64,000 bases of DNA, from NCBI GenBank assembly GCA_002269645.1, contig NIVC01001880.1, positions 124,001 through 188,000 of the forward strand, given 5' to 3'. This document shows positions 1 through 64,000 of the stretch, piece after piece; the stretch's first letter is position 1; each line of letters begins with the position of its first letter. The position numbers and the translations under genes are program-made. The DNA comes from Macrostomum lignano. Lineage: Eukaryota. The notes below the pieces were generated by a model. The model worked only from the letters and a program-made list of their open reading frames with translations. It had not been told where the DNA came from and made no database searches.

Positions 1-324
1 GGCAAACAGCAAAGTGTGACATCAAAAACTACACAGTAAAATAAACAATTCAGTTAAACCCGGCGTGACCGGCAGATACTACTGCCCCGTCACTACTATG
101 AGTAGAGTGGCTGGGGCATGGCGAAAATGAATATCAACAGAAACTCCAGTGTACCAGTGGGATTTGTCCACTTCGCCATCCCCCACCCACAAATTCGTGG
201 ATCCAACAAAAAAGATTTATTATAGAGATTAGTAAATTAACGATGATTAAACAGTGATAAGATGTGGACTGGGTCCTTGGATTCGCAGTCCATGGCAAAC
301 AACTATCGGTAATTAGAAATGAGT

Positions 325-3300
325 CTAGGTGGCGCTGGCGGCGGCGGGCTGGGCGGCCCGCAGGTCCCGGCACTGCACATGCAGGAACAGCCCCCTGCTG
401 GCCATCTTGTAGCAGGCCAGGGCGTGAGTCTCCACCAGGCTCTGGTACAGCTGGTCCGCGTCATCCGTGAGGCTGGGGAACGGGTTCACTCCGCACTCGC
501 CAATCCAGGGTATGTCGGTCAGCAGGTCGTACGGATGACCCTCGGCCGAGTGTCCGGACTCGAATCGCAATAGCTGGCCGTGTCCGAACCGGTTGCTAGG
601 CGAGTCGCTGGGCTGAGTCTCCTTCACGTAGTCGCGCCGGATGAGGTTGTCGGCGAAGTGCATGATGTCGCGGAAGATCTGCTGGAAATGCGACTGCAGG
701 CGGTCCAGGTCGCGGTCCACCGCGTCGCGGCCCTGCGGGGTTGGGCGAGAGGCGGGTGCGCAGGGAGTGAAAAGTTCAACTGCTGGTTAACGCGGCGCTT
801 GAGCTCCTGGGTGATGAAGGTCAGCCGCGCACAGTGCAGCAGTACACGAAAAATGGGTCAACTGTGTTAAGTGGTCAGCTGCCCCCAAGTAAAATAGGCC
901 AATGAGGAGTGTCATATGACCCCACTGACCTCATGCTGGTAAACTTAGCTAAATATGACCCCCCTGACCTCATGCTGGGTAAACTTAGCTAAATATGACC
1001 CCCTGACCACATGCTGGGTAAACTTAGCTAAATATGACCCCCTGACCTCATGCTGGGTAAACTTAGCTAAATATGACCCCCTGACCTCATGCTGGGTAAA
1101 CTAAAGCTTCAAAAACGACCAGCCCGCATTCTCACCTTGAAATCGTGCGTGAGCAGCAGGTGGGCGCCGGGCAGCTGGAGCAGCAGCCGCTCGGCCAGCG
1201 GGTCGTACTCGCCTAGCGGCCGGAAGCAGACGCTCAGACTGTCGTCTCCGGCGCCGGACTCGCGCTGATCGACACGCCTGGAGGCCATGAGCTCAGCCAG
1301 CTGGCGGTAGAACCGGTGGTAATTGAAGGCGGCACAGGCCACCACGCGGACCCGGCGAAGGCAGCGGCTGGCGTGCAGGTGGAAGTCGCGCAGCCGCGGA
1401 CAGGCCTCGCTGGTGAGGGTGCGGAGCCGGGGGGCGGCGCAGACCAGTGACGTGAGGCCGCAGCGCTCCAGGTGAACAGCGTGCAGCGTAGCGGAGCGCA
1501 GGGTGAGGCAGACGGGCTCCTCGGGCTCCAGCATGCGAAGGTCGTGAGTGTCCAGACAGACGTCGCGGGCCATCCAGAAGTCGCGCTGGTCGGGCTGAAA
1601 CTTCGGCTCCGGCTGGTCGTCGCTGATTTGGCCGTCGCCGGCAGCGCCGAACGACGGGGGAGGCGGCGGCGGGGAAGCCGGGCGGGCCGGACGCGGGTCG
1701 TCGGCGGGGTGGGGCGGCGCGGGCTGGCTGGACTCTGGTGGAGCCTCGGGCGGCAGCACGGAGGTCTGGACGCCGCGGCTGTAGAAGGAGGCGGCTGAAG
1801 TTGCGGAAGAGCCCGACTGCTGCTGCTGCTGCTGCTGGGAATTCTGCACGGGCGGCGCAGGCGAGGCCGGAGGCTGCAGGTGCTGCTGGTGCAGGTGGTG
1901 ATGATGCTGATGCTGCAGCTGCATGGCGGCGGCCGCTGCGGCTGCGATATCGTCGGGCGGATGTCCGAACAGGCGGTTGCGGAAGTAGGGGAAGGCGGCC
2001 AGCAGGCGGCCGGCGGGCGGGTTGGCCACGAAGAAGCCCTGAACGGAGTCGTGGGTGGGCGCGCTCTGCGGGAAGATGCCCCACTGCTGGCCGGCGGCGA
2101 GGCCGAGGAAGCCGCAGCCCCGCGGCGCCGGGTCGAACATGTCGCGCAGCACGAGCATCTCCAGGTTGGGCAGCTGGATGATGAGGGCGCCCAGGCGGTT
2201 GGGGTTGATGCAGGGGCATTTCTCCAGGGTGAGGCAGCGCAGGGCCTCGAACAGCGGCATCGGCTGGTCCAGCCAGCGCATCGGGTCGGTCAGGAAGGGC
2301 GCCCTGGACACGGTGAGGCTGGCCAGCCGGCGGAAGCAGCGGCCAACGTAGGCCATGCCGTAGTCGGTCATCAGGCAGGGATACTCCGACGGCTCCACGC
2401 TGAATGGGGATCTGGATGGGGAGGAGTGGGACAGTTAGCGCTCACTGGAGTCAGTACTCGAGCTGTGTGGCATTGGGGTTTTGAATGCGGATGCGATTCC
2501 TATGCGTGGGAGGGGAGGAGGGCAGAGAGGAGAAGACAGGGGAGGAGAGGAGGGCAGAGAAGAGAAGACATGGGAGGAGAGGAGGGCAGAGAGGAGAAGA
2601 CATGGGAGGAGAGGAGGGCAGAGAGGAGAAGACATGGGAGGAGAGGAGGGCAGAGAGGAAAAGAGAGGAGAGGGGAGGAGGGCAGAGAGAAGACAGGGGA
2701 GGAAAGGAGGGCAGAGAGGAAAAGACAGGAGAGAGGAGGAGGGCAGAGAGGAGGAGACAGATGAGGGGAGGAGGGAAGAGAGAAGACAGGGGAGGGAGAG
2801 GACAGAGAGGAGGAGACAGATGAGGGGAGGAGGGAAGAGAGAAGACAGGGGAGGGGAGGAGGGCAGAGAGAGGAAAAGACAGGAGAGAGGAGGAGGGCAG
2901 AGAGGAGGAGACAGATGAGGGGAGGGAAGAGAGAAGACAGGGGAGGGGAGGAGGGAAGAGAGAAGACAGGGGAGGGGAAGAAGGCATAGAGGAGACAAGG
3001 GAGGGAGGAGATGCAGACGGTAGAGAAGAGAAGTGAATAGGAGGCTAAAATGTGCCATCAACAGAGGAATGCATGTGCTGGCAATTAGCCCGGCTCATGC
3101 CGGCAGGTACACAAGCAATCAGAAAGCGCAATTACCTGTCCACATCCGGACAGGGGTCCCTGTAGCCGAGTACCAGGGTGTCCAGTTTAGGAAAGACGGG
3201 CTGGGAGTGGCACAGGGCCACAAACAGGGAGTCCTTGCACAGGCTGCTCTGCAGGCAGACGCAGCCGAGACAGGCGGAGGAGGCCAGCAGGAAGTAGCCG

Positions 3301-5238
3301 GCGTCAATCTCCGTGATAGCTTTGTTGCCAGCCAGCACCAGTTTCTGCATAGTTCGGAAACTCCTCGACTCGCCGTTCATCTCGTCGACAATGTGCTCGA
3401 CTAGGCCGCCGATGAAGCGCAGGCCGACCAGCTCCAGACGCGCAAGCTGCTGCGCCCTGGCCACCGCGGTGAACACCCGCAGGTAGCGGAAGGCGTTGCT
3501 GGGCCCGGCGCAGTTGTTCATCACGAAGGTCTGCAGCTTGGGGGCGCTGAAGTTGCCGAACGGATCGTTGCCGGAGAAGCGGACCCACTTCAGGTACAGG
3601 TAGCGGACGCAGTCCATCTTGGGCAGGGCGTTCAGGCACACGCACTGCAGGTCCACCTGAGCAATCGAAAGAGGATGAGAATGCTTTAAGCGGGTGGTCG
3701 GGTGAGCTGCGCGTGGAGGGCGGACTTTTAACTCGTTCTTAGACGTTATAACCTTAAACGGATGTACTTTGAGTTGGTGTACTTTAAACAGATGTACTTT
3801 GAGCGGATGTACTTTAAATGGATGTGCTTTAGGCGGCTCGTAACTTTCTTAGTCATTGCTTCAGTTCATCTGCACTCGTCTCTGTTTATTCGGTTTTCTC
3901 TCCCTTTGTCCGGTTCAGTCTTGTTATTCTCACTGTCTCTTTCCCTCTCTGTCCGGTTCAGTCTTGTTATTCTCACTGTCTCTCTCCCTCTCTGTCCGGT
4001 TCAGTCTTGTTATTCTCACTGTCTCTCTCCCTCTCTGTCCGGTTCAGTCTTGTTATTCTCACTGTCTCTCTCCCTCTCTGTCCGGTTCAGTCTTGTTATT
4101 CTCACTGTCTCTCTCCCTCTCTGTCCGGTTCAGTCTTGTTATTCTCACTGTCTCTCTCCCTCTCTGTCCGGTTCAGTCTTGTTATTCTCACTGTCTTTCT
4201 CCCTCGCTACCTTCTGATTGGCTCTTCGACCTCTACTCTTTCCTCAGTCGTGCACCCTAGGCAACCCCAACACAATAGAAGTACCTTGGTGAGGCTATTA
4301 ATATGAGGATTAAGCAGCAGCTTGCTGGCGCTGCCGGGCAGCGGGCTCGGCCCCTCGTAAGCGCGCTCGCAGTCCCAGACGTCGGGCCGGTTGCGAAACA
4401 TGCCGTGAAATTTCACCCGGGGAAAAGTGGCGAAGATGCGCGACATCAGGTCGACGTCCATGATCTCGATGGACTTGAGCTTCTTGCACTGCTTCAGCGC
4501 CTGCAGGATGCCGGCGTAGGTCAGGGCGCGCCTGCCGCCAACCTGGGCCCGGTGCAGAATCCGGCGGGGATAAAATCCCAGGATGTGCGTCACCTCAGGG
4601 CAGAGTGCCAGCACGGAGCTCAGCGTGGCATCGTCCAGCTGCTCGGACAGGAAGGTGAACGGCAGGCCGCTGCAGAAGTTGATCCGCTTGGTGAGCCGCA
4701 GGTGCTTCGTGACCGCCGCGCGGAACTGCCGATTGACCGCCGTCACCCGCAGCAGCTCCACCACGGACAGGTACTGCAGGATGCGGCAGTACACCTCCGG
4801 CGGCAGGTGGTCGAACGATTTCGGTCGCAGCCGGAGCGCCTCGGCCATAGCCAGGGCCGCCGACTCGCGGATTCGAGCCCGGGTCGTCACACCGCAGGCG
4901 CCGCTGGAGCCGCTACTGGGGCCGGCACCGCTGCCGAGGAACAGCTCCGCCTTGGCGGCCAGATCGTCCAGACTGCCGCCGCTGCTGTTCACCGCGTCAT
5001 CGGCGTCGGCGAGGGCGCCGACATCCTCGGAGCAGTAGCCGCCGCTGCCACGGCTCAGCTCCTCGTCCTGAAGGCGCGGCCGCTTGCTCGCCCGCTGCAG
5101 CTGCAGCTGCTGCTGGCCGTGGCCGGAGCGGCGGCCGCGCTTCCGCCTGGTTGAGGCGGACGAAGCCGAGGAAGAGGCGGCGCCGGTCCCGCCGGCACTG
5201 GCGGCAGCGGCAGAGCCGGAGGCGGACGAGGCGGACAT
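325..5238 (-). CDS. FBXO38: F-box only protein 38 (F-box/LRR-like), multi-exon
   Basis: Exons 4285-5238, 3136-3656, 1136-2399 and 325-732 have GT-AG sites, and the first three join in consistent phase. A probable small exon (ITQELKRR) near 792-860 is unresolved. F-box HLPPEVYCRILQYL; LYLKWVRF..LQTFVMNNCAGPSN..Y, LGY, PY.LLTDIPW and the C-terminal LFLHVQCRD match vertebrate FBXO38 blocks as I recall them. TAG stop at 325-327. Confidence 0.9.
914..1103. repeat. 39-40 bp tandem repeat, ~5 copies, in an FBXO38 intron
   Basis: Unit ATATGACCCCCTGACCTCATGCTGGGTAAACTTAGCTAA is repeated directly. Confidence 0.95.
2510..3035. repeat. GA-rich low-complexity minisatellite in FBXO38 intron 2
   Basis: Purine-only units of the type GGAGGAGGGCAGAGAGGAGAAGACA, lying between the acceptor at 2400 and the donor at 3135. 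Confidence 0.95.
3907..4204. repeat. 43-bp tandem repeat, ~7 copies, in FBXO38 intron 1
   Basis: Unit TGTCCGGTTCAGTCTTGTTATTCTCACTGTCTCTCTCCCTCTC. Confidence 0.95.
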
Positions 5239-7176
5239 TCTGCGAAGATTCCGCTGCGGCTGAGACTGAATTGAAAAGAAGAGATTGCCTACTAAACAGT
5301 AGTCAGAAAAGAATATGAAGCGAGTCTTTTAGTGTTTAACGTCGCAATTGCAGAATCTTGGGCATGCATTGGTGGATGTAGTCCTGGCTCAGTTGTCAGG
5401 ATCAGCTGACTGACTAAGCTCACAACTTTTGATTGTTTTAATACTTTTTGTACCTTCATACTTTACAAAAAACAGATAAATCATGTTATTCATAATTTGG
5501 ATATCAAAATAGTATACATTTTTAATAGCTTTTCAGTTACTTTGATGCAGCAAGTCTAGTAAATATCTAGATTAAGCTTAAATTAACTTAACCCTTTTTC
5601 CTAAAAAATAATTTAAAACCAACCTTCATATAACAGCATAGTAAAATATCAAAAAAATTCAAATAATTAGTTGATGTCATTTTTATTCTTCACTATTCTA
5701 GTTTCACCCTACTTTCAAACATTTAGAGATAGAAGTTGTTTCCTAACTGGAGGCAACAAAGCTAACCTAATGAAAAAGTGAAAGCAAAATTCAAAATATA
5801 CTTGAAGTCAAAATTTTAAGTATATCTAATATAAAAAATTAGTTATAAACTAAAAAACATATGTATTATATTGGCTTTGAATTTTATAATGACTTTTTAG
5901 ATTAGACCTTATTATTTTATTAAATTTATAAAAAATGCAAAAGCTCTTTATTTTTCTAAATGTCACATTTTTAACTTACCTTTTTGAAAGAGATTTTAGA
6001 GTTTACTAATATCCTAATAAAATTCAGATATTCATTTTTAAAGTTTTTAAAATAAATAGTATATTTATTTTTTGCTAGTTTATATTTGCTGTATATTCTA
6101 TGTAATTGCATAGTAAAAGTTTTTCATTCTCAAAAAACCTACTTTTATTCAAATTTCCTTTTGTATATATGTTGGCAAGTCATGGGACACTGCTTAAAAT
6201 ATTTTTTACATCTTTAATAATAATAGTAAACTTTAATAACTATTTTACTTTTACTTTTGAGAATTATAGTTTCTATTCAGTTTCAATAAATAAATAGTCA
6301 ATTGCTAACTAATGAAACTAGTAAATATATATCAATATATACATATTTAAAAATATAAATAATTATATATAAATATATATAAATATATATAAATATATAT
6401 AAATAAAAAAACATTATAAATCAATGGCTAAATTAAGTAGATGGCCATCCATGATTTTGGTAGTATACTAGGCCTAGTTGCTTCCATAGTCTGTTTTGTT
6501 ACAATTATGCTGGAAATCTCCGGCGTAATTCTAGACAAAAATTAGCCTTGGCATAAAAACAATTATAGATGATCTTTTGGCATGTTTCCCTGACTAGAAA
6601 TAAATGTGACCATGGTTTCAATGACCATAACTTATTTTAAGTATTTGAATAAAATGGAGAATTTGAATAACTACATATTTTATTTTTTGTAAAAAGTAAA
6701 ACAAAATTAAAATCTAGAAATTGTGTTATAATATAATTTTTTTACATTATTATCTTTATAGTATCATTAAGTTTAATTATAATATACAAATGGAAAAATG
6801 AATGAACTTTTTTAAATGAAAAATGTTTGTACAAACTTCCCCACAATCCCCCCCCTAGCCCAGGCATTATGCCTGGCTTGTGGTGCATAAGCCAGGCATA
6901 AGTCTGGCATAAATTATGAAATTTCATCAGTTTTCTTCCAGTATAACTCCAAGCATGAAATGGACTATGGAGTTGCTTGAGTTATGACATAAATCTATTG
7001 CATCTGCCTTGCATTAACTAACTATTGACTAGGCTCCAGTCTCTACATATAAAACTGATAATTAGGCCCCTATACTTAATGCCAAAGACAAATCTTTCAA
7101 ACTAGGGCCTATAAAATTTATAGGCCCTACCTATTTGAATTTTTCTAAAAAAATAATTAAACATATAAAAGTAAGG

Positions 7177-7754
7177 GGCAATATTGCAGTTTGTTTCGTG
7201 TAATTATTTTTACTTTTGAATAAGCGCCCACCTCATGAACAATCAAACAAGTGAACATTAACAAGACTGTAACATTATTCCTTAGTCACTGAATCCTCAA
7301 AAGTTGCTTAAAACAAGTCTCAGAACTCAAATCCTTACAGGGGGATAGTAATGGGCAATCTAATACAGCACTGTACCAAAGATATTGAGGGTATTTGCAA
7401 TGCCAGAGGAACTCTTCGAGATGAGTCATATCATACATGTAGCGCAAAGGGAATATGCCATCCATCAGATTCAATAGCTTGGCAGCAAGTACAACCTCAG
7501 CAGGTGGGATTATAAATGATTTTGCAGCTAGACATCCTGCCATGACTTGCGAAATACTAAGCAATTCTAGGTTGGGAAATCTTGAGCAGTGTAAAAGATT
7601 GCTGCCTTCACCCCTCACTAAAACTTGCCGAAAGTGTCTATGGCCTTTTAGGATAACGTGGCATGACAAGTCAGCACAAATTTAAACCTTCTATGACACA
7701 TTGGCACATATTCAGAAGTAAAAATTATTACACGAAACAAACTGCAACATTGCC
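7177..7754 (-). mobile_element. Non-autonomous Merlin (IS1016/IS1595-related)-like DNA transposon with decayed transposase C-terminus
   Basis: 46-bp TIRs at 7177-7222 and 7709-7754 with 3 mismatches and GGCAA termini. 8-bp TSD AAGTAAGG/AAGTAAAG. Minus-strand relic peptides SEG*RQ, YNPTC*GCTCCQAIES..W and HLEEFLWHCKYP. Confidence 0.7.
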
Positions 7755-9016
7755 AAGTAAAGTTACTAGATAAAATGTAATAATACTAAGGTATACTTCA
7801 TATATCAAGCATATAGAATAAAAAATTGATTAAGAAAGGTACATAAATAATCTATTTTTTACTAGAAGAATATACAGCCATATATATTGTTGGATTTATT
7901 TTAAAAATAGCACTATAGTATTAGTGGTAACACTAATACTAGCACTAATACTAATTTACTAAAGGTCCCTAAGGCCAAAGAAAAGTTTTATATACATGTG
8001 TATTTTTACTTTTAATATAGAATGCATTAGGCCTTTTTGTTTTTGGGATGAATTCTACTCTGGCAATAATGATATATTCATAATATCATACATTTATTTT
8101 TTGTAAGCAAAGATATCATTAGTATTAGGCATATTAGCTAATAGGCCTATAATATCTATCTGTCATATTTAGCTAGGCTGTCTTAATTTTAGAGTTATCT
8201 TGGGGCCTATACAATATTACTATTATAGGGGCCTAAGTCTAGCCAGGCCTACCAGTTTAACATTGCTTAGGTCTATCTGATCAAGAAAAGTAGGCCTAGG
8301 CCTAGGAATCTAGGCTCTAGCCAAAGTCAAACTAAAAGATAAAAAAGTAAGCCTAGTTAGATAGCCTAGGCTAGGCCTACCATGTCCATAGAACTACTAA
8401 TAGGTGTTAGGATAGGACGCCAAAACACTAATATTTCAACATACTAACTCTGAGTCTTTACTATAACAGCAAACAGCAACTAGTAAAAATAAGTCTATAA
8501 TAAATTATAGCTCGTATAAATAACCATGACAACTATCTGAAGAATAGTTATAGCTTCCAAATGAGCCAACGAGCAACTCTGTAGACCCCGACCCGCCAGT
8601 ACCTCAATAGTTACTTCATGGACGTTATTAGTTCTCTTGCCGTCTCGCCCCGTCTCGACCTCTAGCGCGACCTTATAGCGAACCCTAGATATATCCGGAA
8701 AGAGTAATTAAAACTTTATTTATGCAAAATATAAACTTTTTGTATAGTATCAGTATGATAATATTATTTAAGTATTTCGATTCCAGAGTCTCTTAAATAT
8801 TTGCAAACTTTTCGTTCTTTTGTCAAGAAAAATTTGTTTTACGAAATGCTTTTTCAGTATAATAAAGGACTGGACCTGCCAAGTTGAGTAGTCCTTGGGA
8901 CTTGCATGGCAGGGCCTGGTTTAATAAAAAGGCTACTCATGACAAGTGACAAGTCGACAAATTACAAGTGACAAGTGTCAAGCGTCAACGATTTTGTTGT
9001 TTCATAAACACAGGTC

Positions 9017-10617
9017 TGATGGGGGTTTCGACCTTTCGGCCCCCTGGCTTGTGGGGAAGCCTTCGGGCCTCAGGTCTCAGAAATAAATCAATTAGAGTCC
9101 TGGCCCCCCACTCCTGTCAGATGGTCAGCCCCATGGTAGCTTGATCGTGTGGCGAGCAGTCTAGGTCCTATAGCTAAGAGAGGGACAGCGAGAGACAAGC
9201 AGGGAGAATTTTGAAGGTAGAAATTAGCTAATCCGCAGACTAAGCGCTGCCACCAGCCCGTGCGTCCTGGCTCACCACACCGGGACTCTCGAAATCGGGC
9301 TTCCGACTAGAAGGGGACCTGCCAACTAGTGTCTTTTTGCTGTCAATCTCGAAGTCATAGCCGATGTTAAGGGACACTGCTGGGACTAGATCGCATTGGC
9401 CATGCAGGTACAGAGGGGACTTGTGCAGGGGATTCTTGCAGTGGCAAGACTATGGGGTAGCCACATGTACTATTACATTGCTAAATACGAAGAATTGTAC
9501 TTTTGGCCTTCAACGCGCCACTAGCCTCTCCTAGCGCTGATGATAGGCTAACTCGAACATCAGAGACCGCATGATTCATCACCCGAGCCGCTTGGCGAAC
9601 CTAGAGTGCACAGAGTACATCTCTGGCGCCGATTCTGCACTTCTGGCTGTTTTGCTAACTGATTTGATAGATTGATCGACTGAGAACTGCTTTGCCATTG
9701 GTCTACTAGCTTAGCTACTCATCTGAGCCATCGGCGAACAAAGAAATAAAACCGATAAAAAATAACTGTCAGATTTAACCTTCTCCTCAGATCACTTCAC
9801 ACTTCAGATTGAATTGGAGTTTTAGACTACTAGCAGTATTATTGAATGACTTCTGCCTCAGCAACAGCACTGCTGAACAAAAAGAGCAAAAGTGTGCGCC
9901 TAATCCAGCTACTGAAACAGGGGACAGATAGGGAATCACCCAATCAAGCAAGTCTCTCACCCAACCAATCAGAAACTCAACAGCCGGAGACCAGGTAATC
10001 CACAGTGACCGAATCGGCTTAGTGCTTCGCAGCTGTAGACCCGGGATGGTGCTGATGTCACGGTCTTCGCAGATAGCTAGCAGGTGATGATCTTAACTTT
10101 GATGTTCGCTGCTGATGACCGGGGGACTCGTCCTTGATGATGATGGGGGAGGTCGCAATCCGGGGATCAAGAAAAAAAACGACGGTCGCGCTCCGGGACG
10201 TCACAATCTAGGCTAAGGTCCCAGGAGGAGTGAGGTCCGAGCGGGCCAAAAATACCGGTTTAAATAGCCGCCAACTGGACCGCAGTTTGTTATAATGGAA
10301 CACGTCGATTCTGATTGGCTGAGCTGTTTTGTTAAAATGAGCGTCGAATTTTCTGATTGGCTAAGCTGGTTGCTACCCAGAATAACGTGACCGGGAGATC
10401 CTATCAGTTCCCTCGGGGTCGTAAAAACATGACAGGTGCGGCCATAAATCAATCAAAATCGCAACAAAATGATTTATGACTTTTCGCGTAGAATTGACAA
10501 AAATTTATGAAAAAATATACATTAGAAAGCTCTTATTAAATAGAAAGTGAAGATAATGAAGAGAAATCGCTAATCGCTAATCCCAAAGTACTTTTAGGGG
10601 TAAAACGCATAGCTGTC
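9017..10617 (-). mobile_element. Solo-LTR-family copy 1, truncated at its right end
   Basis: Starts TGATGGGGGTTTCGACC and is near-identical to 15693-17290. Homology stops at GCTGTC, where a 16-bp repeat begins. Strand inferred from the orientation of the CCAAT/TATA motifs. Confidence 0.8.
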
Positions 10618-10702
10618 GCCGAGTCAACCTGTCGCCGAGTCAACCTGTCGCCGAGTCAACCTGTCGCCGAGTCAACCTGTCGCCGAGTCAACCTGTCGCC
10701 GA
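10614..10702. repeat. 16-bp tandem repeat (TGTCGCCGAGTCAACC), ~5 copies
   Basis: Direct repeats at the breakpoint of LTR copy 1, probably the subterminal array of another element. Confidence 0.9.
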
Positions 10703-11378
10703 ATTACCTGGTTCCCATCCAATACCCTTGTACCAAAAGAATAAATAAGACTATACAGAATTATTCTGTCGCTGAATTTGCAAGATTGTCGCCGAATTGC
10801 ACATGGTCAGCACCCGTATTGTCGATGTGTCTGTGAAAGAAACTACACTTGCATCGTCTTTGCTAAGATAGCTGGTATAATCTGCTGGTATAATCTGCTT
10901 ACACCAATCTGGATTACACCAATCCAATCAATTAACCAACCAAAGCATATAGAGCTAGCTATAAGGGCATTAAATCAGCGATTATTATTTAATAAAATGT
11001 AGAGAACCGGACAGCAACATGTGAGAAGCCCTAACTTGCTACTGGTGAGAAAAAGGAATAAAACAAATGAATTACAAAATTTTCACAAAATCTGACCCAT
11101 CAGAAACGTGTACACTGGCAGATTAAGTCAACAACAGTGGTCCAGATCATATTAATGAGGAGACTCGAAGTAATATGGTATGGTATGACTTTTTATATTT
11201 CTAACTTTGCGAAAGTTACTATATGTAGAGACGAAAATTCAAGTCCGCATCTGCTCAACTCTTCAGAAATGCTCCAACGCAGGTGGACCAGAAATGGGCT
11301 GCTTCAAGCAATGCTGAAGATAGCGGAGGCCGTCAGATTGGACATGCAAAGCTGCCGCAGCCCCTAGCAACTGGACTG

Positions 11379-11643
<265 letters not shown>

Positions 11644-12232
11644 TACATACTACACGTATTCGAATACATGCATTTCGCGCGCATAGCCAGTTCGCTATTG
11701 CAAGAACTGAACAATTGCTGTCCATTCACACGACGTTTGCAACAGCATACTGTATGAAGGTCATATTCTGGCAATAAATAAAATCGATTAATAAAACTCG
11801 TTCCGTTTACAATCAACTCCACCAGCCGACGCATTCACTCAAATTCGCAGGACCTGCATAGCGGCAGTCACACAAGTTTGCCCAATAGGAGTTGCAGCTG
11901 ACTAAAAAGGACTGCAGGTCAGCAAGCAAAAAGTTAATTTAGCGCATCGTACAATGCACGGCTCAGTAAACAGCGTCAGTCTTTCTATTCCGCACTGCAC
12001 ATCGCGGCAGAGTGTACACTGTGCACAGGGGTCATAAATTAAAGCTTCAACCCACAGCCTATCTGTTTGCAAAGACGGGTGCACAATCCTTGCAGAGCTG
12101 CACAGACAGAGCCGTGCGCTTTTAGGCTGGCGAGTAAAGCTTTGGGCTGCACAAGCATCTACGAGCTAGATAAGCTCAGCTGCCCTCCGAACACTTTTTT
12201 AGCCGAAGCAAAATCACAGCGCTGCTTCCACA

Positions 12233-13639
12233 ATGAGCAACGAAGCCACAGCTGAGTCCATCGCGGCCGCCGGACCCGACGTTGTCGTCGACCGCATCGA
12301 CGCCTTCCTGGACGACCGGAAGCTGACGCAGGAGCAGGTGGCGGATGTCTATAACCGCTGGTCGAGCACCTACGAGGCCGACCTCGCCCGCGTGCCGCTC
12401 GGCTACAACAATCCGAAACAGCTGGTGGACGCCTTCGCCAAGGTGATGCCGCCGGGGCAGCAGTGCCGCATCCTTGATGTCGCCTGCGGCACCGGCCTGG
12501 TTGGCGAGCGGCTCCGCCAGCTTGGCTATCAGCGCGTGGACGGCATCGACGGCAGCGAGCAGATGCTGGAAGCGGCCCGCCGGAAGGGCATCTACGATGG
12601 CCTGCACTGCGAGCTGATCGGCGACCAGCTGGTCAAGTGCGTCCCGCCGAGAACCTACGACGCCCTGCTGACCACCGGCTCGTTCTGTCCGAACCATCTC
12701 GCGCCCTCCTGTCTGCGGCACCTGGCCGCGCTGGTCAAGCCAGGTGAGATTTTTGAGACAGGAAGATTAGTCTGGACAGAGTTCGTTAGATGTTATGACC
12801 TGATGGAGTGAGCCTTAGATAAGTGCCGTTCACACATGCGCATGTTTTAAGTTTACTTTTGAACTGTGAAACTGGGGAACTGTTTAATCATAAGTTATAA
12901 ACCGGACAGGCCCTAGGGTGAAAAATTGATTGCGAATCAAGACTCGTTCAAACCACCACGATCAAATAAGGTTGAATTTCACTCCCGTAAACGTTCATTG
13001 ACCGCGTAATTAGATCGTGGCTCATTTGCTGGCCGTGTGTTGCTGGAATAGAAATTCAACCGGGTAAATTCGTAGAATTTGAGAAGCGGATTCAGTAAAG
13101 GCGACCCCCGCCAGTCAATCAGCGCCAAGGCATGCACTCACCCCATACCCACCAGCCAATCAGCGCGGAAACATGCACCCACCCCATACCCACCAGCCAA
13201 TCAGCGCGGAAGCATACACCCACCACATATCCACCAGCCAATCAGCGCGGAAGCATACACCCACCCCATATCCACCAGCCAATCAGCGCGGAAGCATACA
13301 CCCACCCCATATCCACCAGCCAATCAGCGCGGAAGCATGCACCCACCCCATAACCACCAGCCAATCATAAAATACGCTCGTAAGCCCTGCTGCCATACAA
13401 GCATTAGCGAAGTACCAGATGTAATTTATAAAGTATAGCTGCATCTCCACACCACAGGCGGCATTGTGGGCCTGGCCATTCGAAAGGAGTTCCTCAGCAC
13501 AGACCCCGTGCTGTGCCAGCTGGAGCCCGAGATGGACAAGCTACAAGCCGAGGGAGTCTGGCAGCCGGTTTTGCGCGAAGAGCGCGAGTGTTACTATGGC
13601 GACCAGGCCGGGATGTTCTATTTGCTCCGGGTGAACTAA
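12233..13639 (+). CDS. METTL27: Class I SAM-dependent methyltransferase, METTL27/WBSCR27-like, 230 aa, 2 exons
   Basis: Exons 12233-12743 (CCAG|gtgaga) and 13458-13639 (cacag|GC, TAA) join in phase 1. Motifs Y..W...YE.D, ILDVACGTGLVG, GID.S..ML..A..K.IY and VKPGG. Confidence 0.8.
13108..13366. repeat. 41-bp tandem repeat, ~6 copies, in the METTL27-like intron
   Basis: Unit CACCAGCCAATCAGCGCGGAAGCATACACCCACCCCATATC. Confidence 0.95.
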
Positions 13640-14879
13640 CAAAAAAAGAAGACCTTTTATAATGATTAACTGCTACTGCAAAACGGCACCAGGCTGAAAT
13701 AAAATGATTGACATCAACCGTTACATTGAAATTGTAACTACATACATAATTATAGAATGATTATAATCGTTATGGTACGCAAATTATGCGAATAAGTAGT
13801 AAGATAGGCTGATGTTAGATTTTTTGTGGAAATTTCGCGACAGAGCATCATCATGTACAGTGTACGCTTCTGAACTGTCTAAATGACACTTTCGAACTGA
13901 TCGAATTATACTCACTGTTGTGCTTTACACAGCTGGCTAATAAATTCGCATAACGACTTAAAAATGGTTATCTCACTGATCTACCTTCTGAAACAGAAAC
14001 TATATAATTGATAATTTAATAAATTCCACTAGCGTTTTGCAAATAACATACTTGGGCAATCTTTTACTTAGCTGCATTTAATTATTTTTCACTTTTCTTT
14101 CTCATTTCAGCCAACTTACTGATGGCTGGAAGGCCCTCTGCGCCCACTACGATTGTGCCCGAGGCCATCTAAGGCCAGCAGCCGAGCTTGGCAACTTCCT
14201 GTACTGGGTGGCTCATTATTACTGACTAATTGACTTACCTGACACTTAAAGACACTTACCTTTTATCCTCCTACCATCTTTATGTTCTGAAATTAAAAAA
14301 GAACCATTAAAAAAATTAAACGCAGTAAAGTAAAAGATTGCCCATACTTGATATGGTAACTTTATGACTTAGTAAAGTACTTAGTAAAGGACAAAAATAC
14401 AAGACTATTGAAATTAGTATTCTAATGTAGGTCCTTCATTCATTGGTATAAGTGTCGTTTTTTTATGCTTCCATTTGAGGTGGGGGCGGAGAAATGAAAA
14501 ATTTCTTTTATACTTGGCTTGGTTGTTTTGAATATTGGCCGGTTTGCTGCGACATCAATGTAGTAGTAGTAGTAGTAAATTTGGCTCAGGCAAGGAGCCT
14601 GTTTTGCCAATATTATACGATGTATTTAGTATTTGTTCACAAGGTTAAATGAGGTGGGCGGTTTTAACTTTGAATTGCCGCCGACGTTGAGTTCGCACGA
14701 ATTAAATCCGGAAAAATCGCGCAGACGAATCTCAACGAAATTTCTCCTGATACTCCGGCTGCCGGGGTCCTCAATTCCGGGGGAGGGTAGTTTCGGTCGT
14801 AGATGAGCGGTCTTTGTTAGGCTCGAGCGTTCAGAGCGGGTCCTTGGACACCGAAATTAATGTACCTCGAATGCTCGAC

Positions 14880-15030
14880 TGATTACTATCAGTAGGAGTA
14901 GCGCTGCCACCACCGTAATTTACGTAGTATTACGGAACGTTGAAGTCTCAGTGCTTTCTTTGAGTTGAGAACTTGGTTATTTTACGCCCCACTGGCAAAT
15001 GACTTAAGATAGACTAACGGCTTTTAATTA
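14880..15030. repeat. Dispersed repeat segment homologous to 53910-54055, probably a retroelement relic
   Basis: Shared blocks GCCACCACCGTAATTT, GCTTTCTTTGAGTTGAGA and GGCAAATGA. Minus-strand relic peptides SQLKESTET..ITVVAA and SQLKESSET..ITVVAT. Confidence 0.6.
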
Positions 15031-15692
15031 GTATTAAACAAAGAACGAATTAACGTTAGTTTATTGAACCAACCGCTGAATGTTAGAAAAAATACGCTGG
15101 AGTCGACTCGACGACAGAAATGGTTCCGGGGGAGCCGCGGTGCGGGGCTCTAAACTAAATAAGCTTGAGTTACTATTCCTTAGTAATTAGGTTTTGGCTA
15201 ACTGAGCACGAATAAGCAAGTACTAAAATTAAGTGTTATTAGAACAAGAGGGAGAGCGGGAGAGCGAGAGCGCGAGGGGAGGGGTGGGAGAAGGAGCTGG
15301 AGACGGGCAAAAGAAAGAGGCCAAGTTAAATACCCAAAAAGGAGCAGAAGGTGGGCAAAGTGGTCAAGAGAATGGGGACAGGGCGTGGACGCCAAGGTCC
15401 AGAGCTTGGCGAGCAAAAGTTCCGCAGAAAATGCACGGGAAAACAAACAAAACAGAAAAAGGGCATGTAAAACCAGAAAATGGCCGGTCAGTTACGCCAG
15501 AAAGAGGGGCTAAAACTCGTCATAGATTGCGCCAGGGGGTGGACAGATAGGGCCATAAACGGGGTGGCGGCAAAATGGAAAGTCCGTAAAATGTTATTAG
15601 GAAATTTTAAAAATAATAATTTGTTAGTGGGAGTCCGCACTACCACACATTTGAGTTGGCTTAGTTTCTAGGAAAGTATTTTTTTCTCTTTG

Positions 15693-17649
15693 TGATGGGT
15701 TTCGACCTTTCGGCCCCCTGTGGGGAAGCCTTCGGGCCTCAGGTCTCAGAAATAAATCAATAAGAGTCCTGGCCCCCCACTCCTGTCAGATGGTCAGCCC
15801 CATGGTAGCTTGATCGTGTGGCGAGCAGTCTAGGTCCTATAGCTAAGAGAGGGACAGCGAGAGACAAGCAGGGAGAATTTTGAAGGTAGAAATTAGCTAA
15901 TCCGCAGACTAAGCGCTGCCACCAGCCCGTGCGTCCTGGCTCACCACACGGGACTCTCGAAATCGGGCTTCCGACTAGAAGGGGCTTTGCACTTACCTGC
16001 CGACTAGTGTCTTTTTGCAGTCAATCTCGAAGTCATAGCCGATGTTAAGGGACACTGCTGGGACTAGATCGCATTGGCCATGCAGGTACAGAGGGGACTT
16101 GTACAGGGGATTCTTGCAGTGGCGAGTCTATGGGGTAGCCACATGTACTATTACATTGCTAAATACGAAGAATTGTACTTTTGGCCTTCAACGCGCCACT
16201 AGCCTCTCCTAGCGCTGATGATAGGCTAACTCGAACATCAGAGACCGCATGATTCATCACCCGAGCCGCTTGGCGAACCTAGAGTGCACAGAGTACATCT
16301 CTGGAGCCGATTCTGCACTTCTGGCTGTTTTGCTAACTGATTTGATAGATTGATCGACTGAGAACTGCCTTGCCATTGGTCCACTAGCTTAGCTACTCAT
16401 CTGAGCCATCGGCGAACAAATAAATAAAACCGATAAAAATAACTGTCAGATTTAACCTTCTCCTCAGATCACTTCACACTTCAGATTGAATTGGAGTTTT
16501 AGACTACTAGCAGTATTATTGAATGACTTCTGCCTCGATTACAGCACTACTGAACAAAAAGAGCAAAAGTGTGCGCCTAATCCAGCTACTGAAACAGGGG
16601 ACAGATAAGGAATCACCCAACCAAGCAAGTCTCTCACCCAACCAATCAGAAACTCAACAGCCGGAGACCAGGTAATCCACAGTGACCGAATCGGCTTAGT
16701 GCTTCGCAGCTGTAGACCCGGGATGGTGCTGATGTCACGGTCTTCGCAGATAGCTAGCAGGTGATGCTCTTAACTTTGATGTTCGCTGCTGATGACCGGG
16801 GGACTCGTCCTTGATGATAATGGGGGAAGTCGCAATCCGGGGATCAAGAAACGACGGTCGCGCTCCGGGACGTCTCAATCTAAGCTAAGGTCCCAGCAGG
16901 AGTGAGGTCCGAGCGGGCCAAAAACACCGGTTTAAATAGCCGCCAACTGGACCGCAGTTTGTTATAATGGAACACGTCGATTCTGATTGGCTGAGCCGAT
17001 TTGTTAAAATGAGCGTCGAATTTTCGGATTGGCTAAGCTTGTTGCCACCCAGAATCACGTGACCAAGAGATCCTATCAGTTCCCTCGGGGTCGTAAAAAC
17101 AACAGGTGCGGCCATAAATCAATCAAAATCGCAACAAAATGATTTATGACTTTTCGCGTAGAATTGACAAAAATTAATGAAAAAATATACATTAGAAAGC
17201 TCTTATTAAATAGAAAGTGAAGGTAATGAAGAGAAATCGCTAATCGCTAATCCCAAAGTACTTTTAGGGGTAAAACGCATAGCTGTCAAAGCTGTCACAC
17301 GCTTGAGTGAATCCGAACAATAGGCTCTGACCTCATAAATCTTGATGGCCTGTCAAAATGATGAGAAAAATTAAGCTACCGCCCGCATCTTCTCAGACCA
17401 TTTGGCGCCCGCCTCAACACTGAGTGAGGCGCAGGTGGCTGTCAGACCCGCTCCGAAAGCGATGATTTATGACCCAAAAAGCTGCGCCTAGGTTATTATG
17501 ACTACTAGTATGACCAAACATTATATCTAGTATAGATTCTATGACAATTCGCAGAAACAGGATAAAAATGCCCATTGCCCACTGTTAGTAGGCTAGTAAG
17601 TTTAGAGCCCATGTGCTAGCGCGGGATTTGGAAAAGTGCGTCCTCATCA
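15693..17649 (-). mobile_element. Solo LTR (1957 bp), Ty3/Gypsy-type termini
   Basis: Termini TGATG...CATCA with 4-bp TSD TTTG at 15689-15692 and 17650-17653. No long ORF. Confidence 0.85.
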
Positions 17650-17780
17650 TTTGTGTTAAAACTGTATGAGTTGAGAGGAACTCTGTAATTTATTTAAGTT
17701 TGTCTAAATAATCACAGCTTAATTTAAAAATATTTCTATGACAATTTAAAAGGTAATTTTGTTATTATATTTTACTGATT

Positions 17781-19778
17781 TGATGGGTTTCGACCTTCGG
17801 GCTCCTTGTTAGGGAAGCCTTCGGGCCTCAGGCTCAGAAATAAATCAATTAGAGACCTGGCCCCCCCACTCCTGTCAGATGGTCAGCCCCATGGTAGCTT
17901 GATCGTGTGGCGAGCAGTCTAGGTCCTATAGCTAAGAGAGGGACAGCGAGAGACGAGCAGGGAGAATTTTGAAAGTAGAAATTAGCTAATCCGCAGATCA
18001 ACTAACTTGCTGCCACCAGCCCGTGCGCCCTGGTTCACCACACCGGGACTCTCGAAATCGGGCTTCCGACTAGAAGGGGCTTTGCACTTACCCGCCAACT
18101 AGTGTCTTTTTGCTGTCAATCTCGAAGTCATAGCCGATGATAAGGGACACTGCTGGGACTAGATCGCGTTGGCCATGCAGGTACAGAGGGGACTTGTGCA
18201 GGGGATTCTTGCAGTGGCGAGACTATGGGGTAGCTACATGTACTATTACATTGCTAAATACGAAGATATGTACTTTTGGCCTTCAACGCGCCAACTAGCC
18301 TCTCATAGCGCTGATGATAGGCTAACTCGAACTTCAGAGACCGCATGATTCATTTACCCGAGCCGCTTGGCTACCCTAGAGTGCACAAAGTACATCTCTG
18401 GCGCCGATTCTGCACTTTTAGCAGTTTTGCTCACTGATTTGTTAGATTGGTCGACTGAGAACTGCCTTGCCATTGGTCCACTGTGACCGGCGCCTACTAG
18501 CTTAGCTACTCATCTGAGCCATCGGCGAACAAAGAAATAAAACCGACAAAGATAACTGTTAGATTTAACCTTCTCCTTAGTTCACTTCACACTTCAGATT
18601 GAATTGGAGTCTTAGACTACTAGCAGTATTATTGAATGATTCCTGCCTCAGCAACAGCACTACTGAACAAAATGAGCAAAAGTGTGCGCCTAATTCAGCT
18701 ACTGCAACAGGGAACAGAAAAGGGATCACCCAATCAAGCAAGTCTAGGTAGCCTCTCACCCAACCAATCAGAAACTCAACAGCCGGAGACCAGGTATTCC
18801 ACAGTGACCGAATCGGCTCGATGCTCTGCAGCTGTAGACTCGGGATGATGCTGTCACAATCTTCGCTGTTAGCTAGCAGGTGATGCTCTTAACTGGATGT
18901 TCGCTGCTGTCGACCGGGGGACTCGTCCTTGATGATGATGGGGGAAGTTGCAATCCGGGGATCAAGAAACGACGGTCGTGCTCCGGGAACCAGAAGTTGC
19001 GCGCTGGGCCCGAGCCAAAGTAAGAAGAAGTAGCGTCCGAGCGGGCCAAAAACTCCGGTTTAAATAGCCGCCAACTGGACCGCAGTTTGTTATAACGGAA
19101 CACGTCGATTCTGATTGGCTGAGCCGTTTTGTTAAAATGAGCGCCGAATTTTCTGATTGGCTAAGCTCGTTGCTACCCAGAATCACGTGACCGAGAGATC
19201 CTATCAGTTCCCACAGGGTCGTAAAAAGATGACAGGTGCGGCCATAAATCACTCAAAATCGCAACAAAATGATTTATGACTTTTCGCGTAGGATTGACAG
19301 AAATTAATGAAAAAATATACATTAGAAAGCTCTTATTAAATAGAAAGTGAAGATAATGAAGAGAAATCGCTAATCGCTAATCCCAAGGTACTTTTAGGGG
19401 TAAAACGCATAGCTGTCAAAGCTGTCACACGCTTGAGTGAATCCGAACAATAGGCTCTGACCTCATAAATCTTGATGGCCTGTCAAAATGATGAGAAAAA
19501 AGCTACCGCCCGCATCCTCTCAGACCATCTGGCGCCCGCTTCAACACTGAGTGAGGCGCAGGTGGCTGTCAGATCAGCTTCGAAAGCGATGATTTATGAC
19601 CCAAAAAGCTGCGCCTATGTTATTATGACTACTAGTATGGCCAGACATTATATCTAGTATAGATTCTATGAAAATTCGCAGAAAAAGGATAAAAATGCCC
19701 ACTGCCCACTGTTAGTAGGCAAGTAAGTTTAGAGCCCATGTGCTAGCGCGGGATTTGGGAAAAAGTGCGTCCTCATCA
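17781..19778 (-). mobile_element. Solo LTR (1998 bp), more diverged copy of the same family
   Basis: Termini TGATG...CATCA with 4-bp TSD GATT at 17777-17780 and 19779-19782. Confidence 0.85.
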
Positions 19779-21363
19779 GATTTAGCAACAATACATACAA
19801 TAGCTAGAATGCGTCTTGCACGAAGAGACAGCGGCCGTGTCAATAAAACCTGCACAGCGCCCAGCAGCCGTGTCGTTAATATTGAATGGCCGAATGGGTT
19901 CACACTTGAAGACACAGAGGGTGCCGTGTCCCTACTAATTGGTAGGGTAAGAGGGTGCCGTGACACTGCAGGCGGTCTCTTTATTGCCCAAATTAAAAGC
20001 AACAGTACCATGTGTGCGTTTACATTAGGGCCTATAGACACGGCGGGCATGCCTATAAGCTCCAATATTATAGATACGGCCGCCGTGTCTACTAATAAGT
20101 ACTCCTTTTAGCAGAGTCCTTATTTTGCACGGAAATTCAAATTGATTGTCAGGCAATTTCGTTTCACTTGAAATATATATACGCTCTCATTCGAGTCATT
20201 ACTTGCTCCATGGAACGGTACTGTACATGCACTGTTACATAGGTGATCAATGGAAATTGACAATCGATCAGATAGGAACGGAAGCTAGCTATAACCAATC
20301 CGAGTATCAGCAAAGTTAGATTTTGTTTCACACCTTATATTTTGAGTCTGTGCGGAGTGCTCTACTGACAGTAGATCTGGAAAGTGTCGTACGTGGAAAT
20401 AATTCACTTAAATTAGACTGTTTACCCTTCGATTTTACTTTTAGATTGTGACTTCTCTTTCCTGTGTGATTCATGATAGGCAATGATTTCTGGCTTCGTG
20501 TTAAAATCAGCGTTTCGAACGCCCGTCAGTAACTAACCACGGACTGGCACTGATCAATGGTGTCACATACATCAGTGCATGCATTTATAAAAGCTATAAT
20601 TTCTCAACGGTAATTATATTTAAAATCAGTAAAAACAAAAGCTTAAAAGTTATAAAAAGTTATAAGGCTTTTGGCTTTTTTCTTTGTAGATCAATAAGAT
20701 TTTCCGATTAAGATTTCAACTTCAACGTTCAAGCAAATTCAAATGCCCTCGTATGACCCTACGAAGGGCCGTTTTACCTAGTGAAATTAGAATTAAGCCC
20801 AAGATGCTCTCCGAGTTAATTAGTTGTAGTCTTTATTATATTTTGTCCGCCAAAATTATAACTATTTCATTAAATATAATTGTTAAGGAACACTAAATAG
20901 CTTTTTATTAGAGTTTACTAACATTTATAAATCCACATTAGTCTTTGTGGCCTTTAAAGGGCCGTTTTACTCAGAGACAATTTTTTTACGTGTAACTAAA
21001 GTTTGCATTAATCGATATGGCAACAGCCTAGACAGGGAGTTTTTAAAACTGACTCGAAAAATTTGCATGTCGTGAGTTCTCTAAAAAAACTCTAGAAAGA
21101 GTTGCTTTTTAATTTCAAATTTATCATTTTTGTCATTTTCAGCTGGCCGCAGAGAATTTTACCTCTTGTCTATTCTGCCTTTTGAATTTCCCCATATTCT
21201 GAAATAGAGATTTTCGAAATTCAAAAGATTAAAACATTATGCCCAATAATTTTGTATATTGTACTAACTGTAACCGTAACTAACCACTCCTAAAATTTTG
21301 CCAACATGAACAACTGAAGAATAAAATTCTTTTAAGATCGATATTTTGGTGTATTAGCGTCAG

Positions 21364-21407
21364 CCAATGAGGAACGAGCAGCCTTGGTAGATCTTGGGGC
21401 TTATAAA
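21364..21407 (+). promoter_or_regulatory. Histone H4 promoter: CCAAT box and TATA box
   Basis: CCAAT at 21364-21368 and TATAAA at 21402-21407, about 90 bp upstream of the ATG. Confidence 0.6.
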
Positions 21408-21486
21408 GATAAAGTGAACAGAAACATGCTTTTCTATCATATCATATCGGTTATTATTAAACTCAGTTTCTTCAAAGCGAATCTAG

Positions 21487-21807
<321 letters not shown>

Positions 21808-21916
21808 GCGCATTTCAACTCCGTGCCCTGTACTGTGTACAGGCGGGCTAGGCTAGGCAAAATGATGCCTAAGCTCTGCTCGTAATTTATTTCCATCAAC
21901 TACTGAACGTTAAAAC

Positions 21917-21932
21917 GGCCCTTTTCAGGGCC
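21917..21932 (+). promoter_or_regulatory. Histone mRNA 3' stem-loop
   Basis: AAAAC-GGCCCT-TTTC-AGGGCC-ACCAA, the canonical SLBP-type element, about 110 nt after the stop codon. Confidence 0.95.
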
Positions 21933-22139
21933 ACCAAATCTGTTTTATGCTTGCCAATCGTCGCTTGCTTGCGCACAGTTAGTGCTAGTATTAATAACTT
22001 GTATTAATAATTTTTAACCCCGCCCAATTGTGCTTCTATGAATGATTCTGCTTCGATCAATATCGAAAACGAGGCCTCTGATGGGCCTCTGTTTCACGGA
22101 GAGGATTTCGATGGATCTTCAGTCAGGATCATGGAGATG

Positions 22140-22410
22140 AAAGTAAAGAGCAGAGAGGAGAGATTATAGAAAAGAGAGAAGATGTGAGAGGAAAGATAAC
22201 AGATTAGAGAGAATTAAGGAGAGTGAGGCGGGAATGAAGAGAGGAAAGGGGAGGTATAAGAGCAGAGAGTAAACGAGGGAGAAGAGAAGTAAGGGAGTAA
22301 AGATAAGAGTGAGAGGAAAGAGAAGAGAGATGAAAGATCAGAGATAAGAGGAGAAAGTAGTGAGGGGAAAGAGAAGTAAGGGAGGAGCGCAGAGATGAGA
22401 GAGAAAAGAC
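22140..22410. repeat. GA-rich low-complexity tract
   Basis: Purine-rich degenerate repeats. Confidence 0.85.
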
Positions 22411-22841
22411 CGGAGAATCAGTCTGGACAACGGCAGTCAGTTTTGCAAACAGGGAAAACAAGAGATGGCATTTGAAAGGCTTTGGAGACGATTTGGAAGA
22501 TGGGATTCAAGATATGGAATTTCAGCTGATGTATTTCAGAGAATGCAATTCTGGCGATGGGAGTTGTTCCCCTTTCTTCTCCGAAGGAGAATTCCAGGAG
22601 TACGACGTTTGCTTGCCGAATGTTGCTTGCCGAAGTTTGAGATTGAGATCTCATAGATGAAATAAAAAGCTACTCAATCAAACTAAGAATGATGCATGCA
22701 CTGCAGAGACTACTGACAAAATTGAGTTCAGTAGTTGAGTTTCGCCCTTGTTGCAAAATTATTGCAAAATATGATTGAATTTACACCCCAAAATTTTGTA
22801 TTTATTTACTGCCGATGTCACTCGTTTCTTTCGCTCAAAAA

Positions 22842-22884
22842 TAAACCTGAAGATGCACAGTATCGTGCGAAACGCGTTGTTCAA
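22842..22884 (+). ncRNA. Minimal type I hammerhead ribozyme, Penelope-like-element type
   Basis: Core CTGAAGA at 22847-22853; extra T; stem II GCAC/GTGC with loop AGTATC; GAAA at 22869-22872; palindromic ACGCGT helix III; GTT cleavage triplet; short stem I AAC/GTT. Confidence 0.75.
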
Positions 22885-23394
22885 TTAAATTAATTTAATG
22901 TTGATTTTTGCCAATTCCTATTTATTGTAAAATTTTCACATTAGCTTCAGGGCCACCTGCATAGTGGTTAATGAGTGGCCCATCTTGTATAGAATTTTTG
23001 GTTATACATGTATAGTGGGTCAAAGACTTTCGATCATAGAACCTGAATTCGGCGGGTATTAAAAAAATTGTTTAACCTCTTGATGAAACATTATGCGGAG
23101 TACATGTAGAACTAATTAAGCAGATCGCATTGAGTGCAGGGGTGTTGAGGCGAAGTCATCAATACAAAATTCACCATAAGGAAATTTTCAATAAGAAAGT
23201 CATGGACATTTGTAGAAAACTGCACTCTGGCTCTCCCAGTATTCCCCCACTTGCCCCGGGCGAACGTCTATGGTCTCAGTGTAAATTTCATTTTCTTTTA
23301 TTATTAACACAACCGGCTTAAAAACAAAGAAAATGTAACGATGCTACGCGGCTTCAGCTTACGCAATTGCTGCCGAAAAAAATCGGTACATGTC

Positions 23395-24335
23395 ATTATT
23401 GTACCCTTTTGACTTCCCTTGTCTATGGCCCAGACATAGTGCGGATGCTGAGTATGAAATGCGATTGTTGCCGGAATGCGCTTTGAAAGGGTTGTAGAGA
23501 TAATCAATCGTCTATGGCAAATTTAGTTGCTCTCTAAATGAAAGGGTTGTAGAGATAATCAATCGTCTATGGCAAATTTAGTTGCTCTCTAAATGAAAGG
23601 GTTGTAGAGATAATCAATCGTCTATGGCAAATTTAGTTGCTCTCTAAATGAAAGGGTTGTAGAGATAATTAATCGTTTATGGCAAATTTAAAGGACAGTG
23701 AAGACAGCTAGCCTGGCTGCCATGAGTTAATTCTCAAGTTGATTTTGAGCTTGAATTAATTCTCCTATTCGGAGTGCAAATAGGAAAAGTAGCTATGATT
23801 CGCTACGCAAACATTCCTGGCGGAGAAATATGTGGACTCTCCACGGACGAGTTGGCTTTTGTCACCCGAGAGTCGAGCACGCGCTACGTTCTGGAGATGG
23901 ACAACCTGGATGCGTCGTCCAGTTCCAACGGGCTGCCTGAGCTAGGTAGCGAAGATCTGGAAATGGGTCCAAAGTCACCAAGATTGACGACGATGCGGAA
24001 TCCACCATCGAAAGTGTGACAACTGGGTCTGATAGAGGCGAGCTGATGAAAGCACCCGAGGGCGGCCAAGACCTGCCGAGAAGCCTCTGTGGTGGTCAGT
24101 TCCACAACTGCACATTCAACTTTTACGGAAAGTAAAACAATTGATTCGATCGGTTTGTTCTTAAGAACTTTTTGTGACTATGAAACACTTTCGCCGTGTT
24201 GCTATTGTTGTTCCTTGTTTTGATAGCCAAATACATTCGTCTGAAATCCGGCAACAATCGAAAAAAGCCGACAAACAATTAAATTGTTACCGCAAGTATG
24301 AATGCCGGAAACCATAGACAAAAGGGAACAATAAT
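23395..24335 (+). mobile_element. Decayed TIR-bounded element with a C-terminal FHNCTFNF peptide (Crypton/DUF3504-like motif)
   Basis: Inverted blocks CGATTGTTGCCGGA (23462-23475 / 24247-24260), TTGTCTATGG (23419 / 24312) and ATTATTGT (23395 / 24328). Peptide GGQFHNCTFNFYGK* ends at 24135. Confidence 0.4.
23484..23689. repeat. 55-bp tandem repeat, ~3.8 copies
   Basis: Unit TGAAAGGGTTGTAGAGATAATCAATCGTCTATGGCAAATTTAGTTGCTCTCTAAA. Confidence 0.95.
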
Positions 24336-24406
24336 CTTTTTATCACCCCGCAAGAAAATACGAGCCAATATATTTCAAAGCTGTTACACGTATTGCTGTA
24401 GCCTCA

Positions 24407-24575
24407 GGAGTTATAGCCTAGTGGTAAGAGCGTCGCGGACTCACGACTGAAAGGTCCGGGGTTCGATTCTTGACCCACTCGGAACAATTCGTGTCCTTCA
24501 GCAAGACACTTAACTCTGCATTGCTTTGGTTCACCCAGCTGTAAAATATGGGTGCTAACAACAACAACAAACAAA
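24407..24575 (+). mobile_element. tRNA-derived SINE with a CORE-like central domain and (AAC)n tail
   Basis: A box TAGCCTAGTGG, B box GGTTCGATTC, CORE-like GTGTCCTTCAGCAAGACACTTAAC, then CACCCAGCTGTAAAATATGGGT and an (AAC)n tail. Confidence 0.8.
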
Positions 24576-24603
24576 GTACGCTGTCAGGTGGAAAAAAGCA
24601 GCA

Positions 24604-25775
24604 TCACAGGGCACGCTTCAGAGCCTGGGCGCGAACAAAGGCCGCACCGCCGGCAGAGTCCGGGGCGCCAGCGTCGGCCAGCAGGCAGTCGACGAAACGC
24701 CGAGTTCGGGCCTGGCCGCGCCGGTAGGGTGCCTGCAGCGTTAGCAGCAGCACCTCCTGCACCGGCTGCGAGTAGTAGGACTCGGCGCGGATGATGTGGC
24801 CTGCCAGCTGGAGTCGCCGAAGTCGCAGCAGTTCACTTGGACGGGCCAGGATGGCGCGGCGATAGAGTGCCGCGTTAGTGATCCGCTCGTCGCTGATCTT
24901 AAAGGCGACGCGCAGCACGCCAGCGTGCGCCGCGTTGACTTGCTGTTTGAGCGAATCCGTCAGCGTCCAGGTCTCGGCGTTGTACAACAGGACGGTCTCG
25001 ACCACCACCTGGAACAGCGCCGCCCTCTGGCGGTCAGGTAGGGCCTCGGACTGCAGGACCGCCCTCACAGAGCGAAAGGCAGCCCAAGCGAGCCCGCGGC
25101 GACGCCGCAGATCTTCGCGGACGTAGGGAACCAGACCACCGAGGTAGACGAACTGCTGACATCGCGGGAGCTTGGTTGCCTGACCGTCAGCGCCTCGGCA
25201 GAAAATTGCGGCCTCGATGTCGCCCGGCACGCAGAGCACAACGGTCTTCTTCGTGTTGACCACCAGGCCGACGCTCGCTGCAGCGCTAACCAGCTTGTCC
25301 AGCTGGCGCTGGGCGCCCTCTACGGTCGAGGACAGCAGGGCGAGGTCATCGGCGTAGCCAAGCACGCTGAGCGCCGTTTCTCCGGTTGACGTCGACCCAC
25401 GCGTCGCCGCAGTAGGAAGCCGTCTTCGTCGGTAGGAAGAGCAGTTTGTAGCACCCAGTCAAGCACCAGGACGAACAGGAACGGCGCTAGAGTGTCCCCC
25501 CTGGAGCACCCCGGAGGATGTCTCGAAGGAGTCCGACAGGTCATCCGATGTCTGATGTCTGTCTGTCATCACAGCTGCTCTCGTAGCACAGTACAACGCC
25601 ATTATGGCGGAGATCAGCTGTTCTGGTACATGATACACACGGAGCACATGTGGGAGCGCAGCCCTCGCAACCGAGTCGAATGCTTTCATGAAGTCAATGA
25701 AGACAACAATCAGGTCCAACTGGCGCGTGCGCGCCTCCTCGATGATTCAGCGAAGAGCTAGGATCTGCGCCACCA
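24604..25775 (-). mobile_element. 5'-truncated, frameshifted RTE-clade LINE (RT C-terminal half)
   Basis: QILALR*IIEE, FIDFMKAFDSV, GVLQG/GDTLAPFLF, GYADDLAL, GLVVNTKKT, F.YLG and LLYNAETWTL, spread over three frames. Confidence 0.9.
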
Positions 25776-26173
25776 TTAGCTGGGGGTAATTGAGGAGGTG
25801 TGTGATGACCCCCCAGTCCTTGCTCGGCTATTTTGCTCGGCGGACAGAAAAGTTTATGGCCATAGGCATTCAAGCCATCAGCATACTGTACAGCAGAAAC
25901 TGTTAATTACCATAGACTATGAGCTCACTCTTATTCGCGATGAGAACGGATACTTACATGTAGAACATTAGGCCAAGAAGCGTCCCAGTCATTCACTTGC
26001 GTCGCTGCAGGTAACACAGTTAAAATAGGAAAGAAGTGATTCTAGATGACTAAAACGACAAGCTGTCACAGTAAGTGGTCAAGAGTCGCTTTAAGAGTCA
26101 ATTTGAGACGTTTTATTGTCAGCGACTCTGGGTAGCTTCTATAATATCGCTATAAAATCACTGAGTTGCGTCT

Positions 26174-26497
26174 AAAGCGCATCTGCGTCACTTTTGTGAA
26201 TTAAGCTCGAATTTCAAATAGCTGCTTAGTCTACTTGAGTCAGTAGAAAGTAAAGCGCATCTGCGTCACTTTTGTGAATTAATTGCTCGAATTTCAAATA
26301 GCTCTGTTTAGTCTACTTGAGTCAGTAGAAAGTAAAGCGCATCTGCGTCACTTTTGTGAATTAAGCTCGAATTTCAAATAGCTGCTTAGTCTACTTGAGT
26401 CAGTAGAAAGTAAAGCGCATCTGCGTCACTTTTGTGAATTAAGCTCGAATTTCAAACAGCTGCTTAGTCTACTTGAGTCAGTAGAAAGTAAAGCGCG
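26174..26497. repeat. 78-bp tandem repeat, ~4 copies
   Basis: Unit begins AAAGCGCATCTGCGTCACTTTTGTGAATTAAGCTCG and ends GAGTCAGTAGAAAGT. Confidence 0.95.
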
Positions 26498-27540
26498 GAC
26501 ACGACAACTCTTGGGTCTTTTCGAGATTCTCAAACGATTTTACAACTTACTTGACGCGCTCGTGACTCAACAGTCGCCTCACCGCCGCAGTACAGTCGCT
26601 TGATTTGTTAAAAAGTCACAAGAGTCGCCCAAAGAGTCGCTAGAGTCACTAATGAGCTGTTTGCAATGCTCCTGTGGCTGTCAATGCAACGTTTTCATTG
26701 GGCAGTGTGCCAGGCAAGATGTCTATGGTACAATGGCTGGCTGTCAATACCCAAACTTGAATTCTATGAAAGGAATTTCTCCGGTTTCTGCTATTTATAC
26801 TTTTATAAATCAAATGGAAATAAAAAATCCAAGACAGAAACGAAATCAAGACAAACATTGTTTGTCTCCAAAAAGTGCTGGTAAAGACAGACCTGCCATG
26901 CCAGCTGAAATCTCGGGTGCATCCTTGCGATTTGCAATTTTATTTAGCAGCCAAATCAGTCACTCGGCTCGCACTGGCGCCAAAGAAAGAAGACAAGCAG
27001 AGAAAAAAGCGGAAGAGATCGGGGAAGGGGGAGGCTGGATGGCGCGGTTGGTTTTTGATGAAGCAAAGCGCTCAGAAGAGAATTGAAACTATAATAATAG
27101 CCAGCCGCGCCACCCAGGTATTTTCCAAAAGAGAAGAAGTCACCAAAGAATCCATTAAAGCTGTGATAGCAATAGAACTAGCAAATACTTGCTTTAAAGT
27201 GCAAGTGAAACGGGGGCGAAGTGCAAAAAAGAATAATAATTTCAATAGTAGTTACCTAGCCATACTACTCGTACAAATTTGCAGTAGGCAAGTCATGAAT
27301 ATATTGCTGAATATGGGCCCACAATTAAACATTCGTATCAATTCCAAGAAACACTATTGATTTTTATTATCACACTTGCAGTGGATTAGTTGCTAAGCGG
27401 TTAGCCATGGCAATAATTTATTAATTAAATATAATTGCTGACAAGCGGGCGCGTGCCGGTGAGGAGAAGGCAGGGAGAGATTAAACAGCAGCAGAGAGGC
27501 CTGCCGCACTGGTCAGCCGGGGTCTTCAGCAGGCGCTCCA

Positions 27541-30500
27541 TCAGTTACCGTCGGTGTCCTTGATGGTCTCCTGCTGCTCAAACACCGGGTAGGCCTCCAT
27601 CACCTGGGCCCAGGTAAGCCTCTCCTGCACCAGCTGCTGCACTATGCCGGGGATCTTCTCCACCTGGATGGGATAATGGGATTTGCGTGAGAGTGAGATT
27701 CGCTGCACCTGCCGGGTGGCCTAGCAACTGGGGATCTGGGAGGCTGGCCCAGCAACTGAGGATCTGGGAGGCTGGCCGAGCAACTGGGGATCTGAGAGGC
27801 TGGCCCAGCAACTGACACTCTGGGAGGCTGGCCCAGCAACTGACACTCTGGGAGGCTGGCCCAGCAACTGACACTCTGGGAGGCTGGCCCAGTAACTGAG
27901 GATCTGAGAGGCTGGCCCAGCAACTGAGGATCTGGGAGGCTGGCCCAGCAACTGAGGATCTGGGAGGCTGGCCCAGCAACTGACACTCTGGGAGGCTGGC
28001 CGAGCAACTGGGGATCTGAGAGGCTGGCCCAGCAACTGACACTCTGGGAGGCTGGCCCAGCAACTGACACTCTGGGAGGCTGGCCCAGCAACTGACACTC
28101 TGGGAGGCTGGCCCAGCAACTGACACTCTGGGAGGCTGGCCCAGCAACTGACACTCTGGGAGGCTGGCCCAGCAACTGACACTCTGGGAGGCTGGCCCAG
28201 CAACTGACACTCTGGGAGGCTGGCCGAGCAACTGGGGATCTGAGAGGCTGGCCCAGCAACTGACACTCTGGGAGGCTGGCCCAGCAACTGACACTCTGGG
28301 AGGCTGGCCCAGCAACTGACACTCTGGGAGGCTGGCCCAGAAACTGACACTCTGGGAGGCTGGCCCAGCAACTGACACTCTGGGAGGCTGGCCCAGCAAC
28401 TGAGTATCTGGGAGGCTGGCCCAGCAACTGACACTCTGGGAGGCTGGCCCAGCAACTGAGGATCTGGGAGGCTGGCACAGCAACTAAGGATCTGGGAGGC
28501 TGGCCTAGCAGCAGACACCAGCAGACAGAATCCGTACCTCAACCCGAACCTGCCGCATGGAGTCGCGCTCCCGCAGCGTGGCGGTCGCCGGCGTCTTGTT
28601 GATGCTATCGAAGTCGATGGTGACGCCGTAGGGGATGGCGATCTGGTCGGTGCGCGCGTACCGCTTGCCGATGGAGACGCTGCTGTCGTCAATGCGGTGG
28701 GACAGGCCGGCCTGGGTGAGCGCCTGGGACATGGCGGTGGCCATCTCGCGCAGCTTGGGGTTGTTGCTGAGCTGCAGCACGCTGCACTTGTAGGGGGCGA
28801 TGACGGGCGGCAGGCTGAGGTAGGTCCGGGCCTCGTCTCCCTCCCGGGCCCGGAAGCTGTGCTCGAAGATGACGTACATGATGCGGCCGATGCCGAAGCT
28901 GGGCTCGATGACGCTGGGCACGAACTCAAGGCGGTGGACGGTGCGCTCAGTGCGGCGGACGGACACCATGTCCGGCGTCAGCTTGCGCTCGCTGCCGCCG
29001 ATCTCGCGAGACGCCGAGCCGAGCGACTCCAGCTCGGTGGCCAGGGAGTTCAGATCCGCCTCCTCCAGGCTGCTCAGGTACTGGGTCACGTGACTGCGGG
29101 GGAGAGGCTAAACTGACTAACTGACTGCTACTCTATACTGACTACTACTCAACTGACTACTACTTTAAACTGACTACTGCTCTATACTGACTGCTACTCT
29201 ATACTGACTACTACTCTATACTGACTACTACTCTATACTGACTACTACTCTATACTGACTACTACTCGACTGACTACTGCTTTAAACTGACTACTACTCT
29301 ATACTGACTACTACTCTATACTGACTACTGCTCTATACTGACTACTACTCTATACTGACTATTATTTTATACTGACTACTGCTCTATACTGACTACTACT
29401 CTATACTGACTATTATTTTATACTGACTACTGCTCTATACTGACTACTGCTCAACTGACTACTACTCAACTGACTGCTACTCTATACTGACTACTACTCT
29501 ATACTGACTACTGCTCTATACTGACTACTACTCTATACTGACTACTGCTCTATACTGACTACTACTCTATACTGACTACTACTCAACTGACTACTGCTTT
29601 AAACTGACTATTATTTTATACAGACTACTACTCATCCTCAGTCATGTACACTCCCTGTAAATTCTATAAATTCGATTGAACACATGACCACAGGGCACGC
29701 AACCTACACGGCATCGGCTTTGAAAGTCCTGCCAACAACGCCTTTGTTTATGACGGCTTCGTTGGCGACCACCACCTGCGGCTCCGCCAGCATCTTCTCG
29801 GCCACCAGCTGGGCGCCGCAGGCTTTGGAGTGCTGCGTCAGGTCGTAGGCGGAGCGGTCGGCGCAGCCAACGCACTCGATCCAGCCGTAGGAGGTCAGGC
29901 ACTCGGCGTCCCAGCAGTCGCAGGCGTAGTGCGCCATCTCGTTGCTGAGGTGCTGGCGGAACCGCAGCCGCTGGCGGTCCACGCCGCAGCGCACCATGAA
30001 CAGGAAGATGCGGGCCATGAAGTAGGCCAGGGTCTGGTTGGCGATCACGCCGGCCGACACCGCCTGCGGCAGCGTGAGGAGGAGGGGCGACTGGTTGGTT
30101 AGAGCTTAGGCTCAGAGATCTATAGACCTAATCTACAAGTTCCAATTGATATCTAATTCCCGTAAATCCGGACATCTAATCTCCATAAAATCGGACATCT
30201 AATCTCCATAAATCCGGACATCTAACTCCCATAAATCCGGACATCTAATTCCCATAAAACCGGACATCTAATGCCAATAAATCCGGACATCTAGTCCCAA
30301 TAAATCCGGACATCTAATCCCCATAAATCCGGACATCTAAAGCCAATAAATCTGGACACCTAATCCTCATCAATCCGGACATCTAATTCCCATAAATCCG
30401 GACATCTAATCTCCAGAAATCCGGATATCTGGCCTGGAACTCCAAAGTCCGGGTCAGCTCCGGTCCAGCACAAACCTCTCCTAGCGGCTTCTCAGTCGCA

Positions 30501-33500
30501 TCCAGGCCGGCCATCTGGTCCTTGGCCGAGTAGAGCGGCAGGCTGAGACCGGCCACGCTGGCGAACTTCGGATGAGACTTGTCGGCGGGGTCCAAGAAGT
30601 GCTCGATCTCCGCCATGGTGAACTCTCGAACTCTGCGGAGGTCAGAGTGATGTGAGCGTTAGATTTCTGTATGGACAAATTTTCCATAACAACTCATTTT
30701 ACAGTTTGAATATGAGTTCCCGTTCCCAGACTCCCAAATTCCCAACTTCAGACTTCGGAATCTTAATCCGACTCCAGAATTCTGGTCACTAACTCTGAAA
30801 TCTCGATCTCAGACTAGAGAATTCTGATCCCAAACTCCTGAATCCTGATCCCAGACTCCAGAATTCCGATCTAAGACTCCTGAATCCCGATCCCAAACTC
30901 CGGAATTCCGATCCCAGACTCCAGAATCCCGATCACAGACTCCGAAATTCCGATCCCAGACTCCAGAATCCCGATCCCAGACTCCAGAATTCCGATCCCA
31001 GACTCCAGAATTCCGATCTAAGACTCCTGAATCCCGATCCCAAACTCCGGAATTCCGATCCCAGACTCCAGAATCCCGATCACAGACTCCAAAATTCCGA
31101 TCCCAGACTCCAGAATCCCGATCCCAGACTCCAGAATTCCGATCTAAGACTCTAGACTTCCGATCTAAGACTCCTGAATCCCAATCCCAAACTCCGGAAT
31201 CTCGATCCCAAACTACAGAATCCGGATCCCAGACTCCGGAATCTCGATCCCAAACTACAGAATCCCGATCCCAGACTCTAGAATCCCGATCCCAGACTCT
31301 AGAATCCCGATCCCAAACTCTAGAATCCCGATCCCAAACTCCAGAATCCCTGATCCCAGACTCCGAAATCCCGATCCCAGAATCCCGATCCCAGACTCCG
31401 AAATTCCGATCCCAGACTCCGAAATTCCGATCCCAGACTCCAGAATCCCAATCCCAGACTCCAGAATCCCGATCCTAGACTCCAGAATCCCTGATCCCAC
31501 ACTACGAAATCCCGATCCCAGACTCCAGAATCCCGATCCCAGACTCCGAAATTCCGATCCCAGACTCCAGAATCCCGATCCCAGACTCCAGAATCCCGAT
31601 CCTAGACTCCAGAATCCCTGATCCCAGACTCTGAAATTCCGATCCCAGACTCCGAAATTCCGATCCCAGACTCCAGAATCCCAATCCCAGACTCCAGAAT
31701 CCCGATCCTAGACTCCAGAATCCCTGATCCCACACAACGAAATCCCGATCCCAGACTCCAGAATCCCGATCCCAGACCCCAAAATCCCGATCTCTGACTC
31801 TTAAATCCCGATCCCAGACTCCGAAATCCCGATCTGGGATTCGGACATCAGAATCTCTGAAATCCTGATCTCAGACTACAGAATCCTGATCCCAGACTTC
31901 GGAATCCTGGTCTCAGACTCTTAAATCCTGATCCCAAACTCCGAAATCCCACCTGAGCAGGCCAGCCCGCGGGCTGATCTCATTCCGGAAGCTGTTGCCA
32001 ATCTGGGCGGCGGCGAACGGCAGCCGGCCCTGGTTGAACTCCAGCAACCGTTTAAAATTGACGAAGATGCCCTGGGCGGTCTCCGGCCGCAGATAGCCTT
32101 TGATGTTGCCGGCGGGCCCGATGGACACCTGGAACATCAGGTTGAACTGCTGCGGCTCCGAGATCTCGTTGCCGGACTGAGGCGACTTGATGCCAAACTT
32201 CACAATAACCTCCTGCAGGCCGGCGCCGTCCAGGTTGTCGAGGCTGTTCAGGATTCTGCGCGCCTCATCGCGCCGGTCCTGCGGCGTCTTGGGATCGGCC
32301 TCCAGCTTCTCCAGGAACTGCTTGACCACGTGGTCGGCCCGGAAGCACTCGCCGGTTTTCAGGTCCTTCACCTTGTAGTCGGCGAACCTCTCCACGTGGC
32401 CGGAGGCCTTCAGCACCGGCTCCGGGGTGAGCATGGAGCAGTCCATCTCGAGCATCTGCTCCTCCAGCACGAAGAAGTTTCGCCACTCCTGCAGCAGGTT
32501 TGCCTTCACCGCGCAGCCCATCGGCCCGAAGTCGTACAGGCCCTGCACACCTGCGGCAGGGGAGCAAGTGGGGAGCATGTTGCAGAGTCTTGATCAGCAT
32601 CTGAGATTCTCAAGACAATCCTGGATCTCCAGGGCTAAGCTGCCACCATCCCAGATCCTCAATGCTGAGCTGCCACCATTCCAGATCCTCAATGCTGAGC
32701 TGCTACCATTCCAGATCCTCAATGCTGAGCTGCCACCATTCCAGATCCTCAATGCTAAGCTGCCACCATTCCAGATCCTCAATGCTGAGCTGCCACCATC
32801 CCAGATCCTCAATGCTGAGCTTAAACCATCCCAGATCCTCAATGCTGAGCTGCCACCATCCCAGATCCTCAATGCTGAGCTGCCACCATCCCAGATCCTC
32901 AATGCTGAGCTGCCACCATCCCAGATCCTCAATGCTGAGCTGCCACCATTCCAGATCCTCAATGCTGAGCTGCCACCATCCCAGATCCTCAATGCTGAGC
33001 TGCCACCATCCCAGATCCTCAATGCTGAGCTGCCACCATCCCAGATCCTCAATGCTGAGCTGCCACCATTCCAGATCCTCAATGCTGAGCTGCCACCATT
33101 CCAGATCCTCAATGCTGAGCTGCCACCATTCCAGATCCTCAATGCTGAGCTGCTACCATTCCAGATCCTCAATGCTGAGCAGCCACCATTCCAGATCCTC
33201 AATGCTGAGCTGCTACCATTCCAGATCCTCAATGCTCAGCTGCCACCATCCCAGATCCTCAATGCTGAGCTTAAACCATCCCAGATCCTCAATGCTGAGC
33301 TTAAACCATCCCAGATCCTCAATGCTGAGCTTAAACCATCCCAGATCCTCAATGCTGAGCTTAAACCATCCCAGATCCTCAATGCTGAGCTTAAACCATC
33401 CCAGATCCTCAATGCTGAGCTTAAACCATCCCAGATCCTCAATGCTGAGCTTAAACCATCCCAGATCCTCAATGCTGAGCTGCCACTATTCCAGATCCTC

Positions 33501-34271
33501 AATGCTGAGCTGCCACCATTCCAGATCCTCAATGCTGAGCTGCCACCATTCCAGATCCTCAATGCTGAGCTGCCACCATCCCAGATCCTCAATGCTGAGC
33601 TTAAACCATCCCAGATCCTCAATGCTGAGCTGCCACCATTCCAGATCCTCAATGCTGAGCTGCCACCATTCCAGATCCTCAATGCTGAGCTGCCACCATT
33701 CCAGATCCTCAATGCTGAGCTTAAACCATCCCAGATCCTCAATGCTGAGCTGCCACCATTCCAGATCCTCAATGCTGAGCTGCCACCATTCCAGATCCTC
33801 AATGCTGAGCTTAAACCATCCCAGATCCTCAATGCTGAGCTGCCACCATTCCAGATCCTCAATGCTGAGCTTAAACCATCCCAGATCCTCAATGCTGAGC
33901 TGCCACCATCCCAGATCCTCAATGCTGAGCTGCCACCATTCCAGATCCTCAATGCTGAGCTGCCACCATTCCAGATCCTCAATGCTGAGCTGCCACCATT
34001 CCAGATCCTCAATGCTGAGCAGCCACCATCCCAGATCCTCAATGCTGAGCTTAAACCATCCCAGATCCTCAATGCTGAGCTGCCACCATCCCAGATCCTC
34101 AATGCTGAGCTGCCACCATCCCAGATCCCCAATTCTAAGCTGTAAAATGCAGTCACTTGCACCACAAACCATTCAGTAATGACACTCACCCCCATAGATA
34201 GCAAATGATTGGTCATAGAAAAATCGCTGCTTTAGCAGAGTCTCCAGCTTGTTGCGATCAAAACCCTCCAT
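27541..34271 (-). CDS. GARS1: Glycyl-tRNA synthetase (eukaryotic alpha2 type), 623 aa from the first visible ATG
   Basis: Exons 34190-34271 (acceptor at 34290), 31953-32550, 30476-30632, 29708-30063, 28538-29093 and 27541-27663. All phases are consistent and total 1872 nt. Motifs [82 protein letters not shown] and [11 protein letters not shown]. Confidence 0.97.
27724..28512. repeat. 28-bp minisatellite filling the last GARS intron, ~28 copies
   Basis: Unit GCAACTGACACTCTGGGAGGCTGGCCCA. Confidence 0.97.
29120..29635. repeat. 17-bp minisatellite in a GARS intron, ~30 copies
   Basis: Unit CTATACTGACTACTACT. Confidence 0.95.
30150..30430. repeat. 22-23 bp minisatellite in a GARS intron, ~12 copies
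   Basis: Unit of the type CCATAAATCCGGACATCTAATCT. Confidence 0.95.
30720..31950. repeat. 21-bp minisatellite in a GARS intron
   Basis: Unit CCAGACTCCAGAATCCCGATC, running up to the donor at 31952. Confidence 0.95.
32627..34138. repeat. 30-bp minisatellite in GARS intron 1, ~50 copies
   Basis: Unit CCAGATCCTCAATGCTGAGC(TGCC/TTAA)ACCAT(C/T). It accounts for the long repetitive ORFs in the track. Confidence 0.98.
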
Positions 34272-35032
34272 TACTTCTTCAACAATATACTGCAGCTTTC
34301 AAGAAAGAATTTTTTATTAAATCTTATACCAATACAGTGAGAAAAATATATACAAGAAAATATAATAAACAATTGTATATAATAAGACAGTTAGCATTCA
34401 ATTCTTAATTTAAAAATAGTATCCCTTCAAATATTAATGAATTTGTTTATTTATTATTTTTAACCTTTTGTTACTTTTAAATAATGCAACTTTCCTTTTA
34501 AATTGTTTTCACAAATAGCTTTAGAACCTAAACTGACAACTCTGACTCCTAGAAGAAGTAATAGAAGTCTTTTACTTATATTATATTATTTTAGATTAAC
34601 TAACTAAATATATTTTAATTTAAATATATTAAATTTTATATTATTTTATTAATTTCTTTTTTACTAATTTAAGATAGAAGATTTAATAAGTGTTCTGTAA
34701 GTATATAACTAGAAAAATATACGCAAAGGCAAATTTGAATGAGAAATAGGTTTTTTATAAATGAATAATTTAGCAAGGCAATTATATAAATTGCCTTTAT
34801 ATAATAGCAAAAATATAAATTGGAAAGAAAAAAGTAGGCCCCTCCTAATATATTTCTATGCTTGTTTATTCTTATTCTAGACTATACCAAGGTCTAACTC
34901 TAAGTGCACTAAATATTTTAAGATGAATTATATTAATTTAATATCCTTGATGGCTTGAGAGTCAATTTGAGTAAAGTTTTTCTTTTGCCTTATGGCTTAT
35001 GGTCTACAGTCTAGAATAGCCTAAAATAGAGC

Positions 35033-35435
35033 CTGGGTTTTTTTAGGCCATACGGTAGCTACCGGCTACCCAAAAAAGCCATTGGCAACTAGATTTGTTG
35101 CATCAGAGGCCAATCTGGCAACCAACTTGAACCAAGGAAGTTGCCAATGATAAAACAGTCTATCACATTTTATTACTGCTAAGTTTGGCTTGGCTAAAAA
35201 CCTGAAGCCTGAGCTGATTCAAGCATATTATTTTTTCATCAATGCGTGAAAATTGTTGCAAAAACAACTTTATAAAGTTGTTTTGTTGTATTGTGATTTG
35301 CATATGATTTTTGCTATGCACAGGCACTGGGACACTAAAATAGGTCAGTTGCCAGTTGGCAACTGAGGATGGCAATTGGCAACTAGATTTTGAGCTCCAG
35401 TTGCCATGGCAACTGGATTTTGGATGAAAAACCCA
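35033..35435. mobile_element. ~400-bp non-autonomous element with short TIRs and a 9-bp TSD (MULE-like)
   Basis: TSD AAATAGAGC at 35024-35032 and 35436-35444. TGGGTTTTT/AAAAACCCA termini. Eight GGCAAC/GTTGCC motifs inside. Confidence 0.6.
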
Positions 35436-36733
35436 AAATAGAGCTAAAATTGCTAAAAATTATTCCCAAGCTACAACTTGCAAGTTAAGTTGGTCTTAAC
35501 AATTAGCAATGTTGAGCACCATTAATGAAAATCTTAACTTCCGATCCATTAATGGCAAAAGAATCTGATTCAGCTAAAAATCTTAACTTATTAATTCTAA
35601 TTTCATTTGATAATTGTTAATATAAATAAGTGTTAATCTGTTAAAGTTAACACACAAAAAATAGAAATCTTGCACTTTTTTTCAAAACACGCTTCATAAT
35701 GCACTGTCTGCTTTTCCATCTTTTTTAGTGAAACAGCACAGAGCCGACAGAGGTCATCTATTTGATTTACAAGCTAAAAGCCTAAAAGGTAATAAATAAT
35801 AATTAAAACAACTTGCATATACAATAGCTTGTACTACTAAAAGTAAGCATAAGGTAAAAGAAGTGACTTATTTATTTGAAACGTGAAAGCTAATTAGGCC
35901 CTAGTCAATAGTAAAATACGAATTTTTGCATGAGCCTCATTCGACATTCAAATTAATAATGTGACTGCTAAAGATTCAAGTTTAAATATGAGCAAAATTT
36001 CTCGGAAACAAAGTCCAATTAAACAAACTAAAAAATTTACCTAACTCTGCATAGAGAAGAGCAGGCCCTGCATGGCAATATGCAAGCAAGTACGCAAGTT
36101 TTCTGGGTTTCAGAAGCGGCAAGGGCTGACAAAGCTTCCAATCTCTTTAAGCCCAGCCACTAAAGCCCTTTTACTCGTAGAACTTTCTCTTAGACCGAGC
36201 CCTCATTTGAAGCCGTCTCATACAGGGGTGCATTCAGGAATTTCGTTTGGGGATATCGGATTCCGCCCCTAGATTCTGAACTTCCGCTTAGAAATTTGAA
36301 AGCACTCCATCAATTTTCACTTTTGCATGTAAAACATGGCATAAGGACCAGGTAACTTCTATATAGTGGTCCTTGCATGGCATAAATCATTATGGCACTC
36401 AAATCCGCGGAAAATATCGCAGAGTTATTACAAAATGAAGGATTAGTCTAACCAATTGTTGTGTTCTAATTAACACAGAGAGTTTCTTTGATTGAAGCTT
36501 TCTCCGCGAGACACAAATCTCGCTCACAATATATTTATAGAGGTGAAACTCCTACTTGCACGTTGCATTGCCAAATCGATACGCAATCACCTACACATTC
36601 TAGTCTGAGTACAGTATACGCCCACGCATTCAATAATGTCAAAAGTTAATTGTCAGTGGTCAGTTCATTGCGCAAGCATTGTCAATCACAACACCAATAT
36701 GTTTGTGCCTGTCTGCCCTGTGCCGTGCATTAA

Positions 36734-36815
36734 GTGCACTCAGGGACTACTAATAACTACTCATAATTCAACTACATGTACACTGTAGAGTTATTGAGTA
36801 GTTCCCTGAGTGCAC
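36734..36815. mobile_element. 82-bp fold-back mini-element (MITE-like)
   Basis: Arms GTGCACTCAGGGA-CTACT-AATAACT and their near-perfect reverse complement. Confidence 0.55.
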
Positions 36816-37353
36816 CCTGCCGTCACTGCAGTTTCACACACTCCGTCTCTCGATATGTCTCTCTTCTCTTTTGTATCAGACTCCATAAAGCCTCAAGTCC
36901 ACGCATAACACAAGGGCAGCCGGCTTAAATTATCGAACTTGAAAAAATTGGGGGTCTCAGAATTTGGGGGGATATGCCGATATACGATCCCGGGCTAAGC
37001 TACGCTACTGCTCTTATAGCGTGAACCAGCACATGAGACGCACACCGCACCCCCACCAACCATGCAGCCGGGCAGAGGAGGCTCAGTCCCGGTCCCTGTC
37101 AGCTAAAATCGATTACATAGTCAGTATAAACAGTCCCTGAAATCGGCAATAAGCATATGATTTATTGAAAGGCTACATATCGACCCTCCAGGTTGGTCTG
37201 TTTATAACATGTACATATACGTAGACAGTTAAAAGTTAAGAACTAAACCTAAGAAAGTTAAATAGGTTTGTAATAAACTTAACTTACCTTAAATACTTTG
37301 AGAACGACTCACTTCATCGTTGACATAGAGCTAGTCCAACAATCATCTAGCAC

Positions 37354-40300
37354 ATGGCAGCCGAGTCTTCAGCAGCGGAGTCTTCAGACAGTTCGGAAGC
37401 TTCAGAAGCAGATCCCAACACAGAAAACTTTCAACGGCGATTGTTCGCAAAATGTATAACTTTTATATATTTTTGCTACCGCAGTTTCTGATATTCATTT
37501 CATACCTAACACACATCCACTTTGCAGGCCCAGCTCTAAACAAGATTAAGGATAAATTCCGAAAACTGAATATGGAGCAGAAGATGCTGGTGTACCTGCT
37601 ATGCAAAAATCCGAAGGAATCAACGCACCTTGAACTCAAAGAAGCGTTTCCATCCAGCAAAGATAAAGTTTTACGCTCTGCATGCTCAATGTACAATGGG
37701 CTTGACAAAGACATGCGAGAGCCGAGTCTCACAGACAGCCAGCAAGACTCCTCGTACATTGTTTATGGCGTCGAAGAGGACGATAAGAGCAAGCAGAGGG
37801 TCTTCAAACCGTTGAAAAAAGAAACAAAAGACAGCAATATTCAAGATTGGTTTCGCAACTGCACTCGGCCCATGGTTCGCGTTACCTGGCACCTGGTGAA
37901 ATTTGACAGAATGTTCACTTTCCCTATTGCTGATCGAATGGCGGAAATTCCACCAGGAACTTACGCATTGCTGGAAGTTCACACAGGAAGTGTTGGTCCC
38001 ACCAGATACAAAAGCACTGAAAAATCGAGTACGGGTATTTGGCATTTGTACTCGAGAACAGACGCCAGCAATTTACCAGAGGAGAAGATGGACGACAATT
38101 TCAAAGAGGAGCTGAACAGACAGTTTGAGAACAGGTTTGACCATAGTGCACTCAATCCAATCGCTGATGCTCTTCAGGAATACCAGGAGTCGTTTCGAGT
38201 TCTGCTACTGACAGATTTTTCTGATATGAATAACGGTGATATCAGAAATGAAAAAGAAAATTTGATCCAGGCTCTAACTAGGGGCAAATGGAACATCATC
38301 GTTGACTTCGATAAAAAGAGCAGAAAAGCTGGAGGGCATCACCAGTTCATCACTCAGGAAATGGAAGCTCAAGGTCGAAAGTTCTCACTTCATACTCTTC
38401 GTGAGTCAAACACTTCAGATGTTCCTGAAGAAGAATTGAGTCAGTGCAAGCAGGGAAAAATGTGTTTGTACATTCAGGCCGACGGATGCAGTGAACGAGG
38501 GCCGGGGGGAATCAAAGGTCCAAAAAATGGAGAAAAGCTGAAAGATCTGCTGAAATTAAAAGTTTTCGTTCCTGTTTTAGAAAGCGATGGCCCCCAAAAA
38601 CGAGTTTTTTGCTTGGCACTTGTAGCTGGTACGAACAATTCCCCTGCTGAGCTTGATCAAATCCCTAAATTGTTGAAAAAAGCCATTAAATCTGCTAATG
38701 GAGACTCAAGCAAGTTTTATTCCCTAGCTGTGTGTACCAGTGAGTCTGCTAGAAGCAATGTTTTACCGAAACTCTACACAGATCAATTCGAGACGTACAC
38801 GGTACCTGCCAATCAACTCAGTTGCGCTCTCAACTCTCTGTATCCTGAGAAAAATCAGTCATTAACTGAAGAACTTCCGGGGTGTTCCGGCAAGTTCTCC
38901 ATGCCTTGCAGCAGCTACGATTTCGTTGAATTCTTCCACCTTACAGCCGGACGGCCCGAAATGCCTTTGTCGGACCTGTCTGAGGATGATTTTAATGACA
39001 AGAGACAGAAATTTCTGGCAGGAAATGAGCTGACAGCAGAGATGCTGTACTTGCATGATGAAAACCTTTTTAACAAGAGGATGTTCGTCCAGCGTAGTCG
39101 AATCAGTGATCTTGAAGAAGAAGTCAAGAGCGCGCTTGAATACAGCACCATAAGGTCTTTTGAGAATTACGACAACAAACAGCGTTCAATAATCCGATTT
39201 ATGCATCAGCCGGTCTCCGGAGCGACGACTATTTCGCATGTCGTCATGTGGAAATTCCATAAAGAATACCCATGCATCAAAGTGAAGGAAGCAAAAGGTG
39301 AAGACATTGTTGGCAAAGAACTGAGGAAACTGATTTCGGATGTTTACATAAAGGCACAGAAGCCTGTTCTTGTCCTGTTTGACAATGTGGCTGATTATTC
39401 GGCGATAACTCGCTTCATGAGTGAATTGGCCAATTTTCATCCAGCACCAAAACTTGTCGTGCTGCTAGTGGAACGAGTAGTCAGACAGGAAGACTCCGGT
39501 ACTGGATCAGGAAGAAATCAAGTTCTAAAAATGAAGCTTTCTCCTGAGGAAGAAAAACGCTTCGCTAAGCTATATGAGGAAGCTGGTGGAGACATTAAGT
39601 TAATAGATAAAAGCGGAACAGATATCCGCGAGATCTTGAATGACTGCGAGAACAAAAAAACACCATTTCTGTTTGGTATACTGCACTTCCTAGACTATTC
39701 AAAAGTTAACGACATTGTTATTCTTCTGCTAGATAATAGCACTCGAGCTACCGCGAATTTGCTAATTTTTGCTTCCCTCTCAAAGCACTACATTAACTAC
39801 CCAGTTAACCTCGCTATCGCCGCACACTTGCTTGACCTATCGCCCACTCAGGATGAACCCACTGAAGTGCTAAAGAAGCTGGGACTTCATCAGCATCTTC
39901 TAATTCTGCAAAAGGTTAAAGGTGCTTACAACTTTTCGCCGGTTGTTTGTGTAGCTGAAAAAATTATGGAACTCTCCAATCGAAGCGATGACGAAGGTGA
40001 AGGTGAGGACGACGGTCGCTCCAAAGAGCAGAGGCAAGTTTTCTGGTTTGTCCAACAACTCTGCAGGATGGCAGACACAATTGGATTACAGAGTTGCCTT
40101 GGCAACCTCGTCAGACAGCTGACTACGTTTAAACGGGATTCTAATGATCAGTTTAGCAACTTCATGAAATTGCTGTATGAATGTAGTAAGGATGATCTTG
40201 ATGCTTTAAAAGATCTTATACACAAGCTGGCGAGCTCATTTCCTTCACAGAAAGGCCACATTCTGATACACTTGGCTCGCCTGCTCACCTACAAAGAAAA

Positions 40301-41699
40301 ATCATATGACGAATCACTTATCCTGGTTCGAACAGTTCTTGAGCTTGAAACATCAGAGACTTTTTCGGATACTAGAGTCACTGACGCAACGCTGCTCGGT
40401 ATGTCTTCGCACCTCCTCAATTGCAAAATCGATCAGCTTAGTAACGAATCGAATCCTATTGAGTTTAAACAAGTAATCAGCTACGCTTTGAACAGTATTG
40501 AGCTATCAAAGAGATCGCAAGCAAAAACAGGATATTTACACGAAAGCGGCGAAGTAGTGCACAAAGCACATCCGTTTATTGGTGAGATTCAGGCTCAACG
40601 ACGGCTGCTAAAAGCATTCTTCGATCTGGAATGCCATGGAGATGGCAGAGAATTTATCCGAAAAATTCAGGACTTACCGGCAGTCTTGGAAATTAACGGC
40701 GATATTTTACAGAAAATTTTCGCTCTCGAAAGCATGTACAATCGAGGGCAGTTGGAGCTCGGATCGTATTCTTCAAAAGAGCAACTTACATTGGACCGCA
40801 CAAAGAAGGAGTTCATGCAGAGATATTCACACTGCTCGGTGAAAGAGCTGCTGGAGGTCAGTGTAAAGACCGGCTTCCAGTTTGCATGGGTGGCCTTTGA
40901 TTATTATATGTCGCTGCCTTGCATCCGGGCACCTGACGATACCGAAAGTGATCTGACTAACGAAGAAGAGAATTCTGGAGCGAAATCACGTGTAACAATG
41001 TGGGATCGAACTTGGAATGTGAGCAATCTTCCGAGAGAAAAGAAGAAAACACTTCTGAGTAATTTATTGAACTGTCCATCTAAAATGGCGAAGAACTACT
41101 TTGAGATATGCGTCCTGCTCATTCTTTTTAAGGGGCCAACTGATTTTGATCGCGCACAGAAGGTTACGCTTGAGTGGCGCAAGCGATTTGAGTCTGACCA
41201 TCTCGCCCACTTCATGCACGGCACCCTCATGTTGGTGAAATACCTTAAATTACCAGTTGGCGACATGGCCACGAATGCCAAAGAGAGATTGCTGAGGAAC
41301 GCAACGGATTCTCTATCGATTTGCAAAGAAATGATGACTTGTAAGAACCGCCAGCACAAAAAACCAGGATACTATCGTCTTCGTCTTTTTATCACAAGCT
41401 CTGGAGAGCCTCTCAACATTATCAAGTACATGCCGAAGAAGAATACACACGAAGAAGAGAAGGAGCACATTCGGAAGAATAACGGAAGGAGGTTTACCGG
41501 CATCGTCGATGAAGACAGAAGGTTAATTTGCTTCGAATTGAATTCCTGGCGTCTGAATCTACCATCGCAAGATGAGAACAACGCGGAAAAAATGGACGAC
41601 ATGGTTCGGAAGAAAAGCCGAGTGTCCTTCTTTCTTGCGATGGCGTACAGTGGTCTCACTCCGATAGACATTAAGGAGGAGCCGCATCTGAACAATTGA
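37354..41699 (+). CDS. SAMD9/SAMD9L-like STAND NTPase (AlbA_2/Schlafen-like, SIR2-like, NTPase, helical/TPR, OB-fold), ~1423 aa
   Basis: Exon 1 is 37354-37453 (ATG...AAA T|gtataa), followed by a 74-nt intron and exon 2 at 37528-41699 in phase. Motifs ESTHLELKEAF, VLRSACSMYN..IVYGVEED, WNIIVDFDKKSRKAGG, IIRFMHQPVSGATTISHVVMWKFHKEYPC, PVLVLFDN, LKMKLSPEEEKRF and RVSFFLAMAYSGLTPIDI. AATAAA at 41763-41768. Confidence 0.85.
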
Positions 41700-42561
41700 G
41701 TATAGATTAGTCGCTATAAATTTTAGCAAGAATTAAAGCTCGAGAACCATATCTAATTGAGTAATAAACTAAGCGATTGGATTGTTAGCTATAGGTGATT
41801 AGGTAGTCAGATGATTGAGGGAAGCTTAATTTAACTTATTACGTAACCTAGCCAAGGTATTATATTGTTTCTGTCAGGATTCTTATCAATTTCAGTCATT
41901 ATTATTTAGGCTACTACAGAGTGCCGCTTCAAATTCTATAATATCATTGCTTTTTAACCGTTGTTCCTTGATCCCTTTTTCCTTTCTCCCTTTTCGTTTA
42001 TTCGCTAACTATGTAAAAATTAACTGAAGGCGCAGTTTTTATCTCGACATAGGGTACGCTCGTAACTATAATAATAGAGAATTATGTTGATGAAGTTTAG
42101 AGTTTGTACGAGCGTATATTCATTATAACGATAAAGCGGTTAAGCTCATATAAATTTAAATTAATAAGTTAGTTTGTTTCTTACAGGCATGATAGGTTTT
42201 TACTATTTCGCTACGTTTATTTTTAGTGAACTACCTTACTAAACAGGGGATTATTTATATTAATTTGTAGATTATTTTATTATAGCTCGTATTGCAGTAA
42301 AAACCAATGAATTGATTGAATCCTGCACTGAGCGAGTTGAAAATCTTCAAAAACGTTGCTTTAAGTACAATTAAAACAAATAACTAGCTATATTACTTGC
42401 GGCCTTCGGTATAATTTTAAATTTTCCCTAATTACGAACGTACTATTCAGTAGTGATTTTTGTGCATCTTTTAAAAACGATGGTAAAAGGTTATCCAAGT
42501 TTTTGCTTGTGCTAGTAGACTACTTGATTTTTCTGCTATTGTTTTGCAGTGGTTTAAGTAG

Positions 42562-43855
42562 TGTTGTACCCACCAGAATTGCCCCGAGAGCTGTGAATCC
42601 GACTAGGGTAGCAGGGGCTGCCCAGCTGGGACACCCCCAGGTCCCGCCTTACGCCTGTCCCTAACGCTGCGAGAGTTCACAGCCACCCATGGCTGGCGAA
42701 AGTTCACTTGACCGGCCCCTGAATGCTGGGAGAGTTCCCAGCTGCCCCCCCCCGCGCGGCACCCAGACCCAGAAAGACAAAGAAGGCTCGCACCTGTAGT
42801 TCGGTCCCAAAAAACCACCGACTATCTGCGTACCAACCGTCACTTCTTTTTTCTTTTACTGCGACTGACGCGAGCGAGGAACGCAAGGGACGGGGCGGAG
42901 CGGCGACCGCACATTAAATAGCAAGAAAAGGGAGGGGTAAACAGATATAGGCAGACAATTAAATAAAGTACACTTCACCCTGCTGGCCAGCCAATCACAA
43001 GCCGCCTAGCCGGGGAGGGGTGGAGCAAATTGATTTGGCCCCGCACAAAAGACCGGGGGTCTGGGCAGGCTGTAGGCCAGGCTAGGGAGAAGCTCAAGTC
43101 CCCAAACCCCAGCCCAACCCAGAGCGAGGGGGAGAGAGAAAAAAGAGAGAAAAAGTCTGGGAGGGTGGCGCCCTCGCTGACGCAGCACGGCCAACAGTAG
43201 CCATAAGTAGCCGTTTTATGTAGCAATTTTGCTCGTTTTTTATGCCGAGAAAGTTTGATCAATTATGCTTTAAAATTTGAAACCTTTTTAACCTGCGAAA
43301 ATTTTATTATCCTTTGTTGTAAGATAAAGTTACTCCGCAACTGCACTGCTTAAATTTTATAATCTTATCTACGTTACACAATAATTGCACTTGACCCTTA
43401 CCCTTATTCATTCAAGCCTTAAAACAGATGAAAAGTCTCCTTTTATTATTGAACCTTATTTAGCTTTTAGCAGTGTACTTTTATATTTGTAATATTTATT
43501 CTTGGTTTTTATCTGCATGCGTGTGCACCTGCACCTGTAATCCAAATATTATTTAAACTTTACGTGCGCCTACTTATATATAGCTACAGTAGTTGCTTTT
43601 CTAGTTTAGCTTACTCGCTATTTAATTCACTATTTATCTTAATTACCCCTAATTTTATCAAACCAATTATTATATCCTTTTCCTAACAATAAACGCGTCA
43701 AGGACTACTGAGTAGTTGTTAAGCAGTCCTTGAAACGCATTATTTATAACAACTTTTTGCGTCAATAAACTGATGGAAATCAATACATAACTTGTTCCGC
43801 TTTTATTCTGATCTGATTTGATCTGTGTTTTCTGTAGGAAAGACAAGGTGGTGCC
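42562..43855 (+). mobile_element. Candidate 5' LTR (~1.28 kb) followed by a PBS-like motif; internal sequence decays by ~44580
   Basis: TGTTGTACC start and GGAAAGACA end (43845), then TGGTGCC at 43849-43855, 3 nt downstream. AATAAA motifs lie in the distal part. No second LTR or TSD found. Confidence 0.45.
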
Positions 43856-45143
43856 AATGATCTAATAGCAGAACTGAGACGCATCTTATGGGACTGGAGG
43901 GGTGAGCCCATAGCTTCACTTGTGTGGTCCAGCAGGTAAAACGTTTACTGCGCCAGTTGAAGAATCCACATGGCCAGGGGAGTTGTTAGTTGCTACTAAC
44001 CCAAGCCTTATGGACTAAAGACACCGCCAACCCAATATTAGTGGAATCTGGGACGGTGCTAGGACCGAGTCCACCCAGGCCACCACCCAGCAGACAAGTC
44101 CCGGGAGTGCGCGAAAAAGAAAAAATCTTAGGATATTACTAAAAGCGGTCCGAGAGCGGGGAAACCCAGGAGTCTCGGAAATGGCTTAGTTAGTGACTTA
44201 GTTTTGGAGCGAGTCTGGAAGGCTTGTTTCCGAGGGCGAGTCTCCTGTCAGGCAGTGCCTACACTGCCTAGGATACCTACAGGGCTGCAAGCCACAAGGG
44301 TATCACCTATCCAGCTCTATATTGGAGGCCAGGTCAAGGGATCAGGAAGGGGCACAAGGAGCAAGAGGACCCGGACTCAGCCGGTATCCCCGATTCGGGA
44401 CGAACATCCAACCCAGGACTCTAGTCCACTGTCAGGATGAGAGCCGAGACACAAGGGCAGGGAGACAGCCATAGGAGCCGGCAGATGGACCAAGGACAGA
44501 GAAGTAGTGAACTGAGTGTAACTGAGTATTCTTACAGCGGGCAGGGAAAATACCCGATCAAGTCGCATTAAGTATTAAAAGCTTGAGTCTTGTCTCGTAA
44601 ACTAAAAAAATCTTTTTTTTTCATTTTATGCTTCAGCTTAACTTCAGACCAGCTTTGTATGAAATTATTCTGATGCTGCAACATCCAGTATGATATACAT
44701 GTACATGCTATTTGTAAAAATCGTCCTTAACTGAGCTGATGATATAAAAATTATGTGTAAAAATTCTTAAATCGCAATTTGTAATGAGACCGACAGCTAT
44801 TATTGATAAATCTGCAGGTGAAAATTACAGGTAGATAAATGATTGCCTCTTTTTGACTGTAATATTGTAAAGTTTCTTATGCAGAACGAATGGGTGTGAA
44901 AAATTATAAACTAAAATGATTAAAATATCAAAGCCTTAAGAAAAGTTTAGAAAGTGGACCGCTGTGCTGATTTTTCCACATACTTAAATGGTACGCCAGA
45001 TGAAGACGGTTGCTAAAGGCGGAACAGGTGCGTAATTGACTCAGTGATGATACTTAATTCAATATTCTTTAATTTGGTGTTGGTGAGCCGAGACTCCAGA
45101 TTAGCAGGCAGTTTTCTTTCTGAACGGGAGTCACGAGAGCAAA

Positions 45144-48100
45144 TCAGCTGTACACCGGCAGAACTGCATCCGCTCGGGCCCTGCGGCTCAGCTGAGTCTG
45201 AAGTGATGAAGTGCAGTTTGGGTTGATGGTTAAACAGCGGGGCTGCAATTGGATGATCGAAGCTTATCTATAAAAAAAGTTTGTCTCCTTTTCTCAATCC
45301 CACGTCTTCTGCTACCAGTTCCCAACCAAAAGCAGCAAATGCTCAGTTCAGATGCAATTCAATCAACTCACGCTGTGCTCGTAGATGCAGCAGGCGGGCA
45401 CCCAGGCCAGCAGGGACAGCAGCACCACTATGAACACCAGGTTGCAGCGCAGAATGTCACCTTGCGATTGGGTTTAATTAATTGTGCCAATTATCGGCTT
45501 TCAATTACCTCATTTTCAATCACTTAATCACTATTCACTTCACTCCCGTCGAACCGCCCCCCTCACCGAGCGACTCGCCGCTGATTCGACCGACCAGCTG
45601 CCACATCCGCACGGTCAGGCCGCCGCCAGCGAAGTCCGCCACCTCCGGGCAGTCCGGCCTCCGCACAGCCGCGGTCGTGCCATTGTGATGCGGCTCGCAC
45701 GCGTCGCCGTCGCGATCTCCCTGGCAACACTGGCTGCAGGCGTCAGCAGGCAACGGGCAGGAGCAGTCGGTCTTGCCGACCAGCTGGCAGCGGGTGAGGC
45801 AATCGCCGCCAGCGCAGGCGCCGAGTCCGCGCAGGCAGGAGGTGCCGTTGGCAAGCGGCGCAGTCGTCTCCGGTGCGGGACACGCGACCGAGCGGCCGTC
45901 GCACTTGGCGTCCGAGCGGCACGGCCAGAGCGGCTGGGCGCGTCGGCAGACGAAGCCGGGGGCGGCTGGGCGACAGTCGATGCAGCAGGCGGAATTCGCG
46001 TCGCTGCAGGAGGCCCCGGGACGCAGGCGACAGTCCGGGCCGCAGCAGTCATCCCCGGCGGGCCCGGCGTCGCAGTCTTCGCCGACTTCTCGACGGCCGT
46101 TGCCGCAGACCTGGCCAGTCTTGTTGGAGAAGCAGTCGGCCTCTCGACTCTGTGGATCCGCGGTGGAGGGGCTGGAGGGGCTGGCCTGAGCTGCGTAGGG
46201 CATGCTGTATGCTGGCTTTTATGGTATCGCGTGCTCTACACTCTACAAGCCTCGTACGCGTCTGCACTCTGAAAGTACAGCTATGTGCAGTATTTTGAAT
46301 AAATACGGAATAAACAGGAATATGAGCCTAAGGATTTTCACACTCCCAGCCCTGCCAACTCACAGCCAGCACATCGGCGATGGCCTTTCTACTGCAGACG
46401 GACAGCCGGCTGTGGTTGATGTCTTTGCCAGTGACGGCCTTGACGTGCATGAGGAAGTGACCGCCCTGCTGCGGCCCGGGGTTGCACTCGCCAGCCGGAG
46501 GGTCGTGCGCCGCGCCCAGGTTGTGCGCCAGCTCGTGCGCCATCACCAACGTGGCCTGGCGAGTGGAGATGGCTTCGCCTTTGTTGTTGCTGAATGTTGT
46601 CAGCCCGACGTTTCTAGCAACGTACGTATGGCGGCCGTGGATTGAGTAGCTGGGGTTCGAGCAGAGACCTCCGGGCTGGGACCTGAATTGAGTGCCCTGT
46701 GAGGTGAGGTGAGGTGCGAAGGTGAGATGCTTTGCGTTAGAAATAGGATTGGATTGGATTGTCAGGTGGCAATTCACCTGATACGCCAGCCCCAGCAGTC
46801 GCTTCTTCAAGCGCCGAAACGCGACGAGGTGGTTGAGGCAGTGGGCGAACAAGTTTAGGCCGTTTTGCCTGAAGTCGGCGAACGCCTCTAGCAACTGATA
46901 AGCTGAAACCTCCCTGTGGATGTTGGCGTCATTGAAGTGCATCGCCTCGGAGGCCGGCACCGCGGTGGGGCCGGTCATGGCGACCAGGCTGCTCACCTCG
47001 AAGCTGATCGCAGTGAAGTTGACCTCACCGCTGCTGGTTGTGAACACCTGGGATGAATTGTTTCATGATTTTCTAATTCTAAATGCTGGGTCTCACCGAG
47101 TCAAATGGAGAGCTTGAGAACCCCCAGTCTGCACTGGCGCTCACCGAGTTAAAAAATATCCTGTTGGCATCGTCGGTCGCCTTGATGAGAAACTTCAGCG
47201 CTGCCGACACGGAGCCAACATGAGCGACAAAGGCGTGGTCAGCGATCAACTGCAAGCGACAAACTCGACGACGTGTCGAAGATGTCTGCAAATCTGCAGA
47301 CCGACGGTAGCGACGCCAGGAACCTGCGGCTGCCGCTGTCTCCACCAGAGTTTCATTGCCACTTGGGTTGTGCAGTCCACACCAGAACTCCCTGCCAGTT
47401 GTGGTTTATGTAAGGCTACAGAAAAGGCGCCACGCTTTGCTTTTGGTTCAGGTTTACGAAATTTGAGCATATTTTCTAATGCTCCTAAGGACTCACGTAG
47501 AGTTCATGCCGGAATCGTAGTACACCAGAGTGCGGTCCTCAGACTGATTGCCGGTCAGAAGGGAGAGCGGCTGCAAGAGGAATTGGTGCATCAGCAACTG
47601 GCATGACATCAGCTCCGACATCAACAGGTTATCACAGCTGCTCATTGCCTCCTACCTCAATGTTCAACACGTTGAAGTCCGTCTCGTAGACTGTCAGGTG
47701 AAATCGATGCCGGTCGGCGTAGCCGGTGACGCGAGAGCCCGGCTGGTCTGTAAGATTTTATAAAGTACTTTTAATTGAATCTTCGATACCTTAAAAGTTG
47801 AAGTCTAGCGAACTGACCATCGATGTAACCAGTGAAGAAGTCTTCAAGCAGCTCTTTGGTTTTGAGCTCAGATCGGGAGCCATTCTGCGCGATCAATGTG
47901 CTCACGACGGGATGCAGCTGGCTTGCGTAGGAGCGGTCGGGTTTGAGCACCAAATGGAACTGCCTGCATTGGATTTGTGCGAACAATAAAGGTTAGTGCC
48001 ACAATAGGGTGGTGGAACATGCTGAAGCAGCAGTCTGCTCGCACCAACCTGCTGAATGCGACAAAGTGCAGGTGCTGAGTGCGCAGCGCATCCGAGCCCA

Positions 48101-48377
48101 GGCTCCTCCTGCTGACAAGTCTGGCCGGCTGCAGCAGCTCAAACTCGCTCAGCTGGGAGTGCAGATATTCTAAAAAGTGACGTGGATTTTTAAAATCCAT
48201 GGAAAGCAAAGCAAAGCAATGTGCCTGTGAAAGGAGCTGCTTACCGTCTACTGACTGAGGTGATTTCGCACCGTTTACTTGATGAGGCTGCAAAGCTATC
48301 AAGATGCAGAGGTATGCAAGCTGTCCACGTGACGGGAGACTCAAGCCGATCCATTTTCTGTGGCTGTGAGACGCCAT
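45144..48377 (-). CDS. ADAM17: ADAM17/TACE-like membrane metalloprotease, 11 exons
   Basis: Exons 48245-48377, 48049-48169, 47818-47963, 47656-47747, 47497-47570, 47145-47391, 46778-47047, 46364-46696, 45567-46149, 45372-45460 and 45144-45197 are phase-consistent. Hydrophobic leader; pro-domain (LSEFELL, DFFTG, SRV, RTLVY); Cys switch WCGL; furin site RRYRRS; CRLQLIADH; zinc motif HELAHNLGAAHD; Met-turn FLMH; disintegrin VCGNG..EDCD; CSQCC; TM segment NLVFIVVLLSLLAWVP. Confidence 0.9.
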
Positions 48378-48614
48378 TCGCCCAGCGACCGTTCGGTCTG
48401 AGCTCCTCAGCGGGAAAATTATTAACAAACAAATCGCCTTTTTCAAAACCCAAATGAGGTCAATTATTTCTCTAAGAGAACTCCGGCCACAGACAAGTCT
48501 AAAAGCTGTCAAGTGCGCTGCAGCAAGGCCAGAAACTGAAAAAAGCATCACAAAGCGCTTCTCGGGGCTCAAATACATGTATAGAGGTTTGATAGGCTCT
48601 TAAATTACTTCATG

Positions 48615-48733
48615 GATGGGGAGCGGGATGGGGAGCGGGATGGGGAGCGGGATAGAGAGCAGGATGGGGAGTGGGATGGGGAGCGGGATGGGGAGCGGGA
48701 TGGGGAGCGGGATGGGGAGCGGAATGGGGAGTG
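48615..48733. repeat. 12-bp G-rich tandem repeat (GGATGGGGAGCG), ~10 copies
   Basis: Direct repeats about 240 bp upstream of the ADAM17-like ATG. Confidence 0.95.
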
Positions 48734-49152
48734 GAGTTCTGGCTAGGTGAAAGTATGTGAGAAAATTAGGATGCAGATAAATATTGCCAGAAAGCTCTGA
48801 GCAACCAGCTGCTCAATCCGCTGAGTTGTCACTCAACCAAGCCACCCTGTCACTCAACTAATTTTTCATTTCAGACTTCCTGAGTTCCGTACTGAAGCAG
48901 CGGTGGCCGCGTACAGCTGACTACTTTGAGTAATCTTTCGAGCAAATCATTTACTCACCCGAGGAGACATTGAGTAGCAATTTCACACAATACGCAATAC
49001 CGGTATAGCACTATTTTCAATTTTCAGAATTAAGTCGTGCGAATAATTATGAAATCTCATCTCAGTGCAATTAAAAAGTAGCGATTAGCAACTGTGTTTT
49101 AGAATGCGGGAGAATATTTTACTGTCAGTTTACTACTGCAAGTAGACACCAG

Positions 49153-50842
<1,690 letters not shown>

Positions 50843-52001
50843 TCGTTTTATTCAGCTACTCATAGACCAGATTTGACGGTACGCTAGCTGTTCGGGGGGA
50901 GTTTTAATTTGCTGTTTCATTGCTGTCATTGTTTGTCAATTGTAGCAAAAAAGATTGAAAGATATCTTTGCCTGAAAGACCGATCCGTCCATTTTTTCGG
51001 CCATAGACTGCGCATTGCAGTTTCTATTTTAATCTGCTTTCCCTTCCACATGCCGCCATAGAGACTCGTAGTACGGTATAGAATAAAACGATTGAACGAT
51101 TCGCAGTTAAAGTTGTGAAAAAGCAGAGCATCTACTATAGCATTTTATAGACTACGAGCAAGCAATTTAATCCTTGGAGCACCCATTTAAGCACTGAAAT
51201 CCACAAACAGCGCTGCCGTTCCACTCTCAGTTTTGTCAACATGTCAGACGAAAGTGACCAAGCCAGCACCATTTTGAAGACATCGACGGAATCGCTGCCG
51301 AAGATGCCGGAGCGCCACCTGCGCAATATGCTAAGATTATAGCGATGAAAAGCATAGATTGATATTTGACGCTATCGATAGAGGCCTTTTTTTCGTTAAG
51401 TGAACTTTTTTTGCTGAATCTTGTTCTACGTCGTAACTTTTTGATATGGAGCTTTCTGGTTGGTTTGGTTGGAGGCATGCGAAATAAATGAAAAGGCCCA
51501 GCAAGATAGTACCTTAACGAGCGCTCCAAGGATTAAATTGCCTGCCGATTTGACACATTTTTACCATAGACAACTAGCAGGGGGCTCAAAATGCATGTCT
51601 TTTTGCTATTTTGGATTAAATTGCTTTGTCGTAGTCTCTACTAGCTTGCAAAATGCTATTTTTTCAGCCATTTGTCTGCGCAGCATCACTTAATTTATTG
51701 TGTCAGCTAAAATTTCCTTCTCTTTCTCATTGTTTAGCAATTTGACGATTATTTTTTGCATCTTTTTATGCAGAACAATACCTGACTACAAACAATGCAT
51801 TGTTTTTAGAAGGATCGTCAAACAGAAAAACAATGCAAAGAATCAGCGGTCGCAGCACGTGACAACGATTTGTCTATGGCTCGCGCCGCACTGGGACCGC
51901 TGATTATTTATCCATTGTTTGCGGCCTCAGGTAGTTTGAATATGGGATTAAGATGAACATGAGTTTAATTCGAAGTACACAAGTGAAGGCAAGATGGATG
52001 A

Positions 52002-52312
52002 ACTCAGCCTAGGCGGGGGCAGACTAAATTTAGCCAATGAGAGAACAGTAAGGACAAAGGTCAAAGTCAGACGGACTAAAACTCAGCCTAGGGGGCAGAC
52101 CCAATAATCTAGCTTAGCCAATGAGAGAGCAGTAAGGACAGACGTCAAAGTCAGACGGACTAAAACTCAGCCTAGGGGGCAGACCCAATCTAGCTTAGCC
52201 AATGAGAGAGAAGTAAGGACAGACGTCAAAGTCAGACGGACTAAAACTCAGCCTAGGGGGCAGACCCAATCTAGCTTAGCCAATGAGAGAGCAGTAAGGA
52301 AAAGGTCAAAAT
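52002..52312. repeat. 79-84 bp tandem repeat, ~4 copies, upstream of the ENTPD-like remnant
   Basis: Unit ACTCAGCCTAGGGGGCAGACCCAATCTAGCTTAGCCAATGAGAGAG...GTCAGACGGACTAAA. Confidence 0.92.
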
Positions 52313-52485
52313 CTGACACAGCAAAAAGAAAGCTAAACATAGGGAGCTGGCATCAACCTTTTTCACTCTCAGTGTCTCACTTTTCATTAAATTTCTTTTT
52401 TATCATTACCCTCGTATGATGGTAAAAACCGCGAATTTTGCTACTTTGCTTTGACTACTTTTGCTAATTTTCGCTCAAGAGAGGA

Positions 52486-53146
52486 ATGAATCACTGCGAC
52501 AAAGTTGTCGGATTTGTGAGCGAGAAAAACAGCAAGAAAACAGACGTTGGAATCGCTTCCTTGATTCACTGCCATCGGAAGATCGACGAGCACTTGGATC
52601 CGCTGATAGACTTCGCGATAAGCCAGGTGCCGGAGGATCTGCAGCCGTTCACTCCAATCTTCTTGGCCGCCAGTGCGCGGCCTGACCAGAGACCAGCAGC
52701 AGCTGCTGATGCGCTGGGTGTCCGCTAAATTGAAGAAGTCCCCGTTTGCACTCGTCGCACCGTCTTCCGATCAGCCGCCTGGCTCGGCTGCTGCGTCCTT
52801 CGTGCTCAGTGAGAACGAGGAGGCCTACTACACCCTTCTGATGCTCCAACTAGTCGTAATGGGTTCAAAAGATTGGGCGGGTGGCATAATGTACCGAAGT
52901 TGGCAACAAAATTATCGATGCGCTTCGATCAAGATCGGCAATGAATCCACTCAAATCGCTGTAGTTAATAATTCCACGAGAGAGTTACCGCTGGTAAGCT
53001 GGAGGAGGGCTAATAAAGCAGACTTTTTCGTCGAAAGTTCAATGGGACTGGGCAAGTCTGCTGCAGCGCTGAGCATTCTTGGCTACAGAGACGGGCAGCA
53101 GCTCGAGGCTGAGTACAAGTCTTCATGCCTGAACCCGGATAGTTGA
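52486..53146 (+). pseudogene. GDA1/CD39 (ENTPD/apyrase)-like fragment, frameshifted and truncated
   Basis: HLDPLIDFAISQVP..TPIFLAAS, then a frame change near 52670 to RGL..QQ.LL; ACR3-like LSENEEAYY; ACR4-like KIGNESTQI; ESSMGLG; SCLNP. No ACR1 or ACR5 seen, and the ORF stops where a satellite begins. Confidence 0.7.
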
Positions 53147-53775
53147 CGGAATAGTTGACGGAATAGTTGACGGAAAAGTTGACGGAATAGTTGACGGAAA
53201 AGTTTACGGAATAGTTGACGGAGAAGTTGACAGAAAAGTTGACGGAGAAGTTGACGGAAAAGTTGACGGAATAGTTGACGGAAAAGTTGACGGAATAGTT
53301 GACGGAATAGTTGACGGAATAGCTGACGGAAAAGTTGATGGATAAAGTTATTATCCTACTAACACGAAAAGTTGACGGAATAGTTGACGGAATAGTTGAC
53401 AGAATAGTTGACGGAATGGTTGACGGAGAAGTTGACGGAGAAATTGACGGAATAGTTGACGGAGAAGTTGACGGAAAAGTTGACGGAATAGTTGACGGAA
53501 AAGTTGACGGAATAGTTGACGGAAAAGTTGACGGAATAGTTGACGGAAAAGTTGACGGAATAGTTGACGGAAAAGTTGACGGAATAGTTGACGGAATAGT
53601 TGACGGAGAAGTTGACGAAAAAGTTGACGGAATAGTTGACGGAAAAGTTGACGGAATAGCTGACGGAAAAGTTGATGGATAAAGTTATTATCCTACTAAC
53701 ACGAAAAGTTGACGGAATAGTTGACGGAATAGTTGACGGAAAAGTTAATGGAAAAGTTGACAGAAAAGTTGAGGG
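53139..53775. repeat. 12-bp minisatellite GTTGACGGAA(T/A)A with an internal higher-order duplication
   Basis: The spacer GATAAAGTTATTATCCTACTAACACGAAAA occurs twice, about 340 bp apart. Confidence 0.97.
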
Positions 53776-53909
53776 CCAAAGTTATTCTCGTTTCTTAAGT
53801 CCGGGGGGTGGGTAGTCAATCGTAGCGGAGCGGTCGTTAGCGGCACGGTCGTTCAAATGGTAGACACTGGAGCTTTTGGCGCCATAAAATTAATGCATTG
53901 ATTTGTTGA

Positions 53910-54055
53910 GCTTATTACTTTCAGTAGGGCAGTTGTTGCCACCACCGTAATTTTCGGATTACGGAATTGAAGGGTCTCAGAGCTTTCTTTGAGTTGAGAC
54001 TTGGTTGTTTTATGCCCCACGGGCAAATGATTCAAGATAGGCTATGGCTTACTTC
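53910..54055. repeat. Dispersed repeat segment homologous to 14880-15030
   Basis: Same shared blocks as described for 14880-15030. Confidence 0.6.
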
Positions 54056-56269
54056 AACGAATAAGTATTAATGATTAAATTGGTTGGGTATTTATTTATT
54101 AAAGCAGGTTTTACTAGCTTGCGAAGGCTATTAATAAATTGAAGTTAATTGCTACAGACGAAAGATGTCGCAGGCGCCGGTGCGCTAAATAAAACTAATA
54201 AGATAAAAGCTGATACGCTAAATTAACTGGAAAAGAAGGGGAGAGAGAGAAAAAGAAAAGGGAAAAGGCATGCAGAAAATTGAGCAGAGCAAGGTTATTT
54301 ATAGTAGACATATTTAATAATTCCAAGGCGTGGGGTCTAAGCTCGCCAAAACTAGGGCCACGCAATGGTTTATAATGAAACTAACAAGGAATTATACATA
54401 AAACGGTTAAAAACAACTGGTGATTTAACGTTGGGCCGGAAACTGGGAAACTAAACCTCAACCAGTGGTCCAAACTCGGGACCAGCAGGGGGAGGTGAGG
54501 TCATTGGCAAACCTCAGTTGACCACATGAGTTGGCGTTCACGGAAAATTAGCACGCATTTGAAAATTAGAAAAAATTAATTATTAAAAATAAATTGAAAA
54601 CTGTCCACTGGACAAATAGGCATTTTGTTATTTGTCTGGTTAAATTGATATTGCTAAAATATCTATTTCATAGAAACTACAAGGATAAATATTCCTAGAC
54701 TTTAAAGACTTCTATTTGTATCTTGATTATTATATTGTTATACTAGTGTGTGTGTTATATACCAAGTTATGCCAAACTAAATACACTGCTTTGCTTACAC
54801 TAGTATACAAGAAAATATTAATATGTATATAAGAAAAGGTCATAAAAATCTAGAATATTCATCACGAAACAAATAGATACTCGTGTTAGCAATTTAACTA
54901 GACAAATAGCAAAAAGGCTGGTCACCAGACAAATAACAACAGCCTTTAAGTAATTTTGTTTGCAATAATTTTCTATGCTATTAAATGTGTCTTAGAGTTT
55001 AAGTTTGTCTTTGCTTTTTGCTAGTCCCTATGGCTTGGTCATTAGCAAAAAGGAAGATAATTGAAACGGTAGGTCTTAAAAGAGAATAGGCTTATCTAGT
55101 GTTATAAAGCTTAAGTCGTTAAGATAGGCCTAATAAGATATTCATTAATGTTGTTAAAATAAAGCTCAAAAGCATAGTAGAAAGGTTGCCTTGGAGAACT
55201 CCTTTAGATATTGAGATTGGCTAGGTTTATTATAATTTTATTTTTTTAGAAAAAGCAAGTATTTATATATTTTTTTCAATGAGTATTATTTGATCTTTTA
55301 TTATAAAAGGTATAAGTTTATACCATGGTTGTTGATTTTGTGCCAAAAAGTAAGGTTGGTTTTAAGCTATGAATAGTTTTTTTATAATTAACAAATCTTA
55401 TGAAAAGTGTATCTTTGTTGGACATAGAATGGTTTATAATGATTGTTATAAAGATTAAAACATTGGTCAATTGTGCTATGGTAAGGCTTGAAACTATATT
55501 GGTATTTTGAAATTAGGTTGTTAGAGTCTAGAGTGGGCTAGGTTTTTTAGTCTAGATTTAATCATTTGGCAAAGAAGCTTGCCAAGAATAGGTTGCATAT
55601 AGATATCTTTATAATTGTTAGAGTTGGTATTGCTACCTTTGTTTTTGTAAATTAGGCAACATATATTGGTTATTCAACTAGTTAAAAACGTTTGTTGTTT
55701 GAATAGTTCATTGAAAAGTAAAACAGAAAGTTAGAAAGTGTTTTCCCAAGGTAGACTAGAAAGTTTCTACATCTCAATTATGACTTAGTGCTTTTTCTAT
55801 TTTGAGCTTTCTATTATTTTGTAACTTCTTCTTTGGTAAATAAAGCATTAAAAAGATCAGTTAGAGTTGGGTAGTCTAGGTGTAGATTTTAGGAAAGTAA
55901 TATTGCTACTCTGCTTAGTAACAAGGTTTTAAAAACATCTTACAAAATTATCATTAATTATTGAATTGTTGGAGTGGTTATATGATTTTAGTAGGTTCCA
56001 AAGCTGTTTTTTTATCATTTTGTATAAAGCCTAGATGTTTGTATTTTTTGCACAGAGAATAGATTCATGTTTCCAAGAGCATACATGTGCAACTGCTGGC
56101 CAAGCTGGCCAATCCGGCCACCGTAAATTGTGGTGGACCAGGGTAAGTCGCAAAATTGAGTTGACCAAAAACGAAAAAATGCAAGAGGAAAGAGCAATAT
56201 AGGGAAGTAAAATGGTGAAGCAAAAGAAAAACAAGTTGCAGCAGAAGCAAATTAAGTTGCACAAATGAT

Positions 56270-57063
56270 TAGGTAAGTCGCAAAAGGAGCAACTAAGTTG
56301 CAAAAAGGATTCGGTCAAGTCGCAAAAAGGATTAGGTAAGTCGCAAAAGGATTAGGTAAGTCGCAAAAGGGTTAGGTAAGTCGCAAAAAGGATTAGGTAA
56401 GTCGCAAAAGGATTAGGTAAGTCGCAAAAGGAGCAACTAAGTCGCAAAAAGGATTCGGTCAAGTCGCAAAAAGATTAGGTAAGTCGCAAAAAGATTAGGT
56501 AAGTCGCAAAAGGATTAGGTAAGTCACAAAAGGGTTAGGTAAGTCGCAAAAAGGATTAGGTAAGTCGCAAAAGGATTAGGTAAGTCGCAAAAGGAGCAAC
56601 TAAGTCGCAAAAGGATTAGGTAAGTCGCAAAAGGATTAGGTAAGTCGCAAAAGGAGCAACTAAGTCGCAAAAAGGATTAGGTAAGTCGCAAAAGGAGCAA
56701 CTAAGTCGCAAAAAGGATTAGGTCAAGTCGCAAAAAGGATTAGGTAAGTCGCAAAAGGATTAGGTAAGTCGCAAAAAGGATTAGGTCAAGTCGCAAAAAG
56801 GATTAGGTAAGTCGCAAAAGGATTAGGTAAGTCGCAAAAAGATTAGGTAAGACGCAAAAGGAGCAACTAAGTCGCAAAAAGGATTAGGTCAAGTCGCAAA
56901 AGGATTAGGTAAGTCGCAAAAAGGATTAGGTAAGTCGCAAAAGGATTAGATAAGTCGCAAAAAGGATTAGGTAAGTCGCAAAAAGGATTAGGTAAGTCGC
57001 AAAAAGGATTAGGTAAGTCGCAAAAGGGTTAGGTAAGTCGCAAAAGGAGCAACTAAGTCGCAA
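56270..57063. repeat. ~20-bp tandem repeat (AAGTCGCAAAAGGATTAGGT) with variant units
   Basis: About 40 direct repeats of AAGTCGCA separated by GGATTAGGT or GGAGCAACT. Confidence 0.95.
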
Positions 57064-57309
57064 TAAGAGGGAAGTAAGTCACAATCAGAGGCAATCAGGG
57101 GGTAGTAGGTGCAAGTGTGGCAGGAGAGCAAAAAAACAGAATAGAAGCCTTCAACCACAGACAAGATCTTTGAAATCAGCAGCCTATGTCAACAGTTTCC
57201 CATTGATTTCTTTAACTCCGGAGCAGGGGTCGGCAAAGTCCAGCTCGCGAAGCCCCTCTATCTGGCCCTCGCCCCTCGGGTTCTTTGAAACTTTCTAACT
57301 AGCAAGGTT

Positions 57310-58015
57310 GGTGTCTCTTCAACTCTCATCTCTCTCTTCTTCTCTACCTTGCCTCCCCTCTTCTCTCTCTCCCCTTTTCCCTCTTCTCTCTCCTTTCATT
57401 TTTACTCTCCTCTCTTCTCCCCTCTCCTTTCTCCCCTTTTCTCTCTACCCTTTCTCCTCAATGCCCTCTTCTCTCCTCTTATCTTCAGCAAAAATGTGTG
57501 CATATTTTCTTACTTCAAAGTAGAGGGAATAGAAGATTGGAGATAAGCAAACAGAGGAGAGGCGAGCGATGCAATGGGAGAAAAGATAGAAGATGAGAGA
57601 AAAGCTGAGGGAGGAGAGAGATGAGAGAGATGAGAGGAAAGAGGAAAGATATGATGATGGATGAGATCAGAAAAGAGAGGAAAGAGGAAAGAGGAGAGAA
57701 GAAAGGAGATAAGAGAGTAGACGAGAGAAGAGAGGATAAGGAGGAGATAAGAGGAGAGTGAAGAGAGGAGAAATAAGAGAGTAGAGAGGAGAGGAGAGAT
57801 GAGATGAGAGAGTTGAGTGGAGAGAGACGAGAGGAGAGATAAGATGAGAGAGTAGAGTGAAGTGGAGAGAGACGAGAGGAGAGATAAGAATGTAGGCAGG
57901 AGACAGAAGAGATAAGAGAGGAGGAAAGAGAGGAGAGAGGAGAGGAAAGAGAGAAGGGATGAGGGATGAGAGAGAAAAGAAAAAGAGGATGAGAAGATTG
58001 AGGAAAGGAGAGAAT
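57310..58015. repeat. CT-rich tract followed by a GA-rich tract
   Basis: Polypyrimidine at 57310-57490, then polypurine at 57520-58015. Confidence 0.9.
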
Positions 58016-59185
58016 TCGCAAAGGCCTCAAATCTTAATTTAACATGCATTTACTCCCATCCTTGTTTGCCTTTTTCCTAACTGTTAACAAGTTTTTGTTT
58101 GAGCATGACTTCAAATTTAAGAATCTATGCAAAATAGTTCCGGGAATTGGAATTCAGTGGTTTCAAAATCTGTGGGTTTTCACAGCTTGTATCTCTACTG
58201 GATTTGTATTCTGCATCTGATGAGCCATCTGAATCAGGGCTCTCATCTTCCATGCCAAATCGTCTAGCAAGTGAAATTATTCTTGAGCTATAGGCCACAC
58301 TGTATTCACTTCACTTACTTCTAGACATTCATGAATCATGACTTTTGTCTTTACATGTCTTTACTCATTGTCATCATTACTAATTGCCTCAGGCCGCCAT
58401 TATGATATACTGATTAGCTGAAATAAAAACCGCGAAATCTGCACTAATTAGCTGGCGAGGCATTTAGCCTTTAAAATATGGTCATAGTTACTCCTGCCGT
58501 TTACCCACAATTCTTTGTTTAGCTTTCTTACATAGGTAAGTCGCATTTTTGATCGAAAACTAAGTCGCACGGCCAGTGTAATTTCAGAAGTTGCGCATGT
58601 ATGTTCCAAGAGTATATCTTCTATAAGTATGCTTAGTAGCATTTCTTAAGGGTTTAAGAAAGGGCTCAATGTTAAACAGAGGTTTTTGTTTCTACTGTGA
58701 GTTTGCTTTGAATTTGCCTAACTTTCCTATAAAAGAAAGCTGGATTTTGCATGTCAATATTCAAGATTTTGTCCTCAAAAAATCTGAGAAACAATATGTT
58801 TTTCTTGTTGTGAGGTGGGTTTATTAATGTAATTAATTTATTATCTTTATTTTTGGTCTATTATCCAAGCTTTTTGAAGACATAAAATGCTTAAAAGTTG
58901 ACTCAGCTTCTAATAATTCAAGTTTAGGAATCATCACTGAGGTATAAAAGTCCCATAACATTCCAACTGCTAATAGTAAATTTTTGTTATTCTTTGTAAT
59001 ATTAAGTTCAATGAGTTTTGATTTGGTATTAGGTGCATAGCCAGGATTCACATCAGAAAGAAAGGTAGCTCTTACTTACTTACTTGACTTAGCTGCAGGG
59101 TGGTCCGTAGACACAGCGGGGAGGCGAGGGTCGCCCATTCCGCTAGCCCCTGAAGGCCCGCAGACAGGCAGAGGCGTGGGGCCGG

Positions 59186-62100
59186 TCAGGGTGGTCCGCC
59201 GGTCCGTCCTGCAGCGTGATCTTCCGTTGGGAAGAAACTGGCTCGTCTAGTCGCCCGAAGGAACTGGATGAGCCGTGGGATACTGTCGGGCTGGCAAACC
59301 TCGTCAATGGACGGGTTCGGCCCGAGGTAGCGTAGCCGGTCTCTGTTAAAGAAAGGGCAGTGACAGACAAAGTGCTGAGCATCTTCATTGTCGCACTCGC
59401 AAAAGGGGCAAATTTCGCTCTCGAGGTCGCCTCGGAGGAAGCAGTGCCTGGCGAGGTAGCCATGGCCGGTAAGGGTCATGACAAGGGCTCGAATATCCTT
59501 CCGATTCTGGTTCAGAAGGATGTTTCTGAGCCTGTGAGACGGGCAAGGAACCGCGGCACGAGATTGCCGGCAGTTTTGGGTGCCCGCCCATCTGTCCCTG
59601 TGGAGGGAGTCAGCCCAGTCGTCGATCTGACGATTGATGACTGTCAAGGGCATAGGGACCAGGGGGGCAGGGCCGAAAAAAGAGCCAGAGCCGCCCCTCT
59701 TGGCGAGGGTGTCTGCCAGCTCGTTCCCCGGAAACCCTGCGTGCCCTGGGATCCACTTCAGCCTGACAGTATTGCTTCTGGCCAGGAGGTTGAGCTGCCG
59801 GGCGCAGTCGGCGACTGTCCGGGAGTTCGTTGTGGTGTGGCAAAGGGCCTGTAAGGCCGCTTGGCTGTCGGAGTGGATGACAATAGTCTTTCCTCTCGTA
59901 ACCTTGGCGTTTAGCTCTGCAGCGCAAGAGCTGATGGCAAGGACTTCGTTCTGGAAGACTGTGGAGAGTCTACCAGTGTGCTGGGCATGCGTGGCAATTA
60001 CGCGGCCGTTGATGATGATGCAGACCCCAAAGCCGGCGCGACCGTCTTTGATGGATCCGTCCGTGTAGCAATGGACCTCCTGGAAATTCCAGTGGTCATT
60101 GGCAGCATCCCTAGAGGGGATGGTGACCTTGTAGCGCTGAAAGAGGTTGAGAGTGCGGGGTTCGCCGTCAGATAGGACGTGGAGCCCGCCGCTGTCTCTC
60201 AAGTCCTTGAGGCAGAGGTCAGCGTGGGGCAGAAGCTTGCGCTTAGCCATGGCCCTATGGGGCTGGATTCGAATGCCAGCGTCAGCTAGACGGCGGGCAG
60301 TCTTAGCCGCTTCCCTGCGGACAAAGATGTCCAGCGGAGGAATGTTGAGGAAGGCGTTGAGGCCATCGTAAGGAGCAGACGGAGGGGCGCTCATGATCGT
60401 GCGACAAGCGCGCCCTTGCGCTCTCCTGAGAGCCTCTAGACAGGTCTTTATCTGCAGGGCGCTAGCCCAGATCAGGCCGCCATACGAGATAGCGGGCCTA
60501 ACCATTGCAGTGTAGATCCACCAGAGGCGCTTGGGGGTGAGCCCCCAGGTGGTGCCGACGGCCCTGCGCAATTGCGCGAGGACTGCGAAGGCCTTTTTGG
60601 CTTTTGTTTGAACGTGGGGAGACCAGTTCAGCCTGTGGTCCAGGGTAATACCCAGACATTTAGTCTGCTTGCAGAAGGGGATTTCCCTTCTGTAAAGCGT
60701 GAGCGGCCGAATCTGCCACTTGGTCCTGCTGGTGAACATGATCGCTGCGGTCTTAGTCTCAGAGAGCCTTAAACCACAGCGGTCCGCCCATTGCTCAGCA
60801 GCGTAGATGAAGTTCTGAAGAAGGTCCCTGAGGGTATCAGGGGACGGACCAGATGCCACCGCGGTGACATCGTCCGCATATCCAACTTTCAGAATGGGGT
60901 CAGGCCGAACATCCCGGAGGAGCTCATCGATGACCATATTCCAGAGAACTGGAGACAGCACCCCACCTTGCGGGCTACCTTTGCAGACGGGGACCGTCCT
61001 CTGGTAGCCCAGCAGACTGGCGGTGGCCGTGCGATGGCTGATCATGTACATGATCCATCTGGTGAGATGTGAGTGCGTTAGCCTCTCACAAAGAGCTCTT
61101 CGGAACGCCTCAAAGAGGACGTTATCGAAGGCGCCAATGATGTCCAGGAAGATCCCCAGAGCAAAGCCACTACCAAGCACGGCCTTCTCGAGTTTATCGA
61201 CCAGGACGTGCAGCGCGCTTTCAGTGGAGCGACCCGCCCGAAAAGCGTGCTGGTTCTCGCTGAGAGGTTTGTTCTTCAGCTCAACAGAGAGAAGGCGCCA
61301 AAGCACCAGTCTCTCCATCAGCTTGACCAGGGAGGAGGTCAAGCTGATCGGTCTGAAGGATTTGATAGAATGGTAGTCCGGGCGGCCTGGCTTAGGGATA
61401 AAGATCACCTTTGCCTCGGTCCATGCCTGCGGGACATAACCAAGCGTGATGCATGCCCGAAGAAGGCTGCAAAGTTTGCGCAGGAAGCCTGGGCATTTAA
61501 CCGCCTCTCTTAGAAGGGCCGGTACAATGCCGTCGGGTCCTGGGGCTTTGAAAGGCTTGAAGGAATTTGCCGCTCTCACAATGCGGTCCTCCGTGATGAT
61601 AGATGCAGCCAGCGCGTGACCTCCCTCCGAGTGATCCGGAGTGGTCTGGTTAGCTGGCTCGTTAGGGAAAAACGCAGTGAGCATTACATCAAGCGTTTCC
61701 CCTGGGTTGTCCGTGGACGTACCGTCGGTGCGTTTGACCGAGGAGAGCTTAGACATTTTGTCCAGCGTGAGCGCTTTCACAACTCTGGAGGTGGGGCGTG
61801 AGCCCTCTAGCTCCTCACAGTATTGTCGCCATTTTTGAGCCTTTGCATTCCTAACCTGCCTTTTAAACTCATGAATTGCTTCATGATAGGCGGTTTGGTC
61901 TGCAGGGCTCTTAGTTTTAGTTGCTCTGCGGTGGAGTCTCTTAGCCCTGCGACGGAGGTTGCCGAGCTCGGGATTCCACCACGGCGCCGATTTTTTCCCT
62001 TTATAGGCTTTTAAAGGGCAGGACGCCTCAAAGGCGGCGGTTAGCGTCTCTGTCAAAACAGTCGCGCACTCATCCGCCTCTCGGCACGACGTGATCGTGA

Positions 62101-62890
62101 ATGGTTGGCCAGGAGACCGATGGAATTCCTTCAGGGCGAGCCCGAAGGTTTCCCAATCAGTATTTCTGGCGTTCCGTCTCCACATAACACGAGTTGCGCT
62201 ACGCGCGGCCATTAGGTTGAAGGAGATGAACTTGTGATCCGATAGTGAGGACACTGGAAGCACCCGCCACGCCCCAATACTCTGGTAGAGTCTGGGCGTT
62301 GCGAGCGTAGCGTCGATCACCTCCGACCACCGTCCGTTGTCAAAGGTAGGGGTGGACCCAGAGTTGCAGAACTCGAGGGTCGTAGAGGCAACGTAGGCTA
62401 GGAGGTCTTCGCCTCTCTGATTAATGCCAGTGCTGCCCCAGTGAGTGTGGTGGGCGTTGATGTCGCCGGCAACCATGAGCTCGTAGTTTTTGGCAGAGCA
62501 GAGCTCTACCAGCGTAGCGAGGGCTCTGGGGACGACCGCAGCATCGCCTGGTAGGTAAACCGAGGCAATGAGGGTGGTCTTCCCAGGAAGAAGGTCCTCG
62601 GATTGGATGACGCAGATGTCCCTGTTGGACAGGTCCGATCTGAGCCACGCACTGAGCGTTTTGCTCGCAAAGATGCAAGCTCTGGGAGGCTGGTTGGCCT
62701 CGCGAGGGTAAGTATAAAAACAATTGTAGCCAGCAGGGGCGTTTTGAGGCTTACCTCTGAGAGTCCAGGGTTCCTGGACGAGGATGAGCCCCGGCTTGTC
62801 GAGCTCGGCGTAACGCATAAGGTTGACCGAGGCTGCGACGCAGTGCTGCAGATTAATCTGCAGGCAATGGATTCCCTGGTTGCTGATCAT
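59186..62890 (-). CDS. LINE ORF2: AP endonuclease, reverse transcriptase, RNase H, CCHC knuckle (1234 aa from the ATG)
   Basis: QINLQH, LVQEP, GDINAHH..WGS, SDH, KAPGPDGI, FLDIIGAFD, GSPQGGVLSP, YADD, YTDGS..G, SDSQAAL, WIPGHAG..GNELAD and CPFC..HFVCHC. The first ATG is at 62890; the track start at 62896 is a GTG. Confidence 0.95.
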   Translation of the reverse strand: MISNQGIHCLQINLQHCVAASVNLMRYAELDKPGLILVQEPWTLRGKPQNAPAGYNCFYTYPREANQPPRACIFASKTLSAWLRSDLSNRDICVIQSEDLLPGKTTLIASVYLPGDAAVVPRALATLVELCSAKNYELMVAGDINAHHTHWGSTGINQRGEDLLAYVASTTLEFCNSGSTPTFDNGRWSEVIDATLATPRLYQSIGAWRVLPVSSLSDHKFISFNLMAARSATRVMWRRNARNTDWETFGLALKEFHRSPGQPFTITSCREADECATVLTETLTAAFEASCPLKAYKGKKSAPWWNPELGNLRRRAKRLHRRATKTKSPADQTAYHEAIHEFKRQVRNAKAQKWRQYCEELEGSRPTSRVVKALTLDKMSKLSSVKRTDGTSTDNPGETLDVMLTAFFPNEPANQTTPDHSEGGHALAASIITEDRIVRAANSFKPFKAPGPDGIVPALLREAVKCPGFLRKLCSLLRACITLGYVPQAWTEAKVIFIPKPGRPDYHSIKSFRPISLTSSLVKLMERLVLWRLLSVELKNKPLSENQHAFRAGRSTESALHVLVDKLEKAVLGSGFALGIFLDIIGAFDNVLFEAFRRALCERLTHSHLTRWIMYMISHRTATASLLGYQRTVPVCKGSPQGGVLSPVLWNMVIDELLRDVRPDPILKVGYADDVTAVASGPSPDTLRDLLQNFIYAAEQWADRCGLRLSETKTAAIMFTSRTKWQIRPLTLYRREIPFCKQTKCLGITLDHRLNWSPHVQTKAKKAFAVLAQLRRAVGTTWGLTPKRLWWIYTAMVRPAISYGGLIWASALQIKTCLEALRRAQGRACRTIMSAPPSAPYDGLNAFLNIPPLDIFVRREAAKTARRLADAGIRIQPHRAMAKRKLLPHADLCLKDLRDSGGLHVLSDGEPRTLNLFQRYKVTIPSRDAANDHWNFQEVHCYTDGSIKDGRAGFGVCIIINGRVIATHAQHTGRLSTVFQNEVLAISSCAAELNAKVTRGKTIVIHSDSQAALQALCHTTTNSRTVADCARQLNLLARSNTVRLKWIPGHAGFPGNELADTLAKRGGSGSFFGPAPLVPMPLTVINRQIDDWADSLHRDRWAGTQNCRQSRAAVPCPSHRLRNILLNQNRKDIRALVMTLTGHGYLARHCFLRGDLESEICPFCECDNEDAQHFVCHCPFFNRDRLRYLGPNPSIDEVCQPDSIPRLIQFLRATRRASFFPTEDHAAGRTGGPP

Positions 62891-62892
62891 TA

Positions 62893-64000
62893 TCACGCAG
62901 TTGGGGAATCGTTGAGCAGGTCATCCTCCTCCTTTTCAGTGGTGGGTGACCCGCAGACCTCCATGGGAGTTTCAGCGTCCTCAGCAGTTAGGGTGGCTGT
63001 GGAGTCCTCCGCGGACGTGAGCCCAGCGTGGACGTTACCGTCGCCTCTCCTGCGTGCTTCGGTGCTGTCACTGCCCGTCCCCTCTGCCTCGTCGGTCAGG
63101 TCGATGCGGGTGGCGCCAGCCTCCTGGTGAGTCACAGACTCGAACCAGTCGGTCGGAGCCTCCCCGCTTAGAGTCTGGCCTTCTGGCTGTTGGGGTGGAG
63201 CGCGAGAAGCGCGGGCCCGCTCACGATGCGCACGAAGGTTCTTGGCCTGGTCCAGCGCGCGCTGGATCAGGCCGGACCTCCGGGTGCTCCTGGCGGGTCT
63301 GCGATTGCGATTTCCGGTTTCAGCAGCGCGAACTGCCTTACCGGGCATAGGATCGGCCGTTTGCCTCGGCTTCTTTGCCGGAGGAGCCTGGGCCCCAGTT
63401 CCGGTTTCGGAAGCTTTGGCATTCTTGGCTTCATCAGCTTTCCGCTCCTCGCAACGGAGGATGGTCAGCTGAGTCAGACCAATATGAATTGTGGACTTAG
63501 GCGGCAAGCGCTTAGCCCAGTCATCAGAGAGCCCTAGGATCACCGTAGCCCCCTTCTCCTTGCGGGAAGTGGCGTGGTGTAGGAGCCCGTTGACCTTAAG
63601 GTCGGGGTGCAGCTTTAGCAATATTTGCCTAAGCTGATCTCCGGACTTAATGGCACTGCCGGCCGGGATCCAGACGCGAAAGCGCTGGGTCTTCTGTCGT
63701 TCGCCCTCGCTGGCGAAGACGAGCTTGCCGAGCTTCTTGGGCCAGTTCAGCTTTGGCAGAAGCTCGCGTAGATTGCGGCTGCTCTCCTCCGAGCTGCACC
63801 AGATGAAGATGCAGCCGTCGGTCTTGGCAGACTTGACCACGCTCACAGGGCGGCCCGCCAGGAGCTGGTCGATGAGCGCAGCATCGATGGTGCGCCAGGC
63901 ACTGTCGAGCTCGTCGGCCGTGAGGTCCTGCTCTTCCCCGAAGACGATGACCGCCGGTTGGAGCTTGACCTTTGAGGCGTAGTTGGTGGCGGCGGTTCCC
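62893..64000 (-). CDS. LINE ORF1 (partial; open to the window edge)
   Basis: The frame is open from 63999 to the TGA at 62893-62895, with a basic and acidic low-complexity C-terminus. Resemblance to the DUF4780-type ORF1 of Loa elements is inferred only. Confidence 0.85.
   Translation of the reverse strand, partial: GTAATNYASKVKLQPAVIVFGEEQDLTADELDSAWRTIDAALIDQLLAGRPVSVVKSAKTDGCIFIWCSSEESSRNLRELLPKLNWPKKLGKLVFASEGERQKTQRFRVWIPAGSAIKSGDQLRQILLKLHPDLKVNGLLHHATSRKEKGATVILGLSDDWAKRLPPKSTIHIGLTQLTILRCEERKADEAKNAKASETGTGAQAPPAKKPRQTADPMPGKAVRAAETGNRNRRPARSTRRSGLIQRALDQAKNLRAHRERARASRAPPQQPEGQTLSGEAPTDWFESVTHQEAGATRIDLTDEAEGTGSDSTEARRRGDGNVHAGLTSAEDSTATLTAEDAETPMEVCGSPTTEKEEDDLLNDSPTA

Follow-up and report, generated by a model that had tools for sequence, protein, structure and literature searches.

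The window analysed here, a 64,000-nucleotide stretch of contig NIVC01001880.1 from the free-living flatworm Macrostomum lignano, contains a gene that is probably a functional, transcribed and divergent member of the SAMD9 family of STAND-like NTPases in an invertebrate, with a mechanism that we infer by analogy with human SAMD9 and SAMD9L (SAMD9/9L). Its product carries, in order, an AlbA_2 domain, a SIR2-like domain, a lysine-less P-loop NTPase, helical repeats and a SAMD9-type C-terminal (OB) region, an order colinear with that of vertebrate SAMD9/9L minus the SAM domain. A full-length hhalign comparison with fish SAMD9 was likewise colinear (Prob 99.3%, E=4e-20). A first-pass annotation of this DNA had proposed a STAND NTPase resembling SAMD9 but lacking the SAM domain, and this assignment is supported, with independent tests passed in five of six regions. 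Its further suggestion of a new system was too strong, as members of the family were already known from animals and bacteria alike (PMC5445408) and UniRef labels two of the paralogues "SAMD9-like". What the gene brings is a flatworm representative of an established family rather than a novel kind of system. Mekhedov et al. 2017 (PMC5445408), the founding survey of the family, does not list Platyhelminthes among its phyla, and we found no literature on SAMD9 in Macrostomum or other flatworms, functional data included.

Gene structure and genomic setting

The locus is an intact, transcribed gene of M. lignano (Table 1). The spliced coding sequence of 4272 nt yields 1423 amino acids, identical to the GenBank "hypothetical protein" PAA63023.1 (P0005, BOX15_Mlig007074g1) annotated on the same contig, and tblastn of that protein on the window gave 100% identity across 37530-41696. 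The start codon is preceded by an in-frame TAG at 37348. A splice is required to join the two reading frames, and it reproduces exactly the GenBank model, which stems from RNA-seq-guided annotation (PMC5730564). The first-pass description of an intact gene of about 1423 residues with one short intron and a poly(A) signal was correct in every detail, and the RNA-seq guidance counts against a lack of expression, which had been named as grounds for rejecting the first-pass reading. The underlying open reading frame (37452..41699, + strand) runs for 1415 codons; by our own estimate, at a GC content of ~43%, the chance of a stop-free run of this length is ~e^-80. The second-longest open reading frame in the window, at 1236 aa, is a LINE ORF.

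Table 1. Features of the flatworm gene and its predicted protein, with positions in the window.
Feature	Positions	Strand	Residues	Basis or detail
Exon 1	37354..37453	+		Start codon (ATG at 37354) and 33 1/3 codons; read from sequence; spliced product equals PAA63023.1
Sole intron	37454..37527	+		74 nt, phase 1; GT at 37454, AG at 37527
Exon 2	37528..41699	+	34-1423	Includes stop TGA (41697-41699)
AlbA_2 (Schlafen-type), putative nuclease effector	37617..38069	+	64-214	Pfam PF04326
SIR2-like alpha/beta domain	38157..38849	+	~244-474	Foldseek, hhalign
STAND-type P-loop NTPase	38985..39707	+	~520-760	Profile vs PDB, hhalign
All-helical (TPR-like) region	39708..41339	+	~761-1304	Profile, hhalign
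C-terminal region equivalent to SAMD9 OB-fold	41340..41672	+	~1305-1415	hhalign
Poly(A) signals	41732..41768	+		ATTAAA at 41732; AATAAA at 41763

The gene lies among ordinary host genes, with an aminoacyl-tRNA synthetase gene on one side and a metalloprotease gene on the other, and not within a recognisable immune cluster. It is the only copy that tblastn finds in the window. A duplicated locus is present on contig NIVC01000107.1, where the gene has been copied together with its neighbours. As assembled, the two gene copies are identical outside a mosaic divergent patch of 2 kb (38.2-40.2 kb of the window), and the NIVC01000107.1 copy has a 2-bp deletion (window position 38461-2) that truncates its gene model to 940 aa. 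Within this patch dN/dS is 0.33, which indicates a coding sequence kept under purifying selection. At least three divergent paralogue lineages are present in the one Macrostomum genome.

These observations bear on whether the locus might be a pseudogene, a mis-annotation, a contaminant or the cargo of a transposon. The truncated duplicate and a LINE element 17 kb downstream of the gene would fit such readings. Set against them are the uninterrupted 1423-codon coding sequence of the window copy, its canonical intron and poly(A) signals, the RNA-seq-guided model, the dN/dS value, the host genes that flank both duplicated loci and the absence of repeats within the gene. Together, these readings are largely refuted, and we regard them as scarcely credible. 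Contamination by, or horizontal transfer of, a bacterial gene was ruled out by the intron, the host flanks and the duplication along with neighbouring genes.

Domain architecture

The motifs on which the first-pass reading was built, ESTHLELK, GKWNIIVDFD, HQPVSGATTISHVVMW...YPC and VSFFLAMAYSGLTPIDI, are all present in the order proposed. Standard domain scans recovered little. The full-length protein had zero Pfam matches, which agrees with the proposed absence of a SAM domain, and nothing meaningful was returned by Pfam when the SIR2, NTPase, helical and C-terminal segments were each scanned alone. A phmmer search of the single protein against PDB sequences gave no match; word-indexed homologue searches, with either the protein or a paralogue profile, returned Macrostomum proteins only; and PADLOC, in a release that predates Avs9, gave no match at E<=0.1, whether with the full protein or with four segments. 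Apart from AlbA_2, the assignments below come from profile and structure comparisons, in which human SAMD9 was recovered by both profile searches and Foldseek, as the first-pass reading predicts. The acidic, serine-rich N-terminus contributed by exon 1 contains no recognised domain. The SAM domain is not a defining feature of the SAMD9 family outside vertebrates (PMC5445408).

For the NTPase, profile searches against the PDB matched human SAMD9 with E=1.7e-11 and E=3.8e-30, the latter over the NTPase and first helical region, and hhalign of the NTPase against fish SAMD9 gave P=2.9e-13 (z=24.9). The Walker A motif, H593-QPVSGATT (39204-39230), has no lysine and opens the HQPVSGATTISHVVMW...YPC block at residues 593-616. 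An H-x-P-G-x-G-G-[ST]-T..W signature with the lysine replaced is a hallmark of the SAMD9 family (PMC5445408), and a lysine-less H..G[GA][ST]T..W P-loop is common to ~120 relatives. In the flatworm protein, Ala occupies the lysine position, as in the fish HHPGCGATT, and Val replaces the first Gly of the P-G-x-G-G consensus. The Walker B motif is VLVLFD652-N (39363-39386), from which the second acidic residue is absent. An NLR/Apaf-1-type STAND module (NACHT or NB-ARC) was not indicated by Pfam in the NTPase segment, and no GxxxxGK[ST] motif occurs in the sequence.

Beyond the NTPase, the alignment to human SAMD9 extends for ~330 residues. The first helical part (residues 760-1070) matched fish SAMD9 with P=3.4e-9 (z=20.8), and the second (residues 1070-1300) did not match it significantly (hhalign z=1.2). 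A low-confidence AF2 model predicts helices throughout the helical region. At the C-terminus, hhalign aligned 98 columns with the fish SAMD9 C-terminus (P=2.9e-4, z=7.9, exceeding all 60 shuffles). The motifs RLRLFITSSGEPLNII, RRFTG and VSFFLAMAYSGLTPIDI (residues 1399-1415) fall here and align with SAMD9 HFYLGKxxGLxRL and VSFYIGFAIDGPLAYDI. These alignments support homology of this region to the SAMD9 C-terminal region. The OB fold itself is a sequence-based assignment, with pLDDT below 50 for this region in AF2 and only a spurious match (E ~1) for the C-terminal profile against the PDB. The AF2 model of the C-terminal 939 residues, built from a four-sequence alignment, reached a pLDDT of 39.5 and was kept out of the fold search.

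Between the AlbA_2 domain and the NTPase, we place a SIR2-like domain with moderate confidence, on the strength of a predicted structure with a pLDDT of ~75. The AF2 model has a pLDDT of ~70-85 over this part, and the top three Foldseek matches in the PDB were to cryo-EM structures of human SAMD9 (9zjz, 9zjs; E 5.9e-6 to 1.9e-5, ~245 aligned columns), followed by generic alpha/beta folds. The region holds the motif W288-x4-D293-F-D within GKWNIIVDFD (residues 286-295), and W288 and D293 are invariant or nearly so in the alignment (A5). Over this W..DFD block, hhalign against the fish SAMD9 SIR2 region gave P=0.012 (z=4.9, exceeding all 60 shuffles).

The N-terminal AlbA_2 domain has no particular likeness to that of vertebrate SAMD9. 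The match to PF04326 (E=8.5e-8; 33.2 bits, cut-off 25.3; profile positions 1-113 of 118) needs a separate scan of the N-terminal segment, and the full-length scan misses it. ESTHLELK occupies residues 64-71, and E64 and E69 of this motif, with E117 in YGVEEDD, form a candidate acidic site assigned by motif position. The acidic positions are conserved in paralogues and relatives. The E-x4-E spacing is of the Schlafen and bacterial AlbA_2 type, unlike the E184/E196 of SAMD9, and the catalytic Asp of SAMD9 and SLFN is replaced by Glu. When compared by hhalign with the AlbA_2 region of fish SAMD9, the domain gave no specific match to the vertebrate form (P=0.31 in one comparison, z=-0.2 in another), a comparison of the AlbA_2 profile with the whole of fish SAMD9 was also not significant, and a search of the PDB with the N-terminal profile at E<=10 returned no match. 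The AF2 N-terminal model has pLDDT below 50 over this part and gives the AlbA_2 fold no structural confirmation.

Relatives and lineage

The closest relatives form an invertebrate/protist clade (E 1e-86 to 1e-22) that comprises P0007, P0008, the HEPN_DZIP3-bearing P0009-P0011 and P0015, the rotifer protein CAF0856975.1 and the amoebozoan Cavostelium protein P0023. Similarity to P0007 and P0008 extends to the C-terminus and takes in the same N-terminal domain, and several other members carry a DZIP3-type HEPN in place of AlbA_2. In a neighbour-joining tree (Poisson distance, 451 columns, 500 bootstraps), the invertebrate clade received 88% support, fish 100%, and the clade joining invertebrates with fish 33%. 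Over the NTPase core, identity is 17% with fish SAMD9 and 20% with bacterial homologues; by this measure of sequence, the core is no closer to the former than to the latter.

It is possible, and in our view somewhat doubtful, that the protein shares the SAMD9 architecture without being an orthologue of vertebrate SAMD9, and comes instead from a separate lineage, found in invertebrates and protists, whose lysine-less STAND proteins have a SIR2-like, NTPase and helical core. The N-terminal RNase module would then have been gained independently, as AlbA_2 here and as HEPN in relatives, and convergence of the kind proposed for bacterial Avs9 would explain why its effector end resembles that of SAMD9. 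The contrast between the two bootstrap values points this way, as do the lack of detectable similarity to the fish AlbA_2 and a core equally close to fish SAMD9 and to bacterial TCAD9/nSTAND5 proteins, and convergence on an AlbA_2-STAND architecture has been documented (PMC12680541). Membership of the SAMD9 family, which we prefer whether or not the protein is a strict orthologue, accounts better for the colinearity of the entire protein with SAMD9 and for the specific matches of the SIR2-like domain and C-terminal region to vertebrate SAMD9; moreover, in the exhaustive search, matches outside the invertebrate/protist clade start only at the NTPase domain. The weak AlbA_2 similarity may have a simple cause: the domain may evolve fast, and the profiles were shallow, with 5-7 sequences each.

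Tentatively, the flatworm gene and its rotifer, amoebozoan and other eukaryotic relatives could represent a distinct lineage whose SIR2-like, lysine-less STAND proteins have an exchangeable N-terminal RNase "warhead", AlbA_2 in Macrostomum and DZIP3-type HEPN in sister proteins. If so, effectors would be swapped in modular fashion as in bacterial Avs systems, the SAMD9-type architecture would have been assembled more than once in eukaryotes, and the mosaic 2-kb patch would be a sign that the sensor core is still undergoing gene conversion or diversifying.

Possible function

By analogy with human SAMD9/9L, the flatworm protein might act in immunity against viruses or retroelements. SAMD9L binds NTP without turnover, and its closed interface is formed by the SIR2 and OB domains (bioRxiv 10.64898/2026.02.01.703102). 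The resting flatworm protein would similarly be closed and autoinhibited, with the SIR2-like and C-terminal regions packed on the NTPase. The NTPase would bind NTP, probably without hydrolysis, because the Walker A lysine is absent and the Walker B motif is of the hhhhD-N form without a second acidic residue. A trigger, with candidates in double-stranded nucleic acid of foreign origin and in proteins of viruses or retroelements, would then open or oligomerise the protein. SAMD9 is an anticodon nuclease for tRNA-Phe (PMC10246899), and an E/E/D site is essential in SAMD9L (PMC11221667). The Schlafen-type AlbA_2 nuclease, with its candidate site E64/E69/E117, may likewise cleave tRNA or another RNA and so shut down translation in the affected cell.

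Alternatively, this SAMD9-family member could serve a non-immune role: it might regulate translation or proliferation as a housekeeping or developmental factor (in neoblasts or the germline, for example), or be a catalytically dead scaffold or decoy paralogue; we think this distinctly unlikely. Human SAMD9/9L are also antiproliferative (PMC5445408; PMC12042756), the neighbouring synthetase and metalloprotease genes do not suggest an immune locus, and the motif deviations (Glu in place of the catalytic Asp, Val in place of the P-loop Gly and the missing Walker B acidic residue) might be read as loss of activity. However, the same deviations are conserved in every one of the three Macrostomum paralogue lineages, which speaks for a variant that works and against a decaying gene. 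STAND cores joined to AlbA_2 or HEPN RNase modules typify conflict systems (PMC12680541), and the presence of at least three divergent lineages in a single genome also counts against a non-immune role.

The family merits attention because SAMD9/9L, with their antiviral and antiproliferative activities, matter in medicine, and how they are activated is still being established. M. lignano is amenable to transgenesis and RNAi and could serve as a testbed for ancestral, interferon-independent functions of the SAMD9 family. Its natural variants (PVSGATT, the Walker B FDN and Glu at the catalytic Asp) bear on NTP binding without hydrolysis as a family-wide mode, and with the HEPN-bearing relatives one could test whether effectors are modular in the STAND immunity of animals. 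Even if this is merely a routine paralogue, its annotation as a "hypothetical protein" is corrected.

Comparison with known systems

Vertebrate SAMD9/SAMD9L (9zjr, 9zjs, 9zjz and 37ib, and the fish SAMD9-like proteins) share with the flatworm protein the order of the core domains, a lysine-less Walker A motif with a conserved upstream His followed by W...(Y/F)(P/R)C, the SIR2-like motif W-x4-[DE]-F-D and the terminal motif VSF[FY][LI].....G....DI. In contrast, the flatworm protein has no SAM or PYD domain and a core identity of just ~17%. Its AlbA_2 glutamates are 5 residues apart rather than 12, with Glu at the position of Asp241, and its P-loop is PVSGATT rather than PGCGGTT. Interferon regulation is inapplicable in a flatworm.

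Bacterial SAMD9-family/nSTAND5 proteins (TCAD9 and nSTAND_NTPase5; "TPR repeat protein") share with the flatworm protein a lysine-less NTPase (H-x-P-G-x-G-G-[ST]-T..W) with a helical region behind it. The likeness does not extend beyond the NTPase and the first helical stretch; the bacterial proteins have other N-terminal modules, and the flatworm gene is eukaryotic and contains an intron. Bacterial Avs9 couples an AlbA_2 nuclease to a STAND core, through which cells are killed (PMC12680541). Schlafen proteins share with the flatworm protein the AlbA_2/SLFN-box nuclease domain and its E-x4-E ... acidic signature, but they have no SIR2-like domain, SAMD9-type NTPase or OB region, and their long forms end in a different C-terminal helicase.

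Gene structure and genomic context

The SAMD9-like gene at 37354-41699 is intact, and the structure proposed for it in the first-pass annotation, a 1423-aa product with one short intron and a poly(A) signal, is borne out by a spliced CDS of 4272 nt whose translation is identical at every residue to GenBank PAA63023.1 (BOX15_Mlig007074g1, "hypothetical protein"), encoded on NIVC01001880.1. The start ATG lies at 37354, six nucleotides after an in-frame TAG (37348). By our own estimate, which assumes ~43% GC and so ~5.8% stops among random codons, the stop-free run of 1415 codons has a chance probability of ~e^-80. The annotation of this assembly was built from a genome-guided RNA-seq transcriptome, with transcript boundaries that are experimentally informed (PMC5730564), and transcript evidence for the gene is implied because the matching GenBank model derives from it.

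Other features of the window are collected in the table. Within the retrotransposon ORF, Pfam identifies an AP-endonuclease (E 8e-31), a reverse transcriptase (E 1e-19) and an RNase H domain (E 3e-14); a 317-aa, Pfam-negative ORF lies upstream. The minisatellite arrays yield spurious long ORFs on both strands, and several fall inside the region covered by the synthetase model; no repeats were found within the SAMD9-like gene.

Features of the window
Feature	Position	Strand	Details
F-box ORF	4207-5238	-	343 aa; Pfam F-box-like, E=5e-9
Class II aminoacyl-tRNA synthetase gene	~27541-34289	-	629 aa; tRNA-synt_2b + HGTP_anticodon; flanks SAMD9-like gene
Long minisatellite arrays (numerous)	27717-34142, 49345-50768, 53141-53772, 56253-57063
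Minisatellite	27717-28518		28 bp x 29
Minisatellite	30770-31834		21/42 bp x 51
Minisatellite	32634-34142		30 bp x 50
Minisatellite	49345-50768		14 bp x 103
Exon 1	37354-37453	+	short, opens with ATG
Intron	37454-37527	+	74 nt, GT..AG, phase 1; links exon 1 to long frame
Long ORF	37452-41699	+	1415 codons
PF04326 match	37617-38069		residues 64-214
Poly(A) signals 3' of stop codon	41732, 41763	+	ATTAAA, AATAAA
Reprolysin-type metalloprotease gene	~45144-48578	-	780 aa; other flank of SAMD9-like gene
Non-LTR (LINE) retrotransposon	59186-63846	-	1236-aa ORF

Similarity to SAMD9

The identification of the protein as SAMD9-like proved correct, and the motifs quoted from sequence alone were all found in the order given. 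Human SAMD9 (37ib_A) was matched at E=1.7e-11 by a profile of four Macrostomum paralogues and at E=3.8e-30, over ~520 positions, by a 16-sequence profile. In full length, hhalign against fish SAMD9 was colinear over residues 36-1423 (Prob 99.3%, E=3.9e-20). A profile of the flatworm clade was further aligned, one region at a time, to a profile of 12 fish SAMD9 sequences, with 60 column-shuffled controls per region. The NTPase (P=2.9e-13, z=24.9) and the first helical stretch (P=3.4e-9, z=20.8) gave strong matches; the second helical stretch was not significant (P=0.14, z=1.2).

The SIR2-like region exceeded all 60 shuffles (P=0.012, z=4.9). An AF2 model of residues 35-504 was confident only for approximately residues 244-474, and its best three Foldseek matches in the PDB were to cryo-EM structures of human SAMD9 (9zjz and 9zjs; E 5.9e-6 to 1.9e-5, ~245 aligned columns), with generic alpha/beta folds ranked beneath them. 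The C-terminal region aligned over 98 columns and exceeded every shuffle (P=2.9e-4, z=7.9), its RLRLFITSSGEPLNII and VSFFLAMAYSGLTPIDI falling opposite fish HFYLGKxxGLxRL and VSFYIGFAIDGPLAYDI; the AF2 model of this region reached a pLDDT of only 39.5, and a PDB search with a profile of the region returned no match. As the first-pass annotation had noted, no SAM domain was detected in the protein, and within the family this domain is confined to vertebrates (PMC5445408).

A Walker A without lysine and a conserved upstream His are hallmarks of the SAMD9 family (PMC5445408). The P-loop HQPVSGATT...W...YPC aligns to human HHPGCGGTT...W...FRC, and the signature is present in ~120 recovered relatives. 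Walker B reads VLVLFD-N here and FD-S in the paralogues, the second acidic residue being absent. Judged from sequence, this chemistry is consistent with a protein that binds NTP but does not turn it over, which has been reported for human SAMD9L (bioRxiv 10.64898/2026.02.01.703102).

Relatives and phylogeny

An exhaustive HMM search over 1.84 billion representative proteins recovered 593 at E<=1e-3. The nearest outside Macrostomum, P0007 and P0008, aligned in full length and have the N-terminal domain in common with the window protein. Next come ~1450-aa proteins from large eukaryotic assemblies with a DZIP3-type HEPN where AlbA_2 would be; P0009, P0010, P0011 and P0015, from ENA assemblies and the nearest relatives outside the flatworms, carry an N-terminal DZIP3/hRUL138-type HEPN (Pfam E down to 4e-32) and the same SIR2-like, NTPase and helical core. 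These are followed by a rotifer protein (P0020, Brachionus calyciflorus CAF0856975.1) and a EukProt transcript from Cavostelium apophysatum (P0023, Amoebozoa); provided that this transcript is not contamination, the clade apparently extends outside the animals. Distant matches start at the NTPase and are mostly bacterial (TCAD9 + nSTAND_NTPase5; Candidatus Glassbacteria), with a fish SAMD9-like protein among them.

In a neighbor-joining tree of 451 core columns, bootstrap support was 100% for the Macrostomum trio, 88% for the invertebrate/protist clade, 100% for fish SAMD9 and 33% for the invertebrate/protist clade together with fish. In the core, the window protein was 23.6% identical to its clade; for fish SAMD9 the figure was 17.4% and for the bacterial proteins 19.7%. 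The tree and these identities do not settle one-to-one orthology with vertebrate SAMD9/9L. Membership in the broad SAMD9 family is well supported, because the founding description counts bacterial members (PMC5445408). The gene extends an already known family by one divergent member and is not the new system initially suggested.

Copy number and a mosaic duplicate

The window holds a single copy of the gene, one of at least three divergent paralogue lineages in M. lignano, the others being P0002 (36% identity) and P0003 (35% identity), both already named "SAMD9-like" in UniRef. A second locus (NIVC01000107.1:169673-184495) duplicates window 34200-45593 with neighbors identical in kind, the same synthetase and metalloprotease pair flanking its copy. 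Where the flanks align (34.5-38.0 and 40.5-45.5 kb) identity is ~100%, but it is only 91-96% in a ~2-kb patch within the gene (38.2-40.2 kb; 148 substitutions, dS=0.15, dN/dS=0.33). The duplicate is frameshifted by a 2-bp deletion at window 38461-2, which accounts for its truncated 940-aa model. Gene conversion with another paralogue or allele as donor could account for this pattern, as could an allele mosaic or an assembly artefact; the assembly is highly redundant (PMC5730564).

The AlbA_2 domain and possible function

A Pfam scan of the whole 1415-aa protein returned zero matches. When the 221-aa N-terminal segment is scanned alone, it hits PF04326 (SLFN_AlbA_2) over profile positions 1-113 of 118 with E=8.5e-8 and 33.2 bits, where the cut-off is 25.3. 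PF04326 is also matched by two paralogues. A domain above the cut-off in an isolated segment is thus lost entirely from the full-length scan, and such scans of proteins like this one can therefore under-report domains. Compared with fish SAMD9 AlbA_2, the domain was not significant (hhalign P=0.37, z=-0.2 against 60 shuffles). Given an AlbA_2 with no specific resemblance to that of SAMD9, and HEPN in its place in sister proteins, the effector module may have been acquired or exchanged independently; a comparable scenario has been argued for bacterial Avs9 (PMC12680541).

Architecture, motifs, an intact frame and purifying selection were found for the window gene, and by analogy an immune function is plausible. 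If the human proteins are a guide, the SIR2-like and OB regions and a bound, unhydrolysed NTP would hold the protein in a closed, autoinhibited state (bioRxiv 10.64898/2026.02.01.703102) until a foreign ligand activated it, whereupon the AlbA_2 nuclease would cleave RNA and cause translational arrest (PMC10246899, PMC11221667). The gene would be of value mainly as a way into the ancestral role of SAMD9-type proteins in a tractable flatworm, for the AlbA_2 and HEPN effectors that close relatives may have exchanged, and for its mosaic duplicate.

By motif position, E64 and E69 (ESTHLELK) and E117 (YGVEE) form a candidate acidic site. E64 is kept in all four relatives covering that position, those four have either E or D at residue 69, and E117 is kept in four of five. 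The E-x4-E spacing would be that of Schlafen and bacterial AlbA_2 domains, unlike the E184/E196 spacing of SAMD9, and the equivalent of SAMD9 Asp241 appears to be a Glu.
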